In this document: piece by piece, positions 1 to 64,000 of the stretch | How positions within the stretch are numbered: the first letter of the stretch is position 1 | Layout: every line of letters begins with the position of its first letter | From: an uncultured Planctomycetales bacterium | GTDB lineage: Bacteria > Omnitrophota > Gorgyraeia > Zapsychrales > JBDRMG01 | Assembly (NCBI GenBank): GCA_964478715.1 | Contig: CAYZIY010000002.1 | Coordinates: 113,068 to 177,067, forward strand | Reading direction: 5' to 3' | Length of the DNA stretch: 64,000 nt | The notes under the pieces: generated by a model | The model's input: the letters and a program-made list of their open reading frames with translations, nothing else | Database searches by the model: none | What the model was told of the DNA's origin: nothing | Program-made: the position numbers and the translations under genes

Positions 1-328
1 GCTTTACAACATTGGAGAGCGTTCTAAAATCAAAATACGTATTGTTGTTTTTACAGTCAGCTTGCTGCTTATCAGGCGATTTTTATGGAGATTGAAAGAA
101 AAATATATCATTCGGGACTTTCATCCTCTGATCTTTTTCTATCTATTGGGTTTATCGCTGCTATTTATGAGCCTTGTTCTTTTTATCCGACTTATCGTTT
201 TATGGATTATTAAGGGACAAATCCCGCCTATCAATGCTCTTTCGTGGATGTTTAGCGTAGCGATCGGCCTGCAGTCACTCTTTTTTGCGATGTGGTTTGA
301 TATGGATTCTAATAAAGATTTTCGATGA
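1..328 (+). CDS. Partial CDS (5' end outside window). Hydrophobic C-terminal region of a membrane protein, possibly the tail of a membrane glycosyltransferase.
   Basis: The frame of ORF 62..328 stays open back to base 2 with no stop. The translation has two or three predicted TM helices. It is followed by a polysaccharide-synthesis cluster. Confidence 0.4.
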   Translation, partial: LYNIGERSKIKIRIVVFTVSLLLIRRFLWRLKEKYIIRDFHPLIFFYLLGLSLLFMSLVLFIRLIVLWIIKGQIPPINALSWMFSVAIGLQSLFFAMWFDMDSNKDFR

Positions 329-1338
329 ATATCCTTTTTGATATCAATCATCCCGCACATGTTCACTTCTTTAAGCATGCCATCAAACAGTTGGAGAAAT
401 CTGGCCATCACATTGTCATTACTTCTCGTGAGAAAGATGTTACATTAGGGCTTCTTGATGCGTGCGGTTTCTCTCATAGGCCGATCAGCAAAATTCGTAA
501 AGGACTCTGGGGAAGGCTTATAGAATTAATCGTTAGAGAGAAGAAAATTTATCAAATCATTAAGAAAGATAAGATTGATGTATGCGTAGGGATCGGCGGT
601 CCGTTTTTTGTTCATGCCGCATGGCTGCTAGGAATACCTCGCCTTGTTTTTTATGATACAGAACATGCGACACTTCAAAATATGATAACATATCCATTTG
701 CCACAAAAATTTATACCCCTGATTGTTATAAAAAGGAATTAGGCAAGAGACATGTCCGTTATAAAGGTGTTCATGAAATTGCCTATCTTTATCCCAAATA
801 TTTTTTTCCGAATTCTTCTATATTGGATGAACTTGGTCTCATAAAAGGTCAAAAACATATATTATTGCGATTTGTTTCATGGGAAGCCTCTCATGATAAA
901 GGCCAGAAGGGGTTATCATTGGAAGCAAAAAGGATGCTTATTGAAAAACTTTCTGAACACGCGAAGGTGTATATTATTTCTGAAAAGCCGCTCGATGGTG
1001 AATATAAAAAATATCAACTATCTTGCGACTCCCAACGACTTCATGATGTTTTGTATTATGCATCACTATGTATTTCGGAAGGGGCTACGGTTGTTTCGGA
1101 GTGCGCTTGCTTAGGCGTTCCATCTATTTATGTCAATTCGCAAAAACTTGGCTATATTGACCAGGAGCGGAAATATGGTTTAGTTTTTGACATAGAGAAA
1201 CCAGAGGATGTCCTTCAAAAGGCTCTTGAAATTTTGAAAAGCGATAAAAATGAATGGAAACAAAAACGAGATGAATTTGTTAAAAGCAAAATTGATGTTA
1301 CTAAATATATCACTTCGGAAATTTTACAATACCAGTAG
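325..1338 (+). CDS. DUF354-family protein (GT-B-like putative glycosyltransferase partner, commonly paired with UDP-GlcNAc 2-epimerase).
   Basis: The N-terminus MNILFDINHPAHVHFFKHAI is characteristic of DUF354. Length is 337 aa. It sits next to wecB. Confidence 0.75.
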   Translation: MNILFDINHPAHVHFFKHAIKQLEKSGHHIVITSREKDVTLGLLDACGFSHRPISKIRKGLWGRLIELIVREKKIYQIIKKDKIDVCVGIGGPFFVHAAWLLGIPRLVFYDTEHATLQNMITYPFATKIYTPDCYKKELGKRHVRYKGVHEIAYLYPKYFFPNSSILDELGLIKGQKHILLRFVSWEASHDKGQKGLSLEAKRMLIEKLSEHAKVYIISEKPLDGEYKKYQLSCDSQRLHDVLYYASLCISEGATVVSECACLGVPSIYVNSQKLGYIDQERKYGLVFDIEKPEDVLQKALEILKSDKNEWKQKRDEFVKSKIDVTKYITSEILQYQ

Positions 1339-1354
1339 AGGAATTAATATCCCA

Positions 1355-1670
1355 TGAACAATAATATCAAGACATACGAGCCAAACAATGGTTGCTGAAG
1401 CCGCTGTTTTGGGGACACTGCCTATTAGGTTTAATAATTATGTTGGTAAATTGAGTTATCTGGAAGAACTGGAACATAAATACCATCTTACCTTTCGAAT
1501 CAAAACATCCGAGCAGGAGAAATTATTGGAAAACAATTGATGCTTTACTTGCTATGCCAAATCTTAAAGAGGAATGGATGAAACGGCGCGATCGGATGCT
1601 TAATAACATGGTTGATGTAGTGGATTTTATGGTGGAATATATCGAAAATTTGAGAATAGATAGGAGATAG
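1355..1670 (+). pseudogene. Degraded C-terminal remnant of a second DUF354 paralogue, broken by frameshifts and stops.
   Basis: Two frames translate to EAAVLGTLPIRFNNYVGKLSYLEELEHKYHLTFRIKTSEQEKLLENN and DALLAMPNLKEEWMKRRDRMLNNMVDVVDFMVEYIENL. These align with the C-terminus of the upstream gene (ECACLGVPSIYVNSQKLGYIDQERKYGLVFDI...NEWKQKRDEFVKSKIDVTKYI). There is no intact ORF. Confidence 0.5.
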
Positions 1671-1671
1671 G

Positions 1672-2775
1672 TTGCTCATGAGAAAAAGAAAAATCATTTT
1701 GGTATGCGGGGCAAGGCCAAACTTTATTAAAATTGCTCCTATCTTTCGAGAGCTTAAAAAGTATCGGCATTTAAAGCCAATGATTGTCCATACGGGACAG
1801 CACTACAATAAAAACATGTCGGATTTATTCTTTTGTGATTTAGAGCTAGTGCGGCCGCATGAATGTCTCAATGTTGGTTCGGCATCGCATGCGCTTCAAA
1901 CGGCGAGAATTATGATTAAACTGGAGAAATATTTTGTCACACAAAGGCCTGATCTTGTGCTCGTTGTAGGAGATGTGAACTCCACAATGGCTGCTTCTGT
2001 TGTCGCGGCAAAACTGTCTATTCCCCTAGCACATATGGAAGCTGGATTAAGAAGCTTTGATAGAACTATGCCAGAGGAAATCAATCGTATCGTAACTGAT
2101 GCATTGTCAGACATGTTATTTACGACATGTCGGGATGCCGAAGAAAATTTAGCCAAGGAAGGCGTTCCTTCAAAAAAAATATATTTCGTCGGAAATGTCA
2201 TGATTGATTCATTGATTAAGTTAAGGAAAAAAGCTGAGAAATCAACGATTCTAAGAGATTTAAACCTTCAACCAAAAAGATACGCAGTTCTCACGCTTCA
2301 CCGGCCTAGCAATGTGGACCGCAAAGAAGTATTTCTTCGGATTTGGGATGCCATAGAAACTGTCAGCAGGAAAATCAAGATCATTTTCCCTGTTCACCCC
2401 AGGACGAAAAAGCAATTGAAGAAATTTGGCATCAAGATTTGGGGTTGTAATATTGTTTTGCTCCAACCATTGGGATATCTTAATTTTCTTAAACTCTATG
2501 GGCATGCCAAATTTGTCCTGACGGATTCTGGTGGCATTCAGGAAGAAACAACATTCTTAAACATACCTTGCGTGACACTCAGAGAGAATACAGAACGACC
2601 TATTACCATAACTAGCGGAACCAATGTTTTGGTTGGTCGAGATGGAAAATTGATCGTCAAGGCGTGCAATAAGATTATCGATAGAACCAAAAAGAATGTA
2701 CGAAAAGTTCCTCAATTATGGGATGGAAAGACATCGAAACGTATAGCTAAAATCATTACCGAATCATTGCATTAA
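1672..2775 (+). CDS. wecB: UDP-N-acetylglucosamine 2-epimerase (non-hydrolysing).
   Basis: KIILVCGARPNFIKIAPI...HTGQHY...DSGGIQEE motifs are present. Length is 367 aa. Confidence 0.9.
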   Translation: MLMRKRKIILVCGARPNFIKIAPIFRELKKYRHLKPMIVHTGQHYNKNMSDLFFCDLELVRPHECLNVGSASHALQTARIMIKLEKYFVTQRPDLVLVVGDVNSTMAASVVAAKLSIPLAHMEAGLRSFDRTMPEEINRIVTDALSDMLFTTCRDAEENLAKEGVPSKKIYFVGNVMIDSLIKLRKKAEKSTILRDLNLQPKRYAVLTLHRPSNVDRKEVFLRIWDAIETVSRKIKIIFPVHPRTKKQLKKFGIKIWGCNIVLLQPLGYLNFLKLYGHAKFVLTDSGGIQEETTFLNIPCVTLRENTERPITITSGTNVLVGRDGKLIVKACNKIIDRTKKNVRKVPQLWDGKTSKRIAKIITESLH

Positions 2776-2797
2776 TTTAAGGCAGCTTCTGTAAGAT

Positions 2798-4030
2798 ATG
2801 AAAATACTTCATTTCACCCATTCATTTTTTCCAGACTATGGCGGCACAGCAACGCGACTATATAATTTATTGTCACAATCCGAACATGAACACCATCTGT
2901 ATATTCCACTGAAAGAATCCGATTCAATAAATGAGAAGCCCATCAAAGATGACCGACATGAAATGCTTGGCAATATTCGTGTCAGCCGGAAACCGATCGC
3001 TAAAAAGAAGAAACTCAAAGTACCTTATCTGTCAACACAGATAGACATCATGAGGAGTGCATCTGAGCTCGCTAACAGTGTTCAAGGTGACGGTTTTAAT
3101 ATAGTTCATGCGCATAATCCTTTAATTTTTGCACTTGCAGGCATGAAATATGCAAAGCGTAAGAATCTGCCGCTTATTTATGAAATCCATACTTTACTCA
3201 AATACAAATCAAGCAAAGGGAAATATATTATTTGTAGAATGTTTTATTCTGCGATTGAGCAATTATTACGTTGGCAGGAAGGTAGGGTGTGCCACAGCGC
3301 AAGTCGCGTTATCGTTCAGACAGAAGATTTAAAAAAAGAGATAGCCCGTATCTATGATTTGCCAATGACTAAGATTGTTGTTATTCCCATGGGTTTCGAT
3401 AGTGATGTATTTAATCCAGATCAATGGAGTAAGCAAGGAGAAGTTCTTAAATTGAAGTATGCGTGGAAAAATAAAATAATATTTTTCTATAACGGTTTTC
3501 TGCATAGCGAAAATGGCATTGATTTCTTTTTGAAAACCGTATTGAGATTACGCGATTCTTACAAAAATAAAATTAAAATAATCATAACTGGCAGGGGACC
3601 TTTGCAAAAAGAGATTGAAAAGATGGCTCAAGAGACTGAGCATCTAATAGAGTTCATCGGTTTAGTCGACCATCAACAGATTGCATCTTATTACGCTGCA
3701 TGCGATATTGTGGTTATTCCATGGAAAGGTTTGGATAGAAAGCAGTTTAATATACCAACAAAATTATTAGAAGCTATGTCTATGAGTAAAATTATCTTGG
3801 CAAGTAGACTGAGAGGGATAATGACCATATTGAAAGAAAATGAAAACGGATTTTTGTTTGAACCTGATAATGAGAATGATTTGATTGAAAAAATTGAGAA
3901 GATTGTTTGCGAAGATGAAGATCTTAATGAGATGAGAGATCGAGCTAAGGAAGCAGTTATCCATGAATATCCTTGGAATCTTTTTAGGATGAAATTGGAG
4001 AAATTATATACAGAAATCTCCAGACATTGA
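2798..4030 (+). CDS. Glycosyltransferase family 4 (GT-B, retaining).
   Basis: N-terminal KILHFTHSFFPDYGGTA. C-terminal GT4 signature region EAMSMSKIILASRLRG...ENGFLFEP. Confidence 0.85.
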   Translation: MKILHFTHSFFPDYGGTATRLYNLLSQSEHEHHLYIPLKESDSINEKPIKDDRHEMLGNIRVSRKPIAKKKKLKVPYLSTQIDIMRSASELANSVQGDGFNIVHAHNPLIFALAGMKYAKRKNLPLIYEIHTLLKYKSSKGKYIICRMFYSAIEQLLRWQEGRVCHSASRVIVQTEDLKKEIARIYDLPMTKIVVIPMGFDSDVFNPDQWSKQGEVLKLKYAWKNKIIFFYNGFLHSENGIDFFLKTVLRLRDSYKNKIKIIITGRGPLQKEIEKMAQETEHLIEFIGLVDHQQIASYYAACDIVVIPWKGLDRKQFNIPTKLLEAMSMSKIILASRLRGIMTILKENENGFLFEPDNENDLIEKIEKIVCEDEDLNEMRDRAKEAVIHEYPWNLFRMKLEKLYTEISRH

Positions 4031-4677
4031 CAAGGAGTAGTAACGTGAAGTTAAATAAAGTTCCCACGCTTAGAATTCATTCAGTTAATCGAATCAGTTT
4101 AGATATGCAATTAATTAAGCATCTTAAGAAGCTCAAGCCGGGAGTAGTTTTGGACGTTGGTTCGAGTGCCTCACCCTATAAAAAATTTATTCCTGCAACA
4201 AAATATCTTCGACTTGACATCAACAAGGAAAGTCATCCAGATATCTGTTGCGATGTCCATCAGATAGAGTGGGCATCAAAGTTTTTTAATACAATTATTG
4301 CTTCCGAAGTTCTTGAGCATCTAGCGAATCCTGCTGTAGCTATCGAAGAAATGAGGAGAGTATTAAAATCTGGCGGAATATGCATTCTGACCACACGGTT
4401 CATGTATCCGTATCATCCTTGTCCAAAAGATTATTATCGATTTACAAAAGATTCACTGCAGATATTGTTTAGTAAATTTAGCACAATACAGATAGTGCCA
4501 CATGGTAATCGTATCCAATTGCTGTGGCAGATTATAAACAACAGTGGCAATAAGAGCTGCGGGAAACTCCAGCGAATATTCAACATCTTTCTGAATATAT
4601 TCAATCCCATATTTGCAAGAATCAACTTCATCGATAAGGGTTATCCACTCGGTTTTATTGTTGTTGCACAAAAATAG
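4027..4677 (+). CDS. Class I SAM-dependent methyltransferase.
   Basis: Motif I VLDVGSSASPY. Methyltransf_11/23-like acidic loop ASEVLEHL. Start overlaps the upstream stop (ATGA-type coupling). Confidence 0.8.
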   Translation: MTRSSNVKLNKVPTLRIHSVNRISLDMQLIKHLKKLKPGVVLDVGSSASPYKKFIPATKYLRLDINKESHPDICCDVHQIEWASKFFNTIIASEVLEHLANPAVAIEEMRRVLKSGGICILTTRFMYPYHPCPKDYYRFTKDSLQILFSKFSTIQIVPHGNRIQLLWQIINNSGNKSCGKLQRIFNIFLNIFNPIFARINFIDKGYPLGFIVVAQK

Positions 4678-4701
4678 TAACTAACCTTTATAGGTATTGT
4701 A

Positions 4702-5562
4702 ATGATCAAGCGAAGAAAAAAAGGTATTTCTGTTCTCGTTCCAACACAAAACTCACAGAAGACAGTGAAGCTATGCATAGAGTCATTTCTCGAATTTGGT
4801 GATGAGATTATTGTTGTTGATAATGGATCTAGGGATGAAACTATTAATATTGTTACCACGATTGCACAGCAATGTGAGAAGATTAAATTTTTTAATGCCC
4901 CAGACCTAGTTGATCTGTATCAGAATCGGCAATATGCTTTTGAGCGTTCCCAATATAACTGGATTGCACGAATCGATAGCGATTACGTCGCCTATACATC
5001 GGGACCGCAGGACATAAAGGAATTGAGACAACTGATAATCAATGCGAGACCATCTATTCGACCGATCGCCTATGGCATTAAGCAAGTGAATCTATATCGT
5101 GATTATTGGCACACGGGAATCGAAAGAGAGCAAAGACACAACAATAGTGGGCCGCATGTAGCATCACCGGTTGTGAGTCTGCCAGCAAGGATTATTCAAT
5201 ATTTTCCAGGAATGAAGTTTGCTAGACTTGGACGTTGGGAAGGTGTCAGATTTCAGAGATTTCTACAACATAGACATTTGGACGAGCCCTATTGGTTTCA
5301 TTGTGAATTCAAGAGTGACCTTGACTATTTCTATCGGTCAGAAAGAACAAATTGGAGACAGCTAGGCGATTATCGGCGCTTTCCGACGCTGCGCTCTTAT
5401 ATTGAACACATTCTCCCGGATAAATACGGAACGAATAATATCGACGAAGCTTGTCGTAACTATATTGAAAAACATTTGAATCGTTTTCTAATGACTTATG
5501 AACCGTTAAGGTATTATTCTTATCCTGAAATAATAAAAGAGGAAATGGAGAAATGTACGTAG
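4702..5562 (+). CDS. Glycosyltransferase family 2.
   Basis: ISVLVPTQNSQKTVKLCIESFLEFGDEIIVVDNGSRDET matches the GT2 DXD/nucleotide-binding N-terminal region. Confidence 0.85.
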   Translation: MIKRRKKGISVLVPTQNSQKTVKLCIESFLEFGDEIIVVDNGSRDETINIVTTIAQQCEKIKFFNAPDLVDLYQNRQYAFERSQYNWIARIDSDYVAYTSGPQDIKELRQLIINARPSIRPIAYGIKQVNLYRDYWHTGIEREQRHNNSGPHVASPVVSLPARIIQYFPGMKFARLGRWEGVRFQRFLQHRHLDEPYWFHCEFKSDLDYFYRSERTNWRQLGDYRRFPTLRSYIEHILPDKYGTNNIDEACRNYIEKHLNRFLMTYEPLRYYSYPEIIKEEMEKCT

Positions 5563-5596
5563 TTGACTAGGTATTTTATAACTGAAAGAGTAATTT

Positions 5597-6382
5597 ATGG
5601 ATAGTAAAGAAAAGGCGGATCTATCGAGAACGTTACAAGAAAAGTGTTATGCGTTTCCTTATCATTATCTTGTGGAGTTTAGTCAGGAAAACTTAGATAG
5701 CTTCTCTCAGGTTAAAAATAATCCCACAGGATACAGATATGCGGCCTATCTTAAAAGAGTTCTCGATGCTGTCAGCAAAGAAAAGTTTAAGAGTGTGGCA
5801 GATGTTGGGTGCGGCGATGGGTTCTTTATCAAAATATTTTCAAAACAATTTACGAATAAACGAATTGTCGGAATAGATCTTTCCGAAAATGCGCTGATGT
5901 TTGCGCGCTTACTTAACGCAAATAATGCAGCTGAGTTTTTCAATTATAATATCTTGGAAAAGAGGCCTGACGAGAAATTTGATATTGTGACTTTAATCGA
6001 AGTGCTCGAGCATATTCCACCTGATCAGATTGACTTGTTTCTTGGTGCGATTTGCAAAATGTTGCAGGATGATGGGAAGTTAATTGTGACGGTTCCTTCG
6101 GTCAATTTATCCATTGCAAATATTCAAAGACATTTTCAACATTTTAATGAAGAGAAGCTAAGGAAAGCGTTATCTCAGCATTTTGACTGTATTGAGATTG
6201 AATATATCAATAAGCAAAATTACATATCGAAAATAATACATAAAATCTTTACAAACTCGCTTTTCATATTAAACCATAAACGTTTAGCCAGTGCCCTTTT
6301 TAGATATTATCTTAATAGGTTTCTGCACGCCGACAAACATAATGGCCTAAGGCTTTTTGCCTTATGCAGAATAAATAGGTAA
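5597..6382 (+). CDS. Class I SAM-dependent methyltransferase.
   Basis: VADVGCGDGFFIKIF (motif I) and IEVLEHIPPD. Confidence 0.8.
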   Translation: MDSKEKADLSRTLQEKCYAFPYHYLVEFSQENLDSFSQVKNNPTGYRYAAYLKRVLDAVSKEKFKSVADVGCGDGFFIKIFSKQFTNKRIVGIDLSENALMFARLLNANNAAEFFNYNILEKRPDEKFDIVTLIEVLEHIPPDQIDLFLGAICKMLQDDGKLIVTVPSVNLSIANIQRHFQHFNEEKLRKALSQHFDCIEIEYINKQNYISKIIHKIFTNSLFILNHKRLASALFRYYLNRFLHADKHNGLRLFALCRINR

Positions 6383-6390
6383 ATAAACTA

Positions 6391-7863
6391 ATGCCGAATA
6401 ACGAAACAACATTATATCAAAAGTTTCACGAAACTATTAAACATGGGTTAATTTATGGGTTTGGCTCCATTATCCAAAGAATCGCAGGAGTTTTCTTAAT
6501 TCCTCTTTACACTGCCTGTTTTTCGACATCAGAGTATGGAGTTTTTGGACTATTGATGGCAACAAGTCAAATATTTGGAGTATTTATTTTGGCAGGGATG
6601 AGCACAGCATTCATGAGATCTTTCTATGATTATCAAGACAGGGCTGAAAAAAGGATGGTTGCATCCACTGCCATGTCTGTAATTTTTGTAAATAGTTTAG
6701 GAATTGGACTTCTGGGGTTATTATTTTCTAAACAAATTGCAATGTTCTTATTTCAAGATGCTCAGTATGGCATCTATATAGTTATGGTGGTGTTCATGGC
6801 GATTTTTTACCAGTTAAATTCTATACCGCTCGCAATTTTTCGCGTAAAAAAGAAATCCATTTTGTATATTTCATGCCAAATTACATTTTTCTTATTTCAA
6901 ATTGGAGCCGTGGTTTACTTTGTTGCGATAAGACAAATGGGTATTTTTGGAGCTATATATGGGTATGTTTTAGCGAGTCTGGCCTTGTTTGTCATTTTAA
7001 TAATTGTTACGCGGAAAGATATCACTTTTCGATTCTCTTTTTATGAAGCTCGAAAGATGTTACATTATGGAGTTCCTTTATTGTTGACAGGTTTAAGTGC
7101 TTTTCTTTTTAATTATATCGATCGGTATATGCTCGCCTTTTATGCCAGTTTTCATGAAGTTGGGCTTTACAACTTAGGTTATCAATTTGGCATGATTATG
7201 ATGGCTATTCTTGTAACACCTATGAAATTTATTTGGGGACCAATGTTTCTTTCTGTCAAGGACCACAGTAATGCCCATGCATTTTATGCGAGAATGCTTA
7301 CATACTTAACATGTGTTGGGTCATTGCTTTTTTTGATGTTGGCTGTTCTCTCAAAAGACGTTATACAGCTTTTTGCTAAACAGAGTTATTGGGATGCCTA
7401 TCATGTCGTTCCCGTTATTGCACTTTCTTACTTAATATGGAGTCAGCGAAGCGTGCTAGATGTAGCTATTCATTTAAAACGAAAAACAAAAATATCTGCA
7501 TTCTATTTTATTGCGGGAGCGATGATCAATATTGTTTTAAATTTAGCACTTATTCCAAGGTACCAAATGATGGGCGCAGCTTACGCTACATTAATTGCTT
7601 TTGTCGCGATGGTAATCGCTTCCTATGTTATTAATCAAAGATTAATTAAGATTGATTATGAGTGGAATAGAATTCTTAAGATATATTCGACTGCGATATT
7701 AATTTATTTTGTCACACCGTTAATTAACATAAGCAATGTATATCTTTCTCTTTTAACAAAGTCGGGATTCATTATTGTATGCTTTCCGTTGCTTCTTATG
7801 ATGCTTGGGTTTTATACATCGATAGAATTAGAAAAAATAAAAAAGATTTTAAGAATCACATAG
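6391..7863 (+). CDS. wzx: Polysaccharide/O-unit flippase, MOP superfamily (Wzx-like).
   Basis: 490 aa with about 12-14 hydrophobic helices. It sits inside the glycosyltransferase cluster. Confidence 0.75.
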   Translation: MPNNETTLYQKFHETIKHGLIYGFGSIIQRIAGVFLIPLYTACFSTSEYGVFGLLMATSQIFGVFILAGMSTAFMRSFYDYQDRAEKRMVASTAMSVIFVNSLGIGLLGLLFSKQIAMFLFQDAQYGIYIVMVVFMAIFYQLNSIPLAIFRVKKKSILYISCQITFFLFQIGAVVYFVAIRQMGIFGAIYGYVLASLALFVILIIVTRKDITFRFSFYEARKMLHYGVPLLLTGLSAFLFNYIDRYMLAFYASFHEVGLYNLGYQFGMIMMAILVTPMKFIWGPMFLSVKDHSNAHAFYARMLTYLTCVGSLLFLMLAVLSKDVIQLFAKQSYWDAYHVVPVIALSYLIWSQRSVLDVAIHLKRKTKISAFYFIAGAMINIVLNLALIPRYQMMGAAYATLIAFVAMVIASYVINQRLIKIDYEWNRILKIYSTAILIYFVTPLINISNVYLSLLTKSGFIIVCFPLLLMMLGFYTSIELEKIKKILRIT

Positions 7864-8003
7864 GATGTCTAAAAGTGATCTTCCCCCGAAAAAGTGGACA
7901 CTTAGAAGAGTTGGTGATAGCATGACAACCGGCTCAGAAGGAGGTGTCCGATGGGAGACAATGGCAAGAAAAAGTGTAATGCTCCCCATTAGTCAAGGGG
8001 AAT

Positions 8004-8786
8004 TTAAGTTAGAACCGGCTCTTTGATTTTAGGTTGATATTGTTCATAGCATTGTCTCGGCGTCATGTTATTCAGGCTTTGGTGCGGGAAGTCCGTATTG
8101 TAATCATAAATCCATTTGCCCAAAGCGACTTCGAATTCAAACGGGCTTTGCCAGTCATAGCACCAGACGATGCCTTCTTTGATGGTGCGCATGACCCGTT
8201 CGGTATCCGAATTGCCCTTAGGGTTAGACCAGGTCGTAAAGATCTGTTTGATGCCGAGAATCGAGCAGTTCATCATAAAGCGCTGACTCGTTGGCTGGCA
8301 CCCGTTATCAGAGATTAAGAATAATTGTTCTTTCATATTTTCGCGAATACCGTTGGGGAACCGGTTATTGACGGCCATCTGAATAGCGTCAAGCCAGTCT
8401 TCGGTTTTGGATTGCAAGCTAAGAGAATATCCGACGACTTCTTTGGTGTACCAGTCAAGGACGATGCACAGATACAGCCAGCCCCAGGGACCGATCTTGA
8501 TCTTTGTCATGTCTATGTCCCAGAAGTGATTGGGGTGCTGGGCCTGAGGTTTGGGACGGATGGGGCCGCGCCTGGCTTTAAGCCGTGTTTCTTTGGTCAC
8601 AAGCATATTCTGCTCTTTTAAAAGACGATAGATACGCTTCTTGTTGACAGCGATGCCTTGGCGGTACTTAAGATACGACCATATTCTCCGATAGCCCCAA
8701 AAGGGATGGTCGGTCTTAATCTCTTTGATTTGATTCAAAAGAACCCGATTACGTTCTATAACAGATTTTGATTTTGACCGTTTCAT
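8004..8786 (-). CDS. IS3-family transposase OrfB (DDE integrase core, rve).
   Basis: WDIDMTKIKIGPWGWLYLCIVLDWYTKEVVGY...SDNGCQPTS...WSNPKGNSDTERVMRTIKEG matches the DDE integrase core. It overlaps orfA by 4 nt in the -1 frame. Confidence 0.85.
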   Translation of the reverse strand: MKRSKSKSVIERNRVLLNQIKEIKTDHPFWGYRRIWSYLKYRQGIAVNKKRIYRLLKEQNMLVTKETRLKARRGPIRPKPQAQHPNHFWDIDMTKIKIGPWGWLYLCIVLDWYTKEVVGYSLSLQSKTEDWLDAIQMAVNNRFPNGIRENMKEQLFLISDNGCQPTSQRFMMNCSILGIKQIFTTWSNPKGNSDTERVMRTIKEGIVWCYDWQSPFEFEVALGKWIYDYNTDFPHQSLNNMTPRQCYEQYQPKIKEPVLT

Positions 8787-9058
8787 AGCTCGTATTCGCT
8801 TTTTTTTAACTCGATCGTGAGGTCACCGATGATGTTCTTGAGTTTGCGGACCTCTTGCTCTAAATGCTGTTCTTTCTTGGTCACGTTCTTGACTTCGAAG
8901 GCCTGATGGCCGTGCTTCAAGAGATTATCGCGCCATTTATAATATTGGGTCTGGGCGATCTGATACTTGGCGCAGAGTTTGCTGATCTCAATCTGGCCGG
9001 ATAAGCCTTCAAGAACGATTTGAAGTTTCTGCTGGCTTGACCATTTACGGTTTTTCAT
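8783..9058 (-). CDS. IS3-family transposase OrfA (HTH DNA-binding).
   Basis: MKNRKWSSQQKLQIVLEGL...KLCAKYQIAQTQYYKWRD is a typical IS3 OrfA HTH/leucine zipper. It ends at the A8 slippery run. Confidence 0.85.
   Translation of the reverse strand: MKNRKWSSQQKLQIVLEGLSGQIEISKLCAKYQIAQTQYYKWRDNLLKHGHQAFEVKNVTKKEQHLEQEVRKLKNIIGDLTIELKKSEYEL
8799..8810 (-). promoter_or_regulatory. Programmed -1 ribosomal frameshift site (A AAA AAA) joining orfA and orfB.
   Basis: The minus strand reads TTAAAAAAAAGC immediately before the orfA stop. Sliding -1 puts the ribosome into the orfB frame (…KKKRIRAMKRSK…). Confidence 0.6.
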
Positions 9059-9127
9059 CGAATAAGCCTCCTTTTTGGTTGGAGCCTTATTCTAACTTAA
9101 AAACCTCAATCTGTTAATGGGGAGCAG

Positions 9128-10046
9128 TATAAAAGAGACGGGGAACGGTTCCGATTCATAGACGAAAACGTTTCTGTCTTTCCGCTCGGGAAGATGTGCC
9201 GGATTTTGGAAGTATCAAGGAGCGGTTATTACGCGTGGTAGAAGCGACCGAAGAGTCAACGCAGGATCAATAACGAAACATTGCTCATTGAGATACAACG
9301 TGTGTTCATGGAGAACGACGCGAATTTTGGGAGCCCGAGGATCTGGAACGAGTTAAATAACGTCCAAGGCATCGGGTGTTCCAGGAACCGCGTGGCCCGA
9401 CTGATGCGTGAGGCGGGGCTGGCAGCGATCCATAAACGCAAGTTTAAAGTTACAACGAACTCGAAGCACAACTGGCCGGTGGCGCCCAATTTATTGGAAC
9501 GCAATTTCAACATTGATGAGCCCAATAAAATTTGGGTGACGGATATCAGTTATATCTGGACATGGGAAGGCTGGCTGTATTTGGCGTTTGTGTTAGACTT
9601 GTTCTCACGAGGCGTAGTTGGACTGACCATGTCGAACAGAATGACGGATGAATTAACGCAGAATGTGCTAAATCAGGCCATTGGCCGACGGAATCCTGAG
9701 TCTGGGCTGATTCATCATTCGGACCGTGGCAGCCAATACGCCAGCGGCGATTATCAGGCGCTGCTTAAAAAGCACAAAATCACACCGAGCATGAGCCGTA
9801 AAGGCGATTGCTGGGATAACGCTGTTGCTGAGAGTTTTTTACACACGTTAAAAGTTGAGAAAGTAAACCGTTATAGGTTTAAAACGAGGGATGAAGCAAA
9901 AAGAGAAATCTTTCGTTATATCGAGATGTATTACAACCGGAAAAGAACGCATTCATCCCTCGGGTATCTTAGCCCGTTTGAGTACGAAAAGCGTTCGGTT
10001 CCATCTTTATTAACCGTCCACTGATCTGGGGAAGGTCAACAGTAAA
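9128..10046 (+). mobile_element. 5'-truncated second IS3-family element (orfB only). Its orfA/left end was replaced by the nested IS at 7980-9127.
   Basis: The region 9140-9280 encodes the typical OrfB N-terminal segment (…KMCRILEVSRSGYYAW*KRPKSQRR…) with an in-frame TAG at 9239-9241. No orfA or left inverted repeat is present. The right boundary is uncertain. Confidence 0.55.
9281..10024 (+). CDS. IS3-family transposase OrfB (integrase core) of the truncated copy. Probably non-functional.
   Basis: IWVTDISYIWTWEGWLYLAFVLDLFSRGVVG...HSDRGSQYAS...CWDNAVAESF matches the DDE integrase. Upstream in-frame stop. No cognate orfA. Confidence 0.75.
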   Translation: MLIEIQRVFMENDANFGSPRIWNELNNVQGIGCSRNRVARLMREAGLAAIHKRKFKVTTNSKHNWPVAPNLLERNFNIDEPNKIWVTDISYIWTWEGWLYLAFVLDLFSRGVVGLTMSNRMTDELTQNVLNQAIGRRNPESGLIHHSDRGSQYASGDYQALLKKHKITPSMSRKGDCWDNAVAESFLHTLKVEKVNRYRFKTRDEAKREIFRYIEMYYNRKRTHSSLGYLSPFEYEKRSVPSLLTVH

Positions 10047-11261
10047 ATGAATCTTGAAAGCACTCAAGTTCTTTATATTGCATATGGGGGGATCATGCAA
10101 AATGTTTTTGATTCTCAAGTATTACAGTATGTGAAGTGCCTGAGGGAACGCAATGTCGGAATTACATTAATTGTTTTTGATCAATTTAATAAGATTTTCT
10201 TAAAAGAATATTTCCAAAAGAGAAAGAAGATCAAGGAAGATCTCGGCGAGCATGTTTATTGTATGTTTAGATTACCTCTCATGGGACGTTTCAGCGTTCA
10301 GATTGATGCGTTTAGACTACATTTATATTTTAAGAAACATTTTCAATCTAAATACAAGAAGATTATATTTCATTGTCGTAATTTATGGGCATCTTATCTT
10401 GCTTTGAAAAGTATAAAAAACAAGGAGAATATATTTCACGTTTTAGCGGATATCAGAGGAGATCAAATAGCAGAATATCGATGCTATTACCCAGATTCGC
10501 TACTCACCAGATGGAAAATAAAAGAACTTCAATTAGTGGGGCATTACACTTGCAAGCACGTAACAAAATTGTTTTGTGTTTCCTCAGTTTTGGCAGAAAC
10601 TTTGGAGAAAAAATATTGTATCAATACGGATGATATTATTGTGGTGCCGACATGCGTCGATCATAGAATATATTCATCTAACTATGATTCAAGAAAGGCT
10701 CTGAGAAAGAAACTTGGCATTGCCGATAAGTTTGTTATTGTTTACAACGGAGGGCTGCAGGGGTGGCAAAACTTCGAAGGCCTCATCCAGATAGCGACAA
10801 AAATCAGTCAGATAGATAGCACCACATTTTTCTTTGTTTTAACAAAAGATGTTTCTACAGCAAAAACATATCTTGAAAAACATTCTTTTCCAAAAGAACA
10901 GTATAAGGTTATGAATTTGCAATATGGTAAAATGGCGAAATTTCTATCGTGCGGCGATCTCGGGCTGCTTGTTAGAAAGCAGAATGATGTGAATAAAGTT
11001 GCAAGCCCAACAAAATTTGCCGAATATCTCGCATGCGGAATGCCAGTATTGGTGAGTCCGAATATCGGTGATACGGAATCAATCATCAAGAATGAAAATG
11101 TTGGTTTCGTTTTAGGAAATGATTTGCAGTTAGCAGCCTTACTGAAGAGGATAAAAGATGATCGTGAAGCCCTTGCAGCTGATTGCATGAAGGTCGCAAT
11201 GAAATATTATGACTTAGAGACCTATCTTGATCAAATTCAGAATATTTATGATTCAATATAG
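10047..11261 (+). CDS. Glycosyltransferase family 4.
   Basis: N-terminal VLYIAYGG. C-terminal KFAEYLACGMPVLVSPNIGDTESIIKNENVGFVL (EX7E-like GT4 motif). Confidence 0.8.
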   Translation: MNLESTQVLYIAYGGIMQNVFDSQVLQYVKCLRERNVGITLIVFDQFNKIFLKEYFQKRKKIKEDLGEHVYCMFRLPLMGRFSVQIDAFRLHLYFKKHFQSKYKKIIFHCRNLWASYLALKSIKNKENIFHVLADIRGDQIAEYRCYYPDSLLTRWKIKELQLVGHYTCKHVTKLFCVSSVLAETLEKKYCINTDDIIVVPTCVDHRIYSSNYDSRKALRKKLGIADKFVIVYNGGLQGWQNFEGLIQIATKISQIDSTTFFFVLTKDVSTAKTYLEKHSFPKEQYKVMNLQYGKMAKFLSCGDLGLLVRKQNDVNKVASPTKFAEYLACGMPVLVSPNIGDTESIIKNENVGFVLGNDLQLAALLKRIKDDREALAADCMKVAMKYYDLETYLDQIQNIYDSI

Positions 11262-11310
11262 TGTAAATGAAATCGATATCTCATTTTTAAATTAAATTCT
11301 AAAAAATGGC

Positions 11311-12411
11311 ATGCCCATGAAAGGAATCGAATCACAGAAATATAGAAAAGTTAGATTAGGAGTATGCCTACGACTTCACAACAAGCAGGCGGCTGAGCAT
11401 CTTAAGCCACTTCTTGACCATCCTTCTGTTACCAAGCTTCACATTGTCCGCCATGAGCCGATCAAGGGCCTGGCGTCATCAAAGGTTCAATATTACATTA
11501 TTAATAATAAAATGAAATGTCGTCGATTTTTTCTCATGTACCAAAAATGCAAGGAATTAGTCAGGAATAATCAAGTTGACGCATTTGTTTCCTTTAACCC
11601 AATTCCGTATGGATGTATTTCAGCCCTAGCTTCAAGATCAAAGAATATCCCTTTTCATTTTGGATTCATTGGTAGCGATTGGTACGGAAATTCGCAGTCA
11701 TTATTCTGGAGAATATTCAAATCGCTACTTAAAAAAGCTAGCTTTATAACAGTGACCGGAAAAAGTATGCTTAACCAAACAATCAGCATGGGTTTAAATC
11801 CAGAAAATATCGCTGTTTTACCGCATTCTATTGATCTTGAGCGATTTCAGATTTGTGATCAAGGAGTTAAGAAATATAATTTTATTTTCGTTGGTCAACT
11901 AATTAAACGTAAGCGTGTCGATCTCATCCTGCAAGCTTTGAGCATGATTAGAAAAGAATATCAGAATACAAAATTGTGCATTGTTGGGGATGGTCCATTA
12001 CGAAAGGCTTTAGAACAACAAGTGCGGCGGCTTGCGTTAACCGATGCAGTCGACTTTATTGGGCAAACGGATTCCGTACAAAACTATCTTAATCAGGCTA
12101 AGATTTTAGTCATGGCATCTGATATGGAAGGATTTCCATTTGCTATAGTTGAAGCGCTTTGTTCTGGGCTCGTACCAGTAAGCACAAGAACAGGAACCAT
12201 CGATGATGTGCTGATTGATGGCAAGAGTGGATTTATCGTTGAGTGCAGGGATGTCAATGGTTTGGCGAATAGTATGGTTCGTTTGCTTAAGGATCACAAT
12301 TTATATCAACAAATGCAGGAGGACATTTTCAAGCTGAGAAAAGACTATACTTATGAGAAGGCAACAGACATTTGGGATCAGTGGTTAAGTAAGCTAGAAA
12401 AAACAAGCTAG
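11311..12411 (+). CDS. Glycosyltransferase family 4.
   Basis: GFPFAIVEALCSGLVPVSTRTGTIDDVLIDGKSGFIV is a canonical GT4 C-terminal motif. Confidence 0.85.
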   Translation: MPMKGIESQKYRKVRLGVCLRLHNKQAAEHLKPLLDHPSVTKLHIVRHEPIKGLASSKVQYYIINNKMKCRRFFLMYQKCKELVRNNQVDAFVSFNPIPYGCISALASRSKNIPFHFGFIGSDWYGNSQSLFWRIFKSLLKKASFITVTGKSMLNQTISMGLNPENIAVLPHSIDLERFQICDQGVKKYNFIFVGQLIKRKRVDLILQALSMIRKEYQNTKLCIVGDGPLRKALEQQVRRLALTDAVDFIGQTDSVQNYLNQAKILVMASDMEGFPFAIVEALCSGLVPVSTRTGTIDDVLIDGKSGFIVECRDVNGLANSMVRLLKDHNLYQQMQEDIFKLRKDYTYEKATDIWDQWLSKLEKTS

Positions 12412-12421
12412 AAAAAATCTC

Positions 12422-12450
12422 TTGACAAAAAATTTTTTTCGTGTAAATTA
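12422..12450 (+). promoter_or_regulatory. Sigma-70-type promoter of groESL (-35 TTGACA, -10 TAAATT).
   Basis: TTGACA lies at 12422-12427. A 16-nt spacer follows, then TAAATT, which overlaps the CIRCE operator. Confidence 0.55.
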
Positions 12451-12474
12451 GCACTCTTAGAGGATGAGTGCCAA
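12448..12474 (+). promoter_or_regulatory. CIRCE element (HrcA operator) upstream of groES.
   Basis: TTAGCACTC-N9-GAGTGCCAA matches the consensus TTAGCACTC-N9-GAGTGCTAA with one mismatch. Confidence 0.85.
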
Positions 12475-12562
12475 TTCAATTCGCGCTTCTAATTTACGTC
12501 GTCTCTCAATGAAACGATAGAGGACTCCGTAAATTAAGCGCTCATTAAAAAAAGGAGGAGAT

Positions 12563-14538
<1,976 letters not shown>

Positions 14539-14566
14539 TCCCGCCTTGTTGATGAAGAAAAAAATG

Positions 14567-14601
14567 ACGGGCAGGGGCCTAAAGGCCCCTGCCCGTTTTT
14601 C
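14567..14601 (+). terminator. Rho-independent terminator after groEL.
   Basis: ACGGGCAGGGGCC-TAAA-GGCCCCTGCCCGT hairpin followed by TTTTT. Confidence 0.75.
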
Positions 14602-14629
14602 TTATCTTCTTATCTTCCGATATAAACTA

Positions 14630-14658
14630 TTGACAAAATCCTCTTTCATTATTATATT
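14630..14658 (+). promoter_or_regulatory. Candidate sigma-70 promoter for the IMPDH-family/guaA operon.
   Basis: TTGACA, then a 17-nt spacer, then TATATT. Confidence 0.35.
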
Positions 14659-14718
14659 AAAACCCTATAATTCCTGAAAAATGATAAATTCTAAGAATTC
14701 TAAAGCGGAGGTATCCAT

Positions 14719-15879
14719 ATGGCTGAATGGATTGGCATAGGTCGCAGAGCGCGAAGATGTTACGGTTTTGATGAAGTAGCCTTGGTTCCAAAAAATTTAA
14801 CCGTAAATCCCGATGAAGTGGATGCAACCTGGAAGCTTGGCAAGTTCAAATTCAAAGTACCCATCTTGGCGGCCGCTATGGATGGTGTTGTCGGCGTTAA
14901 ATTTGCGATCGAAATGGGCAAGCTGGGGGGAGTGGCCGTCCTTAATTTAGACGGTGTTCAAACTCGCTATGATAATCCGTTGAAAGTTCTTAATCAAATT
15001 GCCAAGGCCTCTCCCGCTGAAGCCACCAAATTGGTGCAAAGCGTTTATACAAAACCTGTTAAAGAAAAACTCATTGCCAAACGGATTCAAGAAATAAAAA
15101 AAGCCAAAGTTCCAGCGGTCGTCAGTTGTATTCCCCAAAACGCGGAGAAATTCCACAGAGTGGCCCAGGATGCCGGCTGTGATATTTTTGTGGTACAGTC
15201 TACGGTCGCATCAACCCAGCACATTTCCAAATCATACAAGATTCTTAAAATGGATAAATTCTGTCAATCTAGTCAGATTCCGATTATCATTGGAAATTCC
15301 GTGACCTATGATGTGGCTCTCGAGTTGATGGAGGCTGGAGCCGCCGGGTTGTTGATCGGGGTCGGTCCCGGCGCGGCTTGCACCACCCGAGGAGTTTTGG
15401 GTATCGGCGTTCCTCAAATTACCTCTACCGTTGATTCCTGCGCGGCTCGGGATTATTTCTATAAAAAGACAGGAAAATATGTCGCCATCATTACCGACGG
15501 TGGAATGAGAATCGGTGGGGATATCTGCAAGGCCTTTGCCGCCGGAGCCGATGCGGTGATGGTCGGCAGTGCCTTTGCCCGGGCCAAGGAATCTCCCGGA
15601 AAGGGATATCACTGGGGCATGGCTACCTCTCATGCCAATTTACCCAGAGGAACCCGTATTCAAGTCGGTACCAGTGGAACTCTTAAAGAGATTCTTTTCG
15701 GACCAGCCCAAGTCGATGACGGATCTCAGAATCTGGTCGGTGCTTTACAGACATCCATGGGGTCTTTGGGAGCCAGCAGTATCCAAGAAATGCATGATGT
15801 GGAAATCATTATCGCGCCATCCATTCAAACAGAAGGTAAAATTTTCCAGGTTGGCCAAAGAGTCGGAATGGGTAAATAA
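14719..15879 (+). CDS. IMP dehydrogenase/GMP reductase-family protein lacking the CBS pair (GuaB-like, catalytic Cys loop present).
   Basis: N-terminal GFDEVALVP and catalytic loop GVGPGAACTTR. At 386 aa it is too short to hold a Bateman (CBS) insert. Confidence 0.8.
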   Translation: MAEWIGIGRRARRCYGFDEVALVPKNLTVNPDEVDATWKLGKFKFKVPILAAAMDGVVGVKFAIEMGKLGGVAVLNLDGVQTRYDNPLKVLNQIAKASPAEATKLVQSVYTKPVKEKLIAKRIQEIKKAKVPAVVSCIPQNAEKFHRVAQDAGCDIFVVQSTVASTQHISKSYKILKMDKFCQSSQIPIIIGNSVTYDVALELMEAGAAGLLIGVGPGAACTTRGVLGIGVPQITSTVDSCAARDYFYKKTGKYVAIITDGGMRIGGDICKAFAAGADAVMVGSAFARAKESPGKGYHWGMATSHANLPRGTRIQVGTSGTLKEILFGPAQVDDGSQNLVGALQTSMGSLGASSIQEMHDVEIIIAPSIQTEGKIFQVGQRVGMGK

Positions 15880-15894
15880 GATAAAAAAGGTTGG

Positions 15895-17649
15895 ATGAGA
15901 ATGAAAAAGAAAAAGACGGTCAAAAAGAAAAAGAAATCAACCGCCTCAAACAGCAAAAAAAGGGTTCGCGCTAAAATGACCCCAGCCAAAAAAACAAAAA
16001 AGGCGAAAACAAGAACAAATTTCCGCAGTAAACGGTTTATCCGCGGACTGATCCGGGGCAAGGCATCTGCGCGTTTTTCCAAGAAAGTCTACCGGCCGGT
16101 TCGTCATCGTTCGAAAGATGTCATTTTGGTTCTTGATTTTGGCAGTCAATACACGCAATTGATTGCACGGCGTATCAGAGAAAACAAAGTTTTTAGCCGG
16201 ATCGTTCCGTTTAATATTTCCATGGAAGAAATCGAGAAGATCAATCCACGGGGCGTTATTTTTTCAGGCGGACCCCAAAGTGTTTACGATAAAAATGCGC
16301 CGATGCCGCACAAGGATATTTTCAAACTCGGGAAACCGATTTTCGGTATCTGCTATGGGATGCAGGTGATGGCGTATATGCTCAGTGGCAAGGTTAAATC
16401 GACATCCGAGAGAGAGTACGGCCGGGCCGAGCTTTTTATTGACCGCAATCGGACTCTATTTGAAAATCTGCCCAGTAATATTACATGCTGGATGAGTCAC
16501 GGCGATGAAATCAAGAAGCTTCCTTCTGGTTTTAAAGTCTTGGCGCACACGCTCAATAATCCGATCGCCGCAATTGGCCATACGTCCAAAAAAATGTTTG
16601 GTGCTCAATTTCATCCGGAAGTCGTTCATACCCAAAGAGGCAATCAGGTTTTAACGAATTTTATCTTCCAGATTTGCGGTTGTTTGCCGCGATGGACCAT
16701 GGATCGATTCATTCATGAGAATGTTAAAAATATTAAAGAAATGGTTGGTGATAAACATGTGGTGATGGGTTTAAGCGGTGGGGTGGATTCATCGGTGACG
16801 GCTGTTTTGATTCAAAAAGCTATTGGCAAAAAACTTCATTGCATCTTGATCGACAATGGCTTGTTGCGCAAAAATGAAGCCGAGGCGGTTTCCAAGGCTT
16901 TTAAGGGTCATTTCAAGATGAATTTAATGGTGATCAATGCGCAAAAACGGTTTTTAATTCGTCTTAAGAATGTCGAGGACCCCGAACAGAAAAGAAAAAT
17001 TATCGGCGATGAATTTATCAAGGTCTTTCAAGAGGCCGCTAGGAAGATTAAACAGGTTGACTTTCTCGGTCAGGGGACGCTTTATCCCGATGTGATCGAG
17101 TCCGTCTCGGCTTTCGGCGGTCCGACAGCCACCATCAAAAGTCATCATAATGTGGGGGGGCTGCCCAAAACCATGAAGCTCAAACTGATTGAACCGCTGC
17201 GCGATCTCTTTAAAGATGAGGTCAGACGCTTGGGGGCAAGTCTCGGTCTTCCCGATCAGATTTTAAAACGTCAGCCGTTTCCGGGTCCGGGATTGGCCAT
17301 TCGCATTATAGGCGATGTCACTCAGGAAAGACTAGATATCCTTAAAGAGGCCGATGAAAGGGTATTGGATGAAATCAAAAAAGCCGGATTGTACGATGAA
17401 ATATGGCAGGCCTTTGCAGTCCTGTTACCCGTGAAGTCAGTCGGTGTGATGGGCGATAAAAGGACATATGAAAATGCGGTGGCCTTGCGGTGCGTCACTA
17501 GCTCCGATGGGATGACGGCTGACTGGGTTAAGTTGCCTTATGAAGTGCTGGGGCGCATTGCCAATAGGATTATTAACGAAGTCCAGGGTATCAATCGCGT
17601 TGTTTATGATATTAGTTCCAAACCGCCCTCGACTATTGAGTGGGAATAA
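15895..17649 (+). CDS. guaA: GMP synthase (glutamine-hydrolysing) with a roughly 70-aa Lys/Arg-rich N-terminal extension.
   Basis: [20 protein letters not shown] starts the GATase domain, SGGVDSSV is the PP-loop, and the C-terminus is ...PPSTIEWE. No alternative in-frame ATG/GTG/TTG lies between Met28 and the conserved start, so the basic extension appears genuine. Confidence 0.9.
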
Positions 17650-17856
17650 GATAAAATCAAAATGTAAAAAGCAAAAATTAAAATGGTCGGGATATATTTG
17701 GCCATTAAAAGTAGACTTGTAATTCAATCCTGCCTGCAAAAAAATTCGCGTCTCTTTTCAAAAATTGATATAATAGCCCATCATTTTTAAATGGAGTTTC
17801 TTTTTCAATTTTAGTTTTCTGTTTTTTATTTTTGAATTTTAATTTTTTATATTTCT

Positions 17857-20800
17857 ATGATTTATCATTCCGATTTTGTCCATCTGCATGTTCACACGCA
17901 ATACAGTCTTCTAGATGGAGGCTGCCGTATCCCGGAACTCATGCAAAAGGCTTCCGATTTGCGTATGCCCGCTATTGCCATGACCGATCACGGAAATCTA
18001 TTTGGCACCATCGATTTTTATCAAAAAGCCATCAAATATGGAGTGAAACCGATTATCGGCTGTGAAATGTATTTAGCGCCGGGGAGCCGTTTTGAGAAAA
18101 GACCGGGAGTGGGTGCCTCAGGCCATATCGTTTTATTATGCAAAGACGAAGAAGGCTATCGCAATCTTCTCAAGCTGGTTTCCATGGGGTATTTGGAAGG
18201 TTTTTACTATAAGCCGCGCATCGATAAAGAGATTCTTCAAAAACATCATAAAGGCTTGATCGCTTTGTCGGCTTGTCTTAAGGGTGAGGTCTCATCGCAT
18301 ATAATCGAAGGACGCTTAGAGGCTGCTACGTTGATTGCCGATGAATACCGCCAGATCATGGGTGAGGGAAATTTTTATTTGGAGATGATGGAAAATGGTA
18401 TTCTTGAACAAAAAATGGCGAATAAAGGCTTGATGGAGATCTCCAAGAAATTAGGAATTCCGGTTGTGGCTACCAATGATATTCACTACATTGAACGATT
18501 TCAGTCATCGGCCCATGAAGCGCTTTTGTGCATCCAGACGCAGGCCACTTTAGATGACCCCAAGCACATGCGCATGCAGACAGATGAATTCTATTTTAAA
18601 ACGCCTGAAGAAATGAAGAAGCTGTTTACCTATTGCCCTGAAGCGATTAAAAAAACGATTGAGATCGCTGAGAAATGCAATCTGGAAATGAATTTTAATA
18701 AGATCCACCTTCCGCGTTATGACCCGCCCGGTGGAATAACCAAAGAAGTTTTTCTCAGAGAACTTTGTGAGGAAGGTTTATCCAGACGTTACGAAACCAA
18801 GACCCCCCAGCTCAAAGAACGATTAGAGCATGAACTTAAGATCATCAAAGAAATGGGCTTTGTTAGCTACTTCTTAATTGTCTGGGATTTTATCCATTAT
18901 GCCAAGCAGAATAAGATTCCCGTCGGTCCGGGCCGTGGGTCTGCGGCGGGAAGTTTGGTCAGCTATCTGCTTGAAATCACAGATTTAGATCCGCTGCGTT
19001 ATGGCCTGTTCTTTGAGCGTTTCTTAAATCCTGAACGCATGGGAATGCCGGATATCGATATTGATTTTTGTTATGAGCGGCGTAATGAAGTGATTGAATA
19101 TGTCACTAATAAATATGGAAAGAATAATGTGGCCCAGATTATTACCTTTGGAACGATGCAGGCCCGTGCCGCGATTCGCGATGTTGGCCGTGTCATGGGC
19201 GTTCCTTACGGGGATGTCGATAAAATCGCCAAAATGGTGCCGCCGGATCCCAGCATAAAACTGAAACAGGCTGTCCAGATTGAGCCGCAGTTGAAGAAGC
19301 TTTATGACGAAGACGAGCGGGCCAAGCGTATTATTGATACGGCTATGGTTCTCGAAGGTCTGAACCGTCATGCGTCTATTCATGCGGCGGGTGTGGTGAT
19401 TTCCGATAAGCCTCTGACAGAATACGTTCCGCTTTTTAAGACTAGCGATGATCAGATCACGACCGGCTTCTCGATGGACGGGATTGCCAAAATCGGTCTG
19501 CTCAAAATGGATTTCCTAGGCTTGCGCAATCTGACGGTTATCAGCAAGGCTATTAAAATCATCAAGGAAACAAAAGGTATTGATATTGATAGTAGAAATA
19601 TCCCTTTAGATGATCAAACAACCTTTCGTTTGCTGGGAGAAGCGCTTAGCCAAGGTGTTTTTCAACTGGAAAGCGGGGGAATGCGTGAACTTCTGAAGCG
19701 GATTAAACCCAACCAGTTTGAAGATCTGATTACGATATTGGCGCTTTATCGACCGGGGCCTATCGGAAGTGGCATGCTGGATGATTATATCCGCCGAAAA
19801 AAAGGCGAAGTGAATGTCCGTTATGATCACCCCAAGCTGGAGCCGATTCTTAAGGAAACTTATGGGATCATCGTTTTTCAGGAACAGGTTATGCAGATTG
19901 CAAGTATGGTGGCCGGATTCAGCCTCACCAAGGCCGATCATCTCCGAAAAGCGATGAGTAAAAAAATCCCTGATGTTATGGAGAAAATTCGTCAGGATTT
20001 TGTGGTGGGTTGTCAAAAGATAAGCAAGATTCATGAAGGTTTGGCCAACAAATTGTTTGATTTAATTGATTATTTCTCCGGATATGGTTTTAATCGAAGC
20101 CATAGCGCGGCTTATGCGTTGATCAGTTATCGGACAGCTTATTTGAAAGCCAATTATCAGGTTGAGTTTATGTGCGCCTTGCTGACTTGTGAGCGTGATA
20201 ATACGGATAAAGTGGTTGAATATGTAAAAGAAGCCGAAACAATGGAGATCAAGGTGCTCCCACCTGATGTCAATGAAAGCTTTCAGGACTTTAAGGTGAT
20301 TGATGATCAAACAATCCGTTACGGTTTGCTGGCTGTAAAAAACATCGGAAGCGGCGCGATTGAAAACATTGTTCATGCCAGATCCCAAGGTTCTTTTCAA
20401 TCCTTATTTGATTTTTGTCAGCGCGTGGATTTGCGCAGTGTAAATCGAAAGGTTGTTGAAAGTTTGATCAAATGCGGTGCCTTTGATTTTTTGGGTCTGA
20501 ATCGTTCGCAATTGATGGCTGTTTGCGAACGGGCCATAAATGCGGGCGCCAAGCATCAGAAAGAAAAGGCCAGCGGGCAGTTCAGTTTTTTTGAAATGGC
20601 TGAAACCAGTGAGCATTTTCGCGATAAAATTGAAGAAATTCCGGATCTCAAGGAATGGCCCCAAGCCCAGATTCTTTCCTATGAAAAAGAGCTTTTGGGA
20701 TTTTATTTAAGTGGTCATCCTTTAACCCGTTATTCGGTTGAAGCGAAAGAATTTACGGATTTTCCAATTTCCGATTTAATCAAGGCTGTTGAAAGCCAAG

Positions 20801-21291
20801 AGGTTCGCTTGGTGGGTCTGATTGATCACGTAAAATTGACTACCACAAAAAGAACCAACGAACGGATGGCTATTTTGACAGTCGAGGATGAAACGGGGCA
20901 AACGGAAGTTGTTGTTTTTCCCTCTACCTATCCGTCTGTGGCGGCGGAACTTAAAGAGGGAACCGTTGTTCTTTTGCGCGGGCGGGTGAGTTTTCGCGAT
21001 GAGGCTCCCAAGCTGGTGGCTAATGATATCATTCCGATCGATCGCGCCTATCAGACCATTAAGTCTATCGATGTCGATTTATCGGATGTTAATGAACAAG
21101 GACTCAATCATCTCAAAGAGAAATTGGCGATGTTTCCGGGTCGAATTCCGGTCTTTTTAAGACTCAATACCAATAACCATAAAAGTGTGCAGATTTTAGT
21201 CGGAGAGGATTATTACATCACTCCGAGTTCGGATTTTATGGAAGAGTTAAAGGATATGGTGGGAGTGCAGAGCTTTTCATTCAAGCTTTGA
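17857..21291 (+). CDS. dnaE: DNA polymerase III alpha subunit.
   Basis: 1144 aa with PHP domain start FVHLHVHTQYSLLDG, GSAAGSLVSYLLEITDLDP, and an OB-fold C-terminus. Confidence 0.95.
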   Translation: MIYHSDFVHLHVHTQYSLLDGGCRIPELMQKASDLRMPAIAMTDHGNLFGTIDFYQKAIKYGVKPIIGCEMYLAPGSRFEKRPGVGASGHIVLLCKDEEGYRNLLKLVSMGYLEGFYYKPRIDKEILQKHHKGLIALSACLKGEVSSHIIEGRLEAATLIADEYRQIMGEGNFYLEMMENGILEQKMANKGLMEISKKLGIPVVATNDIHYIERFQSSAHEALLCIQTQATLDDPKHMRMQTDEFYFKTPEEMKKLFTYCPEAIKKTIEIAEKCNLEMNFNKIHLPRYDPPGGITKEVFLRELCEEGLSRRYETKTPQLKERLEHELKIIKEMGFVSYFLIVWDFIHYAKQNKIPVGPGRGSAAGSLVSYLLEITDLDPLRYGLFFERFLNPERMGMPDIDIDFCYERRNEVIEYVTNKYGKNNVAQIITFGTMQARAAIRDVGRVMGVPYGDVDKIAKMVPPDPSIKLKQAVQIEPQLKKLYDEDERAKRIIDTAMVLEGLNRHASIHAAGVVISDKPLTEYVPLFKTSDDQITTGFSMDGIAKIGLLKMDFLGLRNLTVISKAIKIIKETKGIDIDSRNIPLDDQTTFRLLGEALSQGVFQLESGGMRELLKRIKPNQFEDLITILALYRPGPIGSGMLDDYIRRKKGEVNVRYDHPKLEPILKETYGIIVFQEQVMQIASMVAGFSLTKADHLRKAMSKKIPDVMEKIRQDFVVGCQKISKIHEGLANKLFDLIDYFSGYGFNRSHSAAYALISYRTAYLKANYQVEFMCALLTCERDNTDKVVEYVKEAETMEIKVLPPDVNESFQDFKVIDDQTIRYGLLAVKNIGSGAIENIVHARSQGSFQSLFDFCQRVDLRSVNRKVVESLIKCGAFDFLGLNRSQLMAVCERAINAGAKHQKEKASGQFSFFEMAETSEHFRDKIEEIPDLKEWPQAQILSYEKELLGFYLSGHPLTRYSVEAKEFTDFPISDLIKAVESQEVRLVGLIDHVKLTTTKRTNERMAILTVEDETGQTEVVVFPSTYPSVAAELKEGTVVLLRGRVSFRDEAPKLVANDIIPIDRAYQTIKSIDVDLSDVNEQGLNHLKEKLAMFPGRIPVFLRLNTNNHKSVQILVGEDYYITPSSDFMEELKDMVGVQSFSFKL

Positions 21292-21369
21292 TTGCATCTG
21301 GATGGAAAATTTTTTATTGACACCGTAAGTTCTTGCTGATACTATATTTAGGATTAGGAGGATGATTCT

Positions 21370-21642
21370 ATGACAAAGAAAGATATCGTATTACGAATTA
21401 CGGACATGACCGGTATCAAGCAGGTGGATGTCAAGAAAGTTGTCCAAAAAACTTTTGATGTTATTATCGACAGCTTGATTCGGTCCGAAAAGGTCGAGTT
21501 GCGCAATTTTGGTGTCTTCAAAATTAAAGAAAGACGCGCGCGCTTTGGACGCAATCCCAGAACGGGTGAAAGCGTTCCGGTTCCCCCGAGAAAAGTTGTC
21601 GTTTTTAAGCCCGGCCTGGAAATGAAAAAAAGAATCAAATAA
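21370..21642 (+). CDS. hup: HU/IHF-family nucleoid-associated DNA-binding protein.
   Basis: 90 aa, MTKKDIV...FGVFKIKERRARFGRNPRTGESVPVPPRKVVVFKPG. Confidence 0.9.
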   Translation: MTKKDIVLRITDMTGIKQVDVKKVVQKTFDVIIDSLIRSEKVELRNFGVFKIKERRARFGRNPRTGESVPVPPRKVVVFKPGLEMKKRIK

Positions 21643-21692
21643 AATCTTCTATTTGTTGAAGTTAGAAGAAAACAGGATATGTGTGAAATCAA

Positions 21693-21736
21693 AAGGGCGG
21701 AAAGTGCCGTTGAGCTTTTCCGCCCTTATAAATTTT
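21693..21736 (+). terminator. Rho-independent terminator after hup.
   Basis: AAGGGCGGAAAG...CTTTTCCGCCCTT hairpin followed by a T-rich run. Confidence 0.55.
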
Positions 21737-21750
21737 AAGGCGAAGAATGC

Positions 21751-23007
21751 ATGAGCAATAAAAATTTTAACGTGCCGCGCGGAACAGTCGATATTTTACC
21801 GGATGATATTGCAGCTTGGCAGTATGTGGAGCAAAAAGCGCGGGAGATTTTTCAGGCCAGAGCGTATCGAGAGATTCGTACACCCGCTTTCGAAGATACC
21901 TCTCTTTTTTCCCGTTCTTTGGGTACCGCCACCGATATTGTTCAAAAGCAAATGCTGAACTTGGAAAAGAAGAATTTGTCGCTCAGGCCGGAGGGGACCG
22001 CTTCGGTGGTGCGCAGCTACGTCGAAAACAGCATGTATCATCAATCGGCATTGACAAAGTTGTTTTATCTGGGGCCAATGTTTAGGGGAGAACGTCCGCA
22101 AAAGGGACGTTTGCGGCAGTTTCATCATATAGGGGCTGAGGCGATCGGCTTAACCCATCCTTATCTGGATGTGGAAATGATTTCTTTAAGTATTCAACTT
22201 TTAAAAGCTTTTAGATTAGAAGACTTCGAACTAAAAATCAACAGCTTAGGCAGCAGCGATGACAAAAAGAATCTCGCTAAAGTTCTCAAGCAGCATTTGA
22301 AGAAAGAATTAAAAAATCTGTGCTGTGACTGCCGTGATCGTTTTGAACGCAACATTTTCCGTATTTTGGATTGTAAAAAGGAAGCGTGCAAATTTATTGT
22401 CAGCCGTCTTGAGTTAGGCGCGGATCATCTCTCAGAGAAGAGCCGGCAGTATTTTGAACAAGTTCTCAAAGGCTTGGACACTCTTAAGATACCATACCGA
22501 ATTTCATCATCGCTGGTTAGAGGATTAGACTACTATACTCATACGGTTTATGAAATTTCTCATGCATCTCTGGGCAGCCAGGATGCATTGGGAGCTGGCG
22601 GCAGATATGATCAACTGGTTGTCGATTTAGGAGGTCCGGAAGTGGGCGCTGTCGGCTTTGCCTTGGGTGTCGAAAGAATACTTTTAGCGGGCGCCAAAGA
22701 CCATTTCCGAAAATCGTTTGAGTTAGATGTTTATTTAATAGCTTTGAGTGATCTCTGTTTCGAAAAAATATTTTTACTGGCCGACGCGTTAAGAAAATCG
22801 GGAATTTCTGCGGATATAAGTTATCGCCAGGGTTCCATTAAAAGCCAAATGCGTCAGGCTGATAAATCAAAGGCCAAATGGGTGATTCTGATGGGGGAAG
22901 ATGAACTGAAAAGAGAAACCGTTTCAGTGAAAAATATGGAGACCGGACAGCAGCAAGAGATTCGGGCTTCAAAAGTTGGGGAGGTTATAAAGAAACAGTT
23001 ATGCTAA
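21751..23007 (+). CDS. hisS: Histidine--tRNA ligase.
   Basis: Class II aaRS motifs (FRGERPQKGRLRQFHHIG, GGRYD) and a 418-aa length. Confidence 0.92.
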   Translation: MSNKNFNVPRGTVDILPDDIAAWQYVEQKAREIFQARAYREIRTPAFEDTSLFSRSLGTATDIVQKQMLNLEKKNLSLRPEGTASVVRSYVENSMYHQSALTKLFYLGPMFRGERPQKGRLRQFHHIGAEAIGLTHPYLDVEMISLSIQLLKAFRLEDFELKINSLGSSDDKKNLAKVLKQHLKKELKNLCCDCRDRFERNIFRILDCKKEACKFIVSRLELGADHLSEKSRQYFEQVLKGLDTLKIPYRISSSLVRGLDYYTHTVYEISHASLGSQDALGAGGRYDQLVVDLGGPEVGAVGFALGVERILLAGAKDHFRKSFELDVYLIALSDLCFEKIFLLADALRKSGISADISYRQGSIKSQMRQADKSKAKWVILMGEDELKRETVSVKNMETGQQQEIRASKVGEVIKKQLC

Positions 23008-24401
23008 GAACACATACATGCGGTCAATTACGCAAGGGCGATGACAAAAAGCAAGCGACACTTTGCGGATGGGTTCATGCCCGGCGGGATCACGGAAAAC
23101 TGATATTTATCGATATTCGCGATCGTTATGGGTTAACCCAGGTTGTCTTTGTCCCTTCAGTTAGCAATGAGGCACATGAAAATGCGCAAAAACTGGGACC
23201 GGAATTTGTTATCCAAGTGACCGGGATGGTTAATGCCCGTCCGGCCAAAATGGTTAATCCGGATTTAGCTACCGGCGAGATCGAACTGTGCGCCGAAAAA
23301 TTGTCTATTCTCAATGACAGCAAAGTGCCTGTTTTTGAAATCGATGACAATACAGAGGTTTCTGAGGAGCTCCGGTTGACCTATCGTTATCTGGATTTGC
23401 GACGAGAAAAATTGCAAAAAGCGCTGACCACCAGAAACGATGTTTGCTATTTTATTCGACAATATCTTCAAAAAGAAAAGTTTTTAGAAGTGGAAACGCC
23501 GGTCTTAACGAAATCCACCCCCGAAGGAGCCCGCGATTATTTGGTTCCGTCTCGATTGAATCACGGAAAATTATACGCCTTGCCGCAATCCCCGCAGCTT
23601 TTTAAGCAAATTATGATGATCGGTGGTTTAGATAAATATTTTCAGATCGTCAAATGTTTCCGCGATGAAGATTTACGGGCGGATCGTCAGCCGGAATTTA
23701 CCCAGTTGGACATGGAGATGGCCTTTGTTGATCAGGAAGATGTTTTTGCCGTTACAGAGGGCTTGTTTCAGTTTGTTTTTAAAAATGTTATCGGTGTTGA
23801 TCTGAAAATTCCTTTTCGACGCTTGCCCTATGGTGAAGCGATGGGGCGGTATCAAAGCGATAAACCGGATTTAAGAAAAGAGGGCGGGGAGTTTGCGTTT
23901 GCGTGGATTGTTGATTTCCCTCTGTTCCAATATAACGAAAACGAGAAACGCTGGGAAAGCGAGCACCATCCCTTTACTCAGCTTAACAAAGATGATTTAG
24001 TCTATCTTAACTCCCAAGAGTTTGGTAAAATAAGATCGTGTTCCTATGATTTAGTTTTAAATGGGCATGAGTTGGGAAGTGGATCGATCCGTATTCACAA
24101 AAAAGAGATTCAGCAAAAGATATTTGATGTCATTGGGCTCAAACAGCAAGAGGCCGATGAACGTTTCGGCTTTCTCATGCGGGCTTTAGAATACGGCGCT
24201 CCGCCTCATGCGGGCATTGCCTTTGGAGTAGACCGCCTGATTGCGATTCTTTGCGGACTGGATTCTATCCGTGATACGATCGCCTTTCCCAAAACACAAA
24301 AAGCAAATTGTCTTTTGTCCGGCGCACCATCGGATGTGAGCGCCGAACAGCTCAGGGATATTGGCGTGATAGCCATTAAAAAAGGAGGGGGAAATGAATA
24401 A
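23001..24401 (+). CDS. aspS: Aspartate--tRNA ligase, short archaeal/eukaryal-type with no GAD insertion. Probably non-discriminating.
   Basis: 466 aa. Class II motifs FRDEDLRADRQPEFTQLD and GSGSIRIH...GAPPHAGIAFGVDRL. An N-terminal OB anticodon-binding domain is present. Confidence 0.88.
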   Translation: MLRTHTCGQLRKGDDKKQATLCGWVHARRDHGKLIFIDIRDRYGLTQVVFVPSVSNEAHENAQKLGPEFVIQVTGMVNARPAKMVNPDLATGEIELCAEKLSILNDSKVPVFEIDDNTEVSEELRLTYRYLDLRREKLQKALTTRNDVCYFIRQYLQKEKFLEVETPVLTKSTPEGARDYLVPSRLNHGKLYALPQSPQLFKQIMMIGGLDKYFQIVKCFRDEDLRADRQPEFTQLDMEMAFVDQEDVFAVTEGLFQFVFKNVIGVDLKIPFRRLPYGEAMGRYQSDKPDLRKEGGEFAFAWIVDFPLFQYNENEKRWESEHHPFTQLNKDDLVYLNSQEFGKIRSCSYDLVLNGHELGSGSIRIHKKEIQQKIFDVIGLKQQEADERFGFLMRALEYGAPPHAGIAFGVDRLIAILCGLDSIRDTIAFPKTQKANCLLSGAPSDVSAEQLRDIGVIAIKKGGGNE

Positions 24402-24948
24402 GCAAATTTTCAAAACATTGCTTTGCTTGGTCTTGCTTGTTGCGGTGGCCGGATGTTCAGCAAAAACCTATACGGTTAGACGGCAACGGGAGGATCAGCA
24501 GATCGAGGGCAATGCGGGATATTTGCAGGGTACTCCGCCGCCGGTTGACCACAGCGATGTAAAAAAGACCCGCAAAGTTTATGTGCTTGAAATCCAGTCG
24601 AAGGCAGATGCGCGCCAGGAGCAGGAAGTCGTACAGATGATTGAAGAAACCGAAGAGGCCGTTGAGGATGTCCGTCGCGATCTTCAGCAGAAGATGCGTC
24701 AAGCTCCCGAAGAGCCAAAGCCGGTGCCAAAAAAGCAAGCCGTTAAAGTTAAGCCGCTAATACCAAAACAAGAAACAACCGGCTTTCAAGAATATATTGT
24801 CGGGAAAAATGATACCCTGCAGAAGATTTCGATGAAATTCTATAATACGAATCACAAGTGGACGAAGATCTTTGAAGCGAATAAGGATGCGCTCAAAGAT
24901 CCCAACAGAATCAAGCCAGGTATGGTTTTACAAATTCCTCTGGAATAA
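24394..24948 (+). CDS. LysM-domain lipoprotein.
   Basis: Signal peptide with lipobox LLVAVAGCSA. C-terminal LysM (YIVGKNDTLQKISMKFY...IKPGMVLQIP). Confidence 0.75.
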   Translation: MNKQIFKTLLCLVLLVAVAGCSAKTYTVRRQREDQQIEGNAGYLQGTPPPVDHSDVKKTRKVYVLEIQSKADARQEQEVVQMIEETEEAVEDVRRDLQQKMRQAPEEPKPVPKKQAVKVKPLIPKQETTGFQEYIVGKNDTLQKISMKFYNTNHKWTKIFEANKDALKDPNRIKPGMVLQIPLE

Positions 24949-24972
24949 TGAAATAATTTTCCTGAATGAGTT

Positions 24973-25923
24973 ATGGAAACACTCTTTAAGCTGGACAATA
25001 ACAGAGAGCTGCAGCAGCTTTTCGGCAAATATGATGCGAATCTCAAGCTGATCGAGCAGGAGTTAAAGGTCAGAATTTCGCATCATAAAAGTGGTTTGCA
25101 AATCCACGGATCGGAAAAGCAAACCCAAAACACCACCGAACTCTTGGAATATCTTCTTGATATCGTTGATAGCGGACGTGATGTCAAAAGACGTGACATC
25201 ATCGATGCTTTGAGGTTGTCTGATCCCACAACCGGAATCGACTTCAAGAAACTTTCCAAAGGAAAGATCGATGTTGTTGCTAAAGGGGCTTTGATTACTC
25301 CCAAAACCAAAGGGCAGATGGAGTATATCGAGGCCATTAAGCATTTTGACATTGTCTTTGGCTTGGGTCCGGCGGGAACGGGAAAAACGTATATCGCTAT
25401 GGCCATGGCCGTTAATGCGCTGAAAAAAGGATTGGTTCGCCGGATTATTCTGACCCGACCGGCGATCGAGGCCGGAGAGAATTTAGGGTTTCTTCCCGGT
25501 GATATGGTCGAGAAAGTCTTGCCGTATCTTCGTCCGGTTTATGATGCTCTATACGACATGTTAGATGCCGAAAAAGTGGAGCTTTACAAAGAAAAGGGAA
25601 TCATTGAAGTGGCCCCCCTGGCTTACATGCGGGGCCGTACTCTCAATGATGCTTTTGTGATTCTGGATGAGGCTCAAAATTGCACCTCCGAGCAGATGAA
25701 AATGTTTCTCACTCGTTTGGGATTTGATTCCAAGACCGTGATCACAGGTGATATGACTCAAAGCGATTTACCAGAAGGGAAACCGATCGGCTTAATTCAA
25801 GCCCAGGAAATTCTTAAGAATATTGACGGCATCAAATTTATATTATTGACAGGGGATGATGTTGTCCGGCATGAACTCGTCCAAAGAATCATTGAGGCTT
25901 ATGAACGCTTCACCAAAAAATAG
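24973..25923 (+). CDS. phoH: PhoH-family ATPase (YbeZ-like).
   Basis: Walker A GLGPAGTGKTY and the conserved PhoH C-terminal region. Confidence 0.9.
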   Translation: METLFKLDNNRELQQLFGKYDANLKLIEQELKVRISHHKSGLQIHGSEKQTQNTTELLEYLLDIVDSGRDVKRRDIIDALRLSDPTTGIDFKKLSKGKIDVVAKGALITPKTKGQMEYIEAIKHFDIVFGLGPAGTGKTYIAMAMAVNALKKGLVRRIILTRPAIEAGENLGFLPGDMVEKVLPYLRPVYDALYDMLDAEKVELYKEKGIIEVAPLAYMRGRTLNDAFVILDEAQNCTSEQMKMFLTRLGFDSKTVITGDMTQSDLPEGKPIGLIQAQEILKNIDGIKFILLTGDDVVRHELVQRIIEAYERFTKK

Positions 25924-27352
25924 TTCCCAGATTATTCGCATCGGAAGCATTATTCTGCTAGAGCTTGTACTTCTGCTTTATTGTTATTATGTAGAATTTA
26001 GTCTGATTATTCCGGTTTTGCTTTTCTTTATGGCCATGGTGCTGGTGTTGTTAAGAAAAGCGGAGCGGCGATTATTTTTGAATTTAAGTCTTCTTCTGGT
26101 TCTGATTTCGTTTTGTTCTTTTCTTTCTCTTAACGTAGACTATTTTCAAATCAGTTATATTCCCGTGGCCAGCATTGCGATGTTGACGATGCTTCTTTAC
26201 AACGATCTGCTTCTGGCCTTTGTGATGACGTTAACTTCAGGGCTTTTGGTCGGTTTGATTGCCGGTATCGACGTTAGCTTGATGAGTGTTTTTATTCTGG
26301 GAGGGCTGACCGGTGTCTATGCGGTCAAAGATGCCAGGACCAGAGGAGAGCTGATCAAGGCCGGTACGCTGATTGGTCTGATTCAGGCATTATGTATTAT
26401 TCTTCTGGCTTCGTCGATGGAAATGATTTGGGAGACGGCTTTCTGGAAATTTCAGGTCTGGCCTTTTATTCTCAATGGTTTTATTTCTGCCGGCATTGTT
26501 TTGTTGGGCTCAAAGATTTTTGAATGGTTTTTTGGTGAGGTAACCAATTTCAGCCTGCTTGAGCTTTCCGATTTTAATCAGCCGCTCTTAAAAAGAATGG
26601 TTTTGGAATGCCCCGGAACATATCACCACAGCCTGATTGTCAGCAATATGTCGGAAGCGGCCGCTACATCGATAGGAGCCAATGCCCTATTGACCAGGGT
26701 TGGAGCCTATTATCACGATATCGGCAAACTGGTGAAGCCAGAATATTTTAACGAGAACCAGATGATCGCGGGCAATAAGCATGAGCAATTAGAACCGACG
26801 ATGAGCCGTCTTGTGATTTTAAATCACGTCAAAGAAGGGATTGAGCTGGCCAAAAAAAATAAATTAAGTCAAAAAATTTTAGATTTTATACCTCAACACC
26901 ATGGGACAAGCTTGATTTATTATTTTTATCAACGGGCCGTAGAAGAGGCGAAACATGACGAGAAAGTTGACGAATTGAATTTCCGCTATCCGGGGCCGCG
27001 GCCTCAGAGCCGCGAGGCGGCGATTGTGATGCTGGCCGATTCTGTTGAAGGAGCGGTACGCGCCTTAAGTGAGCCGACCGCCAGCCGCATCGAAGAGGTG
27101 GTGCGCAAAATCATCAATAACAAATTTATTGACGGACAACTGGATGAATGTAATCTGACGCTGAAAGACATTAACATTATCGGCTCCGTTTTCACGAGAA
27201 GCTTAAGTGCGATCTATCACAGTCGCATTCAATATCCCGATAAGAAAAATGGAAAAACAAATAAGAGTAAAAAATCTTCAGAAAAAGTTTCCTCTAAAAA
27301 TCAGTCTGATAAAGACGACGATTCACAGAATTCTAAAGAGTCTGAAGATTGA
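25856..27352 (+). CDS. 7TM-receptor-HD membrane hydrolase (YqfF/PgpH-like HD-domain protein).
   Basis: N-terminal multi-TM region. HD domain HHSLIVSNMSEAAA...YYHDIGK. Lys-rich acidic C-tail. The first Met overlaps phoH, so the true start is probably later. Confidence 0.8.
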   Translation: MMLSGMNSSKESLRLMNASPKNSSQIIRIGSIILLELVLLLYCYYVEFSLIIPVLLFFMAMVLVLLRKAERRLFLNLSLLLVLISFCSFLSLNVDYFQISYIPVASIAMLTMLLYNDLLLAFVMTLTSGLLVGLIAGIDVSLMSVFILGGLTGVYAVKDARTRGELIKAGTLIGLIQALCIILLASSMEMIWETAFWKFQVWPFILNGFISAGIVLLGSKIFEWFFGEVTNFSLLELSDFNQPLLKRMVLECPGTYHHSLIVSNMSEAAATSIGANALLTRVGAYYHDIGKLVKPEYFNENQMIAGNKHEQLEPTMSRLVILNHVKEGIELAKKNKLSQKILDFIPQHHGTSLIYYFYQRAVEEAKHDEKVDELNFRYPGPRPQSREAAIVMLADSVEGAVRALSEPTASRIEEVVRKIINNKFIDGQLDECNLTLKDINIIGSVFTRSLSAIYHSRIQYPDKKNGKTNKSKKSSEKVSSKNQSDKDDDSQNSKESED

Positions 27353-27686
27353 GAATACCGAACTCTCCGTTGTTTTTACTACGGATGTCCATATCCGATC
27401 CCTTAACCGGCAATATCTGAAAAAAAATCACGCCACTGATGTTCTTGCCTTTGATATGAGCCCCTCTGCCAGAAGCACAAAAAAGAAATTATGTGGTGAG
27501 ATTATTATTTCTATTGAAACAGCCCGTCGCAATGCTAAGCATTACCAGTTTAAGATCATTGATGAGATTCGCCTATATCTGATTCATGGAATTTTGCACC
27601 TTTTGGGTTACGATGACCATTCTTTTCGAGACAAAAGAGAGATGGAGTGGAAACAGCAGAAACTACTTCAAGAAATTAAGACATGA
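27207..27686 (+). CDS. ybeY: rRNA maturation endoribonuclease YbeY.
   Basis: H..H.LGYDH motif (HGILHLLGYDDH). The likely true start is Met15 at about 27249, but that still overlaps the upstream gene. Confidence 0.85.
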   Translation: MRSITVAFNIPIRKMEKQIRVKNLQKKFPLKISLIKTTIHRILKSLKIENTELSVVFTTDVHIRSLNRQYLKKNHATDVLAFDMSPSARSTKKKLCGEIIISIETARRNAKHYQFKIIDEIRLYLIHGILHLLGYDDHSFRDKREMEWKQQKLLQEIKT

Positions 27687-28417
27687 TCCGAAAAACCACC
27701 GGTATTATTTTAAAGACGTATGATTTAAGGGAGACCAGCAAGATCGTGGTTTTTTTTACGAGAGATTACGGCAAGCTTAAAGGGGTCTTGAAGGGAATCC
27801 GTAAGGATCCAAAAAAATTCGGAAGCAGTCTGGAGAAATTTTCGGTTAATGATATTGTTTATTATTGGCATGCGGATACCGAACTTCAGCTGGTCGGCCA
27901 ATGCGATTTGATCTCTTATTATTTTCCGATACGCAAAGACCTTAAGCGGCTGATGGCCGCACAGTATATGCTGGAGCTGGTAGATGTCATTATGCCGACG
28001 GAAGAGCCAAATCCTCAAGTGTACCGACTAATGATTTATTTTCTAGAGAGCCTGGAAACGATTCACGATATTAACAAACTTATTCATGTTTTTCAGATCA
28101 AAATTCTGCATTATTCCGGTTTTCGTCCTCACATCGAAGATTGTTTATCCTGTCAAAAGACTATTCAAGGCCGGGCTAAAATGAGTCTGAAGCTTGGCGG
28201 CCTGATTTGTCTGCAATGTCTGGAGAGAGATTTGAGCGCTATTTCGATATCCAAAGGTGCGATTGCTTCCATGTTGCATGTTGAAAAAAGCCCCTGGCCA
28301 AAGACATTGCAGCTGGGCCTTTCGCGATCGATTCAGAAAGAGCTCAAGATGATCCTGAATAATTTTCTCGTTTATCATCTTGAGAAACGGATCAAATCAG
28401 AACAATATCTTCAGTAG
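27683..28417 (+). CDS. recO: DNA repair protein RecO.
   Basis: N-terminal OB fold and a C-terminal zinc finger (CLSCQK...CLQC). 244 aa. Confidence 0.85.
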   Translation: MIRKTTGIILKTYDLRETSKIVVFFTRDYGKLKGVLKGIRKDPKKFGSSLEKFSVNDIVYYWHADTELQLVGQCDLISYYFPIRKDLKRLMAAQYMLELVDVIMPTEEPNPQVYRLMIYFLESLETIHDINKLIHVFQIKILHYSGFRPHIEDCLSCQKTIQGRAKMSLKLGGLICLQCLERDLSAISISKGAIASMLHVEKSPWPKTLQLGLSRSIQKELKMILNNFLVYHLEKRIKSEQYLQ

Positions 28418-28423
28418 AAATTT

Positions 28424-30610
28424 CTAGGAATATCTTTTTTTATTGACTTGCGAGAGGATACTTTCGGCCAGAGTTTTTCCGATTTGCGGAATAGAGGCTA
28501 AATCATCAAGGCTGACTGTTCTTAGATTCTGGAGTGTTTTTACTCCCTTATTATGCAGTTGACGCGCGCGATGGCGTCCAATATTTTTTAGAGAAATGAG
28601 CTCCAGAAGATCTTCTAGGATACCGTATTTCATGCGTGTCGAGAGTTCTTCCAGAATAAAAGTCAATTGACGGTGATGGTCTAACTCGGCAATGACCCCG
28701 CAGGCATGTAGGAGCCAGCGGGCGCTTTCCGTGTGACGGTAGACGTCCCCCGGGCCGATTCCGAATTCTTCGCAGATCAAATCTTCTTTTTTCTCATTAA
28801 TCCATTCCAGGTATAAAGATGTTGTTTTTAAAGTAGAGAGATAATGATAGAAATCTTCAAGTGCCGGTAAATCATGGGCCGTCACAATGAATTCATCCGC
28901 ATAGGTTGAAGCGAAGTATTCTAGCCGTCCATAGTCGCTTTTGCCTAAATGGAGAAGATCGGTATCCGGTGTACAGCAAAGTAGATGGAGAATTCCTACC
29001 GGTGAGAACGATTGCTTCTGTTGCATCTTTTTGAGTCCGTCTCGCAGGATGAGGCCCGTGATTGGATCGATATAAAGCCGGCTGATGCATTGGCCAAAGG
29101 CAGTTGCAAAATAACGGAATCCGCTTTTTTCAATAAATTCTTTTTGGGTAAGAAAATCAAAGATGTGACTGATTGTTTCGATCATGTGGATAGTTTGTTT
29201 TTGATGCGAGAGAAACGTGTGGCTGATAAATTCAAACATCCCCTGAACATCATGGACATAACCGCCGGCAATCGAAGAGAGGATGTGCATTCTAAGAGCC
29301 GATTCACTGCCGAGTTTGGAAATGACAGGTTCCGGTTCTGCTTCGATATAGCGTTCAAAAAGGATAGGGACCTCATTGGGAGATTTGGCGACGATTACCG
29401 CTTCACCGAACTGATCATATTTCGGTCGGCCTGCCCGACCCGCGCATTGCTTATATTCGAAAGTGGGAATATAAGTTGAGCCCAAGCCAGCTTCATAGCG
29501 TTTGCAATCTCTGATAATGGCCCGCCGGGCTGGAAGATTAACACCGGCGGCCAGCGTAGGAGTAGAGCAAATAACCTTGATGATATTTTTTTTGAAGTTT
29601 TCCTCAATGAGCTTGCGCTGACGGGGTTTGAGGCCGGCATGATGAAACGCCGACCCGTTGACGGCAGTGTCGGCAAGCTTCTGACAGATTTTTGTTGCCT
29701 CACCCCTTAAGCCGAGAAGTTGTTTGGAGATGGCTGTTAGTTTTTTCTTTTCATCCGGTGAAAGGGTTTGAGCGACTGCTTTGCCCACAATTCGGGATGC
29801 CGCCTGGGCACTGCGGCGGGAATTGACAAAGACAAGGACTTGACCTTTTGAACGCAAGGTATCGATTACCAGCTTACTGAGATCATCATGAGGCTCTTCT
29901 TTGATGAGACGTGTGGCGTCTTTATAAAAATTAATCTTTTCATTAAAATAAACGCCTTCTTTGAGGGGAACAGGTCGCCAACGGCTGATCACTGCCTTGG
30001 CCTTCAGCCATTTTGCGATTTCATCGGCATTGCTGACTGTTGCGCTTAAAGCCACGATTTGGATATGATGATTGATTTGCTTAATCCGAGCGGTCAGGAT
30101 TTCAAGCGTCGGGCCTCGGGAGACGTCATTTAAAAAATGAATTTCATCGAGAACAAGAACATTAAGAGCGCTAATGAGCCATTTAGCGCGAGAACGAAGC
30201 AGTGAATCCACTTTCTCGGCGGTTGCAATTAAGATTTGGTAACGGTTCAGCATTTTGCTGGGACTATCCAGATCGCCAGTTGCAATACCCACCTTAATGC
30301 CAAGAGCGGAATATTTCTCTTTGAAATCTTCAAATTTCTCGCTGGCCAGGGCTTTTAAAGGAGCAATGTAAAGACAACGGCCATTGTTTTCCAGAATGGA
30401 TTTGAGCATGCATAACTCAGCCATAAGGGTTTTGCCGGCAGCCGTGGGAACAGCCATTAGGATGCTTTGATTTTCTAAAAGACCTTTTTTAATAGCTTGC
30501 TCTTGGGGTGGATAAAAACTTTCACATCCTGAACGAGCCAGTATGTCCGCGACCTGTTTAGGGAATCGGTATTTTTGAAGGGTCTGGATTACTTTCATAA
30601 AGGAAAACAT
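28424..30610 (-). CDS. Hel308/Ski2-like superfamily-2 DNA helicase (DEIH box, winged-helix, ratchet and HhH domains).
   Basis: AVPTAAGKT (motif I), VLDEIHFL (motif II), ATPTLAAGVNLPARR, QCAGRAGRP, and a C-terminal HhH (LISLKNIGRHRARQL). Collinear with archaeal Hel308. Confidence 0.85.
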   Translation of the reverse strand: MFSFMKVIQTLQKYRFPKQVADILARSGCESFYPPQEQAIKKGLLENQSILMAVPTAAGKTLMAELCMLKSILENNGRCLYIAPLKALASEKFEDFKEKYSALGIKVGIATGDLDSPSKMLNRYQILIATAEKVDSLLRSRAKWLISALNVLVLDEIHFLNDVSRGPTLEILTARIKQINHHIQIVALSATVSNADEIAKWLKAKAVISRWRPVPLKEGVYFNEKINFYKDATRLIKEEPHDDLSKLVIDTLRSKGQVLVFVNSRRSAQAASRIVGKAVAQTLSPDEKKKLTAISKQLLGLRGEATKICQKLADTAVNGSAFHHAGLKPRQRKLIEENFKKNIIKVICSTPTLAAGVNLPARRAIIRDCKRYEAGLGSTYIPTFEYKQCAGRAGRPKYDQFGEAVIVAKSPNEVPILFERYIEAEPEPVISKLGSESALRMHILSSIAGGYVHDVQGMFEFISHTFLSHQKQTIHMIETISHIFDFLTQKEFIEKSGFRYFATAFGQCISRLYIDPITGLILRDGLKKMQQKQSFSPVGILHLLCCTPDTDLLHLGKSDYGRLEYFASTYADEFIVTAHDLPALEDFYHYLSTLKTTSLYLEWINEKKEDLICEEFGIGPGDVYRHTESARWLLHACGVIAELDHHRQLTFILEELSTRMKYGILEDLLELISLKNIGRHRARQLHNKGVKTLQNLRTVSLDDLASIPQIGKTLAESILSQVNKKRYS

Positions 30611-30648
30611 TTTAACACAAAAATAATTATGTTAGAATACAATTCATT

Positions 30649-31107
30649 ATGAAGATTATTATCCAAAGAGTGAAAGAAGCTTGTGTGAGTATTAACGGCA
30701 AAGAGATGGCCCGTATCTCAAAAGGTATGGTTCTTTTTGTCGGTGTAGGCAAAGAGGATAGTCTAGGCGATGTCGGTTATTGTGTAAAAAAATGTGTCGA
30801 GTTGCGTATGTTTGAGGACAATCAAGGTAAAATGAATTTTTCTTGTCAGGATGTCGAAGGTCAGGCTTTGGTAGTGTCTCAATTTACGCTTATGGGAAAT
30901 TGCAATAAAGGAAGACGGCCGAGCTTTGATGCGGCTGCTCGGCCACAGATGGCTCGCCATCTTTATGAATTATTTATTGAGAAAGTGAAGGAAACAGGAA
31001 TTGTGGTTAAAACAGGTCAGTTTCAAGCTATGATGGATGTTGAGCTTATTAATGATGGTCCGGTGACATTCATTATTGAGAGCCAACAGAGTATAGTTGA
31101 TATTTGA
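30649..31107 (+). CDS. dtd: D-aminoacyl-tRNA deacylase.
   Basis: MKIIIQRV...SQFTL...NDGPVTF, 152 aa. Confidence 0.9.
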   Translation: MKIIIQRVKEACVSINGKEMARISKGMVLFVGVGKEDSLGDVGYCVKKCVELRMFEDNQGKMNFSCQDVEGQALVVSQFTLMGNCNKGRRPSFDAAARPQMARHLYELFIEKVKETGIVVKTGQFQAMMDVELINDGPVTFIIESQQSIVDI

Positions 31108-31111
31108 CACT

Positions 31112-31153
31112 TGATGCCTGATGCCTGATGCCTGATGCCTGATGCCTGATGCC
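31112..31153. repeat. Heptanucleotide microsatellite (TGATGCC)6 plus one degenerate unit, in the dtd-tatD intergenic region.
   Basis: Six perfect tandem copies of TGATGCC sit 5 nt after the dtd stop, followed by TGATAAC. Confidence 0.9.
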
Positions 31154-31213
31154 TGATAACTGAGGACTGGTATCTGAGAACCAACACCCGAAAACTAATT
31201 TTATCATTACACT

Positions 31214-31981
31214 ATGATAGATACCCACGCTCACATCGATCAAATTGAAAACATCGAGATCGCTATGAATGAAGCTTGGGATGCGGGTCTAAGCTCTATT
31301 ATTGCCGTTGGTGTTCATGGATTATCCAATCAAAAAAATCTGGAGCTGCAAAAACAATTCCATAATCCCAAAATATATGTGGCGCTGGGCGTGCATCCTG
31401 AATTTGCCAATCAAAAGCAAGCGGAAGAAGCTGTGCATTTTATTCGAGAAAATGTTAATCAGGCTATAGCGATCGGAGAGATCGGACTCGATTATTGGTA
31501 CCGCTGGGCGCGGAAGAAAGATGAGGTCAAAGAAAAATTAAGATATATCTTTCGTCTTCAACTCAAGATTGCTAAGGAGTCGGGATTGCCGGTCTTAATT
31601 CACAGCCGTGGAGCCTGGGATGACTGCTTTGACATCGTTAACCAACTAAGCATTGAAAAAGCCAACTTCCATTGGTATAGTGGTCCTGTAGATATTTTGA
31701 AGAAGATTTTAGAGAAGGGTTTTTATATATCGTGTACACCGTCATTAGCTTACAGCAAAGAGGCTCGGGAAGCTATTCAGCACACTCCAATTGAACAAAC
31801 ATTGATTGAGACAGATACCCCGGTTGTTTACCGATGCGATAACGGCCAAGGTAAATTCCGTGCTGCTCCCAAGGATGTGCTGCATACACTGAAAATATAT
31901 TGTAAGCTAAAAAAAATAGATCGTGAAAAGGCTAAAGAAATTCTTAATAATAATGCCCGAAAATTCTTTGAAATCGAATAA
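31214..31981 (+). CDS. tatD: TatD-family metal-dependent hydrolase/DNase.
   Basis: MIDTHAHID, EIGLDY and HSRGAW motifs. Confidence 0.85.
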   Translation: MIDTHAHIDQIENIEIAMNEAWDAGLSSIIAVGVHGLSNQKNLELQKQFHNPKIYVALGVHPEFANQKQAEEAVHFIRENVNQAIAIGEIGLDYWYRWARKKDEVKEKLRYIFRLQLKIAKESGLPVLIHSRGAWDDCFDIVNQLSIEKANFHWYSGPVDILKKILEKGFYISCTPSLAYSKEAREAIQHTPIEQTLIETDTPVVYRCDNGQGKFRAAPKDVLHTLKIYCKLKKIDREKAKEILNNNARKFFEIE

Positions 31982-31986
31982 GAAAG

Positions 31987-32316
31987 ATGGATCAATCATT
32001 CGGACGGGGACAATATATCGAAGGAACGAAGCGGCTTGAAGGCGAAATAGTCTTGAGTCGGTACAAGTTGTTCTGTAAAGGAGAGGCGGGCGATTTTCCG
32101 CAGACTTATATTCCGCTTGAGAAAATCGCCAGCATGAAGCTCAAAAGAGGAATGATTGAATTATTTGTTCGGCCTTCGGCTGTTATCCATTATACAGCTG
32201 TATTTAAGGGTGAGCCCGCTAATTGCAAGAAACTTTCTTTAACCTTGGCGATGCGGCTGAATATGAGAAAAAAGTTTTTCAGGGATCAATGGACGGGAGA
32301 AGTCAGCTGGAAATAG
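31987..32316 (+). CDS. Hypothetical protein (109 aa).
   Basis: ORF tightly packed between tatD and the next gene. No recognisable motif. Confidence 0.45.
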   Translation: MDQSFGRGQYIEGTKRLEGEIVLSRYKLFCKGEAGDFPQTYIPLEKIASMKLKRGMIELFVRPSAVIHYTAVFKGEPANCKKLSLTLAMRLNMRKKFFRDQWTGEVSWK

Positions 32317-32326
32317 GACTCAAAGA

Positions 32327-34417
32327 ATGATTAAGAGATTCGGACTCCTCATATTAATTGTGATTGTACTTATCGGATTTATCTGGCTGTATTATTCTTT
32401 TTTACAACCAAAACTGATGGTCGAAGACGTTTTGCCCAAAGACGCCCTCTTTGTCATGAAAATGAAGCATTTCGACCGTTTTCTAGATTTGGTCAGAGAC
32501 ATCGGTTTTTTGAACAAACTGGGTGAAGAAAGTTTTCAGGAATTAGAGAGGCGGTCTTTTTTTAGTCATCAGCAGCTTCAGATGATTTCAAAGGCACAGG
32601 GACTTATTAATCAAGATCAGAGCGGGCTGTTTCTGGCTCGTTTGCTTTTACGAGAGTTTACACTTTCGGCCTATGAAACAGAAACGCAAAGTTCAACAGA
32701 GAAAACAGTTTCTCCTTCAGCGGCAATTCTGATGACAGTTAGGCTCATTCCCTTTATTGATGTGACCGAGTTCTTAACCAGGAAAATTCTCAGCCTTCAT
32801 CCTCGCATTCACATTTCTTCAAGAAAATTCAAAGATTATACGATCTCTAAAATACATTTTTATAAACAACATCAACTTTTTCATGTAAAGATCGGTGATT
32901 TGCTGATTCTCTCGACCGATCGCGACTTGATCGAACATTGCATAAGCGTGGTTAGCGGACACAGAAAATCGTTACAAGAGAATCTTCGCTATCGATCGGT
33001 TGCCCAACGCAATTTCTCATCTCATGACTTGCTTATGTTTTGTGACTTGAACAGAATTTTGACTCAGAGTGAGCGCAGCTTAAATAATTGGATGAAGAAT
33101 TTTCCGGATTCTCAAAATGCTAAGCTGTTTTCTCAATTTCAGCGCTCACTTCAAGGACTGGACTTGATTTATCTCAACGGACGATTTGAAGAAACAGCTT
33201 TCATTAGCACATTCACGATTACAGTTAATCGCAATAAAGCCGGATGGGTGATTAGCAAATTAATCGATGAAAATGCTCAAGAAAACCATACGAAACTTTT
33301 TATTCCTTTTGATGCTTATGCCTATTTCTGGATGGACCGATTGGCTTTACCTGATATTCTAAGTAAGATCAACGGCCATTCCAGATTAAACAGCAGTATT
33401 ATCTTTGTCTCATTTCTTGGGGAGTATTTGAAAGAGATGGAGGGCATTCTCGGCGTTCCGCTTGAGCAAGAGTTGTCTTTCTTGCTTGAAAAAGAATGGG
33501 GTGCGAGCTTGTTTTCCATCGATTCGGATAAAGATATTCCCGAATTTAATTTTATTATTTTCGCTCGGGTAAAAGACCGTTATGAAACAAACCGTCTGAT
33601 TCGCGATCTTTTTGGTTTCAAACCAGAAACATTTACCCAAAAAGCATACAAACAATATAATATCACCGATGTGGCTTTTGCCTATCAAGAGCAGGTCGGC
33701 TTCAGTTATTGTTTTATAGATCAATATGTTTTGCTTTCAAACCATTCGGGCTCTTTGATGCGCGCTCTCGATGCTTATCTTGGCGATCAGGAGTCGCTTT
33801 TGACGCAGCCGTCTTTTGTCGGTCTTAATAATGAAATTTTTAATTGCAGCAATTCGGATTTTTTTATACAGTTTGATCGCCTGCTTCCCCGTTTAAAGGT
33901 TTTCAATCGGTGGATGATTGATTATTTCAAAAAAGAAGAACAACAAATGATTCGCGAAAAAAAACAGGCAAAAGAGCAACTGGCCTTATTGAGTATGAAT
34001 AAAAATACGGCTTATCAGGGAATTGCTAATTTTGAAATGGAAGAGCAGTCCTTGAAGGCAAAGATTGCCAAGGCGAAAAAGGAACAACAGGATATCAAGC
34101 CGCTGGCCCAAGAACTGTTGAAGATACAAGAACGCGTTGACACAGCTCAAAAACGTTTTTCAGCGATTAAAGAAGGAGAAGAATTTCTGCAAAATAAAAT
34201 CGAATACATCGATTTATTTTTGCAGAATTTGGACCCTGAAGCTTATCAAAAGATTTCGGATCAATGGATTAATCTTTTTTTAGAGAGTTTTGAGGGCATC
34301 GACAGTATCGTTTCTCAAACCCGCAATAGCCCAGAGGGTTTCCAGGGTTTGACGGTTGTGAATTTTTCAAAAGAGAATCGATTTAATCCTGCCGTTATTT
34401 TTGGACATAACAAGTAA
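32327..34417 (+). CDS. Hypothetical large membrane-anchored protein (696 aa, N-terminal TM, C-terminal coiled-coil).
   Basis: N-terminal hydrophobic helix LLILIVIVLIGFIWLYY. Coiled-coil KEEQQMIREKKQAKEQLALL...KAKIAKAKKEQQ. No catalytic motif recognised. Confidence 0.55.
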   Translation: MIKRFGLLILIVIVLIGFIWLYYSFLQPKLMVEDVLPKDALFVMKMKHFDRFLDLVRDIGFLNKLGEESFQELERRSFFSHQQLQMISKAQGLINQDQSGLFLARLLLREFTLSAYETETQSSTEKTVSPSAAILMTVRLIPFIDVTEFLTRKILSLHPRIHISSRKFKDYTISKIHFYKQHQLFHVKIGDLLILSTDRDLIEHCISVVSGHRKSLQENLRYRSVAQRNFSSHDLLMFCDLNRILTQSERSLNNWMKNFPDSQNAKLFSQFQRSLQGLDLIYLNGRFEETAFISTFTITVNRNKAGWVISKLIDENAQENHTKLFIPFDAYAYFWMDRLALPDILSKINGHSRLNSSIIFVSFLGEYLKEMEGILGVPLEQELSFLLEKEWGASLFSIDSDKDIPEFNFIIFARVKDRYETNRLIRDLFGFKPETFTQKAYKQYNITDVAFAYQEQVGFSYCFIDQYVLLSNHSGSLMRALDAYLGDQESLLTQPSFVGLNNEIFNCSNSDFFIQFDRLLPRLKVFNRWMIDYFKKEEQQMIREKKQAKEQLALLSMNKNTAYQGIANFEMEEQSLKAKIAKAKKEQQDIKPLAQELLKIQERVDTAQKRFSAIKEGEEFLQNKIEYIDLFLQNLDPEAYQKISDQWINLFLESFEGIDSIVSQTRNSPEGFQGLTVVNFSKENRFNPAVIFGHNK

Positions 34418-35304
34418 TGATAAAAAAAATACTTCATAAGCAAGTTCTTTCGGGTTCTTATAAAATTCTGTGTTTTCACGATACTGCTATAGCATCTCGG
34501 GCGCAATGCGGTCAGGTCGTTTTCATCCAGGCAGATGCGGTGTCCCGGAGAATCCCGCTGGCCATCATGGATCAGGATGCCCGCAAAGGATTGGTGACGG
34601 TTGTGGTTCATGAAAATGATTCTGACTCAAAAAAATGTGGCTTAAAAAAGATCGGTGATGAAATATATTCCGTTAGCGGTCCTATTGGCAATCGAGCCCC
34701 GGTGGAAACCTATGGGAATGTTGTATGCATTGGTTTTGGATACGGTATTGCCCAAATATTTCCCGTGGCCCGTCAGTTAAGAAAAATGGATAATAAGGTT
34801 ATCGGTATTTTGGGTGCGGAGTCGAAATCTTCTGTTATTTTAGAGAGTCAAATGCGTTTATGCTGCAATAAGCTCACAATCGCCACCGAAGACGGTAGTT
34901 ATATGAGGCGGGGAGTAGTAACGACATTTCTTAAGGAAACTCTCAAGACACTCAAAGTTCAAGTTGTTTTCGCCGCTGGTGATCTGAATATTCTCGAAGC
35001 CATTTCTCAAGTGACTAAAGAAAAGAAGATAAAAACATATGTCGGTTTGCTTGAGAACATGTCTTGCGGTACGGGATTATGCGGAACATGCCGGACAAAA
35101 TCGTATGGTCGCGATGTTCTGACCTGTGCTGATGGACCTTTTTTTGATGGTCATAAGATAGATTTTTCGAAAACACGAATCAGTTATCATAATTCACCGA
35201 AAGGTCAAGGATGCCAATCGCAAAAATTCCTTGCCAAAATCCAAAGCGAAGACTCGCCAATTTCGATGAGGTCTCTTTTGGGTTTACCAAAAAGCAAGCC
35301 GTAG
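34417..35304 (+). CDS. NfnA/SudB/PyrK-like FAD/NAD(P)-binding oxidoreductase subunit with a C-terminal [2Fe-2S] cluster.
   Basis: Ferredoxin-reductase-type fold. Cys cluster CGTGLCGTCRTKSYGRDVLTCADGPFF. Confidence 0.8.
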   Translation: MIKKILHKQVLSGSYKILCFHDTAIASRAQCGQVVFIQADAVSRRIPLAIMDQDARKGLVTVVVHENDSDSKKCGLKKIGDEIYSVSGPIGNRAPVETYGNVVCIGFGYGIAQIFPVARQLRKMDNKVIGILGAESKSSVILESQMRLCCNKLTIATEDGSYMRRGVVTTFLKETLKTLKVQVVFAAGDLNILEAISQVTKEKKIKTYVGLLENMSCGTGLCGTCRTKSYGRDVLTCADGPFFDGHKIDFSKTRISYHNSPKGQGCQSQKFLAKIQSEDSPISMRSLLGLPKSKP

Positions 35305-36569
35305 CAGAAGCCAAACGTTGTCCGCAGTGCGCGAAAGCCTCATGCGTCGAGGCCTGTCCTTTGGGCATTGATATTCCTGCTTTTATTCGGAAAATTCGGG
35401 AAGGGGACTATTCAAAAGCTCTTGAGAAAATTGCCGAGGAAAATCCTTTTCCCGGTATTTGCGGTCGAATTTGTCCGGCTCCGTGCGAAAAAAAATGCAT
35501 CTTAACGAAAGAAAATAACCCGCCGATTCAAATCCGTGAACTCGAGCGATTTGCTTCCCAGGTTGGAAATTTCAAATTGAATTTTTCAAGATTTAAGAAA
35601 GATAAAAAAAGCAAGGTCGCGCTTATCGGCTCTGGTCCCGCGGCATTGATGGCTGCTGCTCGGTTGATGAAAAACGGTTATAGCATCGGGATGTGGGAGG
35701 CCTTTCCTCAGGTGGGGGGAACCCTGAAATACGGAGTTAGTTCTTTAAGACTACCACAGGGTATTCTTGAGAAAGAAACCACTTGGTTGAAAAAAGCGTG
35801 CGAAGACTTACACCAAGATACTTATGTTGGCGCTAGTCTTTCACTTGAAGAAATATTTCAAAAAGGGTATCAAGCGATCTTGCTGGTCACTGGCGCCGGT
35901 GTTTTAAAATTCGAAGGGATCAGTCAGGACAATTTAAACAATTTGTTTTCGACACAGGAATTTTTGATGCATGTTCAGTTGCGTCAACAGAAATCACTGA
36001 AGAAGAATTTTCCTTTCCAGTTGGGTTCGCCGGTTGTTGTTGTGGGCTCGAGCAGTGAGGCTTTTGATTGTGCTCGGTTGTGCGTTAGGCAAAATTCTCA
36101 GGTGACTTTGATCAGTGAGTCGACCGAGGCGATGATCAGTGTTTCGGCTGCGGTTATAGAGCAGGCCGAGGAAGAAGGCGTCACGGTCGAAATTTTAACC
36201 AAAGCCCAGAAGATTCTAACGACAGAAGACCAGGATGTCTGCGGTTTACAGTGTCTTAAAATGGATTTTGCCGATCCCAATGAGGACGGACAGTGGAAAA
36301 TCATTCCGGTAGCTGGGTCGGAATTCGATATTCCGGCCGAAACCATTATTTGTGATGTACCACGCAAAGCCAATCATTATTTAAAAAGATATTATCCGCG
36401 GTTGAAGCTTAATAAAGATGAAAGCATATGGATCAATCGGGAAACATTTCAAACGTCAATGGAAGATATTTACGCAGCTGGCGCTCTCACGCAAGGACCA
36501 ATCAGTTTGATCGAAGCCTTGGCCAGCGGGAAGAAGGCTGCCCAGGCTATTAAAGAACAACGGGATTAG
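35211..36569 (+). CDS. NfnB/SudA/GltD-like subunit (glutamate synthase small-chain family, 2x[4Fe-4S] + FAD/NADPH).
   Basis: N-terminal CPQCAKASCVEACP...GICGRICPAPCEKKC and Rossmann fold VALIGSGPAALMAAARL. Overlaps the upstream gene by about 94 nt. Confidence 0.85.
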   Translation: MPIAKIPCQNPKRRLANFDEVSFGFTKKQAVAEAKRCPQCAKASCVEACPLGIDIPAFIRKIREGDYSKALEKIAEENPFPGICGRICPAPCEKKCILTKENNPPIQIRELERFASQVGNFKLNFSRFKKDKKSKVALIGSGPAALMAAARLMKNGYSIGMWEAFPQVGGTLKYGVSSLRLPQGILEKETTWLKKACEDLHQDTYVGASLSLEEIFQKGYQAILLVTGAGVLKFEGISQDNLNNLFSTQEFLMHVQLRQQKSLKKNFPFQLGSPVVVVGSSSEAFDCARLCVRQNSQVTLISESTEAMISVSAAVIEQAEEEGVTVEILTKAQKILTTEDQDVCGLQCLKMDFADPNEDGQWKIIPVAGSEFDIPAETIICDVPRKANHYLKRYYPRLKLNKDESIWINRETFQTSMEDIYAAGALTQGPISLIEALASGKKAAQAIKEQRD

Positions 36570-36572
36570 CAG

Positions 36573-37415
36573 ATGGCCGTTAGCATCAAAGATATTCAAA
36601 ACAAAAAGAAAAATCAAAAAAAGATCATCATGTTAACCGCCTATGACTATCCGATGGCTTATGCGATTGATCAAAGCGGTATCGATATTATTCTTGTCGG
36701 AGATTCTTTGGCTAATGTTGTTTTGGGGTTGGAATCCACCCGACAGATCGGGATGCCGGAAATACTCCATCATGCCAAAGCTGTCCGCCGGGCAGTGAAA
36801 GAATCTCTGCTTGTTGTGGATATGCCTTTTGGATCTTTTCAGCAGGGAATCGATATGGCCGTAACCAATGCCGGCTGTCTGAAAGATGAGACCGGATGCG
36901 ATGCGGTGAAATTGGAGTGGTGCGATCAGTGCCCGAAGATCACTCAATCCATGGTGCAATCTGGTATTGAAGTGATGGGCCATATCGGCTTGACTCCGCA
37001 GGCTGTGACCGAAAAAAAAGGCATGCGAGTACAGGGTAAGAATAGCAAATCGGCTCAAACGATTATAAATCAAGCTAAGATTCTTGAACAAAGCGGTTGT
37101 TTTGCGGTTGTCTTAGAATGCGTTCCCCTTGAGCTGGCTCGGATGATCACAGAGAAAATTTCTATTCCCACCATCGGCATTGGCGCCGGATCTTTTTGCG
37201 ACGGTCAGGTTTTGGTGAGCCATGATCTGTTGGGATTTTTTGAGCGCTATCAGCCGAAATTTGTTAAAAGATACGCTGAACTTAATTCGGTTATTAAAGA
37301 ATCTGTTAGGCAATTCCGCAGCGATGTGGAATCCGGGCATTACCCTGATTCCAAACATTCGTTTCGTATGCCTGAAGAGGAATTGAGAAATGTTGACTTA
37401 AATTCTCAGCAATGA
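36573..37415 (+). CDS. panB: 3-methyl-2-oxobutanoate hydroxymethyltransferase.
   Basis: IIMLTAYDYPMA...ILVGDSL...VVDMPFGS. Confidence 0.9.
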   Translation: MAVSIKDIQNKKKNQKKIIMLTAYDYPMAYAIDQSGIDIILVGDSLANVVLGLESTRQIGMPEILHHAKAVRRAVKESLLVVDMPFGSFQQGIDMAVTNAGCLKDETGCDAVKLEWCDQCPKITQSMVQSGIEVMGHIGLTPQAVTEKKGMRVQGKNSKSAQTIINQAKILEQSGCFAVVLECVPLELARMITEKISIPTIGIGAGSFCDGQVLVSHDLLGFFERYQPKFVKRYAELNSVIKESVRQFRSDVESGHYPDSKHSFRMPEEELRNVDLNSQQ

Positions 37416-38368
37416 ACTGCCAACACCACCCCAACATTCAGGCTCAATATATTTGTGAAAGATGCAAAAACGCTTTTTGCGAACAGTGCGTGAATATCAA
37501 AAAATTCGCCGAAGCATTTACTGCCTATATTTGCAAAGAGTGTGGAGGCAAATGCGATCCGATTGTGAAAGATAAAGCGGTCTTTAAGTCTAAGGCTCAA
37601 TATAAAGAAACCAAAATAATCCGAACGGATACGAAAAAAGAAGAAAAAGTTGTCAAAAGGATTGAAAAGAAAACCAAGAGCCCTGATATGCCCCAGTTTT
37701 ATTCTCGCCTTCCCAGCTTGCTGATCTTTCCGTTTAAAGGATTTGGCATTTTTTATCTGCTTTTCTTTACCGGATTTCTCTATGGATTGGCTTTGCTTCA
37801 TCGATTGATTGGACCAGCCTCGGCAGCCATCAATGTTATTGCGGCCACCTTTTTTACGGTCTACTTATTTAAGCTGATCGAAGAGACCTCCGCCGGTTCT
37901 CTGCGATTGCAAGGCTTCGGCGATCTCAACTATTGGGTCTCTACGGCTCATTCGTCCATCGTTATTGCTTTAGGGCTTTTAATATGCTTCGGGCCTTCTC
38001 AAATCTATTTTTTATTAAGCAGGCGATTAGACTATTTCTTTGTCTTTCTTGTTTTTTGGGGACTGTTTTTCTGGCCGATGATTTTAACCCGGGTGGCTCT
38101 GAAGCGGAATTTTACGGCTCTCTGGCCCGATGAAATTATAAAAGGAATCTTCAGAAATCTGGCCGCGTATCTGACGATGGGACTGATTCATGCAGTACTT
38201 TTTTTTATCATTGTTATTTTATCAAACGACCTTTTAGCCGAGGAAGATCCCGCGATTCAGTTTTTGCGTTATTTGTGCATTATTGTTTTTTTCATCTGGG
38301 GAGTCCGGCTGGTCGGACTCTTTGCGCGTTTTGTTTATTGTAAAAATAAGATGAAGACTTTAAAATGA
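37412..38368 (+). CDS. Membrane protein with an N-terminal B-box-like zinc ribbon (CxxC…CxxC…CxxC) and a multi-pass TM domain (possibly Yip1-like).
   Basis: MNCQHHPN...YICERCKNAFCEQC...YICKECGGKC followed by five or six hydrophobic helices. Confidence 0.55.
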   Translation: MNCQHHPNIQAQYICERCKNAFCEQCVNIKKFAEAFTAYICKECGGKCDPIVKDKAVFKSKAQYKETKIIRTDTKKEEKVVKRIEKKTKSPDMPQFYSRLPSLLIFPFKGFGIFYLLFFTGFLYGLALLHRLIGPASAAINVIAATFFTVYLFKLIEETSAGSLRLQGFGDLNYWVSTAHSSIVIALGLLICFGPSQIYFLLSRRLDYFFVFLVFWGLFFWPMILTRVALKRNFTALWPDEIIKGIFRNLAAYLTMGLIHAVLFFIIVILSNDLLAEEDPAIQFLRYLCIIVFFIWGVRLVGLFARFVYCKNKMKTLK

Positions 38369-38673
38369 AATGTTTCTTCTGCAAAAAAGAAATTCCTGAT
38401 GATTCGCTGTATTGCTGTCACTGCGGAAAAAAACAGGACGCCTCGGGTGCCGCCAGATGGTACCATCAAAAGAGCGTACTGATTACAGCTTTTTTTGTTA
38501 TCGGGCCTTTTGTATTATTTATGGTCTGGACGCACCCGACCTACTCAAAAAATAAGAAGATAGGCATTACAATTGCGGTTTTATGCGTAACATTTTTGCT
38601 CATTCTAGCATTGGTTCCTATGGTTTTGGTGATTGTGCGCTATTATCAATTAATGAGCCCTTGTGGATTTTGA
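38365..38673 (+). CDS. Small zinc-ribbon membrane protein (102 aa).
   Basis: MKCFFCKKEIPDDSLYCCHCGKK followed by two TM helices. Translationally coupled to the upstream gene (ATGA overlap). Confidence 0.5.
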   Translation: MKCFFCKKEIPDDSLYCCHCGKKQDASGAARWYHQKSVLITAFFVIGPFVLFMVWTHPTYSKNKKIGITIAVLCVTFLLILALVPMVLVIVRYYQLMSPCGF

Positions 38674-38749
38674 CTGTTCTTTGAAAAACAAAAATAATGC
38701 GGACAATTTTCTTGCTTTTTAAGATACTTTTGGATAGAATACTCTTCCC

Positions 38750-40060
38750 ATGCGAAAAAATGATGTAATGGAGAAAATCGTATCACTTTGCAAGAGAAGA
38801 GGTTTTATCTTTCAGTCTTCGGAAATTTATGGGGGGTTGGCCAGTGCATGGGATTATGGACCACTGGGTGTGGAGCTTAAGCGTAATTTGAAAAACGCCT
38901 GGTGGAAGTCCGTCGTGCATGAACGAGATGATATGGTGGGTCTCGATGCCAGTATTTTGATGCATCCCCGCGTTTGGGAGGCTTCTGGTCATACCGAAAA
39001 TTTTACCGACGAGCTCATCGACTGCAAATCTTGTAAAAAGCGTTTTCGCATTGACCATATTCAGGGGGCCTGTCCCGAATGCGGTTGCAAAGATTTCACG
39101 GAACCGCGTGCATTTAATCTGATGCTCAAAACCTATTTAGGAGCCGTTGAAGAGGCTAGCAGTATCTGTTATTTGCGACCCGAAACCGCCCAGGGGATCT
39201 TTGTTAATTTCTCAAATGTGATCGACACAGCCAGAAAAAAGCTTCCCTTTGGCATTGCGCAAATCGGCAAAGCCTTTCGCAATGAAGTAACCCCCGGAAA
39301 TTTTTCGTTTCGTACCCGGGAATTCGAACAAATGGAAATCGAATATTTTACCCTACCGGAAGAATCCAATCGTTTCCATGAGAAGTGGATCGAAGAAAGA
39401 TTCCAGTGGTATTTACATATGGGTTTGCGACGAGAAAAACTCAAGCTGCGCAAACACGCTGATGACGAACTGGCTCATTATGCCAAGGGATGCACCGATA
39501 TCGAATATGAGTTTCCGTTCGGATGGTCCGAACTTGAAGGTATCGCCAATCGGGGGGATTTTGACCTGAAGCAGCATTCGGAAAATTCGGGAAAAGATTT
39601 ACTTTTTCAGGATTCCGTTTCCCACAAGAAGTTCTTTCCTTATATAATTGAACCGTCCGGTGGTGTTGATCGGGCAGCGCTCGCTTTTCTCGTCGATGCC
39701 TATCACGAAGAACAGGTGGACGGAAAGTTGCGGGTCGTTTTACGTTTCGGCAAGGATTTGGCCCCTGTGCAGGTGGCGGTTTTGCCGCTGTTAAAGAAAA
39801 ACGGCGATATCGTTTCATTGGCCATAAAAATCAAGCAGGATTTACTGAAAGATTTCGTAACAGTTTATGACGATACGGCTTCTATCGGAAAGCTGTACCG
39901 TCGTCAGGATGAGATCGGGACTTTCTTCTGCGTGACTGTAGATGTCCAGTCCATCGAGGATCAACAGGTAACCGTTCGTGATCGAGATACGATGACACAA
40001 GACCGCATCGGGATCGATCAACTGAAAAACTATCTTAAAAACCAGTTCAGCAATCGTTAG
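38750..40060 (+). CDS. glyQS: Glycine--tRNA ligase, dimeric alpha2 (GlyQS) type.
   Basis: Class II motifs FRNEVTPGNFSFRTREFEQMEIEYF, SGGVDR and a zinc-binding insertion. 436 aa. Confidence 0.88.
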   Translation: MRKNDVMEKIVSLCKRRGFIFQSSEIYGGLASAWDYGPLGVELKRNLKNAWWKSVVHERDDMVGLDASILMHPRVWEASGHTENFTDELIDCKSCKKRFRIDHIQGACPECGCKDFTEPRAFNLMLKTYLGAVEEASSICYLRPETAQGIFVNFSNVIDTARKKLPFGIAQIGKAFRNEVTPGNFSFRTREFEQMEIEYFTLPEESNRFHEKWIEERFQWYLHMGLRREKLKLRKHADDELAHYAKGCTDIEYEFPFGWSELEGIANRGDFDLKQHSENSGKDLLFQDSVSHKKFFPYIIEPSGGVDRAALAFLVDAYHEEQVDGKLRVVLRFGKDLAPVQVAVLPLLKKNGDIVSLAIKIKQDLLKDFVTVYDDTASIGKLYRRQDEIGTFFCVTVDVQSIEDQQVTVRDRDTMTQDRIGIDQLKNYLKNQFSNR

Positions 40061-40086
40061 CAGGGCGAAAGGAGTAGTTGTAAGAA

Positions 40087-42837
40087 ATGGCTAAATTTGT
40101 GTATTTTTTTAAAGAAGGAAAGGCAGAAGGAAAGGCAACGATGAAAGATTTGCTAGGCGGTAAGGGCGCCAATCTAGCAGAGATGTCAAATGCGGGTGTG
40201 CCCGTGCCTCCTGGCTTTACGATATCAACGGATGTCTGTGATTACTATTATAGTCATGGGAAAAAATATCCCAAAGGTTTGGACAATGAAATCGACAAGA
40301 ATATCAAGCGATTAGAGAGCGCGTTGAAAATGAGATTTGGGGACAAAAATAATCCTCTTTTGGTGAGTGTCCGCAGCGGCGCTGCCGTTTCCATGCCGGG
40401 CATGATGGATACGGTTTTGAATTTAGGAATCAATGATGATGCCGTCCAAGGCCTGGCAAAAAAAACCGGCAATGAGAGAATGGCCTGGGATTCCTACCGG
40501 CGCTTTATCAATATGTTTGGAGATGTCTGCATGGGTGTTCCGCATGAAGCTTATGAAGAAGAGCTCTCTCGCATCAAGAAAAAATATAATTGTAAGCTCG
40601 ACACGGAATTGACCACGGAGGAATTGAAAGAAGTCGTCGATGCCTATAAAAAGGTTTATCAAAAGCATGTCGGAAGTAGTTTTCCGACAGGCGCACGTGA
40701 ACAGCTGAAGCACGCCATCAAAGCGGTCATCGGTTCCTGGAATATTCCGCGCGCTGTGGCCTATCGAAACATCAATAAACTCGAAGGGCTTAGAGGAACG
40801 GCTGTCAATGTTCAGGCCATGGCATTTGGGAATATGGGAGATCGATCCGGAACAGGGGTAGCTTTTACCCGTAATCCGGCTGACGGGACAAATCGCTTTT
40901 TCGGGGAATACCTGATCAATGCCCAGGGCGAAGATGTTGTAGCCGGTATTCGAACCCCGGATCCGATCGTGACATTGAAAAATAAAATGCCTTCCATTTA
41001 CGATCAGCTTAACAAAATCCGATTAAAACTCGAGAAGCATTATCGCGATATGCAGGATGTAGAATTTACCATTCAGGAAGGACGTTTGTTTATGCTCCAG
41101 ACTCGCACAGGAAAGCGAACAGGTCTGGCCGCTGTTAAGATTGCTGTGGATATGGTAAAGGAAAAATTAATCAGCGATAAGGAAGGTCTTTTAAGGATTG
41201 AAGGGGATCATCTTAATCAACTTCTTTTTCCCATTCTTGATCCTAAAGCCAGGGAACAGGCTCTATCTCAAGAGCGGGTTTTGGCCAAAGGTCTTCCGGC
41301 CGGGCCCGGAGCCGCCAATGGTCAGATTGTCTTTACCGCGGATGAGGCGGTCAAGTGGGTTAAAAGTGGTAAAAAAGTGATCTTGGTGCGTAAAGAGACC
41401 TCTCCAGAAGATGTCAGCGGAATGTGGGCGGCCCGCGCGATTTTAACCTCGACTGGAGGCATGACCTCTCACGCGGCGGTCGTAGCCCGCGGTTGGGGTA
41501 AATGCTGTGTCGTGGGTTGTGGTGCCCTGGAGATTGATTACAAAAGCAAAACAGTTAAAGTGAACGGGCAAACTCTGAATGAGGGTGATGAGATTTCCGT
41601 TGACGGAACGACTGGTGAGGTGATCAAAGGTCATGTTGAGACCTCATCGTCTCCTGTTGTTGCCGGAATTGTTGAGGGAGACAAGGATGCCTTGAATCAT
41701 CCGATTTGTAAAATTTTCCTTGAAGTGATGAAGTGGACCGACAAATATCGAAAAATAAAAGTTCGGACAAATGCTGATTCGCCCAAAGATTCTCAAAATG
41801 CAAGGGCTCTGGGAGCGGAAGGAATCGGTTTATGCCGGACCGAACACATGTTCTTTGAGGGTGAGCGTATTTGGGCTGTCAGGGAAATGATTTTGGCCAA
41901 CGATGAGCCAGGCCGCCAAAAAGCTCTGGATAAGCTGCTTCCTCTCCAAAGGGAAGATTTTGAAGGCATTTTCAAGGCCATGGATGGACTGCCGGTGACA
42001 GTTCGTCTTTTAGATCCGCCTTTGCATGAATTCTTGCCGCACGATGAGAAGGGTCAGCAAGAGATGGCTGGCCGCATGGGAGTTTCTCCTGAAGCGATCA
42101 AATCTAAAGTGGACGGTTTGCATGAAATGAATCCTATGCTAGGGCACCGCGGATGCCGTTTATCGATCACTTATCCCGAGATCTGTAAGATGCAGGTGAC
42201 CGCTATTATGGAAGCGGCCTGCAATCAGGCGAAAAAAGGTGTTAAGGTTTATCCGGAGATCATGATTCCTTTGATCGGCACCAAGGCGGAGTTCGATATT
42301 CTGGAAGAGCTTACCCGTCAGACGGCATCAAATATTGTCAAGAAAAAGAATGCAAAAGTGAGATATCTCGTCGGAACGATGATGGAAATTCCGCGCGCCA
42401 CTTTGATTGCCGATCAGGTTGCCGAGAAAGCGGAGTTTTTTTCATTTGGTACAAACGACTTAACTCAAATGACATTCGGATACAGCCGCGATGATGTGGG
42501 AACATTTTTGCCTGATTATTTGGAGAAGAAAATTGTCAAGACCGATCCCTTTGCCAGTATTGATCAGCAAGGTGTGGGTGAGCTTGTGAAGATCGGTATC
42601 GAAAGGGGGCGTTCGGTTTGCCCTCAATTGAAAATCGGCGTTTGTGGTGAGCACGGCGGTGATCCGGATTCGGTCAAATTTTTTGCCAAGGCTGGCATGG
42701 ATTATGTGAGCTGTTCTCCGTTTCGCGTTCCGATTGCACGCTTGGCAGCCGCTCAGGCAGCTGTTTTGGAAGAAAAGAAATCTAAACCAAAATCCAAGAA
42801 AACAAAAAAAGCGAAGAAAATCAAAAAGAGACGTTAA
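40087..42837 (+). CDS. ppdK: Pyruvate, phosphate dikinase, with a Lys-rich C-terminal tail.
   Basis: GGKGANLAEM, catalytic His region TSTGGMTSHAAVVARGWGKCCV, a PEP-utilising C-terminus, and the tail KKSKPKSKKTKKAKKIKKRR. Confidence 0.95.
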   Translation: MAKFVYFFKEGKAEGKATMKDLLGGKGANLAEMSNAGVPVPPGFTISTDVCDYYYSHGKKYPKGLDNEIDKNIKRLESALKMRFGDKNNPLLVSVRSGAAVSMPGMMDTVLNLGINDDAVQGLAKKTGNERMAWDSYRRFINMFGDVCMGVPHEAYEEELSRIKKKYNCKLDTELTTEELKEVVDAYKKVYQKHVGSSFPTGAREQLKHAIKAVIGSWNIPRAVAYRNINKLEGLRGTAVNVQAMAFGNMGDRSGTGVAFTRNPADGTNRFFGEYLINAQGEDVVAGIRTPDPIVTLKNKMPSIYDQLNKIRLKLEKHYRDMQDVEFTIQEGRLFMLQTRTGKRTGLAAVKIAVDMVKEKLISDKEGLLRIEGDHLNQLLFPILDPKAREQALSQERVLAKGLPAGPGAANGQIVFTADEAVKWVKSGKKVILVRKETSPEDVSGMWAARAILTSTGGMTSHAAVVARGWGKCCVVGCGALEIDYKSKTVKVNGQTLNEGDEISVDGTTGEVIKGHVETSSSPVVAGIVEGDKDALNHPICKIFLEVMKWTDKYRKIKVRTNADSPKDSQNARALGAEGIGLCRTEHMFFEGERIWAVREMILANDEPGRQKALDKLLPLQREDFEGIFKAMDGLPVTVRLLDPPLHEFLPHDEKGQQEMAGRMGVSPEAIKSKVDGLHEMNPMLGHRGCRLSITYPEICKMQVTAIMEAACNQAKKGVKVYPEIMIPLIGTKAEFDILEELTRQTASNIVKKKNAKVRYLVGTMMEIPRATLIADQVAEKAEFFSFGTNDLTQMTFGYSRDDVGTFLPDYLEKKIVKTDPFASIDQQGVGELVKIGIERGRSVCPQLKIGVCGEHGGDPDSVKFFAKAGMDYVSCSPFRVPIARLAAAQAAVLEEKKSKPKSKKTKKAKKIKKRR

Positions 42838-43658
42838 TGGATCCGGTTAAAGCCTATCTTAGAGAGATTCGCCATATTCCGCTTTTGAGCGCCGAAGAGG
42901 AGCTTAAACTTGCCAAGAAGGTGCAAGAGAGAGATAAAAAGGCGCGGGAGAAGATGATTAATTCCAACCTGCGCCTTGTTATCAGTATTGCCAAGCGGTA
43001 TATGAATTTAGGGATTCCACTAAGCGATCTGATCGAGGAAGGTAATATCGGACTGATGCGCGCGGTTGATAAATTCGATCCGGATAGGGGTTTTCGGTTT
43101 TCCACTTATGCGGCCTGGTGGATCAAACAGGCCGTCTCCCGGGCGATCATTGATCAAGGCAAGATGATCCGCATCCCTGTTTATATGAATGAAGAGATCC
43201 TCAAATGCAAGAAAGTAACCGAAGAATTAACCCACAAACTGAAACGTAAGCCGCGTACTGCCGAAATTGCTAAAAAGCTTGGCGTGGGTGTGGATAAAGT
43301 GCGCGAGCTCAATCAGTGGATTGCCAAGATGAGCTCCCTTGATGCTCCTATCGGCGAAGACGGAGAAGGGCGGGTGAAAGACATCATCGAAGATCAAAGC
43401 CTGATTAGCCCTGACGAACAACTTGAAAGCTTTTTCAACAAGGAACGCACTGCTGATCTTTTGAGCATGATGAGTGAGCGAGAGCGCAAGATTCTGGAAT
43501 TGCGCTTTGGCATTGACGACGGGAATCGTTATACGCTGGCCGAGATTGCCAAACGTATGGGGGTATCCCGTGAACGGATCCGACAGGTGGAAGCAGCCAC
43601 ATTAAAAAAATTAAAGAAACAGCTGAAAAAAATCGACAAAACAAAAGACAAGAAATAA
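42837..43658 (+). CDS. RNA polymerase sigma factor, sigma-70 family (regions 1.2-4 present, no region 1.1, Lys-rich C-tail).
   Basis: YLREI..PLLS, DLIEEGNIGLMRAVDKFDPDRGFRFSTYAAWWIKQAV (regions 2.1-2.4), and region 4 HTH LAEIAKRMGVSRERIRQVEAATLKKL. Confidence 0.85.
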   Translation: MDPVKAYLREIRHIPLLSAEEELKLAKKVQERDKKAREKMINSNLRLVISIAKRYMNLGIPLSDLIEEGNIGLMRAVDKFDPDRGFRFSTYAAWWIKQAVSRAIIDQGKMIRIPVYMNEEILKCKKVTEELTHKLKRKPRTAEIAKKLGVGVDKVRELNQWIAKMSSLDAPIGEDGEGRVKDIIEDQSLISPDEQLESFFNKERTADLLSMMSERERKILELRFGIDDGNRYTLAEIAKRMGVSRERIRQVEAATLKKLKKQLKKIDKTKDKK

Positions 43659-43671
43659 CCGGAGACAAGCT

Positions 43672-44544
43672 ATGAATCAGAGCTCATCCTTGCAGGTCGG
43701 AAGAAACAGAACATTCGCATTGGTCATTCCTCGTTTCGAGGATATTTTCCACTCGTTTTATGCCGGTGAGATTATCAAAGGTGTTGGTTTTGCCGCCAGC
43801 CGGATAAAGGTGGATATCTTAATGCACATTACCGATCGTTTTGACCATCACGACTGGATGGAGTCTCCGCTTTTGGATAAGCGCTATATAGACGGATTGA
43901 TATTTGCCGATATCAATAATGATATCAATACGCTCAAAAAAGTTCTTCAAAAAGACATTCCTTATATGGTTTTAAACAATACGTTCGAAGAACCCATAAA
44001 CAGTATATCCGTTAATAATAAGCGGGCTGCCTATGATGTGGTGGAATATCTCATTCGACTCGGTCATAAGAAAATTGCCACGGTGGCTGGTGATCTTTCC
44101 ACTCAGGCCGGAAAATACCGTCTGGATGGTTATAAGGAAGCTTTGACAAAATACAAGATTCCGCTTAATGAAGAATATTTAACCAGCGGGGATTTTTTAA
44201 GAACACCATCCCGGCAGGCAGCGGAGAAACTGCTTAATTTAAAAAATCGTCCCACAGCCATATTTGCCGCTTCAGATGTGATGGCCTTAGAATGTATTGA
44301 TCAGGCCCGGCTGCAAAGCATTTCTGTTCCAGGAGAACTGTCTGTAATCGGCTTTGATGATAATCCGATCAGTTCCTACTGCGCTGTGCCTTTAACAACA
44401 GTTTCTCAGCCGCTTTCGGAAATGGGGCGCTTAGGCGTTGAGCATTTGAATCAGATTATCAATCGGACGGTCAAGGTTCCTGTCAAGGTTCTTTTGCGCA
44501 CCAAATTCGTTAACCGCAAATCTGCCGCGCCTCAGAAATCATAA
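43672..44544 (+). CDS. LacI/PurR-type periplasmic-binding-fold sugar-binding domain protein lacking the N-terminal HTH.
   Basis: It begins directly in the ligand-binding core ([26 protein letters not shown]...). The C-terminus has the typical …IGFDD…TTV.QP… motif. The start is only 13 nt after the sigma-factor stop, leaving no room for an HTH. Confidence 0.7.
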
Positions 44545-44581
44545 TTTATCTGATATTGAACCAGATAACAAAGGGGAAGTT

Positions 44582-45103
44582 ATGAAAGTCAGTGAACTTA
44601 AAAATATTATTCGCGATGTTCCCGATTTTCCCAAAGAAGGAATTCTGTTTAAAGATATCACCACGCTTTTAAAAGATAAGGATGCTTTTAAGAAGGCCGT
44701 CGACGCTATGGCCAAGGGACATAAAAAGGGAAGCATTGACCAGGTTGTCTGTATCGAATCACGCGGGTTTATTTTCGGAGCCGCTTTGGCTTATAAGCTG
44801 GGAGCAGGTTTTGTGCCGGTGCGAAAAAAAGGAAAGCTTCCAGCGGCTACCCGGCAGATGACCTATGATCTGGAATATGGTACAGACACGCTTGAAATCC
44901 ATGCCGATGCTTTGAGAAAAGGCGAAAGAATTTTGATCGTGGATGATCTTTTGGCTACCGGCGGCACCATGAAGGCGGTAGTGGATTTGTGCAAAGCGAT
45001 GGACGTGGATGTCGGGGGAATCGTCTTTTTGATAGAGCTTCGCTTTTTAAAGGGGAAGAAGAAGCTCAAGGATGTGCCGTTTAAGTCTGTGATTAAGTTT
45101 TAA
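44582..45103 (+). CDS. apt: Adenine phosphoribosyltransferase.
   Basis: PRPP-binding motif [13 protein letters not shown]. 173 aa. Confidence 0.9.
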
Positions 45104-45201
45104 ATAAATTTGATGGCGCCTACTCCTCGTCCGTGAAGCATAAAAGAGGCGGGCTTGGGGTGCGGCGCAAATTTCAAAATATGTAAATATCATAGAAATT
45201 T

Positions 45202-45275
45202 GCGCCTGTAGCTCAGATGGATAGAGCGCGTCCCTCCTAAGGACGATGTCGGAGGTTCGAATCCGCCCAGGCGCA
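45202..45275 (+). tRNA. tRNA-Arg (anticodon CCU), no encoded CCA.
   Basis: Cloverleaf with acceptor GCGCCTG/CAGGCGC+A, anticodon stem-loop CGTCC-CTCCTAA-GGACG, and T-arm GGTTCGAATCC. Confidence 0.9.
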
Positions 45276-45648
45276 TAAATGACGTAGCGATTTACGGATT
45301 TGCTGTGAGACTGTTTGGTACGTAAATCGCAGACGGAATTTATCCCGAGTATGCTATTTTGAGTAAAGGACGAGAGGTAGATGGCTTTTTATATTGAAAA
45401 ATCCAAAAAAAAGACCCCTTACAAAAAAACTCAAAAATAATTGACATTCATATAGATATATGAAAAGATACTTCAGTATTATACGCACCACCAGGGATGA
45501 TTCTAATTAGACACAGAAAGGGGGGATGCTCAAAGACAAGTCGGGAATCATCAAATATCTGGAAATCAAAGGATAAGCGCCGGGAAAACCCGGAGTTATA
45601 GATTGGGTTGAAAATACTTATTTCAAAAAAATTATTAAGGAGGAAACA

Positions 45649-47091
45649 ATGAGTCGTAGAATTTTACTTACACTTGCAATGGTCGCGCTCATTGCCATGC
45701 CAGCTCATGCTGCGGTACAGTCCGTGAAGGTCAGCGGCAGCATCGATTCCACATGGCTCGTTCGCGATCAGTTTGATCTCGGTAATGAGACGGTAGGAAT
45801 ATCTTCAGAATTTTACCAAAATCTGCTCATTACCCAGGCCATTCTTCGCATTGATGCTGATCTGACGGACAACGTATCAGCTGTCATCGAGCTCATCAAT
45901 GAAAGAGAATGGGGTGATGAGAGCAATACGGCTGAAGCCGAATCAGATGATGACGAAACAAACAGCACGGTTGATGTTAACTTAGCTTACATCACTTTAA
46001 GAGAAATGCTTTACTCTCCTTTAACTGTGGTGGTTGGTCGTCAGCCGCTTCGTTATGGGAACGGACTCATCATCGGCGATCCGGACACAAACAACGCATC
46101 AACCGGAAGATTAAGAGTTGTGGCCGATGATCTTTCCAAGCGAAAATCATTTGATGCCGTTAAAGCGATCTTTGATTATGATCCGTTGACTATCGATATT
46201 TTCGCTGCCAAAGTGGATGCGAACCAAGTAACGGGTGCCAGCGGCGAAACTACAACTAGTGAAGACGACATTGATCTTTACGGTATTGTCGGTAACTGGA
46301 AGCTTCAGGATGAAAGGAATACCGAGGTAGAAGCATATTTCTTTGCTGAAATTAACGCTGATGCAGAAGAAAATAAAACTGGATCCAAAGCTTCTACTAT
46401 TTATGTTCCTGGTTTAAGGGTTGCGTCTAATCCAATCGAAAATCTTTATACTAGCGCTGAAATTGCCTGGCAGAGTGGAAATTATAATGGCGTTGCTGCT
46501 AGTTCTGGCGACAATCAGCCAAGAAGCGCCATGGCTATTCAGACCATCGGTACCTATGCCATTCCGATCGAGGCCATCGAGCAGTACAGCCCGATTATTT
46601 CCGGTTCCTATACCTGGGTGACCGGTGACAGCAATCCTACAGATACGCAATATGCAAACCAAGCTTCAGAAAACAAGTGGACCGCATGGGATCCGATGTA
46701 TGAAGATCAGGCTGGCGGCAAGATCTATAACTCTATTATGGATTTGACCAACTGCCATATCTACATCACCTCTATCCAGGCCACGCCGTTAGAAGACATT
46801 ACGGCAAAGCTCTCATGGACAGGGCTTTATCTGGACAAAGAGTTTGATGAATCAGCTGGCACAAACACATGGTCAAGAACATTGCCAGACAGCACAACAG
46901 CATTTAACTACAACGTGGCCGTTAATGAAAATCATCTTGGTAATGAGCTTGATTTGGATCTGATGTATGATTATACAGAAGATGTCCAGATCGGTTTTAG
47001 CGCTGGATGGTTCTTCCCTGGCGATGTTTTCACGGATGAAAATCATGACACCGCCAAACAATTCTTAACCAACGTGAATGTTCGTTTCTAA
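45649..47091 (+). CDS. Secreted outer-membrane beta-barrel (porin-like) protein.
   Basis: Signal peptide MSRRILLTLAMVALIAMPAHA. Alternating amphipathic beta-strand pattern. C-terminal …NVNVRF with terminal Phe. Confidence 0.6.
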   Translation: MSRRILLTLAMVALIAMPAHAAVQSVKVSGSIDSTWLVRDQFDLGNETVGISSEFYQNLLITQAILRIDADLTDNVSAVIELINEREWGDESNTAEAESDDDETNSTVDVNLAYITLREMLYSPLTVVVGRQPLRYGNGLIIGDPDTNNASTGRLRVVADDLSKRKSFDAVKAIFDYDPLTIDIFAAKVDANQVTGASGETTTSEDDIDLYGIVGNWKLQDERNTEVEAYFFAEINADAEENKTGSKASTIYVPGLRVASNPIENLYTSAEIAWQSGNYNGVAASSGDNQPRSAMAIQTIGTYAIPIEAIEQYSPIISGSYTWVTGDSNPTDTQYANQASENKWTAWDPMYEDQAGGKIYNSIMDLTNCHIYITSIQATPLEDITAKLSWTGLYLDKEFDESAGTNTWSRTLPDSTTAFNYNVAVNENHLGNELDLDLMYDYTEDVQIGFSAGWFFPGDVFTDENHDTAKQFLTNVNVRF

Positions 47092-47120
47092 ATCTGCGTT
47101 GAATTAAGAGAGAATAACAG

Positions 47121-47160
47121 GCGCCCCGCACCCGATGGTGCGGGGCGCTTTTCTATTTTA
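47121..47160 (+). terminator. Rho-independent terminator after the OMP gene.
   Basis: GCGCCCCGCACC-CGAT-GGTGCGGGGCGC followed by TTTTCTATTTT. Confidence 0.8.
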
Positions 47161-47304
47161 TTTTCTCGACGAAGAAAAAGGCCTGATTTCCCTAATCCCA
47201 CCGAATAATTTGCTAAAAAAAATAAAATACTGATTTACAAACGATATTCGTCTGTTAAGATAAATTTATTAATAACAATAATGAGTTAAACTGAAAAAGA
47301 AAGA

Positions 47305-47883
47305 ATGACTAAAAACGAAATATACGAACATCTCGCTCGCGTTTATATCGGAAAAACAGGAGGTTCTCAAGAAGAAGACCCCAACAAAAAGCGCAAGAAA
47401 GTCTGGAGTAAAATAGCCTTGATTTGTGTTTTGATTGTAGGCTGCTTCTACGTGTTGACAGCGCTTTTTTCCAGACGCCCTGTTTATTCGGAAAACAAAA
47501 TCAGTTTTGCCTTAAGCAACAGCGCGATCCGCATTCCTTACAATCTTAATGAGCCTTATCCACAGATAAAGAATTTTGCGATCCCAATACCCAAAGTGGA
47601 TGCCTCGAAATATTCTCAGCTGAGCTTTTCGATCCGCGGGCTAGAAGAGGGATTCCCGGGTATCGTCAAAGTCAAAATTACCAACAAACGCAATGAAACT
47701 TCTTTTCATTTTGTCGAAGATGTCAATCTCAAGTGGAAAAGAGTCGCTATTCCCCTCAATGAATTTGACACGATTTCCGACTGGACAAGTCTTTCGGATC
47801 TATCCTTTGTGATTGAAGCCTGGAACGCACAAAAGAAAGAAGGGATTGTGCTGATTGATGATGTGTGCTTCAGCAGTTCATAA
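47305..47883 (+). CDS. Hypothetical single-pass membrane protein with a C-terminal beta-rich (CBM-like?) extracytoplasmic domain.
   Basis: Short cytoplasmic N-terminus, TM helix IALICVLIVGCFYVLTALF, then a roughly 130-aa beta-rich domain. First gene of an apparent operon with the ParA-CBM48 gene. Confidence 0.5.
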   Translation: MTKNEIYEHLARVYIGKTGGSQEEDPNKKRKKVWSKIALICVLIVGCFYVLTALFSRRPVYSENKISFALSNSAIRIPYNLNEPYPQIKNFAIPIPKVDASKYSQLSFSIRGLEEGFPGIVKVKITNKRNETSFHFVEDVNLKWKRVAIPLNEFDTISDWTSLSDLSFVIEAWNAQKKEGIVLIDDVCFSSS

Positions 47884-47918
47884 ACGATTCGTCGTTGGTG
47901 AAAAAGGAGGATTATTAT

Positions 47919-49004
47919 ATGCTTGTAATTTCGATAGCTAATCAAAAAGGCGGATGCGGAAAAACGACCACCGCGATCAATCTGGCCTCATCGCTCTCAA
48001 CCAATGATCGCCGGGTGCTTTTGATTGATCTAGATCCACAGGCACACGCCTCTTTGGGGCTTAATATCGAATCACAGGACAGCATTTATAACGTGATTTC
48101 CAAGCTGTCTCCGCGAAGGATGAAAATCAAAGATATTATCCGCCCTGTCAGAGAAAAATTTGATTTGGTCCCTTCCAACATTCTGGTAGGAACACTCGAG
48201 CAAGAACTGACCGATGAAATTGGCCGGGAAATTAAGCTCACTGAAATTATCGAAACGATCAAAGACAATTATGACTACATCATCATTGACTGTCCGCCTT
48301 CATTGGGTTTTCTTTCGGTAAATGCGATCAGGGCCAGTCAGCAGGTCATCGTTCCTGTAGAACCATCGCGTTTCTCCATGCAGGGTGTGGATCGCCTGAT
48401 GGATATTGTCCATTTGATCCGTGACCGTCTCGGCCATCAAGTGGATTGCAGGGTTTTGATCACGATGTTCGACTCCCGTCTTCGGCATTGTTTTGTCATG
48501 AAAGACCGGATCAATGAGAAATTTCGGGACATGAGTTTTCAATCTATAATTCACATCAATGTCAAACTTAAGGAATCGGTTTTTAACGGGAAGACAGTCA
48601 GCGACTATGATAAATACTGCCGTGGATCTAAAGACTACTACAGTCTGGCCAAGGAATTGATGACATTAAACAACGATACTAAGATCAATGTCCGGCCCTT
48701 ATCGAACAAAATGAAAAAGCTGATCAAGGAAAAGACGAAAGAATTACGTGATACGGTTTTTGTGCTGGAAGCTCCCCAAGCGCGCTCTGTGTATGTCACC
48801 GGTTCTTTCAACGATTGGTCGTTGGATGAAACATTCCGAATGAAGAAAGATAACGGCAAATGGGTGCTGAGAGCTCCCTTGCGAAACGGCGTGCATCGTT
48901 ATCGGTTTATTATCGATGGAAGATGGCAAGAAGATCCCTCTAATTCGAGAATCGAAAAAAATCCTTTTGGAGATTTAAATAGCATTATCGAGGTTAAAGG
49001 ATGA
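47919..49004 (+). CDS. ParA/Soj-type deviant Walker-A ATPase fused to a C-terminal CBM48/AMPK-beta glycogen-binding domain.
   Basis: Deviant Walker A ANQKGGCGKTTTAINLA and ParA-like Walker B IIIDCPPSLG. C-terminal VYVTGSFNDWSLDETFRMKKDNGKWVLRAPLRNGVHRYRFIIDGRWQEDP matches the AMPK1_CBM/CBM48 pattern. Strong RBS AAGGAGG 7 nt before ATG 47919, so the ORF-track start at 47865 is probably an over-extension. Confidence 0.8.
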   Translation: MLVISIANQKGGCGKTTTAINLASSLSTNDRRVLLIDLDPQAHASLGLNIESQDSIYNVISKLSPRRMKIKDIIRPVREKFDLVPSNILVGTLEQELTDEIGREIKLTEIIETIKDNYDYIIIDCPPSLGFLSVNAIRASQQVIVPVEPSRFSMQGVDRLMDIVHLIRDRLGHQVDCRVLITMFDSRLRHCFVMKDRINEKFRDMSFQSIIHINVKLKESVFNGKTVSDYDKYCRGSKDYYSLAKELMTLNNDTKINVRPLSNKMKKLIKEKTKELRDTVFVLEAPQARSVYVTGSFNDWSLDETFRMKKDNGKWVLRAPLRNGVHRYRFIIDGRWQEDPSNSRIEKNPFGDLNSIIEVKG

Positions 49005-49330
49005 CAGCAAATAGGAAATCTAAACCAGAAACCATCAAGGAAGGTAAAATCTTTGCCCTGTTGGCTTATCTGTCGATTTTATGTATCATTCCTCTGGTCC
49101 TTAAAAAAGAAAATGACTTTGTTCTTTCCCATGGGAAGCAAGGGCTTGTTTTATTTATCGGTGAAGTGATTATTTTTATCATTAGCATGGTGCCGTTTCT
49201 CTCCTGGATGCTCAAAACCGGGCTGTTTATCCTTTTTGTCCTTTCCCTGTGGGGCATGATTGAAGTTCTTAAGGGCCGCTACATCAAGCTTCCCATTGTT
49301 GCCGAAATCGCCGAGAAAATAACACTTTAA
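49001..49330 (+). CDS. Small membrane protein (DUF4870-like).
   Basis: KIFALLAYLSILCIIPLV...HGKQGLVL with three TM helices. ATGA-coupled to the ParA stop. Confidence 0.55.
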   Translation: MTANRKSKPETIKEGKIFALLAYLSILCIIPLVLKKENDFVLSHGKQGLVLFIGEVIIFIISMVPFLSWMLKTGLFILFVLSLWGMIEVLKGRYIKLPIVAEIAEKITL

Positions 49331-49351
49331 TTTTCAGGATGGCTACCCAAC

Positions 49352-49978
49352 ATGATTTTCGGACGGCTGATTTCCTCCATTAAAAAACACTTCAAAAAAA
49401 CCCGCAAGAAAACCAGGAAGAAAAAGACTTCCCCGAAGATTAAAAGAAAAAGATTCGTTAAAAAAAAGACGGTTCAGGGCAAACGCAGAACGCGGAAATC
49501 CTCCAAACCTCCAGAAACCGCCGGCCAAAGAAAATCCACAACGAAAAAGAAAAAGCAGACCACCTCTTTATCAGGAAGATCAAAGAAAATTAAAAAGAGG
49601 AAATCATCAAATTCAAGAAAAAAGCAGAGTATCAATAATAAGGGAGCTTTAAAACGAAAAATTACAAAGAAAAAGAAAATTTCCGGAGTTGCTAAAGAAC
49701 CGCAGAGAAAACTTGCGATTTCAGGTGAAAAGCTAATTGGGGAAATTACTCATTATTTTTCGAAAATAAAAGTTTGCGTGATCAAAATGACGGCTGGCAC
49801 GATTGCCCTGAACGATCCATTGCATATCAAGGGAAGCTCAACGGATTTCAGGCAAAAAGTTGGCTCGCTTCAAATTGAAAACTCTGATGTCCGGATTGCC
49901 AAAAAAGAACAGCTGGTCGGCATGAAAGTCAAGCATAAAGTCCGCCAAGGAGATCAGGTCTTTAAGATCGTGTCTTGA
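49352..49978 (+). CDS. Lys/Arg-rich histone-H1-like N-terminal region (about 115 aa) fused to an EF-Tu-domain-2-like beta-barrel.
   Basis: The N-terminus is 45-50% K/R. The C-terminus IGEITHYFSKIKVCVIKMTAGTIALNDPLHIKGSSTDFRQKVGSLQIENSDVRIAKKEQLVGMKVKHKVRQGDQVFKI resembles the stand-alone 'translation elongation factor-like' barrel proteins. Confidence 0.5.
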   Translation: MIFGRLISSIKKHFKKTRKKTRKKKTSPKIKRKRFVKKKTVQGKRRTRKSSKPPETAGQRKSTTKKKKQTTSLSGRSKKIKKRKSSNSRKKQSINNKGALKRKITKKKKISGVAKEPQRKLAISGEKLIGEITHYFSKIKVCVIKMTAGTIALNDPLHIKGSSTDFRQKVGSLQIENSDVRIAKKEQLVGMKVKHKVRQGDQVFKIVS

Positions 49979-50043
49979 TATTGTTGTAACTTGTTGTAAC
50001 TTGACGAAGTTTCCCATTGAGTATTATCGGGAATATGATATAG

Positions 50044-50244
50044 TTGAAGAAAGAGCATGACGGTAAACTCAGGAAACTAGAGACGAATATGCATAGAAAA
50101 AAAGCTCAAAGCACGCTCGATCATCTGCTTTTGGCAACGACCGTTATCGTTGTTCTGGTGGCCTTCACCAAGCTTAACGGGCCTTTTGCCAATAAGGTCG
50201 AAGATGCCCTCAATGCCATTCCGTGGATGATCAACGAAGAATAA
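50044..50244 (+). CDS. Small hypothetical protein with one TM helix (66 aa).
   Basis: ORF with a hydrophobic helix LLLATTVIVVLVAF. Weak support only. Confidence 0.3.
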   Translation: MKKEHDGKLRKLETNMHRKKAQSTLDHLLLATTVIVVLVAFTKLNGPFANKVEDALNAIPWMINEE

Positions 50245-50301
50245 TCGGGCAATTCCAGACTTCATCTCAACTTCAAGCAAATAGACTGTGAAGGTAATTT
50301 T

Positions 50302-50754
50302 ATGACTAAGAAAAATGCTTCGCTTCAGAAATTAAATTCACAAGAAAAACAGTTAATGAAACGTTATCTAGTATGGTGTTACAAAACCACCAGGGAAGAG
50401 CTTGATCTAACGGATCGAAAATTCACCCAGCTGGTGGTTGATCGAGAGATCGATCGCTATCTGCAAAGAGGAAAAGCAAAATTGGCCTCTTTAACAGATA
50501 GGGAAGCGCTCAACCAACACCTCAAGGATTTGAGAATCTATATTGAAGAAAAGCAAAAGAGGGCATGGGAATCTAAATTTCAGGATCCCGCGCAAGGACT
50601 TCTGAAGCCGAAATATGCCTATTTGATATTGCGACTGGAAGCCATCGAAAATACTATCGTTCATTTTTTTAGCAAAAGAGTGCTTAAAGAAATTCAGAGA
50701 CTTTACGAGCAGGAAATGACCGGGCGAATTCTCAAGGCTCGAGAGCATTCATAA
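50302..50754 (+). CDS. Hypothetical protein (150 aa, alpha-helical).
   Basis: ORF with no recognisable motif. Sits between the K-rich gene and the GGDEF gene. Confidence 0.45.
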   Translation: MTKKNASLQKLNSQEKQLMKRYLVWCYKTTREELDLTDRKFTQLVVDREIDRYLQRGKAKLASLTDREALNQHLKDLRIYIEEKQKRAWESKFQDPAQGLLKPKYAYLILRLEAIENTIVHFFSKRVLKEIQRLYEQEMTGRILKAREHS

Positions 50755-50761
50755 ATAGACT

Positions 50762-51652
50762 ATGGCCAATCAGGAAGTTCTCAATCAAAAAGACGGATTA
50801 ACCGGTTATCATACCAAGCAGGGATTATTCGAATATCTCTCTTCGAAGACGCAGTCTGTTTATAACCGCCCCAAGAATCTGGCTGTCATTCTTCTGGATC
50901 TGGATAAATTCAAGCCAATCAATGATACATACGGACATCTTATCGGTGATGATGCGTTGAGGCATTTTTGCATGGCTATTAATAAGGCTTTAAAGGGTAA
51001 ACATTTTGTCGCACGCTACGGTGGCGATGAGTTTGTTATCGTTTGCGATGACGATGCCAGCGGCAAGGAGAGTTTAGAAATTGCCAAACGCGTTAAGACG
51101 ATTCTTAAACGCGAAAAGTTTTTTACGCCTAAGGGGCATATCCGCATTCGTTCTTCGATTGGTATCTCGCATTATCCTGAAGATGCCAAAACTGGCCGCG
51201 GACTTCTCGATAGGGCAGATCAGGCGCTTTATTATGCCAAGCAGCACGGGCGGGATCAGGCTGTCAGCACTCGCAGTCTGCGAAAGTATTCAGCAAAAAA
51301 TAGGTTTTTTAGTCTGGCAAAACTGGCATTGATTTTTGGAATTGTGGCTATTATTTTTCTATCTTATTATCGGACCAATACACTGCGCGGGATTTCGGCA
51401 TATTTTAAAAACCTCTTTCAGCAGACGTCTTTTACAAGACATCAGAAAAAAAGGGGATACAATTTTGCAACACTGAGGTTAAAAGACGGCAAGAAAATAT
51501 CCGGATGGATCATAAGTGAAGACGAGGAAAAAATAACTATGACTATGACAAAACCGGAGTTTCATTTGAATCCCTTACGCATGAAGGTCGCTGCAGAACC
51601 CCTTATCGTACCGAAATCTCAAATCATCGCATCGATAACCGTTTCTAAATAG
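50762..51652 (+). CDS. Diguanylate cyclase (GGDEF). The N-terminal GGDEF domain is followed by a TM helix and a roughly 90-aa C-terminal beta-rich domain.
   Basis: RYGGDEF active-site motif. No obvious I-site RxxD. TM IFGIVAIIFLSYY at residues ~180-200. The C-terminal domain is unassigned. Confidence 0.85.
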   Translation: MANQEVLNQKDGLTGYHTKQGLFEYLSSKTQSVYNRPKNLAVILLDLDKFKPINDTYGHLIGDDALRHFCMAINKALKGKHFVARYGGDEFVIVCDDDASGKESLEIAKRVKTILKREKFFTPKGHIRIRSSIGISHYPEDAKTGRGLLDRADQALYYAKQHGRDQAVSTRSLRKYSAKNRFFSLAKLALIFGIVAIIFLSYYRTNTLRGISAYFKNLFQQTSFTRHQKKRGYNFATLRLKDGKKISGWIISEDEEKITMTMTKPEFHLNPLRMKVAAEPLIVPKSQIIASITVSK

Positions 51653-51657
51653 GGAGA

Positions 51658-51933
51658 CTAGCGCATGCGGGCTCGATCAAGACGCTGCATTTGTTGTTGA
51701 TGACGCAACCGTTCCATTTCCATGCGATGATCCTGCATTTTTCTTTCATGTTCACGACGAGAATCTTCGATAAACTGTTGAGATTGAGAATAAATCTTCG
51801 AGGCTTTTGGCGTGTTCTCTCTATCGGGATCTTCGCGAAAAGATTTTCCGAGATGCGTGATAAAACCAAAGAAGGCTCCGATAAATATCAGAATCAATAA
51901 AACAGCGATAAAAGGGATAATAATTTTACTCAT
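51658..51933 (-). CDS. Small membrane-anchored hypothetical protein (91 aa) with a charged Q/R-rich C-terminus.
   Basis: N-terminal TM IIIPFIAVLLILIFIGAFFGFI. It is the only convincing ORF in this gap. Confidence 0.4.
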   Translation of the reverse strand: MSKIIIPFIAVLLILIFIGAFFGFITHLGKSFREDPDRENTPKASKIYSQSQQFIEDSRREHERKMQDHRMEMERLRHQQQMQRLDRARMR

Positions 51934-52096
51934 ATTTAAAGTATAAACTAAATATCGTCGGAAACAATAAATAATTTGATAAGATCTTCAGCAGAAAAGT
52001 GTGAAGGCGAAATCGAATTTCTGTTGAACAGCTTGGTCATTTGCTGTAAAATAAATCTTCAACGGTAATCAATATTATTAGAAAAGGAGGCGGAAG

Positions 52097-52426
52097 ATGG
52101 GAAAGTCGAAAAAAGGAGTGGACTTTCAGAAAGAATGGCAAAGCATCAGCAAGCTGTTAAATCAGTACGGTAATGAAACTATGAAAGTTGTCAAGCGTGG
52201 AGAAAAAGAATTGATCAGACTCTCCAAAGAAGGAAAATTGAGGATCGATGCTGCTGGTGTCAATGTTAAGCTGGAACAACTCACTTACCAGATCGGTAGA
52301 GAATATATCAAAAGCCGTTTTCCCGGAAAAAAGACAGCCAAATTGACAAAACTTGTCAAAGACTATAAGGATGCCTTGAAGGAAAAGAAGGCCCTGGATA
52401 GTAAAATTAAAAGCGCCAAGAAATAG
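52097..52426 (+). CDS. Hypothetical Lys-rich protein (109 aa).
   Basis: Strong RBS AAGGAGG 6 nt upstream. No motif recognised. Confidence 0.55.
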   Translation: MGKSKKGVDFQKEWQSISKLLNQYGNETMKVVKRGEKELIRLSKEGKLRIDAAGVNVKLEQLTYQIGREYIKSRFPGKKTAKLTKLVKDYKDALKEKKALDSKIKSAKK

Positions 52427-52439
52427 CTGCTTAATCTTT

Positions 52440-53036
52440 ATGAAGCCATATTGCTGTAAACTGTTTATTTCGGCAGTCGGAGCAGGGGTGTTTTTTCTGA
52501 TAGTGTTTGCTTGCTGTCTGGCCGATCAAATTGATATCTATGTTGATGGGCAGAGATATCAAGGAATGGAAGAGTACCGCAAAAAGCTTAATGAGCCGAC
52601 CGGTGAAGCGAAGTCAGGGGGAGGCAATGAGAATAATGCCCCTAACCAAGAAAAAATAGAGACAACTCAAGAAAAGGGAAATCTTCAAGAAATCAAGGCC
52701 ATGATTGACGATCTAATTAAGAAAATTCCTCAAATTGAGCTTGATAGCATACCAAAAGAGGAAATCCAAACTGAAGATCTTGATTTGAGGAAACCAACCT
52801 CGATGGAAAATAGGAGCAAGCCGAAGGATGCTTCCCGTAAAGCAACCATGGGTGTCGAAGATTTTAGGAAAATGATAATGAAAGGGATGGCCGAGCAACA
52901 AAAGTTATCGCCATCTTCGCCGACAAGCGATAAGGCGCCAGCCGATTCCGATTTTGAGGTTCATCCGGAGAATCAAAAAGATCCCTATGTTGATGTTGAT
53001 CCATTTTGGCTTTTTGACGAGAACACCGTTAAGTAG
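52440..53036 (+). CDS. Hypothetical secreted/anchored acidic low-complexity protein.
   Basis: N-terminal hydrophobic segment followed by a Glu/Asp/Lys-rich sequence. Confidence 0.45.
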   Translation: MKPYCCKLFISAVGAGVFFLIVFACCLADQIDIYVDGQRYQGMEEYRKKLNEPTGEAKSGGGNENNAPNQEKIETTQEKGNLQEIKAMIDDLIKKIPQIELDSIPKEEIQTEDLDLRKPTSMENRSKPKDASRKATMGVEDFRKMIMKGMAEQQKLSPSSPTSDKAPADSDFEVHPENQKDPYVDVDPFWLFDENTVK

Positions 53037-53045
53037 GTTGGATTC

Positions 53046-53912
53046 ATGAGGCAACGATTGATCTATGAAGTTTCTCTTAAGGGATCACATCGGAGTCACT
53101 GCTGCAGTGAGATATGTAGAAGTCTCTTTGAAAATTACGGGGTTCCGTCAGAATCCATCGCAGAGCTAAATGCCGGTCAACGATTTAGGATTTCGACTTA
53201 TTTTTATTCGAAAAAAAAGGTCGAACGTCTGCGCCGGCTTGTTAAAAGAAATAGAATTAAAAAAATAATATTTGAAAGCAGAACTCTCAAGCCACGCGAT
53301 TGGCAAGATAAATGGAAAGAAAAATTCCGCAAATTTTCTCTATCCCCAAGCATTGATATTATACCTCAATGGCAGCAAGCTGGCTATCGTACTAAAAAAA
53401 AGATTCCTATTTTCTTACAGCCGGGAAACTCTTTTGGGACCGGACTTCATTCTTCCACTCAGTTGATCGCCGAGCTGATCGAAGAGAAATCAATTCATAT
53501 TGAGAGTTTCTTGGATATTGGTACCGGAACAGGAATTTTGACCATTATTGCCCTGAAGTTGGGTGCTCGAGAAGCCTGGGCTATTGATTTTGACCCATCC
53601 TGCGTTGAATGCGCTCGAAAGAATTTTGAAATCAATCAGTGTTCTGGCGTTACTCTAAGAGAACTCGATTTGGTTCAATTGAAGTCCAGAAAAAAATTTG
53701 ATTTTGTGGCTGCTAACTTAATATCCGAAACCTTGATTAAAAACAGCGCCAAGCTTGTATCTCTGGTGCGCAAAAAGGGATATCTGGCTATTTCAGGAAT
53801 TATTGAAGAAAACCTACCCGATGTCAGAAAGGCTCTTCAGGAATCTTCTCTTGAGAAAGTGAAAATCAAGCGGGACTTAAACTGGTGCGCCTGTTTGTTT
53901 AAGAAATCATAA
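53046..53912 (+). CDS. prmA: Ribosomal protein L11 methyltransferase.
   Basis: FGTGLHSSTQL…DIGTGTGILTIIALKLGA…AIDFDP. Confidence 0.85.
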   Translation: MRQRLIYEVSLKGSHRSHCCSEICRSLFENYGVPSESIAELNAGQRFRISTYFYSKKKVERLRRLVKRNRIKKIIFESRTLKPRDWQDKWKEKFRKFSLSPSIDIIPQWQQAGYRTKKKIPIFLQPGNSFGTGLHSSTQLIAELIEEKSIHIESFLDIGTGTGILTIIALKLGAREAWAIDFDPSCVECARKNFEINQCSGVTLRELDLVQLKSRKKFDFVAANLISETLIKNSAKLVSLVRKKGYLAISGIIEENLPDVRKALQESSLEKVKIKRDLNWCACLFKKS

Positions 53913-53913
53913 T

Positions 53914-54345
53914 ATGATGACGCCTTTAAAGATAACCAAGGAAAAAGAAAAAGCTCTGCTTAAGCGGATGCGGAAACTGGGAATACGCGAAGAAGATTTA
54001 AGGGAGACATTTGTTCGTTCTTCGGGCCCGGGGGGACAGAATGTCAATAAGGTGTCTAGTTGCGTGCAGTTATTGCATGACTTGAGCCAGACCTCAGTGA
54101 AATGTCAGTCTCGACGATCTCAAGTTATCAACAGGTATCTGGCGCGCCAAATGTTATGTGAGCGCCTTGAAAGGAAGCGGGCGCAGAAGTGCGCACAAGA
54201 GAAAGAAAAAAGAGAGAAATTAAGACGGCAGAAACGCAAGCGCTCACCTCAAGCAAGAGAGCTGATGCTTGAGACAAAGAAAAAAAGATCGCAAAAAAAG
54301 AAATTACGAAAGAAAATTAATATCAATAAAATGGATGAATATTAA
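53914..54345 (+). CDS. arfB: Alternative ribosome-rescue factor ArfB (peptidyl-tRNA hydrolase with GGQ motif).
   Basis: SSGPGGQNVNKVSS with a basic C-terminal tail. 143 aa. Confidence 0.85.
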   Translation: MMTPLKITKEKEKALLKRMRKLGIREEDLRETFVRSSGPGGQNVNKVSSCVQLLHDLSQTSVKCQSRRSQVINRYLARQMLCERLERKRAQKCAQEKEKREKLRRQKRKRSPQARELMLETKKKRSQKKKLRKKININKMDEY

Positions 54346-55570
54346 GCGCATGATTTCCGATACTCAGGCCTTAAGATTGATCAGGAAAAATGTACCGCTT
54401 ATGAAAAGCGAACGGTGTCATTTTCTGGATGCTTTGGGCCATGTCCTTTCTCAAGATCTAAAAGCTACCTGCGATTTACCGACATTCAATCGTTCGACCA
54501 TGGACGGATATGCCCTGCGGTTCATTGATAGTCAAAAGGTTTCTTCACAAAGACCTATCTGCTTAAAGATTGTGGACCGTATGACAGCCGGCCGAGTGAG
54601 TCGGCGAAGGCTAGGTTGTAATGAAACAGTTCGGATCACTACCGGGAGCATGATTCCTCAGGGGGCCGATGCCGTGGTGAAGCAGGAAGATGTGGTTGAA
54701 GAGGATGGGGCTATATGTCTTTTAAAGAAAATGACCAAAGGTGAAAACATTGCTCATCGAGCAGAAGATATCAAGAAAAATGAGACGGTTCTCACAAAAG
54801 GACACATCATTACCCCTGCAGTGATTTCCCTTTGCGCGGCTATGGATATAGTTTATCTGTCTGCGTTTAAGCGACCGCAGATTGCTATTATAGCTACCGG
54901 AGATGAGCTGATCGATACGCGAGAGCCGCTTCGGCCCGGAAAAGTCAGAAGCTGCAATCAATATGCTTTGTTATCACAGTTGCGCTCTTGCGGTTTTGAA
55001 GCGATTCTTTTGGGGATTGCGCGCGATAACAGGAGGGACTTAAAGAGAAAAATAGCCTGCGGACTGCGCTATAATGTGCTGTTGATCTCCGGCGGCGTGT
55101 CAGTGGGTCCTCGGGATCTGGTAGGTTCACTTCTGCAGGAATTGGGCGCCAGAAAGATTTTCTGGAAGGTGGCGGTTAAGCCGGGCAAGCCGCTTCTGTT
55201 TGCGAGAAAAAAATCGACAGTCATTTTCGGCTTGCCCGGCAATCCTGTATCAACGATGATATCTTTCATTAAATTCGTTCAGCCGGCGCTTTTAAAAATG
55301 AGCGGGGCCTTGTCTTATCGGCTGCCGCAGGAAAAGGCTGTGCTTGATCATGATCTTCTAGTCGAGCCAGGACGTAAAAAGATTATCCGCGGCTATGTCT
55401 ATGAGGGGCGATCCGGGAAAAAGCGGGTGACCACAAGAGGGCACCAGGGCTCGGGAAATCTTGTTAGTTTGGTTCGGTCCAATTGTTTCTTTGAAATTCC
55501 ACAGAGTGTAAAAAAAGTCAGGAAAGGGCAGAGGGTAGCTGTTACTTATCCCTCATCGATGATTCAGTGA
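54335..55570 (+). CDS. moeA: Molybdopterin molybdotransferase MoeA.
   Basis: MoeA N-terminal and MoCF-biosynthesis domains (…GGVSVGPRD…, LPGNPVS). The ORF-track start 54269 overlaps arfB, and Met at 54335 or 54350 is more likely. Confidence 0.85.
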   Translation: MNIKRMISDTQALRLIRKNVPLMKSERCHFLDALGHVLSQDLKATCDLPTFNRSTMDGYALRFIDSQKVSSQRPICLKIVDRMTAGRVSRRRLGCNETVRITTGSMIPQGADAVVKQEDVVEEDGAICLLKKMTKGENIAHRAEDIKKNETVLTKGHIITPAVISLCAAMDIVYLSAFKRPQIAIIATGDELIDTREPLRPGKVRSCNQYALLSQLRSCGFEAILLGIARDNRRDLKRKIACGLRYNVLLISGGVSVGPRDLVGSLLQELGARKIFWKVAVKPGKPLLFARKKSTVIFGLPGNPVSTMISFIKFVQPALLKMSGALSYRLPQEKAVLDHDLLVEPGRKKIIRGYVYEGRSGKKRVTTRGHQGSGNLVSLVRSNCFFEIPQSVKKVRKGQRVAVTYPSSMIQ

Positions 55571-56016
55571 TGACAAAAAGAGGTCTTGTTAATATATCTT
55601 TAAAAAAGAAAACTTTGCGCCAAGCTGTGGCCGGCATTTCGCTAAAGATGGACAAGAAAGCCTTCACGGTTCTTAAAAAAGGCCACAGAATAAAGGGGGG
55701 TATTCTGCAAACGGCTCAGGTGGCCGGTTTAATGGCTGTGAAATCGACACCGCAAATTATTGCCCACTGTCATCCTATCGCCTTGACCGATATTCAATTT
55801 ACGTTTAAAAAAAATGAGAAGCAGTCAAGGCTGGATATTCGTACCAAAGTTTGCTGCATTGACCGCACCGGCGCTGAGATGGAAGCCCTCTGCGGAGCCA
55901 TGGTTGCCGCATTGACGGTCTACGATATGCTTAAAAAGATCGATGCTAAAATAATTATCAGAGATTTGAAATTGATTGAGAAAACCGGCGGACGAAGTGG
56001 AGTATTTAAAAGATGA
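55567..56016 (+). CDS. moaC: Cyclic pyranopterin monophosphate synthase accessory protein MoaC.
   Basis: KGGILQTAQVAGLMAVKSTPQIIAHCHPI…CGAMVAALTVYDM. Confidence 0.9.
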   Translation: MMTKRGLVNISLKKKTLRQAVAGISLKMDKKAFTVLKKGHRIKGGILQTAQVAGLMAVKSTPQIIAHCHPIALTDIQFTFKKNEKQSRLDIRTKVCCIDRTGAEMEALCGAMVAALTVYDMLKKIDAKIIIRDLKLIEKTGGRSGVFKR

Positions 56017-57653
56017 AAGAGAACCTCTTCGGTTTTAGTCATTATCGATTTTATAAGTTCATCTATGCGGTTATTTTTTTGTTGATTCTTTTTGGGATTT
56101 TTTGCCGGTTTTATCAGATCAATCGAAATACGTTTATGCATTATGACGAGGGGCTTTATTTGAATCATAATAGGCCCTTGCATGAGATCATGATTCATCA
56201 TCCGCCTCAAAATATGAGCGAGGGATTTCGGCTTTTTCATGCTTGGATGAAATCTTCACTGACTATGACAAAGGTTTTGTGGGTGATGGTTCTGGATATG
56301 CGATTGTTGTGGGGAGGATGGGACGATTGGTATTTTGCCCGGATTGTTTCGGCTTTATCCGGTGTCTTCACAGTGATGCTTGTCTATTTGTTTGCCCGTC
56401 GGCATTATCAATCTAAAGAGATAGCTGTTTTAAGCGCTCTTTTGTTGTGGCTGATGCCTTCCGATATATTTTATTCCCGAATGGCTCTCCAGGAAGCGTT
56501 CTGCGGCTTTTGGTTTTTTAGCGGACTTTATCTTTATATTTTTCCGCGCACTTTTAACAAAAGAACCTTTTTATCCGGCCTTTGTTTTGCCGCGGCTTTT
56601 TTGACTAATTATCGTTTGGCAATCATTCCCATTCTTATTTTTGCTTTGGAGTTTAGTTTTTTGATTAGTCGGCAGGGAAAGCCGCAATGGCGGCATTATG
56701 TCTGGAGCATGGTGGTCTTCTTAACAACGGTTATCCTTATCGGAGGACTATACGGCGGACGCAATAGTTATATTATTTTTGCCTGGATGATACGTCAGGC
56801 CCAGATCGCCAAGCTCCCGTTTAGTTTCCTGAATCTTTTTTCCTATCCGTATTATCTTTTTACGATGGAGAATTTCTTTTTCGGAATTTTCTTTTTTGGA
56901 AATATCTATTTCTTGATCAGACAAAAAAGGAAGAATCTTCCTCTTTTTGGGGTTTCCTGCCTTTATATGATCTTTTTCACCTTGGCTAGGGAAAAGGGCG
57001 CGCGGTACTTAAGTGTTGTCTATCCTTTGATCGTCATGTCTGTCAGCTACGTTGTTTTTCAGCTGTGGGGTCAAAGAGCGCGAAAAGTCAAGATCATCGC
57101 CGCGCTGTGTCTGATTTTTATGCTGGTGGGTTTTGCCATAAAATCTTTCAGGATTTCCCAATTTAAAGCCGCTTATCAAGAGTCCGTTACTGACATCCTC
57201 AAAGAAGATCCTCAGGCGAAAATCCTTACCACTCAGCCGACGATTCAAAATCTCTTTACCTCTGTGGAAAATGTTGCTAGCGCCCCGAAAAACTTTGCCG
57301 AACTGGCTTGGCGTTACGAGCAGGGGTATCGTTATTTGATCCTTGATCCGCAGGTTTATATCAGTTGGACCAAGAACGATTTGCATTTTACGGAACTTAA
57401 GGATTATCTGGATTTTATTTTGGTTCATATTCGTCCCCATCGTATTTATCATCATTTTCATTCGCATCTGATGGAGCGTTTTGTTTTTGAGCACAATGAA
57501 AATTTACGCCTTTCAAATAAATTTTTGGCGCAACAAAAGCCCGTCAAGGGCCTTTTGCGTGTTTATAAGATTGAAGAAATTATTAATGAGATTAATTATC
57601 GCCTAAAAATGAGTCAGCAGCCACCATTGTTTACAGAAGAAGCTCCAGGCTGA
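56013..57653 (+). CDS. GT-C fold membrane glycosyltransferase (ArnT/PMT-like, GT39/GT83 family).
   Basis: More than ten TM helices, with a DE motif (HYDEGLY) in the first extracytoplasmic loop. 546 aa. Confidence 0.65.
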   Translation: MKENLFGFSHYRFYKFIYAVIFLLILFGIFCRFYQINRNTFMHYDEGLYLNHNRPLHEIMIHHPPQNMSEGFRLFHAWMKSSLTMTKVLWVMVLDMRLLWGGWDDWYFARIVSALSGVFTVMLVYLFARRHYQSKEIAVLSALLLWLMPSDIFYSRMALQEAFCGFWFFSGLYLYIFPRTFNKRTFLSGLCFAAAFLTNYRLAIIPILIFALEFSFLISRQGKPQWRHYVWSMVVFLTTVILIGGLYGGRNSYIIFAWMIRQAQIAKLPFSFLNLFSYPYYLFTMENFFFGIFFFGNIYFLIRQKRKNLPLFGVSCLYMIFFTLAREKGARYLSVVYPLIVMSVSYVVFQLWGQRARKVKIIAALCLIFMLVGFAIKSFRISQFKAAYQESVTDILKEDPQAKILTTQPTIQNLFTSVENVASAPKNFAELAWRYEQGYRYLILDPQVYISWTKNDLHFTELKDYLDFILVHIRPHRIYHHFHSHLMERFVFEHNENLRLSNKFLAQQKPVKGLLRVYKIEEIINEINYRLKMSQQPPLFTEEAPG

Positions 57654-57675
57654 TCTTAAACGAAAAAATTTTGTC

Positions 57676-58698
57676 ATGATGCGTTCAGTCCTCCCATTCT
57701 TATTGATCTCTCTGATTAGCTTCTACGGCTGTAATACGCCTTTAAACAACAAGCATATTGATAAATATAGCGAAACTCGTTTTTTGATGGGAACCATTGT
57801 CAGAATCGATGTATGTCAGGATATCGATGATAAGATTCAGTTTTATCGAAGCTTAAAAAGAGCCTGGCAGGAAATGGAGCGTATTGAGGAGATATTTTCC
57901 GTAACAAATAATGAGAGTGAATTAAGCAGGCTCAACAGTTCTCAAGGCGGGATGAGTGTCAGCTATGATCTTTATGATTTGATGAAGAAGTCAATTCAAT
58001 TGTCTCGAGAGACAAAAGGAGCCTTTGATATTACCGTCAAGCCTTTGCTTGATCTTTGGCAAGAAGGCTACAGGCGAAAATATCTTCCTTCATCTAAGGA
58101 AATTGAGAAAGTAAAAGAGGTAGTTGGTTTTCAACAGGTCGAGTTTTCAGAAAATCAGACAGTGAGTTTTAAAAATACCGGCATGAAAATTGGGATGGGG
58201 GCGATTGCAAAAGGATATGCGATTGATCGGGTTGTCCAAATGATTAGGGCTGAAGGGATTTATGATTTTTTAATTGATGCCGGCGGTGATCTGTTTGTCA
58301 GCGGAAAAAGTTGCCGTGGTGATTTATGGAGAATCGGTGTCCGTCATCCCCTCAAGAAAGAGGTAACCATGGAACGCTTGCACTTAACGGATCAAGCGGT
58401 GGCCACATCCGGGAATTACGAGCGGTATTTCGAAATACAGGATGAGAGATATTCACACATTATTGATCCGCGCAGTGGCTATCCAGTAGAGAATAATTTG
58501 AGTGTCACCGTTATGGCGCCCTCAGCGTTGGAGGCTGACGCTTTGGCAACGGCTCTATCCATACTTTCTCCCGAAGAAGGGCTTTCCCTTATTCATCGCA
58601 AAGGAAAGGCTTATGGGGTGATCATATATCAGAAGAAGGGGATGGGCGGGATGAAGCGTTTGGCCAGCGAACATATTTCTGAACTTTACAAACCATAA
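57676..58698 (+). CDS. apbE: FAD:protein FMN transferase (ApbE-family lipoprotein).
   Basis: Lipobox LISFYGC. ApbE motifs …GAIAKGYAID… and …IDPRSGYP…. Confidence 0.85.
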   Translation: MMRSVLPFLLISLISFYGCNTPLNNKHIDKYSETRFLMGTIVRIDVCQDIDDKIQFYRSLKRAWQEMERIEEIFSVTNNESELSRLNSSQGGMSVSYDLYDLMKKSIQLSRETKGAFDITVKPLLDLWQEGYRRKYLPSSKEIEKVKEVVGFQQVEFSENQTVSFKNTGMKIGMGAIAKGYAIDRVVQMIRAEGIYDFLIDAGGDLFVSGKSCRGDLWRIGVRHPLKKEVTMERLHLTDQAVATSGNYERYFEIQDERYSHIIDPRSGYPVENNLSVTVMAPSALEADALATALSILSPEEGLSLIHRKGKAYGVIIYQKKGMGGMKRLASEHISELYKP

Positions 58699-58747
58699 GG
58701 GTTCATTTTTGTTATAATGATAATCCATTAACGTTAAGGGGGGAGGT

Positions 58748-59563
58748 ATGAAGCAATATTTGGAACTGGTGCGCCATGTACTTGAAAATGGCCAACCAAA
58801 AGACGACCGTACCCAAACAGGGACATTGTCAGTTTTTGGTTATCAGAGCAAGTATGATTTAAGTGATGGCTTCCCCATCTTAACGACAAAAAAAATACTT
58901 TTTAGCGCTGTGATCAGGGAATTGCTTTGGTTTCTAAAAGGATCAACGAATATCAATGACGGTCTTAAAGAATATACCCCGATCTGGAATGCATGGGCCG
59001 ACCAAAAGGGAGAGCTGGGTCCGATTTATGGCTACCAATGGCGCAAGTGGGAGCAATTTATCTGGGATGACAAAGAGAAGAAATATCAAAGGAAGTATAT
59101 TGATCAGATCAAGAAAGCCATTGATCTGATCAAAACCAAGCCTTACTCAAGAAGGATTATCGTTAGCGCTTGGAATGTTGCCGATTTAGAGAGGATGGCT
59201 CTACCGCCCTGCCATGCCTTCTTTCAATTTTATGTATTCGATGGACGGTTAGACTGCCAGTTATATCAACGTTCCGCTGATATTGCTCTGGGAGTTCCGT
59301 TTAATATTTCGAGTTACTCTCTGCTTTTAACGATGATGTCTCAGGAATGCAATCTGGAGCCAGGTATATTTGTTCATACTTTAGGAGATGCCCATATCTA
59401 TCAAAATCACCTTGAGGGTATAAAGGAACAGCTAAGGCGGACGCCCAAACCTCTTCCTAAAATCAAGATCGCGTCCAAACCTCTTTTTGATCTAACATTT
59501 GAGGATATTACCCTTGAGGATTATCAGCACGATTCGTTTATCAAATTCCCCATTGCCGTTTGA
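58748..59563 (+). CDS. thyA: Thymidylate synthase.
   Basis: …[12 protein letters not shown]…[14 protein letters not shown]…. Confidence 0.95.
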
Positions 59564-59566
59564 GTC

Positions 59567-60106
59567 ATGAAACAATTCACAATAGTTGTTGCTGTTGATA
59601 AAAAGGGAGGAATCGCTAAAAAGGGGGCTATTCCCTGGAAGCTGTCCGCAGATTTGAAGCATTTCAAAAGCCTCACAACCGAATCACCGGATGGAGAGAT
59701 TAATGTGGTAATTATGGGTCGAAAAACATGGGAGTCTCTACCTGATGACTATCGTCCACTGCCGGGACGGATTAATGTTGTTTTAACGAGACACCAGCAA
59801 TACGAGATGCCTTCAGGAGTTATTAGAAGCAAGGATTTGTCCCAGGCTTTAGAATTGGCGCAGAGAACCGACAGCAACCGAATTCACAAGGTTTTTGTAA
59901 TCGGAGGATCTCAGATCTATAACGACGCTGTTTCAAATCCTCTTTGCGCACAAATAGTCATGACGATTATCGACAAAGATTATAACTGTGATCTTTTCTT
60001 TCCTGAAATTCCTTTCTGGTTCCAAAAAGTATCCCAATCGGATATTCTGAGCGAAAATGATATAAATTATTATATAACAACATATTGCAGAGAATCAGTC
60101 AATTAG
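59567..60106 (+). CDS. folA: Dihydrofolate reductase.
   Basis: …GIAKKGAIPWKL…VIMGRKTWESLP…VIGGSQIY…. Confidence 0.9.
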   Translation: MKQFTIVVAVDKKGGIAKKGAIPWKLSADLKHFKSLTTESPDGEINVVIMGRKTWESLPDDYRPLPGRINVVLTRHQQYEMPSGVIRSKDLSQALELAQRTDSNRIHKVFVIGGSQIYNDAVSNPLCAQIVMTIIDKDYNCDLFFPEIPFWFQKVSQSDILSENDINYYITTYCRESVN

Positions 60107-60326
60107 CTTAATTCAGGAAAGCGTTTTCTTGAATTTTTGCCAATTAGAAAAATGTCGAAAATATTTAACATAGTCTGTAACTATCAGAAAAATAATAAGT
60201 TAAAATCTAAAAAATTTCGAAAATAATGGAAAAATATAATTATTTGCGTTATACTTATAAAGTAGAAAGAAATATCTATCCCACCTTTTAGCCACGGAGA
60301 AGGTCAAATGAATTAGGATCTGATCA

Positions 60327-61505
60327 ATGGTTAGCAAAAAGCGAGTTCTTGTAGTTGATGATGAATCAATAGTAAGACAAACAATGGCAATGATGCTCGA
60401 AACTCGCGGTTTCGATGTACATCTGGCTGAATCCGGGCAAGACGCCGTTCAAAAAGCTAGCGAAAAACCTGATCTTATTCTTCTAGATTTAATCCTTCCA
60501 GACTGCGAAGGTTTTGAAGTTTGTCGCCGTTTAAGAGAAGATCGTGCCACGCGGCATATTCCCATCATTATTGTTTCCGTCAAATATCTTTTTGAAGATA
60601 AAATCGAAGGGCTTTATTTAGGTGCGGATGATTATCTGACTAAGCCTTTTGAATATGAAGAGCTGTTTGCCCGCATTGATGCGGTGTTAAGGCGCAGTCT
60701 CTTTTTTGATGAGTCGTATGGGCAACGTGAAGCCATTGTTTTAGAGTTAAAGAAAATCATCCGAGAGAAACTCATCGTGCCGTTTTATCAACCTTTGTTT
60801 TATCTTAAGCCGATGAAGATTTTTGGATACGAAGCTTTGAGTCGGCCACCGACTACCAGCATTCTTTCCAATCCGGATCTATTATTTAAAGCCGCTTTGC
60901 GTTTTGGTCTTTATAGCGATCTGGAACTGCTTTCTTGGCACAAGGCCATTACTGCCATGCCGGAGCTGAGAAACGGAGAGAAACTGTTTCTCAATTGTAA
61001 TCCCTATTTGGTGGAGAGCCCGAAATTCTTTAAGGTCAAATCGATTTTCGAAGAAAGCAAGATTTCGGCCCATGACGTTATTCTTGAAATTACTGAGCGT
61101 TCAGCGATTTCCGATTTTAAGGTTTTTTACGAACGGCTTAAGTCTTATCGTAATTACGGTTTTCAAATAGCTATCGATGATGTGGGCGGAGGTTATGCCA
61201 GTCTGGAATCTATTGTTGAGACAAAACCGAAGATCGTTAAAATTGACAATCATTTGACCGGTAACTTGGCCGATGAACCACTGAAGCGAAGTCTGGTTAA
61301 GTTTATTGTCAAATTCTGCAAAGAAAACGATATTATCTCCGTTGCTGAAGGTATCGAAAAAAAGCAGGATTTGGATATTCTGATGAAGTTGGGTGTTGAT
61401 GCCGGTCAGGGATATCTCTTATGTCGACCTACCATGCAAATCGATTTAGATGAAATCTACAAAGATATTCACGTCAGATTAAACGTGGATACTCCTCATG
61501 GTTAA
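60327..61505 (+). CDS. Response-regulator receiver domain fused to an EAL c-di-GMP phosphodiesterase domain.
   Basis: REC: VLVVDDE…DLILLDLILPD. EAL: QPLFYL…GYEALSRP…QIAIDDVGGGYASL…. Confidence 0.85.
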   Translation: MVSKKRVLVVDDESIVRQTMAMMLETRGFDVHLAESGQDAVQKASEKPDLILLDLILPDCEGFEVCRRLREDRATRHIPIIIVSVKYLFEDKIEGLYLGADDYLTKPFEYEELFARIDAVLRRSLFFDESYGQREAIVLELKKIIREKLIVPFYQPLFYLKPMKIFGYEALSRPPTTSILSNPDLLFKAALRFGLYSDLELLSWHKAITAMPELRNGEKLFLNCNPYLVESPKFFKVKSIFEESKISAHDVILEITERSAISDFKVFYERLKSYRNYGFQIAIDDVGGGYASLESIVETKPKIVKIDNHLTGNLADEPLKRSLVKFIVKFCKENDIISVAEGIEKKQDLDILMKLGVDAGQGYLLCRPTMQIDLDEIYKDIHVRLNVDTPHG

Positions 61506-61580
61506 ATCCTTATAAATCAACTTTCACTTTGATTTTTCAGAAACAATCCCTATAATAAAAGATATCTTTATCATTATCTT

Positions 61581-62573
61581 ATGATTTCTCTCATTATTCT
61601 CATTCTTAGTGTTATTGTTGCTTCGGGGGTTTGTTCTATGGTTGAGGCCGCTATTTTGAGCCTGCCTGCTGTACGAGCCAGAATTATTCACGAAGAAGGG
61701 AGAAGAAACGCTAAGCCGCTGTTATCGGTTAAGGAAAATATTCATATTACAGTAGCCTCGATCGTGATATTGAATAATTCCATCAATATTGTGGGTTCGA
61801 TTTTTGTCGGACAGCGGGTCACAATGCTCTTTGGCAGTCAATGGCTGGGGCTGGCGTCGGCCGTTTTTACTTTCATGATTATTGTCATATCGGAAATTAT
61901 CCCGAAGACTATCGGAGAGCGATATAAAATAAATATTTCCTTGGCTGCAGCACCTTCTCTTAGAGCGATCGTCTGGGTTATGAGTCCGATCGTTCTTGCT
62001 TTCTTAAAGCTGACCAGACCCTTTGTAAAATCGAGCCGTCTTCCTAAGGTTACTGAAGAAGAAATCAAAATGATGCTTAAGCTGGGGAGGGATGCCGGAA
62101 CGGTCGAGATGGACGAAGAAGTTTTGTGTAACCGGGTTTTTCGTCTAAATGATTTGAGGGCTTGGCAGATGATGAAGCCGATCAACAGAATTTTTGCTTT
62201 ACCCGCTCATGAGACTCTTGAAGAGGCGCGAGACGAGATTATCAATTCACGCTACAGTCGTATTGCCGTCTACGATCGTGATCCGCGGGATTTTGTTGGG
62301 ATGGTTCAGCAGAGAGTTTTGTTGAGAGAGATCGCCAAAGATAATTACAATGCCTATATTCAGGATTTTATGATAAAGCCTGTTTATGTCCATCATATGA
62401 CAAAAGCCGATGCGCTTTTAGAGAAATTTCAGGCTTATCATCAACACCTTTTTATCGTTCAAGATGATAAAGAAAAGGATATCGGTTTAATCACGATGGA
62501 AGATGTCCTTGAGGAATTGTTCGGCGAAATTTATGATGAAAAAGATATGGGCGTGAGAAACAAAAACCAATAG
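61581..62573 (+). CDS. CNNM/CorC-family (DUF21 + CBS pair) membrane protein.
   Basis: N-terminal four-TM DUF21 followed by two CBS motifs. 330 aa. Confidence 0.85.
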   Translation: MISLIILILSVIVASGVCSMVEAAILSLPAVRARIIHEEGRRNAKPLLSVKENIHITVASIVILNNSINIVGSIFVGQRVTMLFGSQWLGLASAVFTFMIIVISEIIPKTIGERYKINISLAAAPSLRAIVWVMSPIVLAFLKLTRPFVKSSRLPKVTEEEIKMMLKLGRDAGTVEMDEEVLCNRVFRLNDLRAWQMMKPINRIFALPAHETLEEARDEIINSRYSRIAVYDRDPRDFVGMVQQRVLLREIAKDNYNAYIQDFMIKPVYVHHMTKADALLEKFQAYHQHLFIVQDDKEKDIGLITMEDVLEELFGEIYDEKDMGVRNKNQ

Positions 62574-62576
62574 ACG

Positions 62577-63482
62577 ATGAATTTTCTGAATTCTTTTTTA
62601 GACGCATTTATTGCCTATGTCGATAAGCTGTGGCTTGCTGTGGTTTTGGGGTTTGTGATCAGCGGTTATGTAAACAGCTTTATCTCTACAGATTTGGTCC
62701 GGAAATATTTAGGAAAAAAGGGATTGCGGCCCCTGTTGCTTTCCTCTTTGATCGGAGTCCTTCTTCCGGTGTGCTGTTTTGGATCATTACCGATCGCTAT
62801 CACCATGAAGAAAAAGGGCGCGCGCTTAGGCCCTACGCTGGCTTTTCTGGTGACGGCACCGGCTACGTCGATTTCCGCTCTGATCGTCTGCTGGCGGCTT
62901 CTGGGTATAGATTTTACGGTCTATATCTTTTTTGCCGCCGTTTTGATGGGACTGATTCTTGGATTTGTCGCTGACTATTCAAGATTAAAGCTTCTGTTTG
63001 ACGAGCAGTCGCAACAGGAAAATATTTGTGAAAATCGACAGAGCAAAAAGACATCGCTGAGTTTTCTTAAACGATCCCGACAAGCTTTCACCTATGCTTT
63101 AATCACTCTTCCCCGAGAGATCGGTATCGAATTAATCCTGGGGATTGTTTTGGCCAGTCTTATTCTTGTTTTTGACCCCATTAAGGACTTTATTTTTCAA
63201 TATTTGTCCGGCGTGGCGGGATATGCGGCTAGTCTTCTTTTTGGCCTGGCCACCTATGTTTGCTCAACGGCCAGCGTTCCGTTGGCCCATGCCCTTGATG
63301 AAGCGGGTTTGGGCCAGGGGCCTGTCATGGTTTATCTTTTGGCCGGACCGATTACAAGCTATGGGATGATTTTTGTGATCAGAAAGAAGTTTGGCCTAAA
63401 AGTTTTATTCACATATTTGTTGACGATCTGTCTCAGTGCTTTGATGCTCGGTTTTATTTTTGAAGCCTGGAAATCTCTCTAA
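62577..63482 (+). CDS. Predicted permease (DUF318/YraQ-like).
   Basis: Eight or nine TM helices with a conserved CC pair (LLPVCCFGSLPIA). Confidence 0.7.
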   Translation: MNFLNSFLDAFIAYVDKLWLAVVLGFVISGYVNSFISTDLVRKYLGKKGLRPLLLSSLIGVLLPVCCFGSLPIAITMKKKGARLGPTLAFLVTAPATSISALIVCWRLLGIDFTVYIFFAAVLMGLILGFVADYSRLKLLFDEQSQQENICENRQSKKTSLSFLKRSRQAFTYALITLPREIGIELILGIVLASLILVFDPIKDFIFQYLSGVAGYAASLLFGLATYVCSTASVPLAHALDEAGLGQGPVMVYLLAGPITSYGMIFVIRKKFGLKVLFTYLLTICLSALMLGFIFEAWKSL

Positions 63483-63507
63483 ACGGTGAGATCTTGTGTA
63501 TTATATA

Positions 63508-64000
63508 ATGTCATTTACTAAATATACCTTTTTCGTCTCGCTAGTGTTTGCCGGAATCATTTCAAGCGCTGGTTGCTCAGGGGCCTTGCTTAGGCAAACA
63601 CAAAATAACGAGGATAACTATTTTTATCAGCCTACCAAAATCCTGGACAAAGATAAACTCCGCGCAGGGGGAGACATTTTTGTCTATCCGTTTCTTCCGG
63701 GAGAGGATATTCCGGCTAATAAGGAAGTTAAACGCTTGGGCTTGAGAATTATTCAGGGTGTTAGCGAAGCCGTTATTGATCAGCCGGGATTTGCCGTTGT
63801 GGGTGTCTCAGAAACTGAGCAGGCAGATTTTTTTATCAAGGGATACATTACGGAGATCAATGACAATCAGGGTATCACGAAATGGATACCGGGGCAAAGT
63901 TACCGTTCGCTTGAAATTAGAAGCCGTATGATCAACCGTGAGAGCGGTAAGACCGTTCTTAGGTTTATTGATAGAATTGATTCCCATGATCAGGCGGTCG
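63508..64000 (+). CDS. Partial CDS (3' end outside window): hypothetical lipoprotein.
   Basis: ATG at 63508. Signal peptide plus lipobox IISSAGCSG. The frame stays open to the window end. The ORF track missed it because it has no stop. Confidence 0.5.
   Translation, partial: MSFTKYTFFVSLVFAGIISSAGCSGALLRQTQNNEDNYFYQPTKILDKDKLRAGGDIFVYPFLPGEDIPANKEVKRLGLRIIQGVSEAVIDQPGFAVVGVSETEQADFFIKGYITEINDNQGITKWIPGQSYRSLEIRSRMINRESGKTVLRFIDRIDSHDQAV

Follow-up and report, generated by a model that had tools for sequence, protein, structure and literature searches.

The IS3 family of insertion sequences (ISs), of which E. coli IS3 and IS911 are the prototypes, transposes by a copy-out/paste-in process that involves a circular intermediate. 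Its members are recognized by two open reading frames (orfA and orfB) with an A-rich slippery site for a -1 frameshift, a DDE transposase, inverted repeats (IRs) with TG...CA ends and a target-site duplication of 3-5 bp. In E. coli IS2, one end is canonical (CA-3') and the other is a TA end, the canonical end alone serves as the donor, and the target duplication is 5 bp. Deletions that adjoin the IS3-family element IS629 in combination with IEE are reported to range from a few nucleotides to more than 40 kb and to be caused by microhomology end-joining after transposase breaks (PMC9943667), and those adjacent to IS150 at the rbs operon are reported to be formed by recombination between two copies (PMC4173774).

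Here, we describe a 2163-bp block at positions 7876-10038 of a 64-kb window (the whole stretch of DNA that was analysed), located between a Wzx-type flippase gene and the first of two GT4 glycosyltransferase genes. We conclude, with a probability of roughly 0.88, that the block consists of two unrelated IS3-family elements in a sugar-polymer cluster, of which an intact inner element, IS-A, is nested inside a dead outer element, IS-B. A sequence-only reading of the locus had proposed a nested insertion at 7980-10046. That one IS3-family element lies inside another agrees with our results, and the evidence is now stronger, since both halves of IS-B flank IS-A and IS-A has a 4-bp target duplication; the span is corrected to 7876-10038 from the termini shared with relatives and from the left IR of IS-B found at 7876. 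The nested structure, its termini, the duplications, the gap in IS-B and its nonsense codon are demonstrated by the sequence comparisons, and the mode of transposition, the succession of events and any effect on expression are inferences. A nested pair of this type is ordinary mobile-element biology and contains nothing unexpected to the specialist. The value is in the annotation, where 7876-10038 should be described as one defective IS3-family element interrupted by an intact one, and not as an IS next to a truncated fragment.

Genes and termini of the inner element IS-A

IS-A is a complete element of 1157 bp on the minus strand (7975-9131), with termini that are conserved in relatives from unrelated flanks. 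It had been described as a minus-strand IS with intact orfA and orfB, in line with the ORFs and Pfam domains identified here: orfA (8783-9058, minus strand) codes for a helix-turn-helix (HTH) protein of 91 aa (HTH_Tnp_1, 1e-11) and orfB (8004-8786, minus strand) for a DDE transposase of 260 aa (rve, 1.2e-17; HTH_21; rve_3). The two genes overlap in the motif ATGA, with orfB in the -1 frame, and the A8 slippery run that had also been reported was found in orfA just ahead of this overlap (8800-8807, minus strand; zero frame TTA AAA AAA AGC). IS-A thus displays the two-ORF organization and the A-rich slippery site of the IS3 family, with a frameshift that is predicted from the sequence, and the reconstructed OrfAB fusion that such a -1 frameshift would produce is open over 351 aa with no stop codon. 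The slippery motif GAGTTAAAAAAAAGCGAA recurs in L124, which is ~77% identical to IS-A. No significant stimulatory RNA structure was identified 3' of the slippery site in IS-A (z = -1.14). Upstream of orfA is a promoter-like site, TTAACA-17-TAGAAT (9117-9089, minus strand), which scored 10/12 in the promoter scan.

The OrfB protein of IS-A contains the features of a DDE transposase, with candidate D, D and E residues in the motifs WDIDMT, ISDNG and DTERV, as read from the translation, and it scores 178.7 bits against the NCBIfam model for the IS3 family (NF033516), which is only just above the cut-off of 160. In relatives, orfA and orfB are exactly as long as in IS-A, those compared for orfB being 92% identical. 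IS-A appears to be intact and may be active. The exact OrfB protein was recovered from a single NCBI contig in the sequence collection, with no second copy of IS-A known from this genome, and no record of it was obtained from a gene-position index of public assemblies. In total, 2372 homologs of this protein were identified in the search at E <= 1e-20. The few matches that were named by organism belonged to two Omnitrophota MAGs and one Syntrophaceae MAG, and the lineage has been encountered mostly in uncultured bacteria, among them Omnitrophota MAGs.

The ends of IS-A had previously been placed at 7980 and 9126 on the basis of TG...CA inverted repeats. The repeats themselves, TGCTCCCCATTA and TTTAAGTTAGAA, are present at both ends (pairs I6 and I17), but TG...CA does not mark the termini, which lie 5 nt further out on each side, as indicated by bases that are conserved in relatives and by 4-bp repeats immediately outside. 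In its own orientation, IS-A reads 5'-TATACTGCTCCCCATTA...TAATGGGGAGCATTACA-3', with the termini 5'-TATAC...TTACA-3', and its IRs are bipartite, consisting of the terminal 17 nt (15/17 matching) and the internal TTTAAGTTAGAA (12/12 matching). The TATAC/TTACA termini are conserved in relatives that are 77-85% identical and located in unrelated flanks. With respect to the TG...CA rule of the family, the ...TTACA-3' end is canonical and the left end, 5'-TATAC, has TA, a pattern that was the same in every relative examined.

The direct repeat that flanks IS-A was read from the sequence as AAAG, with the left copy at 7971-7974 and the right copy at 9132-9135. It is because these 4-bp repeats are found immediately outside the extended conserved ends that we define IS-A as 7975-9131. 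Perfect 4-bp repeats were also found just outside the termini in 7 of the 17 two-ended metagenome copies of IS-A relatives, as compared to ~0.07 copies expected by chance. The 7 copies represent 5 distinct sites, with the duplications CTGA, ATTC, CGAT, TAAT and GTTC, and target-site duplications in the size range of the IS3 family are thus present both in IS-A and in five independent relatives. The ends of the group (TATAC...TTACA with a 4-bp duplication) are now defined, which aids the annotation of thousands of metagenomic copies.

The two halves of the outer element IS-B

The halves of IS-B were placed by BLAST against the closest references (L093-L099), which are 1261 bp long. The left segment (7876-7974, plus strand) aligns to reference positions 1-102 with 88% identity and contains the left IR, TGATCTTCCCCCGAAAAAGTGGACAC (7876-7901, plus strand), which is identical to that of the relatives L003-L014, a promoter-like site identified in the consensus scan (7895-7923, plus strand), an SD-like GGAGG and the orfA start codon (ATG at 7951, plus strand), from which 8 codons are left before IS-A. 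The right segment (9132-10038, plus strand) aligns without gaps to reference positions 355-1261 with 83% identity and contains the remnant of orfB from just past the lost frameshift site, the orfB stop codon (10022-10024, plus strand) and the right IR (10014-10038, plus strand; pair I16). In relatives, the left IR is located 506 bp upstream of a point that in this locus, once IS-A is removed, is 257 bp away.

These results change the description of IS-B, which the sequence-only reading had regarded as a 5'-truncated fragment that had lost orfA and the left IR, with IS-A merely abutting the broken end. There is no orfA or IR between IS-A and the orfB remnant, and truncated copies of the IS-B group do occur elsewhere (e.g., L010), but the left segment on the far side of IS-A, with its IR, promoter-like site and 8 orfA codons, refutes the truncation, to which we now assign a negligible probability. 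Both IRs of IS-B are present and conform to TG...CA, with TGATCTTCCCCCGAAAAAGTGGACAC at 7876-7901 and ...GTCCACTGATCTGGGGAAGGTCA ending at 10038; the relatives of IS-B are 1261-1265 bp in size with TGATC...GGTCA ends. The IR pair TGATCTTCCCC...GTGGACAC resembles the IR of E. coli IS3, a similarity that serves as a lead and not as a test.

The OrfB protein of IS-B contains the Pfam domains rve (3e-29), HTH_21, rve_3 and rve_2, and scores 320.9 bits against NF033516 (cut-off 160). It is a DDE transposase by these features, but the frame is broken by an in-frame TAG codon at 9239-9241 (plus strand), which was already noted in the first description of this plus-strand IS3-type OrfB and gives YYAW*KRPKS where the translations of the closest references have YYAWKKRPKS. 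Full-length relatives of IS-B have both orfA and a -1 frameshift site. Here, 8 codons of orfA are left and the A7 site (reference positions ~327-333) falls in the missing part, and because most of orfA and the A7 site are missing, IS-B is a defective member of the IS3 family. With the TAG codon in orfB in addition to this loss, IS-B is a dead relic with intact ends. An attempt to obtain a closer reference through the cluster representative P0129 yielded sequences that were no closer (81-82%).

No 3-bp target duplication was found at IS-B, which is flanked by AAG at 7873-7875 and by ACA at 10039-10041. Among the relatives, 3-bp duplications (ATT, GTC, GAG, CAT and TAG) were identified, and many metagenome copies have none. 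Given the absence of a target duplication, a simple insertion is only the proposed route by which IS-B arrived.

Logan assemblies of two runs, made independently, contain both junctions between the elements with 100% identity. The junction from wzx through the left part of IS-B to IS-A is contained in L083 (5653-8378), and that from IS-A through the right part of IS-B to the GT4 gene is contained in L001, L002 and L085, and L083 and L002 overlap inside IS-A at 8356-8378. Nor would a chimera yield matching AAAG repeats and collinear IS-B halves. All of this makes it very improbable that the structure is an assembly artefact in which repeated IS sequences of the MAG were joined into a chimera. 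Such an artefact would be consistent with the inconsistent flanks that short-read assemblies of these IS groups give, as in L097 and L098, which share the left flank and differ on the right, and with the observation that each of the four Logan contigs extending into IS-A (L001/L085, L002 and L083) stops inside it, at 8356-8385.

We also considered a compound element in which both transposase genes are part of one mobile unit and transpose together. The intact IRs of IS-B enclose the entire block, which a full-length IS-B elsewhere could in principle mobilize in trans, and the IS-B relatives L003 and L011 carry passenger genes within their IRs. However, within IS-B, IS-A is bounded by IRs and by a 4-bp duplication that are separate from those of the outer element, an IS-A-type OrfB was found in 0 of 80 loci of the IS-B group, and the block is without a target duplication. 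A look for intact copies elsewhere, as had been suggested, showed no other copy of IS-A or IS-B, and no second copy of the block, in the 64-kb window. We therefore regard a composite unit as scarcely credible and retain the nested arrangement.

The surrounding polysaccharide cluster

The Pfam domains corroborate the earlier assignment of the neighboring genes to a Wzx-type flippase upstream and two GT4 glycosyltransferases downstream. The oligosaccharide flippase gene, wzx (6391-7863, plus strand; Polysacc_synt_3, 6e-20; Polysacc_synt, 2.8e-16), ends with a stop codon 12 bp ahead of IS-B, and the ATG of the first GT4 gene (10047-11261, plus strand; Glyco_transf_4 and Glycos_transf_1) is located 8 bp past the end of IS-B, with the purine-rich GGGGAAGG of the right IR (10028-10035) 11 nt upstream of this ATG. 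The second GT4 gene (11311-12411, plus strand; Glycos_transf_1, 1.6e-36) is the final gene of the low-GC cluster, ahead of groES.

The GC content of the cluster is 36.5% as compared to 43.1% in the rest of the window, and the nearest homolog of Wzx, apart from the protein itself, is just 49% identical. In a syntenic cluster of another MAG, it is the opposite side of wzx that carries an IS3-family element, a different one, and a further transposase gene is present. Taken together, the low GC content, the divergent Wzx and the different IS3-family element make the earlier description of the locus as a recombination-prone accessory region plausible, and the presence of IS elements beside wzx in the homologous cluster as well fits the general view of such loci as variable. 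Two homologous clusters were examined, and in neither do these GT4 genes come after wzx. No empty-site allele was identified, given that the nearest Wzx homolog is at 49% identity and that the two homologous clusters are arranged differently.

The block splits the cluster between the flippase gene and the last two glycosyltransferase genes, and may reduce or alter the synthesis of the surface glycan. Polarity on the GT4 genes is plausible. With the 2163-bp block between them and the part of the cluster that lies upstream, the GT4 genes would rely on read-through for their expression, which may be helped at most by the promoter-like site in the left end of IS-B and would be opposed by convergent transcription of IS-A. 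An outward-facing promoter in the IS end had been suggested as an alternative source of expression. The consensus scan, a weak test, showed no such promoter near 10047, with 7 promoter-like hits in the region as compared to 5.9 expected from shuffled sequences.

The gap in IS-B and comparison with known IS3-family elements

IS-B lacks reference positions 103-354 (252 bp), which extend from codon ~10 of orfA to just past the A7 frameshift site. Both ends of the gap coincide exactly with the ends of IS-A and with native AAAG motifs, which are 256 bp apart in full-length IS-B. In the junction alignment, the references read AAGAAG before and CGG after the first breakpoint, and TTTTCA before and AAAGAGACC after the second.

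In the proposed order of events, IS-B would have inserted first, in the same orientation as the operon, in the short interval from wzx to the first GT4 gene. IS-A would later have entered the 5' part of IS-B at an AAAG, on the opposite strand and with duplication of 4 bp. This is the pattern expected of a DDE transposase that is made as OrfAB by a predicted -1 frameshift on A AAA AAA. As in the family generally, the expected route of IS-A would be copy-out/paste-in via a circular intermediate. We take the gap to be a short-repeat (microhomology) deletion, as its ends at the AAAG motifs suggest. Our first preference, at about even odds, is that it was formed after the arrival of IS-A, from a break at an IS-A end, and our second, held more tentatively, is that the deletion was already there and that IS-A happened on the junction. 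Whichever of deletion and insertion came first, a coincidence has to be assumed, with odds of roughly 1 in 250 to 1 in 1000. A deleted IS-B without IS-A (ATGGCAAGAARAAGAGACSGGGAACGG) gave 0 matches in one exact-pattern scan of the JGI metagenomes, where the organism seems to be absent, and no intermediate form between full-length and gapped IS-B was found.

A third route, by which two IS-A copies in the same orientation inserted at both AAAG sites and homologous recombination then removed one copy with the intervening DNA, would also explain why both ends of the gap are located exactly at the IS-A ends, and it is the accepted one for IS150-adjacent deletions (PMC4173774). It is nevertheless unlikely here: IS-A would have had to hit AAAG twice, independently, within 256 bp, the duplications in the relatives listed above show no preference for AAAG, and a single IS-A was found both in the window and in the assembly. 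For the preferred microhomology deletion, the gap resembles the deletions adjacent to IS629 and IS150 in that it starts exactly at an IS end and stops at a short repeat. It differs from them in that both ends of the gap touch IS-A and a perfect 4-bp repeat remains, and the event in IS-B could equally predate the insertion.

As compared to the IS3 family, IS-B has the same OrfB domains and the same TG...CA ends, and its relatives have orfA and orfB with an A7 site for a -1 frameshift. This copy differs in that it is interrupted by another IS, has no target duplication, contains a TAG codon and is without positions 103-354. The copies closest to IS-B have a DNA identity of 83-88%, and those in cultured bacteria or plasmids a protein identity of ~55%. 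The plasmid relatives of the two ISs are labelled just "IS3 family transposase", with identities of 30-56%.

IS-A shares with the family an orfA with HTH_Tnp_1 and an orfB with HTH_21, rve and rve_3, the ATGA overlap, the A8 run, bipartite terminal IRs and, with its 4 bp, a target duplication. In contrast, its OrfB is only ~30-32% identical to any plasmid-borne IS3-family transposase and scores barely over the family cut-off, its length of 1157 bp is short for the family, and its left terminus is 5'-TA rather than TG. It is possible, though doubtful at this stage, that IS-A represents a subgroup of the IS3 family that is so far undescribed and abundant among uncultured lineages, with fixed asymmetric termini that would imply that only one end acts as the donor, as in IS2, and that the gap in IS-B preserves the natural trace of a microhomology deletion that set out from an IS end. 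Membership of IS-A in the IS2 group itself is rejected by the model for the IS2 TnpB protein, for which its OrfB scored 47 bits against a cut-off of 597; the OrfB of IS-B scored 36 bits, also far under this cut-off. Like those of E. coli IS2, the ends of IS-A are asymmetric, the end next to orfB being CA-3' and that next to orfA 5'-TA, whereas its target duplication differs from that of IS2 in being 4 bp.

Ends and coding capacity of the inner element

The inner IS3-family element, IS-A, covers positions 7975-9131 (minus strand, 1157 bp), with its ends set by the conserved termini and flanking 4-bp repeats of its relatives. The relatives fetched had a DNA identity to IS-A of ~85% (L086-L088) or ~77% (L089-L092) and unrelated flanks; in all of them, TATAC lies directly outside TGC(T/A)CCCCATTA on the orfA side, and TGTAA (read inward) is found on the orfB side. 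A pattern scan of JGI metagenomes with the IS-A left end yielded 54 loci, with both ends locatable in 17. Perfect 4-bp direct repeats were identified just outside TATAC...TTACA in 7 of these 17 copies, at five distinct sites (CTGA, ATTC, CGAT, TAAT and GTTC), as compared to a chance expectation of ~0.07. In its own orientation, IS-A reads 5'-TATACTGCTCCCC...GGGGAGCATTACA-3', and it is flanked by AAAG on the left (7971-7974) and on the right (9132-9135). The sequence-only reading had described the repeats TGCTCCCCATTA and TTTAAGTTAGAA, which are present at both ends (inverted-repeat pairs I6 and I17), but its TG...CA ends were not borne out, since the conserved, repeat-flanked termini TATAC and TTACA are located further out.

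The minus-strand genes proposed for this element were recovered by ORF listing and Pfam scans: orfA (8783-9058, minus strand, 91 aa) with HTH_Tnp_1, and orfB (8004-8786, minus strand, 260 aa) with HTH_21, rve and rve_3, both equal in length to those of the relatives and overlapping at ATGA. The predicted A8 slippery site corresponds to an A8 run at 8800-8807; its motif, GAGTTAAAAAAAAGCGAA, was also found in a relative of ~77% identity, and the OrfAB fusion reads open through 351 aa. A consensus scan identified a promoter-like TTAACA-17-TAGAAT upstream of orfA, while no significant RNA structure was found 3' of the slippery site. Judged by these features, IS-A looks intact.

Anatomy of the outer element and order of events

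To the right of IS-A, conceptual translation of the plus strand from 9128 (YKRDGERFRFIDEN...SGYYAW*KRPKS) gave the expected IS3-type orfB of the outer element, IS-B, with matches to rve, HTH_21, rve_3 and rve_2 and an in-frame TAG at 9239-9241 (plus strand; lysine in the references). Searching species-representative genomes with the 247-aa ORF retrieved relatives of 50-69% protein identity, the closest of which were mostly from Omnitrophota, Planctomycetota and Nitrospirota MAGs; complete copies were 1263-1265 bp long. Their left IR, TGATCTTCCCCCGAAAAAGTGGACAC, is located 506 bp upstream of the site matching residue 1 of the ORF, and the window has exactly this 26-mer at 7876-7901, across IS-A (pair I16). 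In the alignment to closer references of 1261 bp (L093-L099), window 7876-7974 corresponds to reference positions 1-102 (88% identity) and window 9132-10038 to positions 355-1261 (gap-free, 83% identity). The first segment contains the IR, a promoter-like TGGACA-17-TAGCAT, GGAGG and an ATG followed by eight orfA codons. These matching segments on either side of IS-A indicate that IS-B truly spans 7876-10038 and encloses IS-A. The suggestion that one IS had landed within the other was thus correct, but not that the outer copy is 5'-truncated and devoid of its left IR, which lies at 7876-7901, beyond IS-A. Its orfA, considered missing, retains the start and eight codons in the reference alignment, while the rest is absent.

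The part absent from IS-B comprises reference positions 103-354, starting at orfA codon ~10 and reaching 12 nt beyond the A7 frameshift site, and its ends coincide exactly with those of IS-A, with a native AAAG motif at each. The breakpoints read AAGAAGAAG|CGG and TTTTCA|AAAGAGACC in the closest references, and the first reads AAGAAAAAG in the window lineage. With AAAG counted once, 256 bp were lost between two short direct repeats. With IS-A taken out and one AAAG kept, the residual orfA start is out of frame with orfB, so that no functional fusion is formed; together with the TAG codon, this frame mismatch means that IS-B is defective regardless of IS-A.

Three routes lead to an identical final sequence. 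With a probability of about 0.5, we favor a route in which IS-A would have entered a full-length IS-B at one AAAG, followed by a deletion between the adjoining duplicated AAAG and the other AAAG. A somewhat less probable order is that a short-repeat deletion in IS-B came first and that IS-A then inserted exactly into the junction AAAG; each of these two routes relies on a positional coincidence, at comparable odds (roughly 1-2 in 1000). Two IS-A insertions at both AAAG sites and subsequent recombination between the copies is improbable, in that two hits at identical 4-mers are needed and AAAG is not favored among the target sites of the relatives. Deletions next to IS3-family elements have been documented both via transposase-induced breaks with microhomology end-joining (PMC9943667) and via recombination between two copies (PMC4173774), and we therefore lean towards insertion before deletion, then deletion before insertion, and last double insertion, although the data do not settle the choice. 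A scan of JGI metagenomes for the IS-B junction without IS-A gave 0 matches and is uninformative, the organism seemingly being absent there.

The glycan cluster and independent assemblies

Both junctions were recovered at 100% identity in the Logan assemblies of SRR7048227 and SRR7048228, in contigs covering window 5653-8378 (L083), 8356-10546 (L002) and 8385-14266 (L001 and L085). All four contigs end inside IS-A orfB (8356-8385), and another Logan contig (L084, window 6196-7882) stops after the first 7 nt of the IS-B left IR. Exact matches to the Wzx, GroEL and IS proteins all come from one NCBI contig (211,998 bp). The next Wzx homologue has an identity of just 49%, so that no strain is close enough for an empty-site comparison. 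No second copy of IS-A or IS-B was found in the 64-kb window.

Pfam searches agree with the neighbors named previously, a Wzx-type flippase gene (6391-7863) and two intact GT4 genes (10047-11261 and 11311-12411), all on the plus strand. The left end of IS-B lies 12 bp 3' of the wzx stop, and 8 bp separate its right end from the first GT4 ATG; its flanks (AAG and ACA) show no duplication. Among its relatives, 3-bp duplications were seen in five cases and are lacking from many metagenome copies, and some of the contigs are evidently chimeric. Two identical IS-B-group copies (L097 and L098) share the left flank and differ in the right, which suggests chimeric assembly or recombination; target duplications are unreliable in short metagenome contigs.

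Plus-strand genes are closely spaced across 325-12411, and the GC content of the cluster is 36.5% on either side of the IS pair, as compared to 43.1% elsewhere in the window, 45.3% in IS-A and 47.6% in IS-B. The low-GC polysaccharide cluster (1-12411) stops directly upstream of groES/groEL (12563-14538) and resembles an island, beside core genes, that was acquired horizontally or is evolving fast. The outward-facing promoter proposed for the IS end was not found near 10047 in a consensus scan, which is weak evidence either way since the promoter-like total was not above shuffle expectation; on the plus strand, the scan gave a single terminator-like site, a weak one. Within the IS-B right IR, the purine-rich GGGGAAGG precedes the GT4 ATG by 11 nt and might serve as a putative ribosome-binding site.

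A syntenic glycan cluster in another MAG (GCA_964596255.1, CAZQTT010000016.1; 1-9025) contains genes for GT4, a 216-aa protein, GT2 (60% identical), a methyltransferase (57%) and Wzx (45%). A different IS3-family element, with an OrfB 43% identical to that of IS-B, is located between the methyltransferase gene and wzx, and a further transposase gene downstream of wzx, which fits the idea of IS elements accumulating in such loci.

Relationship to other IS3-family elements

By the NCBI IS3-family protein model (cut-off 160 bits), both elements are assigned to this family, with scores of 178.7 for the IS-A OrfB and 320.9 for the IS-B OrfB. The 2372 homologues of the IS-A OrfB at E <= 1e-20, of which the few organism-named ones are from Omnitrophota and Syntrophaceae MAGs, point to a large, mostly metagenomic lineage.

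In two IS-B relatives from Omnitrophota MAGs, a passenger gene follows the orfB stop, ahead of the right IR. In one (L003:2495-4543, 2049 bp), it encodes a 256-aa TPR protein (TPR_1, 5.9e-47), and the whole unit, flanked by ATT/ATT, thus appears to have moved in its entirety; in the other (L011:2495-4454, 1960 bp), it encodes a protein of 216 aa whose N-terminus is hydrophobic. The reverse nesting was observed in L139 (reverse complement, 2720-4526), where an IS-A-group element breaks off at OrfB residue 95 and an IS-B-like element (OrfB 51% identical) starts where that OrfB stops; members of the two groups thus occur in the same hosts and insert into one another. The IS-B group is also seen in decayed form in L010:3073-3858, a right-end fragment (reference 1170-1261) followed directly by a 5'-truncated copy (reference 568-1261).

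The feature is real but ordinary, a nested pair of new elements from a known IS family, and the useful result is that its boundaries and anatomy have been put right. IS-A also resembles the IS3 family in ORF architecture, IRs and target duplication, and IS-B resembles it in all three respects through its relatives. The left terminus of IS-A is TA, not TG, which is reminiscent of IS2, but its score with the IS2 model is far below the cut-off. The IS-A OrfB is only ~30% identical to plasmid-borne IS3-family transposases, and IS-B is ~55% identical to its relatives in cultured bacteria.

Follow-up and report, generated by a model that had tools for sequence, protein, structure and literature searches.

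An archaeal-type Hel308 helicase at a conserved site between recO and dtd in Omnitrophota

The hel308 locus and its neighbours

The window, the whole stretch of 64,000 nucleotides that was analysed, contains an open reading frame of 728 amino acids on the minus strand at 28424..30610 that encodes a helicase of the Hel308 type. Re-translation agrees exactly with the preliminary description of this DNA, and the strings AAGKT, DEIH and LISLKNIGRHRARQL quoted there were all found in the translation. The coding sequence aligns end to end with Hjm of P. furiosus (2zj2). The true start is likely to be the methionine at residue 5 (M5) at position 30598, giving a protein of 724 amino acids. M5 is almost invariant in an alignment of 25 Omnitrophota sequences, and the identical database protein (P0001) has 724 amino acids. 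An exact-sequence look-up in the database gave no match for the 728-residue form but returned P0001 for the 724-residue form, because the databases place the start at M5.

The gene lies antiparallel between two plus-strand genes identified by Pfam, recO (27683..28417) and dtd (30649..31107), as previously described. The stop codons of recO and hel308 face each other at a distance of 6 bp, and this convergent pairing is kept in relatives. The junction (28418..28423) is a variable insertion point in relatives, and no terminator-like structure was found in it in a terminator scan. On the other side dtd, which encodes D-aminoacyl-tRNA deacylase, is divergent from hel308 and is its most stable neighbour across the Omnitrophota clade. 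The AT-rich region between these two genes (30611..30648) comprises 38 bp, or 50 bp when counted from M5. Weak -10-like hexamers are present on both strands of this region, but they are sigma-70 consensus matches only, and no argument is built on them.

The host belongs to Candidatus Omnitrophota. The neighbours in the window are bacterial (DnaE, RecO, YbeY and GroEL), and no mobile-element genes flank hel308 within the window. The statement that hel308 alone is on the minus strand over about 35 kb is true and even conservative, the actual span being more than 40 kb. Other credible minus-strand genes in the window are IS3-type transposase genes at 8004-9058 and possibly an open reading frame of 91 amino acids at 51658-51933, while the remaining minus-strand reading frames are shadows of groES, HU and phoH.

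Domain structure and family membership

Profile scores and structure alignments identify the gene as a genuine, full-length Hel308 of archaeal type (Hjm-type, Ski2-like superfamily 2). Residues 13-722 align to residues 5-699 of P. furiosus Hjm 2zj2 with E = 1.8e-151, and the structures of P. furiosus Hjm, A. fulgidus Hel308 and S. solfataricus Hel308 are all full-length matches (E = 1e-151 to 1e-135). The four best NCBIfam models are Hel308 equivalogs with 824, 613, 572 and 476 bits, ahead of other models by a wide margin. The cut-offs of NF002654 (824.5 bits against 887, a narrow shortfall) and NF040935 (571.7 against 1200) are missed, which is probably why public records name these proteins just 'DEAD/DEAH box helicase'. 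A database search gave 3511 representatives with E < 1e-30; Hel308-like proteins head the list, and those with names that come nearest are Hel308 of archaea.

Pfam finds DEAD, Helicase_C, HTH_61, Helicase_dom4_arc and HHH_5, which together make up the complete five-domain architecture of Hel308. RecA-like domain 1 (30020..30511, minus strand; DEAD, residues 34-197, 3.8e-32) contains motifs I (PTAAGKT), Ia (PLKALASEK), Ib (TAEK), II (DEIH) and III (SAT). The core of RecA-like domain 2 (29423..29683, minus strand; Helicase_C, residues 310-396, 1.5e-11) follows, and this domain holds motif IVa (FHHAGL), motif V (TPTLAAGVNLPA), the hairpin region and motif VI (QCAGRAGRP). All of these superfamily 2 motifs, and motif IV as well, align with those of A. 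fulgidus and P. furiosus Hel308 and are invariant in the 25 Omnitrophota sequences. The winged-helix domain 3 (29129..29353, minus strand; HTH_61, residues 420-494) scores 29 bits with a cut-off of 24.3 and is collinear with domain 3 of 2zj2 and 2p6r.

In the ratchet domain 4 (28622..28996, minus strand; Helicase_dom4_arc, residues 539-663, 9.4e-31), R625 and W632 coincide with the ratchet helix of A. fulgidus in the alignment, and R625, E628 and W632 are invariant in the 25 relatives. The roles of the ratchet-helix arginine and tryptophan were reportedly established by Buttner et al. in 2007. The helix-hairpin-helix domain 5 (28445..28606, minus strand; HHH_5, residues 669-722, 7.2e-10) contains the RxRAR motif as GRHRAR, which aligns with GRVRAR in A. 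fulgidus and GRRRAR in P. furiosus and whose three arginines (R679, R681 and R683) are invariant in the 25 relatives. The winged helix, the ratchet region and the C-terminal helix-hairpin-helix that had been read from the letters of the sequence were thus each recovered by Pfam and by structure alignment. An AlphaFold2 model, built on a shallow alignment of 25 sequences (pLDDT 67.5, below 50 in domains 3-4), served a coarse Foldseek check only and no structural claims are based on it. The nine top matches were all Hel308/Hjm; their TM scores are no more than 0.55-0.6, owing to the poor modelling of domains 3-4.

The archaeal Hel308/Hjm proteins (2zj2, 2p6r and 2va8) have the same five-domain order as the window protein and are nearly equal in length, and the superfamily 2 motifs, the ratchet arginine and tryptophan and the RxRAR motif are common to both. 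The identity is 36-37% to the solved archaeal proteins and 49-51% to orthologues in Hadarchaeota. The residue is the same as in archaeal Hel308 in 181 of the 253 columns conserved in Omnitrophota. At six positions Omnitrophota have a fixed residue other than that of most archaea, including a cysteine for methionine in motif VI, but there are no domain-scale changes. The nearest archaeal representatives carry intein-sized insertions, which the window protein lacks. Unlike archaeal Hel308, it belongs to a bacterial host with replication and repair of the DnaE/RecO type and has a fixed slot beside recO and dtd.

Metazoan HELQ and the helicase domain of POLQ belong to the same Hel308 family, and structures of the POLQ helicase domain match the window protein with E of about 1e-52 in sequence comparison and about 1e-31 in fold comparison. 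They are much more distant, however, with 22-26% identity and an alignment by sequence restricted to residues 12-469, and their eukaryote-specific extensions and polymerase fusion are missing from the window protein.

Three other helicase families were considered and rejected, which agrees with the collinearity with archaeal Hel308 stated in the preliminary description. Lhr-core is commonly seen as the equivalent of Hel308 in bacteria. It resembles the window protein in being a 3'→5' superfamily 2 helicase with the layout RecA1-RecA2-winged helix-domain 4, and bacterial Lhr is associated with DNA repair (PMC8301817). The Lhr models match the RecA core only (NF007284, 44.7 bits with a cut-off of 1496; TIGR04121, 117 with a cut-off of 850); there is no match in the window protein to Pfam DEAD_assoc, the domain 4 of Lhr, and the archaeal domain 4 and the helix-hairpin-helix domain are found instead. 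The RecQ model TIGR00614 gives 39 bits against a cut-off of 219.8 and covers residues 304-395 only, and Pfam finds neither RQC nor HRDC domains in the protein. ASH-Ski2, an archaeal RNA helicase, has an N-terminal zinc-finger with four cysteines and no helix-hairpin-helix domain 5, whereas the window protein has a single cysteine in its N-terminal 35 residues and possesses domain 5.

Distribution, inheritance and archaeal origin

Relatives at 60-70% identity form more than 120 clusters, and all of those with a source name are called Omnitrophota. The order and orientation of the locus, with RecO and Hel308 converging and Dtd diverging from Hel308, are kept in relatives at 53-71% identity, including the deepest branches of the clade. 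Prevalence was estimated from an unbiased sample of loci in a RecO-anchored scan, and the counts refer to the matches listed. Hel308 lies downstream of RecO and antiparallel to it in 39 of the 54 informative loci among the matches listed, and in 13 of these 39 the two genes are separated by 1.3-4.9 kb of unrelated cargo, the adjacency being otherwise conserved. The other 15 of the 54, among the matches listed, have no Hel308 nearby as judged at the RecO locus only. In five loci RecO is directly followed by Dtd, an empty site, and these five form two small nested clades of the RecO tree, every major branch of which includes the Hel308-bearing state. Because the empty sites are nested they fit later loss or relocation of hel308. 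The synteny comparison proposed in the preliminary description thus gave the same placement in relatives down to 53% identity, although not in all of them.

The lineage that carries hel308 includes the class Koll11/'Velamenicoccia', in which Seymour et al. placed the relative Ca. Aceula (GTDB Koll11). Since class and order labels cover only a minority of the loci, the acquisition is placed no more precisely than in an ancestor of a large lineage within the phylum. Neither Seymour et al. 2023 nor a 2026 preprint on complete Omnitrophota genomes (10.64898/2026.06.07.730766) mentions helicases or Hel308, and none of the papers in the literature library that was searched names Hel308 together with Omnitroph*. 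A Hel308 with 47% identity was also seen in 'bacterium STD1_218' (L034) on a 397-kb contig with uninformative flanks, and this is a candidate second bacterial carrier.

Comparisons of divergence and composition indicate that hel308 is inherited vertically at the recO-dtd slot in a large lineage of Omnitrophota. The Mantel correlation between Hel308 and its housekeeping neighbours is 0.59-0.82, with 0.54-0.74 for the controls. A check of GC and codon usage for signs of foreign origin found hel308 typical of the genes in the window (GC z = 0.9, GC3 z = 0.2, codon bias rank 27 of 53). The sporadic or recent acquisition that had been suggested from the strand placement is contradicted by monophyly, synteny, co-divergence and this ordinary composition; that a block of co-directional genes contains one gene on the other strand does not by itself point to recent horizontal transfer. 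What was found is largely what would speak against such an acquisition, that is, a monophyletic bacterial clade with the same synteny, except that the gene is missing in some relatives.

The trees were constructed by neighbour-joining on distances derived from p-distances, without an outgroup. Omnitrophota Hel308 forms one clade in 100 of 100 bootstraps, and the tree joins this clade to archaeal Hel308, with a bootstrap support of only 29-40% for the sister group. Among the matches listed the nearest sequences outside the clade are from Hadarchaeota, followed by other archaea. The identity between Omnitrophota and Hadarchaeota (49%) is at least as high as that between Hadarchaeota and other archaea (47%), and since the tree lacks an outgroup it is from these identities that we infer nesting within archaeal Hel308. 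With an unrooted tree and weak sister support, the donor and the direction of the transfer rest on the parsimony of the distribution: nearly all Archaea have Hel308 and pass it on vertically (PMC10946056). The horizontal origin suggested earlier therefore holds for the ultimate source, which would be archaeal according to the nearest relatives, the identities and the 100/100 clade. The transfer from archaea to Omnitrophota was ancient and probably single, and the donor may have been Hadarchaeota-like, this being the closest lineage sampled. A contig labelled 'Ca. Acidoferrum' (L066) nests inside Bathyarchaeia and was treated as probably mis-binned. Viral contigs were scanned with the Hel308 family alignment and no relative was found, which leaves a viral vector without support.

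Alternative explanations, function and significance

The explanation that we consider best, and hold with good though not full confidence, is that hel308 encodes an orthodox Hel308 gained from archaea by an ancestor of a large Omnitrophota lineage, probably once, and then passed on by vertical descent with occasional loss or relocation. A recent or sporadic acquisition by this genome or its close kin, with the opposite strand as the mark of a fresh insertion, was the reading of the preliminary description. It would account for an archaeal-type gene that is the sole minus-strand gene in more than 40 kb, next to a recO side that is an insertion hot spot in relatives. It is nevertheless very improbable, as relatives with as little as 53% identity have the gene in the same position and orientation, the Omnitrophota copies form a monophyletic clade with a gap of at least 50% identity from archaea, the protein co-diverges with its neighbours, GC, GC3 and codon usage are typical and flanking mobile-element genes are absent from the window. 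That assembly or binning produced a chimera by fusing a piece of archaeal DNA to a bacterial contig has next to no probability. Some labels of metagenome-assembled genomes are unreliable, as L066 illustrates, but here 6 bp of unbroken sequence separate the stop codons of recO and hel308, dozens of assemblies made independently in different projects have these same junctions, among them contigs of 300-900 kb, and no archaeal locus has any neighbour in common with the window.

The enzyme could also serve other purposes than DNA repair. A Ski2-like RecA core is shared with Hachiman HamB, the PADLOC models of which reach up to 166 bits, and the HamB structure 8vx9 matches at 1.8e-23. These matches cover the RecA core only (residues ~31-217) while the Hel308 models extend end to end with 824 bits, and because the PADLOC matches are limited to the helicase core, HamB and any other Ski2-like defence ATPase were rejected as highly improbable identities, slightly more so than a recent acquisition. 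In addition, no HamA or nuclease partner adjoins the gene, RecO and Dtd have no PADLOC match, the viral contigs gave no relative, and a stable, single-copy syntenic position among housekeeping genes is not what a defence island looks like. Repurposing for RNA or ribosome quality control together with YbeY, PhoH, Dtd and aminoacyl-tRNA synthetases is suggested by the RNA- and translation-related genes around the locus across the clade and by the fact that the Ski2-like relatives Ski2, Mtr4, Brr2 and ASH-Ski2 are RNA helicases (PMC10946056). This is improbable, if less so than the preceding alternatives. Hel308 acts on DNA and not on RNA duplexes, as in P. abyssi, where it unwinds 3'-overhang DNA (PMC10946056). 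Moreover, only the six residues fixed in Omnitrophota depart from the archaeal majority, no domain-scale change is present, the DNA-binding domain 5 with RxRAR is kept, and hel308 is not co-operonic with these neighbours because it is transcribed in the opposite direction.

Under the favoured explanation of archaeal gain and vertical descent, the ancestor of a large Omnitrophota lineage would have gained hel308 from an archaeon, probably once, and the gene would have been inserted between recO and dtd against the direction of a housekeeping block that is otherwise co-directional. Purifying selection would then have kept it in vertical descent, although it was lost or relocated now and then. 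Judging from its homologues, the protein is expected to load on 3' single-stranded DNA, to translocate 3'→5' by means of the two RecA domains and the ratchet helix of domain 4, and to part the strands of the duplex at the hairpin that lies between motifs V and VI. It would probably act on forks, D-loops and lagging-strand duplexes, and a 3'→5' helicase activity on forks and recombination intermediates would give the enzyme a role in the restart of stalled replication and in recombinational repair. It might cooperate with RecO or bacterial SSB in this. The partners known for archaeal Hel308, RPA and Hjc, are archaeal proteins (PMC7776575), and the cellular role in Omnitrophota may therefore differ from the archaeal one.

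A more far-reaching proposal, which we regard as rather unlikely, is that Hel308 is a core genome-maintenance enzyme of this Omnitrophota lineage that acts with bacterial SSB and RecFOR, may have displaced one of the canonical helicases by which bacteria process forks or recombination intermediates, such as RecQ or RecG, and was gained through contact with archaea. Ca. Velamenicoccus archaeovorus presumably belongs to the class 'Velamenicoccia' (Koll11), as the class name alone suggests. This organism lives in intimate, sometimes predatory contact with archaea (PMC13153191).

Reviews describe Hel308 as absent from bacteria. The phyletic distribution as stated needs correcting, since a whole bacterial lineage has an orthodox, vertically inherited copy. 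The hel308 gene of Omnitrophota would represent a stable transfer of an information-processing enzyme from archaea to bacteria, in a phylum with known archaeal associations, and the lineage offers a natural system in which to ask how a Hel308 may work without the archaeal partners RPA, PCNA and Hjc. If the core-enzyme proposal were true, a repair helicase would have been transplanted naturally from one domain to another and stabilised there in ancient times, contrary to the textbook view that bacteria lack Hel308.

Identity of the helicase

The open reading frame at 28424-30610 on the minus strand encodes 728 amino acids, and all motif strings quoted for it in the preliminary description are present in its translation. 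The true start is probably at coordinate 30598, because the identical database protein (P0001) is 724 amino acids long and Met5 is nearly invariant among relatives.

The product has Pfam matches to DEAD, Helicase_C, the winged helix HTH_61, HHH_5 and the archaeal helicase domain 4 (PF21280, 9.4e-31). Archaeal Hel308 equivalogs take the top four places among the NCBIfam models: NF002654 with 824.5 bits, slightly below its cut-off of 887, and three others with 613, 572 and 476 bits. The protein aligns end to end with the solved structures of Hjm from P. furiosus (residues 13-722 against 5-699, E = 1.8e-151) and of Hel308 from A. fulgidus (E = 8e-143) and S. solfataricus (E = 1.5e-135). Domains, model ranking and structure alignments thus agree with the initial assignment to Hel308 and not to Lhr or RecQ. 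Helicase motifs I, Ia, Ib, II (DEIH), III, IV, IVa (FHHAGL), V (TPTLAAGVNLPA) and VI (QCAGRAGRP) were all found, as were Arg625 and Trp632 of the ratchet helix and the GRHRAR motif of domain 5, and these features are invariant across 25 relatives. An AlphaFold2 model, built on a shallow alignment and confident for the RecA domains only, has nine best PDB matches in Foldseek that are all Hel308/Hjm.

Other identities were rejected. The NCBIfam models for Lhr, RecQ, RecG and Cas3 match the RecA core alone with less than 120 bits, and the PADLOC models for HamB cover only the helicase core, with no HamA partner. Every criterion testable on sequence assigns the protein to the Hel308 family, except the curated NCBIfam equivalog cut-off; that shortfall is probably the reason for its generic name in public records.

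Gene order in the window and in relatives

Coding is nearly all on the plus strand and the cumulative GC skew climbs monotonically along the window. hel308 had been described as the sole gene on the minus strand within about 35 kb, which is correct and even conservative: apart from it, only the IS3-type transposase genes at 8004-9058 and possibly an ORF of 91 amino acids with a membrane-type N-terminus at 51658-51933 are credible minus-strand genes. The latter has a hydrophobic N-terminal helix followed by a highly charged Arg/Gln/Glu-rich tail; if it is real, it and hel308 would be the only minus-strand genes downstream of the IS elements. Other minus-strand ORFs were rejected as shadows of groES, HU and phoH.

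The genes flanking hel308 are bacterial housekeeping genes, in the order GroES/EL, IMPDH, GuaA, DnaE, HU, HisRS, AspRS, LysM protein, PhoH, PgpH-like 7TM-HD, YbeY, RecO, Hel308 (opposite strand), Dtd, TatD and DUF3352. The recO and hel308 genes are convergent with 6 bp between the stop codons, and an AT-rich spacer of 38-50 bp separates the divergent hel308 and dtd. Longest-ORF calls overlap by 68 nt for PhoH/PgpH (25856-25923) and by 146 nt for PgpH/YbeY (27207-27352); relatives' gene calls overlap similarly, so either the genes truly overlap or their starts are regularly called too far upstream. In some relatives (L004 389-2125 and L006 215-1954) DUF3352 is followed, within a few kb, by a PolX-type polymerase (HHH_8, DNA_pol_B_thumb, PHP) that the window lacks at that position.

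The beginning of the window (1-12411) is a low-GC (0.34-0.39) polysaccharide-biosynthesis cluster with DUF354, UDP-GlcNAc 2-epimerase, GT4 and GT2 glycosyltransferases, methyltransferases and a flippase. IS3-type transposase genes at 8004-9058 (minus strand) and 9281-10024 (plus strand) break up the cluster, and their GC3 of 0.57 is far above that of the surroundings. The region probably represents a variable surface-glycan island that recently gained IS insertions.

The best 120 database homologues of Hel308 have 60-70% identity, and those with a source name are all called Candidatus Omnitrophota, Omnitrophica or Ca. Aceula lacicola. Seymour et al. placed Ca. Aceula in 'Velamenicoccia; Zapsychrales', which equals class Koll11, order UBA10015 in GTDB. 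MAGs are taxonomically labelled at a coarse level and in some cases incorrectly. Seven loci titled 'uncultured Planctomycetales bacterium' from binchicken assemblies (L007, L008, L010, L016, L018, L024, L033) carry Omnitrophota-type Hel308; the long-enough sequences sit inside the Omnitrophota clade, and most loci so titled with sufficient flank have Omnitrophota synteny. The submitted label of these MAGs appears to be wrong or very coarse.

Homologue contigs at 61-67% identity repeat this block, with Hel308 lying between RecO and Dtd and antiparallel to both; one of them (L004) keeps the Dtd side and has toxin-antitoxin cargo on the RecO side. The Dtd-Hel308-RecO order is the rule across at least 24 Omnitrophota loci from GTDB species genomes and is also kept in the deepest Omnitrophota branches (53-56% identity), so the antiparallel placement, earlier read as consistent with horizontal acquisition, is not a mark of sporadic insertion. 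No archaeal locus among the matches listed shares neighbours with the window.

The metagenome scan was anchored on RecO to avoid ascertainment through Hel308 itself. Among the matches listed, Hel308 is downstream of and antiparallel to RecO in 39 of 54 informative loci, with a gap of at most 100 bp in 18 of these, 100-1000 bp in 8 and heterogeneous cargo of 1.3-4.9 kb in 13. It is missing from the available flank in the other 15. RecO is followed directly by Dtd, an explicit empty site, at five loci or more: L142 and L150, counted in the 15, and L125, L127 and L145, too short in flank to score otherwise. L149 was grouped with these. Hence the shared gene order holds for most of these loci, and presence of Hel308 at this site in all of them does not. 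Every major branch of the RecO tree has Hel308-bearing loci, and the empty sites fall into two small, nested clades. This is most simply read as ancestral presence followed by at least two losses or relocations.

The adjacency of RecO and Hel308 is ancient, yet the genes are convergent and often split by unrelated cargo, and the junction with Dtd is more stable. The recO/hel308 junction is an insertion hot spot in relatives (L089, L090, L099, L105, L107, L118, L121, L124, L132, L134, L154, L162 and L164). Pfam matches in the L004 cargo (8349-11942) are HepT/MNT toxin-antitoxin pairs and a Fic protein. Inspection of the translated cargo ORFs points to YefM/YoeB-like pairs, an IS256-like transposase, DUF262-like and ORF6N/Rha-like proteins, a GGDEF/HD-GYP protein, PEP-CTERM proteins and methyltransferases.

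Pairwise distances of Hel308 are correlated with those of its neighbours (Mantel r 0.82 for RecO, 0.74 for both PhoH and TatD, 0.71 for PgpH, 0.66 for AspRS and 0.59 for Dtd, all p = 0.0005), and controls between housekeeping genes give 0.54-0.74. No compositional deviation from the other genes in the window was found: GC is 0.453 (z = 0.9), GC3 is 0.447 (z = 0.2) and the codon-bias distance ranks 27 of 53.

Probable archaeal origin

The trees are distance-based and lack an outgroup. In a neighbour-joining tree of 82 full-length proteins, the Omnitrophota Hel308s form one clade in 100 of 100 bootstraps, with no resolved sister group. An exhaustive search covered 1.84 billion representatives clustered at 50% identity; in it all members of the clade collapse to a single full-length representative plus fragments, after which identity falls to 50% or less. 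Among named sequences outside the clade, the nearest all come from archaea (Hadarchaeota, Methanoperedens, Baldrarchaeota and Thorarchaeota). Together these results agree with an acquisition from archaea, as first suggested, and not with a recent or sporadic one.

Mean Hel308 identity is 60.5% within Omnitrophota and 41.9% between Omnitrophota and archaea other than Hadarchaeota. Judged from these identities, the bacterial clade is inside archaeal diversity and not outside it, because Omnitrophota and Hadarchaeota share 49.2% compared with 47.5% between Hadarchaeota and other archaea. Since nearly all Archaea carry Hel308 and inherit it vertically (PMC10946056), one ancient transfer from archaea to Omnitrophota is parsimonious, with donor lineage and exact depth uncertain. 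Ca. Velamenicoccus archaeovorus is described as a predator that lives as an epibiont on the archaeon Methanothrix (PMC13153191), and the class name 'Velamenicoccia' suggests that it may be in the same class as the relatives found. An ecological route for archaeal gene uptake is plausible.

The nearest non-Omnitrophota representatives, P0122 (1192 aa), P0123 (876 aa) and P0124 (776 aa), have 49-50% identity. They align with the query in two stretches and are far longer, which suggests that these archaeal genes carry intein-like insertions; none are found in the Omnitrophota copies.

Two bacterial-labelled loci fall elsewhere. L034 6001-8154 (JAQUPF010000001.1, 397 kb, 'MAG: bacterium isolate STD1_218') encodes a Hel308 with 47% identity that groups weakly with a Haloferacaceae sequence. 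The contig is apparently GC-rich, judged from dense overlapping ORFs, and the flanking ORFs (ankyrin+OB, methyltransferase) do not reveal the domain of the host; the locus may belong to a second bacterial carrier or to an archaeon with a wrong label. The Hel308 of L066 (DASQZS010000041.1, 'Candidatus Acidoferrum sp.', 11 kb) nests inside Bathyarchaeia, so this contig probably comes from an archaeon and was mis-binned into an Acidobacteriota MAG.

Predicted activity and host distribution

The Omnitrophota protein differs from the archaeal majority at six lineage-fixed positions only and has no domain-scale indels, and it should consequently work like archaeal Hel308. It is predicted to bind 3' single-stranded DNA and would translocate 3'→5' by ATP-driven motion of the RecA domains against the ratchet helix of domain 4. 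Strands would be separated at the hairpin between motifs V and VI, with domain 5 as a putative DNA-binding brake. Archaeal Hel308 unwinds DNA and not RNA duplexes (PMC10946056), prefers forks and D-loops, and has a proposed role in restart of stalled forks and recombination (PMC7776575). The unexpected aspect is the host distribution of Hel308.

Follow-up and report, generated by a model that had tools for sequence, protein, structure and literature searches.

A pure TGATGCC array in the dtd-tatD spacer of an uncultured bacterium: probably a slippage-born heptamer repeat carried passively between housekeeping genes

Does the run of TGATGCC repeats between dtd and tatD do something for the genes beside it, or has replication simply left it there? 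The sequence-only reading of the window (the whole 64,000-nt stretch of DNA that was analyzed) had described six exact copies plus a degenerate seventh, and both the sequence and Tandem Repeats Finder bear this out: the program delimits the core at 31112-31157, with period 7, 6.6 copies, 100% matches and a score of 92, and the unit that follows the six pure ones, TGATAAC at 31154-31160, matches at 5/7 positions. That the first unit begins at the fifth base past the dtd stop is also right, although the start given for the array, 31108, is the first base after the stop codon and not the first of the array. Every unit carries a TGA, as had been pointed out, and all three forward frames are closed. 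The features of the locus are collected in Table 1.

Table 1. Repeat units, flanking genes and promoter-like sequences at the dtd-tatD locus, in window coordinates.
Feature	Coordinates	Strand	Remarks
dtd, D-aminoacyl-tRNA deacylase, 152 aa	30649-31107	+	Pfam PF02580, E = 4e-55; homologues
Promoter-like match TTGAGA-17-GATATT	31076-31104	+	In dtd 3' end; 9/12 positions, consensus match only
Left degenerate units TGATATT, TGACACT	31098-31111	+	In-register unit table
TGATGCC core, 6 perfect units	31112-31153	+	Followed by partial unit TGAT to 31157
Right degenerate units TGATAAC, TGAGGAC, TGGTATC, TGAGAAC	31154-31181	+	In-register unit table
-10-like hexamer TATCAT	31202-31207	+	6 nt before tatD ATG; 45 nt past last perfect unit
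tatD-family hydrolase, 255 aa	31214-31981	+	Pfam PF01026, E = 3.9e-55
ORF109	31987-32316	+	40% identical to same-position gene in relative L125
DUF3352 protein gene	32327-34417	+	Downstream, co-directional

Read in register, the array is larger than first described, with 12 units in 84 nt (31098-31181), six of them degenerate and placed around the six pure ones; a separate repeat-family search also puts the start of the family at 31098. Along the + strand the order is GTTGATATT TGA CACT (TGATGCC)x6 TGATAAC TGAGGAC TGGTATC TGAGAAC CAACACC. The left units overlap the last two sense codons of dtd (GAT ATT), and the TGA of TGACACT is the dtd stop codon at 31105-31107. The C-terminal tail of Dtd is 2-6 residues longer than in 10 homologues, and its Pfam domain stops at residue 144/152, consistent with the left edge of the array supplying the last dtd codons. 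On the other side, the perfect part ends 56 nt (about 56-60) before the tatD ATG and the degenerate part about 32-33 nt before it. An in-frame TAA at 31196-31198 and the conserved N-terminus MIDTHAH together settle where tatD starts.

The degenerate units are not worn evenly. The right-hand four match the core at 4, 4, 3, 2, 1, 0 and 4 out of 4 units at successive positions, and they look like an older variant array with the consensus TGAKRAC. All six degenerate units together keep T-G-A at 17/18 bases and the final C in 4/6 units, while positions 4-6 are kept at only 5/18. A permutation test on this pattern gave p ~0.001 for the six units and ~0.002 for the right-hand four, with positions picked post hoc. 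This pattern counts against a purely passive repeat and could mean selection on a TGA-N4 periodicity. It also lends support to an alternative in which the 12-unit TGA-N4 tract (84 nt) would act, as RNA or single-stranded DNA, as a periodic binding platform that controls how the tatD portion of the transcript is translated or how stable it is, or as a ribosome standby site. The sequence-only reading had itself named a recognition motif for a DNA-binding protein as an alternative, for which TGA retention is the only evidence. We nevertheless regard TGA retention as a weak lead: the changes in the degenerate units are not independent events, because the right-flank units resemble each other, and a few amplifications of mutually similar right units could explain the pattern.

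Whatever its role, the array is far beyond chance at the scale of the window. Perfect repeats with a unit of 4-12 nt and at least three copies number only two in the window, this array and a 9-mer in groEL, and 50 first-order Markov shuffles of the window contained on average 0.14 such arrays per 64 kb, none longer than 3.2 copies. Singleton TGATGCC occurrences outside the array are at chance level (10 in the window, ~9 expected), and no second site in the 64-kb window matches two TGATGCC units at two or fewer mismatches. The array had been called rare for bacterial intergenic DNA, and within the window it is the sole one and beyond chance; across bacteria, however, heptamers are the commonest unit among long-unit repeats, according to the accounts in PMC4679880 and PMC4692102, both citing Mrazek 2007.

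An assembly artefact or a chimeric join at low-complexity sequence also has to be considered, given that the window derives from a metagenome-assembled genome and that the array interrupts the Logan contigs. Searching for proteins identical to Dtd and TatD retrieved Logan k=31 unitigs from SRR7048227 and SRR7048228, and all four stop exactly 30 nt inside the periodic run, two from the left (L001, L002) and two from the right (L003, L004). The same break occurs in two runs, as a k=31 de Bruijn graph should produce once a periodic run reaches 38 nt; the run is therefore at least 38 nt long, with at least five full copies, in both runs, a lower bound being all that unitigs breaking inside an array provide on copy number. 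Both unitig flanks are identical to the window sequence, the 46-nt array is shorter than a typical short read, and the dtd-tatD-ORF109 order is kept in relatives, and the join across the repeat is therefore correct. An artefact is thus extremely improbable. A metagenome scan with the unique right flank TGATAACTGAGGACTGGTATC returned 0 matches, and a literature search for the exact motif TGATGCC and for the SRA run numbers found nothing.

Folding gives no sign of structure. As RNA, the 151-nt region has a minimum free energy of -22.5 kcal/mol, no better than shuffles (z = -0.5), with the array mostly unpaired; as DNA, the centroid structure of the 81-nt tract has 0 kcal/mol on the + strand (z 0.77) and -1.3 kcal/mol on the - strand (z -0.25). 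The tract is thus predicted to be unstructured on both strands, which would suit a binding platform, as TAACTGA repeats are likewise reported to be unstructured (PMC4679880, Table 3). Rfam 15 gave no match in the array at gathering score, its sole match in the window being a tRNA at 45202-45275, and a relaxed search of 30900-31400 (E up to 10) returned nothing credible, with a best E-value of 0.93, sub-threshold and outside the array. With no terminator-like site in the dtd-tatD spacer and no Rfam match, we rejected a terminator, a structured RNA and a C/D-box-like or hammerhead-like motif, and the lack of flanking inverted repeats ruled out a MITE-like mobile element. The ORFs that cross the array on the reverse strand, of 54 and 56 aa, run into both genes, and we took them to be spurious. 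A chain of overlapping UGAUG stop-start mini-ORFs (MPDA) was also set aside, being inherent to the unit, ending 50 nt before tatD and lost in the degenerate units.

The genes on either side bear on whether the array could be a switch. The dtd and tatD genes, ORF109 and the DUF3352 gene all run in the same direction, separated by 106, 5 and 10 nt, and the 5-10 nt gaps suggest that tatD, ORF109 and the DUF3352 gene form an operon. Divergent to dtd, at a distance of 38 nt, lies a gene on the - strand (28424-30610) for a Hel308/Ski2-like helicase, with an archaeal-type domain 4 and a C-terminal HHH domain. The sequence-only reading had taken the array for a slipped-strand mispairing substrate and contingency locus, in which changes in 7-bp steps would alter promoter spacing or 5'-UTR length; slippage in the tatD 5'-UTR or spacer would then reversibly and heritably tune tatD and the downstream genes. 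The slippage component of this proposal fits the pure core and decayed flanks, and a pure six-unit core implies that slippage was recent. Position is also in its favor, at least in part: the array lies 56-60 nt upstream of tatD, known heptamer switches lie ~70-106 bp upstream of their genes (PMC2651432, PMC12721329), and the promoter-like match within the last part of dtd stops just short of the array, which would place the array in the 5'-UTR. If that promoter is real, the array would open a tatD 5'-UTR of ~100 nt. Promoter-like sites in the region number 6; shuffles give 3.0 +/- 2.2, an excess of only ~1.4 standard deviations.

The promoter-spacing component, however, finds no counterpart at the locus. 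No -35/-10 pair straddling the array was found, and the pure copies lie between the dtd stop and the tatD start, so that only the length of the spacer or 5'-UTR would change. There is no hairpin partner for the repeats, whereas the heptamer switch of the Haemophilus influenzae hmw genes depends on 11 or more units and on a long hairpin (PMC12721329). Dtd and TatD, encoded in a conserved cluster, are housekeeping proteins and not surface, restriction-modification or host-interaction proteins, the genes thus not being of the kind on which selection fluctuates. Furthermore, the array is single in 64 kb and its host is an environmental organism, while contingency loci of the classical kind typically belong to host-adapted pathogens (PMC4692102). 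A contingency or tuning locus is thus unlikely.

How tatD is translated touches on the platform alternative. No Shine-Dalgarno sequence precedes tatD, which would fit a ribosome standby site upstream; many other window genes also have none, and others carry AAGGAGG. The hexamer TATCAT is the sole -10-like hexamer near tatD and may mark a leaderless or short-leader tatD start. A comparable arrangement precedes dtd, where TTAACA-15 nt-TGtTAGAAT is followed by 10 nt to the ATG, again with no Shine-Dalgarno sequence (window 30600-30651), and layouts like the dtd and tatD upstream regions also occur at 38750 and 61581. In this organism, such layouts may point to mRNAs with no leader or a very short one.

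Relatives are informative about the spacer, though none is close. Identical sequences apart, the closest Dtd, at 64% identity, is that of a Candidatus Omnitrophota MAG, and the 90%-identity clusters of Dtd and of TatD have one member each; the host is probably a member of the Omnitrophota without a close sequenced relative. In the nearest relative, the Omnitrophota MAG GCA_043812495.1 (L125), the dtd-tatD-ORF109 order is kept and the spacer, at ~103 nt (6442-6544), is near the window's in length; the two sequences do not align, and the heptamer array is absent from it, which argues against a binding platform. The L125 spacer is instead a long imperfect hairpin (RNA minimum free energy -48.1 kcal/mol, z = -7.6), perhaps an element of the REP or attenuator kind. 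CAGATG occurs in it four times in direct orientation and CATCTG twice, and of the seven CAGATG sites in 9.5 kb of L125, six fall within this spacer. The annotated L125 tatD start (TTG 6496) is probably wrong, as ATG 6545 gives MQLIDTHAH. In two further relatives (L127, L128) dtd runs into tatD, stop and start codons overlapping in TAATG, and in another (L126) a TPR gene is inserted between dtd and tatD. Because relatives show an overlap, a TPR gene or an unrelated hairpin at this place, the dtd-tatD spacer is a site that evolves freely and has taken up different insertions by lineage, and the array is lineage-specific.

The same motif occurs widely outside this lineage. A scan for (TGATGCC)x3 with one genome per species found at least 120 loci in many phyla. 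Among the matches listed are arrays in Phycisphaerales, Gemmatimonadaceae, Streptomyces, Burkholderiales and Bacteroidales, as well as in Prochlorococcus MIT 0707 (22 copies), in Erwinia amylovora (15 copies) and in Helicobacter aurati, where 13 copies lie within a 1315-codon ORF. Copy numbers among these matches range from 3 to 22, the window's 6.6 being mid-range, and their gene contexts are heterogeneous, with no consistent context for (TGATGCC)n among the matches listed. Across the loci L005-L124 among the matches listed (848 kb), 103/104 perfect repeats with a unit of 4-12 nt and at least four copies are heptamers, and 31 of these 103 have motifs unrelated to TGATGCC, some abutting one another. 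The process that generates such repeats therefore selects a unit length of 7 and not a sequence. This agrees with heptamers being the most abundant unit in the class of long simple sequence repeats (SSRs) with 5-11-nt units (LSSR 5-11).

Sequence preference may nonetheless play some part. In IMG/VR viral contigs, (TGATGCC)x3 occurs at 9 loci, compared with 2, 1 and 1 for three composition-matched permuted heptamers, so that TGATGCC may be a somewhat favored motif, at 4-9 times its permutations in counts that are small; this excess counts against the passive reading. A cross-phylum family of CTGA-N3 heptamers was rejected, since the units that flank arrays elsewhere, among the matches listed, depart from the core to much the same extent at each of the seven positions (0.63-0.84 match). 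Some single genomes among the matches listed have 3-5 separate contigs with at least three TGATGCC copies: Vicinamibacterales SMAG_U4494 (L022, L118, L122) and the Gemmatimonadaceae BIN3 (L030-L032, L120) and SRP136066_co1_116 (L039, L052, L073, L084). A CCTGAGACAGCCCTGAT-like sequence is common to the upstream sides of the Vicinamibacterales SMAG_U4494 arrays, a hint that the heptamers of that genome belong to a dispersed repeat element.

The binding platform can now be weighed as a whole. Its candidate binder would be an oligomeric or multi-domain nucleic-acid-binding protein of the S1, cold-shock, HutP-like or TRAP-like kind. Besides the retained TGA and final C, the predicted lack of structure and the missing Shine-Dalgarno sequence, it can draw on the one TGATAAC unit, which is a rotation of TAACTGA. 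However, with a single array in the window nothing points to a regulon, 33-56 nt separate the end of the array from the start codon, compared with a few nucleotides in Beggiatoaceae (PMC4679880), and arrays of the same motif elsewhere, among the matches listed, show no retention specific to TGA. The retention statistic, moreover, is both post hoc and built on events that are not independent. The platform is quite improbable.

Its most elaborate form, in which multimeric protein or standby ribosomes would read the 84-nt TGA-N4 ladder, uncoupling tatD expression from that of dtd and setting its level, with the number of pure units as a heritable dial, is very unlikely. If it were true, the locus would hold a TAACTGA-like post-transcriptional device in Omnitrophota, a group in which we know of none.

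We infer instead, at a probability of roughly 70%, a slippage-born heptanucleotide SSR of the LSSR 5-11 class that is carried passively in the dtd-tatD transcript. Arrays that turn over by slippage usually look like this one, with a pure core between degenerate in-register flanks, and the sole array in 64 kb, singletons at chance level and housekeeping neighbors all support a passive reading. The sequence of events may have begun with the decay of an older TGAKRAC-type array, whose left edge would now supply the last codons and the stop of dtd, and continued with a recent expansion of the variant unit TGATGCC to six pure copies. Replication slippage would have generated the array and would keep its core pure. 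The tract would be transcribed as an unstructured intercistronic or 5'-UTR segment with no dedicated function, and presumably neutral changes in copy number would shift the spacer in 7-nt steps, leaving reading frames and promoter spacing untouched.

As it stands the finding matters little, as one more heptamer repeat of a class that is well documented and functionally unexplained, although to our knowledge heptanucleotide repeats have not previously been described in Omnitrophota. The array could serve as a marker for strain typing and microdiversity in an uncultured population. Together with the 103/104 heptamers among the matches listed, it supports a length-specific property of the replication machinery over a sequence-specific function. 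If copy number varies and tunes tatD, the case would be an unusual one, a free-living bacterium using a repeat to tune a housekeeping nuclease.

The rest of the window is ordinary chromosome, with a polysaccharide-synthesis cluster (1-8 kb), groEL, dnaE and one tRNA. The cluster at 1-8000 encodes DUF354, UDP-GlcNAc 2-epimerase, glycosyltransferases, methyltransferases and a flippase-like Polysacc_synt protein, and an additional glycosyltransferase lies at 10047-11261; G+C is 35-38% at 1-8000 and 10001-12000, compared with 41-47% elsewhere in the window. The groEL repeat, comprising the 9-mer GGCGGTATG x3.7 (14494-14526) and ACCAATGCC x2 (together spanning 14472-14526), encodes the terminal tail of GroEL (ORF 12886-14538, Cpn60 Pfam match) and is an ordinary coding repeat. 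Directly upstream of dnaE (17857-21291) is a T-rich low-complexity tandem region (TTTTATT-like, period 6-13) at 17797-17854.

Among described heptamer systems, the TAACTGA repeats of marine Beggiatoaceae, cyanobacteria and some Bacteroidetes (MacGregor 2015, PMC4679880) resemble the window's array in being 7-nt, intergenic and predicted to be unstructured as RNA, in containing CTGA, and in placing stops in all forward frames. Yet the TGATGCC core differs at 2/7 positions from the rotation TGATAAC and is not the TAACTGA unit. TAACTGA repeats form a dispersed network of ~170 sets per genome, mostly of 2-4 copies and a few nucleotides from start codons (PMC4679880), whereas the window has one array in 64 kb that ends 32-56 nt before the ATG.

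For the contingency idea, the best functional precedent by analogy is the (ATCTTTC)n switch of H. influenzae hmw1A/hmw2A, a phase-variable 5'-UTR repeat of an adhesin gene in a host-adapted pathogen (PMC12721329, PMC2651432). Both are heptamers tens of bases upstream of a gene, in which slippage would change length in 7-nt steps. The hmw repeat is transcribed with its gene, as the window's array probably is. However, hmw alleles carry 11-38 units, and switching needs at least 11 units and a long RNA hairpin cleaved by RNase III (PMC12721329); the window's array has six units and no hairpin and precedes a housekeeping gene, and it is not of the hmw type.

The G-rich heptamers GGGAATC and GGGGA(C/T)T of Xanthomonas and Nostoc, which include the cyanobacterial STRR heptamers, form G-quadruplexes and prefer four units (PMC4692102). 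Like the window's array they lie between co-directional ORFs, shortly past a stop codon. TGATGCC, by contrast, has no G-tract, and although the folding tool does not model quadruplexes, the sequence itself excludes them.

The closest fit is with the LSSR 5-11 class. In the accounts given by PMC4679880, PMC4692102 and PMC11868660, Mrazek et al. 2007 defined long SSRs, those with 5-11 nt units occurring mostly in non-pathogens, and proposed that a 7-nt unit would favor slippage because it may equal the length of DNA that the polymerase holds. LSSR 5-11-rich genomes, as these accounts portray them, are typically large and high in G+C, with many arrays, whereas the window has ~42% G+C and one array in 64 kb. 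In the features by which the class is recognized the array is nevertheless alike: it consists of perfect 7-nt iterations set head to tail, within the 5-11 nt range of units, it is longer than random expectation as judged against Markov shuffles at window scale, and it lies in the non-coding DNA of a non-pathogen.

Follow-up and report, generated by a model that had tools for sequence, protein, structure and literature searches.

A ParA/Soj-type ATPase fused to an AMPK-beta-type CBM48 domain in Omnitrophota, a possible tether between glycogen granules and the nucleoid

ATPases of the ParA/MinD family position chromosomes, plasmids, carboxysomes, chemoreceptor arrays, flagella and division sites, and in classical ParA systems the cargo is bound by an adaptor and not by ParA. 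In Ralstonia, PHB granules are tethered to the nucleoid by PhaM, which has a lysine-rich DNA-binding tail and is not an ATPase system. Glycogen is the commonest carbon store among bacteria. To our knowledge, no ParA/MinD system that positions it has been described, and the spacing and inheritance of glycogen granules are essentially unstudied. Among the chromosomal proteins, R189 and R218 are the basic residues that serve non-specific DNA binding in Bacillus subtilis Soj (PMC3778016), and six residues define the pocket for the ParB peptide in M. xanthus ParA (PMC12462528). Here we describe an Omnitrophota locus in which a ParA/Soj-type ATPase carries a glycogen-binding-type domain at its C-terminus.

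The locus comprises four genes (g1 to g4) that run in the same direction on the + strand, with ORFs at positions 47305-49978 of the window, that is, of the whole 64,000-nucleotide stretch of DNA that was analysed (Table 1). The predicted four-gene operon is real, and it lies behind an upstream terminator and a putative promoter of its own, the latter seen as a pair of consensus matches that alone are no proof of function. The terminator lies 3' of a porin gene and marks the 5' limit of the operon; this Alginate_exp porin is syntenic in 28 Omnitrophota loci and is here a separate transcription unit. The start of g2 had been placed at a GTG (47865), and we have replaced it by the ATG at 47919, 8 nt past an AAGGAGG, so that the gap between g1 and g2 is 35 nt. 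The tight coupling through ATGA overlaps that had been claimed holds at one junction, where the start of g3 overlaps the stop of g2, but at no other, and g3 and g4 are separated by 21 nt.

Table 1. Features of the g1-g4 operon and its upstream flank (positions in the window)
Feature	Position	Strand	Description
Outer-membrane beta-barrel, Alginate_exp family (context only)	45649..47091	+	Pfam E=1.4e-17
Intrinsic terminator	47119..47150	+	14-bp stem, 11 GC pairs, then T-run
Two overlapping sigma-70-like promoter matches	47234..47282	+	each 9/12 consensus positions, 5' of g1
g1	47305..47883	+	192-aa bitopic membrane protein
g2 ATPase domain	47919..48668	+	aa 1-250, Soj/ParA-type deviant Walker A P-loop ATPase
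g2 flexible linker	48669..48740	+	length varies among homologues
g2 C-terminal CBM48	48741..49004	+	aa 275-361, AMPK-beta glycogen-binding-domain type
g3	49001..49330	+	109-aa small membrane protein, putative divergent DUF4870 member
g4	49352..49978	+	Lys/Arg-rich N-terminal tail + EF-Tu-domain-II-like barrel

The ParA motif KGGCGKTT is present in g2 as predicted, and the ATPase part exceeds the Pfam cut-offs for both AAA_31 (E=3e-54, 184 bits) and CbiA (8e-19, 68 bits). [quoted passage not shown] Of these 73 proteins, 72 have Arg at position 187 (R187 in g2, matching Soj R189) and 62 have K or R at position 216 (K in the window protein, matching Soj R218), suggesting that g2 could bind DNA. 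As for the ParB-peptide pocket, five of the six M. xanthus ParA positions are still hydrophobic in g2, and the V116-equivalent position is a conserved Gln in ParA-CBM48 proteins. The linker that follows spans 12 to 105 aa across homologues and includes, in core Omnitrophota, the short motif LSxKMxELVKE.

The CBM48 pattern of the original prediction (VYVTGSFNDW...HRYRFIIDGRW) was found in g2, and profile and solved-structure matches agree on it. Pfam gave AMPK1_CBM at 1.5e-15 (57.6 bits, cut-off 26.8) and CBM_48 at 1.3e-5 (25.9 bits, cut-off 22.4), and the domain matches the solved glycogen-binding domain of AMPK beta1 (1z0n) with E=6e-12, AMPK beta accounting for all of its top 15 PDB matches. 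The sugar contacts that Polekhina et al. 2005 are said to have described in rat beta1 are W100, K126, W133, L146 and N150, whose equivalents in g2 are W300, R329, W336, F350 and N354. Both tryptophans are conserved in 72 of the 73 homologues, and the other three positions hold R/K/Q, F/Y and N/D. The nearest relatives of this domain outside ParA proteins are tandem CBM48 arrays and GH13 amylases and pullulanases. Judging from these conserved residues, the CBM48 of g2 is probably a glucan-binding module.

The combination of ParA and CBM48 is a real architecture, each domain of g2 exceeding its Pfam cut-offs. PF16561 is present in all of the best 120 of 8000 database matches, and 76 of 80 genome loci align with the g2 query to residue 356 or further, that is, through the CBM48. 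An assembly artefact was ruled out because the identical architecture recurs in more than 100 independent assemblies. The fusion is conserved across Omnitrophota and occurs with 35-45% identity in Planctomycetota, Desulfobacterota, Myxococcota, Rokubacteria and others, covering about nine bacterial lineages. It had been regarded as undescribed, and this stands as far as the literature goes, as our search for ParA fused to CBM48 or to a glycogen-binding domain found no paper, and looking up terms in Omnitrophota papers gave nothing either. However, it is widespread in databases and not confined to the window, under public annotations that are generic only, such as chromosome partitioning protein.

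Some known memberships could be rejected. Beside ParA-CBM48, no ParB-like ORF (GERR motif) was found in 73 loci, ParB was absent among the 25 most frequent Pfam families of our neighbour censuses, and no ORF of the window has a ParB-like motif; the genes directly next to it are g1, g3 or g4, or code for other proteins that are not ParB. A canonical ParABS system is thus ruled out, as ParB is not adjacent, and no second ParA was found within the window. The Pfam model CBP_BcsQ exceeds its cut-off on g2 (37 bits vs 21.3), whereas the NCBIfam BcsQ model TIGR03371 reaches 67.7 bits vs a cut-off of 157.85, no NCBIfam model exceeds its cut-off for g1, g2, g3 or g4, and bcs genes were not found near the operon. 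BcsQ and BY-kinases were ruled out because of these low equivalog scores, together with the absence of a Tyr cluster and of bcs/wz context.

Concerning the other three genes, the CBM-like fold proposed for the membrane protein g1 found support. A conserved cytoplasmic N-terminal helix (aa 3-17) and a TM helix (aa ~26-56) precede a putative CBM11-like beta-jelly-roll (aa 67-190) that is predicted to be periplasmic. g1 is linked to g2 in all 40 core Omnitrophota loci, and a homologue is also linked in 9 deep-clade loci where the other neighbours are different. g3 is present in 24 of the 40 loci and scores 18.8 bits against DUF4870 (PF09685, cut-off 25), with a match at E<=0.01 in 10 of the 24 members of its family (best 5.5e-5); weak precomputed DUF4870 matches are present in g3 homologues too. 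As had been read from its sequence, g4 joins a basic tail to an EF-Tu-D2-like barrel. Its N-terminal 125 aa contain 53 K/R and 2 D/E, in a tail of variable length across homologues, and its C-terminal ~83 aa give a fold match to a translation-factor domain-II-like (EF-Tu) beta-barrel. Nevertheless, the adaptor role assigned to this Lys-rich protein gained no support: g4 occurs in 33 of the 40 core Omnitrophota loci and is conserved there only, and the best-conserved partner is g1.

Synteny in Omnitrophota reaches far past the operon (PPDK, sigma-70, Apt, porin) and therefore part of the gene linkage could be inherited synteny. Outside this phylum the gene neighbourhoods of the fusion are heterogeneous. 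In 13 non-Omnitrophota loci the downstream gene opens with a ParB-like LGRGL N-terminal peptide, suggesting that the partner there may be a different protein. In the window, none of g1, g3 and g4 has this peptide, and g1 has a different invariant N-terminal helix. The partner family 'c12' gave no match in a profile search against PDB sequences.

The link with alpha-glucan metabolism was supported. In 23 of 23 loci of a sister Omnitrophota clade (49-55% identity), g1 is directly preceded on its own strand by a GH57 gene, with a gap of 13-292 nt overall and of 13-145 nt in 21 of them. The nearest solved structure to this GH57 is an amylopullulanase (E~1e-88; PMC12106739), and the protein has no signal peptide, its sequence beginning directly MLNLAFIFHMHQPYY. 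A Thermodesulfobacteriota MAG has a stand-alone CBM48 beside a GH57, 2 kb from ParA-CBM48; in the window, tblastn found no GH57. On the other hand, the expected co-occurrence with glgA, glgB, glgC or glgP was seen in neither locus set, over about 6 kb and among the 25 most frequent Pfam families. This census covered 150 neighbours from non-Omnitrophota loci and 119 cluster representatives from Omnitrophota loci, and among those 25 families Glyco_transf_5, NTP_transferase, Phosphorylase and Alpha-amylase showed no enrichment and GH57 alone appeared. Taken together, the sugar-contact residues, the sister-clade GH57 and the amylase and pullulanase kin of the CBM support a connection of ParA-CBM48 to alpha-glucan metabolism, against which stands the lack of glg neighbours.

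We consider it quite possible, if still short of probable, that ParA-CBM48 is bound to the nucleoid and serves to tether glycogen granules or to distribute them. g2 would be an active cytoplasmic ParA/Soj-type ATPase bearing its own alpha-glucan-binding module. In the ATP-bound state it would form a sandwich dimer on nucleoid DNA through its conserved basic residues and hold out two CBM48 modules on flexible tethers, gripping glycogen or another alpha-glucan, and storage-polysaccharide granules would in this way be tethered to the nucleoid and spread over it. We infer that the likeliest partner of g2 in Omnitrophota would be the invariant cytoplasmic N-terminal helix of g1, and in other phyla the downstream protein opening with the ParB-like LGRGLEDVSHLFLS peptide. 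g3 and g4 may be lineage-specific accessories, and g4 would use its polybasic tail to hold on to a polyanion, for which DNA is the simplest candidate. Several points count against this proposal. We know of no precedent for a ParA binding its cargo directly. In Omnitrophota the obligate partner sits in the membrane and has a predicted periplasmic domain, which a pure nucleoid-granule model would not lead one to expect. Moreover, Omnitrophota cells are reported to be ultra-small (PMC10066038), and in such cells granule positioning seems less pressing.

It is also conceivable, but in our view unlikely, that the CBM48 reports the glycogen load to the ATPase as in AMPK. Glycogen would then be a regulator or sink and not the cargo, and the true job of the ParA (chromosome segregation, division-site placement or membrane-complex positioning) would be tuned to carbon reserves. 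The CBM is indeed of the AMPK-beta subtype and not of the enzyme-N-terminal one, as seen in the two Pfam scores and the PDB matches, and the ATPase is closest to chromosomal ParA, with the DNA residues and the peptide pocket kept. Furthermore, GidA/MnmG, often found near chromosomal par operons, lies near the fusion in two non-Omnitrophota loci. Such a sensor is nevertheless disfavoured by the absence of ParB or another known target nearby, by the GH57 operon linkage, which favours physical glucan association over sensing, and by the long flexible linker, which fits tethering better than allosteric coupling.

We also regard as improbable an envelope machine organiser like BcsQ or split Wzc-type systems. 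Here g1 would act as a membrane adaptor, its cytoplasmic helix recruiting the ATPase, and g1, the ATPase and the porin would position a complex for polysaccharide uptake or export, or regulate it, with the CBM48 holding the cytoplasmic end of an alpha-glucan chain. The predicted periplasmic CBM-like jelly roll of the invariant partner g1, the syntenic outer-membrane barrel, the Pfam CBP_BcsQ score and the translational coupling of the small membrane protein g3 would fit such a machine, but glycosyltransferase, synthase and transporter genes are missing from the operon, g1 is cut off from the porin here by a strong terminator, and the NCBIfam BcsQ score is far under its cut-off (67.7 vs 157.9). 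In addition, neither g1 nor the porin accompanies the homologues of other phyla, which have soluble partners with ParB-like peptides instead, and the GH57 has no signal peptide. Finally, we think it very unlikely that g2 is a plain partition ParA whose E-set domain is decorative and serves only protein-protein contact or dimerisation, with neighbours that reflect phylum-wide synteny and not function: the extended synteny of the surrounding housekeeping genes and the public annotation as a chromosome partitioning protein are in favour of this reading, but pure protein-protein use would not require the sugar-contact residues conserved over about nine lineages, no ParB is adjacent in 73 loci, the pairing with g1 persists in the deep clade among different neighbours, a whole clade has GH57 placed exactly within the operon, and the Cys in Walker A is a signature that sets the family apart from the canonical KGGVGKT.

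Returning to the granule tether, we tentatively propose, with some doubt, that ParA-CBM48 proteins may constitute an unrecognised multi-phylum class of positioning ATPases whose cargo or working surface is the polysaccharide storage granule. They would be the first active bacterial system for tethering, spacing or partitioning glycogen, with two new types of partner: in Omnitrophota a transmembrane protein whose CBM-like domain would be periplasmic, and elsewhere soluble proteins with a ParB-mimicking peptide. If true, no earlier motor may be known to position or tether granules of stored sugar, and ParA-CBM48 would be the first ParA in which the ATPase, and not an adaptor, holds the cargo, which would test the generality of the diffusion-ratchet model. 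With its glucan module fused to the motor, ParA-CBM48 would offer a direct handle on granule spacing and inheritance. Its conserved residues with predicted catalytic, DNA-binding and sugar-binding roles can be mutated, and some homologues come from lineages that have cultivable relatives (Myxococcota, Desulfobacterota and Planctomycetota).

When compared with known systems, g2 is closest in its ATPase part (aa 3-249) to chromosomal ParA/Soj proteins (M. xanthus ParA 8RAY, the best PDB match, and the Soj proteins of T. thermophilus and H. pylori, with E-values from 1e-47 for 8RAY to 1e-36). It shares with them the deviant Walker A signature lysine, the A' and B motifs, the arginine for non-specific DNA binding and the hydrophobic pocket for a partner peptide. 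Unlike them, it has a C-terminal CBM48 on a flexible linker and an invariant Walker A Cys (KGGCGKT), and no adjacent ParB/parS operon was found in the 73 ParA-CBM48 loci. As in McdA/McdB and in other orphan ParA cargo systems (PpfA, ParC, PomZ), an orphan ParA-type ATPase shares its locus with a small partner that is not ParB, and the partner classes also recall such systems, having either a conserved short peptide at the N-terminus or a disordered, strongly basic region. McdA itself is among the PDB matches of g2 (6NOO, E=4e-14), but the analogy is functional only, as the putative cargo domain is here on the ATPase, the presumed cargo is a polysaccharide granule and the Omnitrophota partner is transmembrane. 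The lysine-rich tail of g4 resembles PhaM in concept, whereas g4 has no sequence relationship to it, a translation-factor-like barrel as its folded domain and a distribution limited to core Omnitrophota. BcsQ, the ParA/MinD-type organiser of cellulose synthase, is likewise an ATPase of this family tied to polysaccharide biology and membrane partners; however, the g2 locus lacks bcsA and bcsB, and BcsQ lacks a CBM. Lastly, the glycogen-binding domain of AMPK beta is the best structural-database match of g2 aa 275-360, with W100, W133 and N150 identical and K126 and L146 conservatively replaced by R and F, but the g2 domain is bacterial, C-terminal and fused to a ParA ATPase instead of being carried by the AMPK scaffold.

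The true start of g2, which encodes the ParA-CBM48 fusion, is the ATG at 47919, preceded by AAGGAGG, and the same Met begins its homologues. The g2 stop and the g3 start share an ATGA overlap, and 21 nt separate g3 from g4. The protein encoded by g3 is probably a divergent DUF4870 member (18.8 bits; Pfam cut-off 25). Because a terminator and promoter-like sites precede g1, which encodes a membrane protein with a predicted CBM11-like jelly roll, g1-g4 form a separate transcription unit. The names borne by close homologues place the organism in Candidatus Omnitrophota. No glycogen genes were found elsewhere in the window, the remainder consisting of housekeeping genes and a polysaccharide-biosynthesis cluster (DUF354, UDP-GlcNAc 2-epimerase, GT4/GT2 glycosyltransferases, methyltransferases and a Wzx-type flippase) split by two IS3-type transposase ORFs, where the GC fraction climbs from roughly 0.35 to 0.46. 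Another gene encodes a 290-aa protein of LacI-family sugar-binding fold (Peripla_BP_3/1) with no Pfam DNA-binding-domain match at E<=1e-5; two further Omnitrophota genomes keep it in this order (PPDK, sigma-70, the gene itself, Apt).

Coordinates of the features in the window
Feature	Position	Strand	Remarks
Polysaccharide-biosynthesis cluster	1-12411		
IS3-type transposase ORF	8004-8786	-	
IS3-type transposase ORF	9281-10024	+	
LacI-family-fold gene	43672-44544		
Intrinsic terminator	47119-47150		strong, 14-bp stem, 3' of upstream Alginate_exp-family porin gene
Promoter-like sites	47234-47282		upstream of g1
Four-ORF block g1-g4	47305-49978	+	
g1	47305-47883	+	35 nt gap before g2
g2 Walker A	47946-47966		
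g2 linker	48669-48740		
150-aa protein	50302-50754		3' of operon
GGDEF diguanylate cyclase	50762-51652		after 150-aa protein

Residues 3-249 of g2 constitute a Soj-type ParA domain (AAA_31 E=3e-54), whose closest solved relative is the chromosomal ParA of M. xanthus (8RAY, E=1e-47). Our conservation figures are based on 73 aligned full-length homologues. None of them deviates at the signature lysine, at the lysine of Walker A or at the aspartates of motifs A' and B, nor at a Cys that is unusual for the P-loop (KGGCGKT). Non-specific DNA binding by Soj depends on two basic residues, R189 and R218 (PMC3778016); the first corresponds to R187 of g2, Arg in 72/73 homologues, and the second to K216, which is K or R in 62/73. 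Six residues make the ParB-peptide pocket of M. xanthus ParA (PMC12462528), and in g2 five of these positions remain hydrophobic while the sixth is a conserved Gln.

The C-terminal module is an AMPK-beta-type CBM48 (AMPK1_CBM E=1.5e-15; 1z0n E=6e-12). The five sugar contacts of AMPK beta1 in its 2005 structure map to W300, R329, W336, F350 and N354; both Trp are retained in 72/73 homologues and the other three positions show conservative changes only. A search with this CBM48 gave 8189 matching clusters (50% identity) at E<=1e-3; outside the fusion, arrays of tandem CBM48 copies and amylases or pullulanases of family GH13 come nearest to it. Many metagenome proteins (matches P0213-P0362) consist of 3-18 AMPK-type CBM48 copies in tandem; a frequent form is ~480 aa long, has four copies and lacks any further Pfam domain of carbohydrate-active or catalytic type. 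The linker between ATPase and CBM48 varies from 12 to 105 aa across homologues. In core Omnitrophota the residues directly N-terminal to CBM48 follow a common short pattern, (P)LSxKMxELVKE, and this motif might form a short helix; the linkers of Phycisphaerae are far longer and end in FYGV.

The fusion is widespread: all of the best 120 of 8000 protein matches to g2 contain PF16561, and when one genome was scanned for each species, 76 of the 80 loci returned align through residue 356 or beyond, CBM48 included, the remaining four being cut short. Identity to g2 is 48-67% among core Omnitrophota homologues, and homologues at 35-45% are labelled Planctomycetota/Phycisphaerae, Desulfobacterota, Myxococcota, Rokubacteria, Eisenbacteria, Margulisbacteria, Acidobacteria or Spirochaetes. 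Public records name these proteins 'AAA family ATPase' or 'chromosome partitioning protein'; an NCBIfam search revealed no curated family model for the architecture, and a literature search, Omnitrophota papers included, no publication on it.

The original prediction saw in g4, a Lys/Arg-rich tail on an EF-Tu-domain-II-like barrel, a McdB/PhaM-like adaptor. This is possible, but g1 is the better supported partner, as it lies upstream of g2 in 40/40 core Omnitrophota loci, with g4 downstream in 33, g3 in 24 and a porin upstream in 28, and a g1 homologue is retained upstream in a deeper clade (hhalign probability 98%) among otherwise unrelated neighbours, which argues for functional coupling of g1 and g2 beyond mere synteny. 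Coupling of g3 and g4 to g2 is weaker, since both are absent from the deeper clade loci and core synteny reaches well past the operon borders. Downstream of the operon, 8 Omnitrophota loci encode a conserved 150-aa protein that belongs to no family; in the window it is followed by a diguanylate cyclase, in which Pfam matches nothing over the C-terminal ~130 aa, and PilZ-domain proteins recur near deep-clade loci. In all 23 loci of the clade at 49-55% identity, a GH57 gene (Pfam E=2e-61) lies 5' of g1 on the same strand, at 13-292 nt (13-145 nt in 21/23). Its product begins directly with MLNLAFIFHMHQPYY, without a signal peptide; among solved structures, an amylopullulanase comes nearest to it (PMC12106739).

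GH57 is found near the fusion in loci L043 and L061. In the latter, a Thermodesulfobacteriota MAG, the GH57 gene (6676-8256, minus strand) adjoins a stand-alone CBM48 of 101 aa (6337-6642, minus strand), 2 kb from ParA-CBM48 and 37% identical to the fused domain. Other glycogen-metabolism families were not enriched near the gene in either the Omnitrophota or the non-Omnitrophota locus set. In 13 non-Omnitrophota loci (among them L041, including its region 9725-11608, L053, L056, L061, L062, L064, L066, L073, L076, L078, L080 and L081) the gene immediately 3' of the g2 homologue opens with K-LGRGLEDVSHLFLS, which resembles the LG(R/K)GLxALL ParA-binding motif of ParB. The existence and role of such a motif in ParB are documented (PMC12462528). 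In some partners the peptide-bearing protein also includes a degenerate CbiA/ParA-like domain; ParB domains are absent from all of them.

These sequence features point to g2 being an active, dimerising ATPase that probably binds both the nucleoid and alpha-glucan and is regulated by a partner peptide. Of the mechanisms that would combine these four predicted properties, a granule-tethering ParA is the simplest: g2 would tether or distribute glycogen granules on the nucleoid, and ATP hydrolysis would be triggered by g1 in Omnitrophota and by the ParB-mimic protein elsewhere. We propose this tentatively, its probability falling somewhat short of even, and its main difficulty is that the partner is membrane-anchored and predicted to face the periplasm. 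Such a partner would suit a role of g2 in an envelope machine, which we nevertheless consider unlikely, and a glycogen-sensing regulatory role seems to us just as doubtful. Least probable is that g2 serves in ordinary partition, its C-terminal domain being decorative. The family carries its signature Cys at the P-loop position where canonical ParA/Soj proteins have Val, and ParA-CBM48 is a variant of the ParA/MinD positioning ATPases, neither confined to the window nor a categorically new system.
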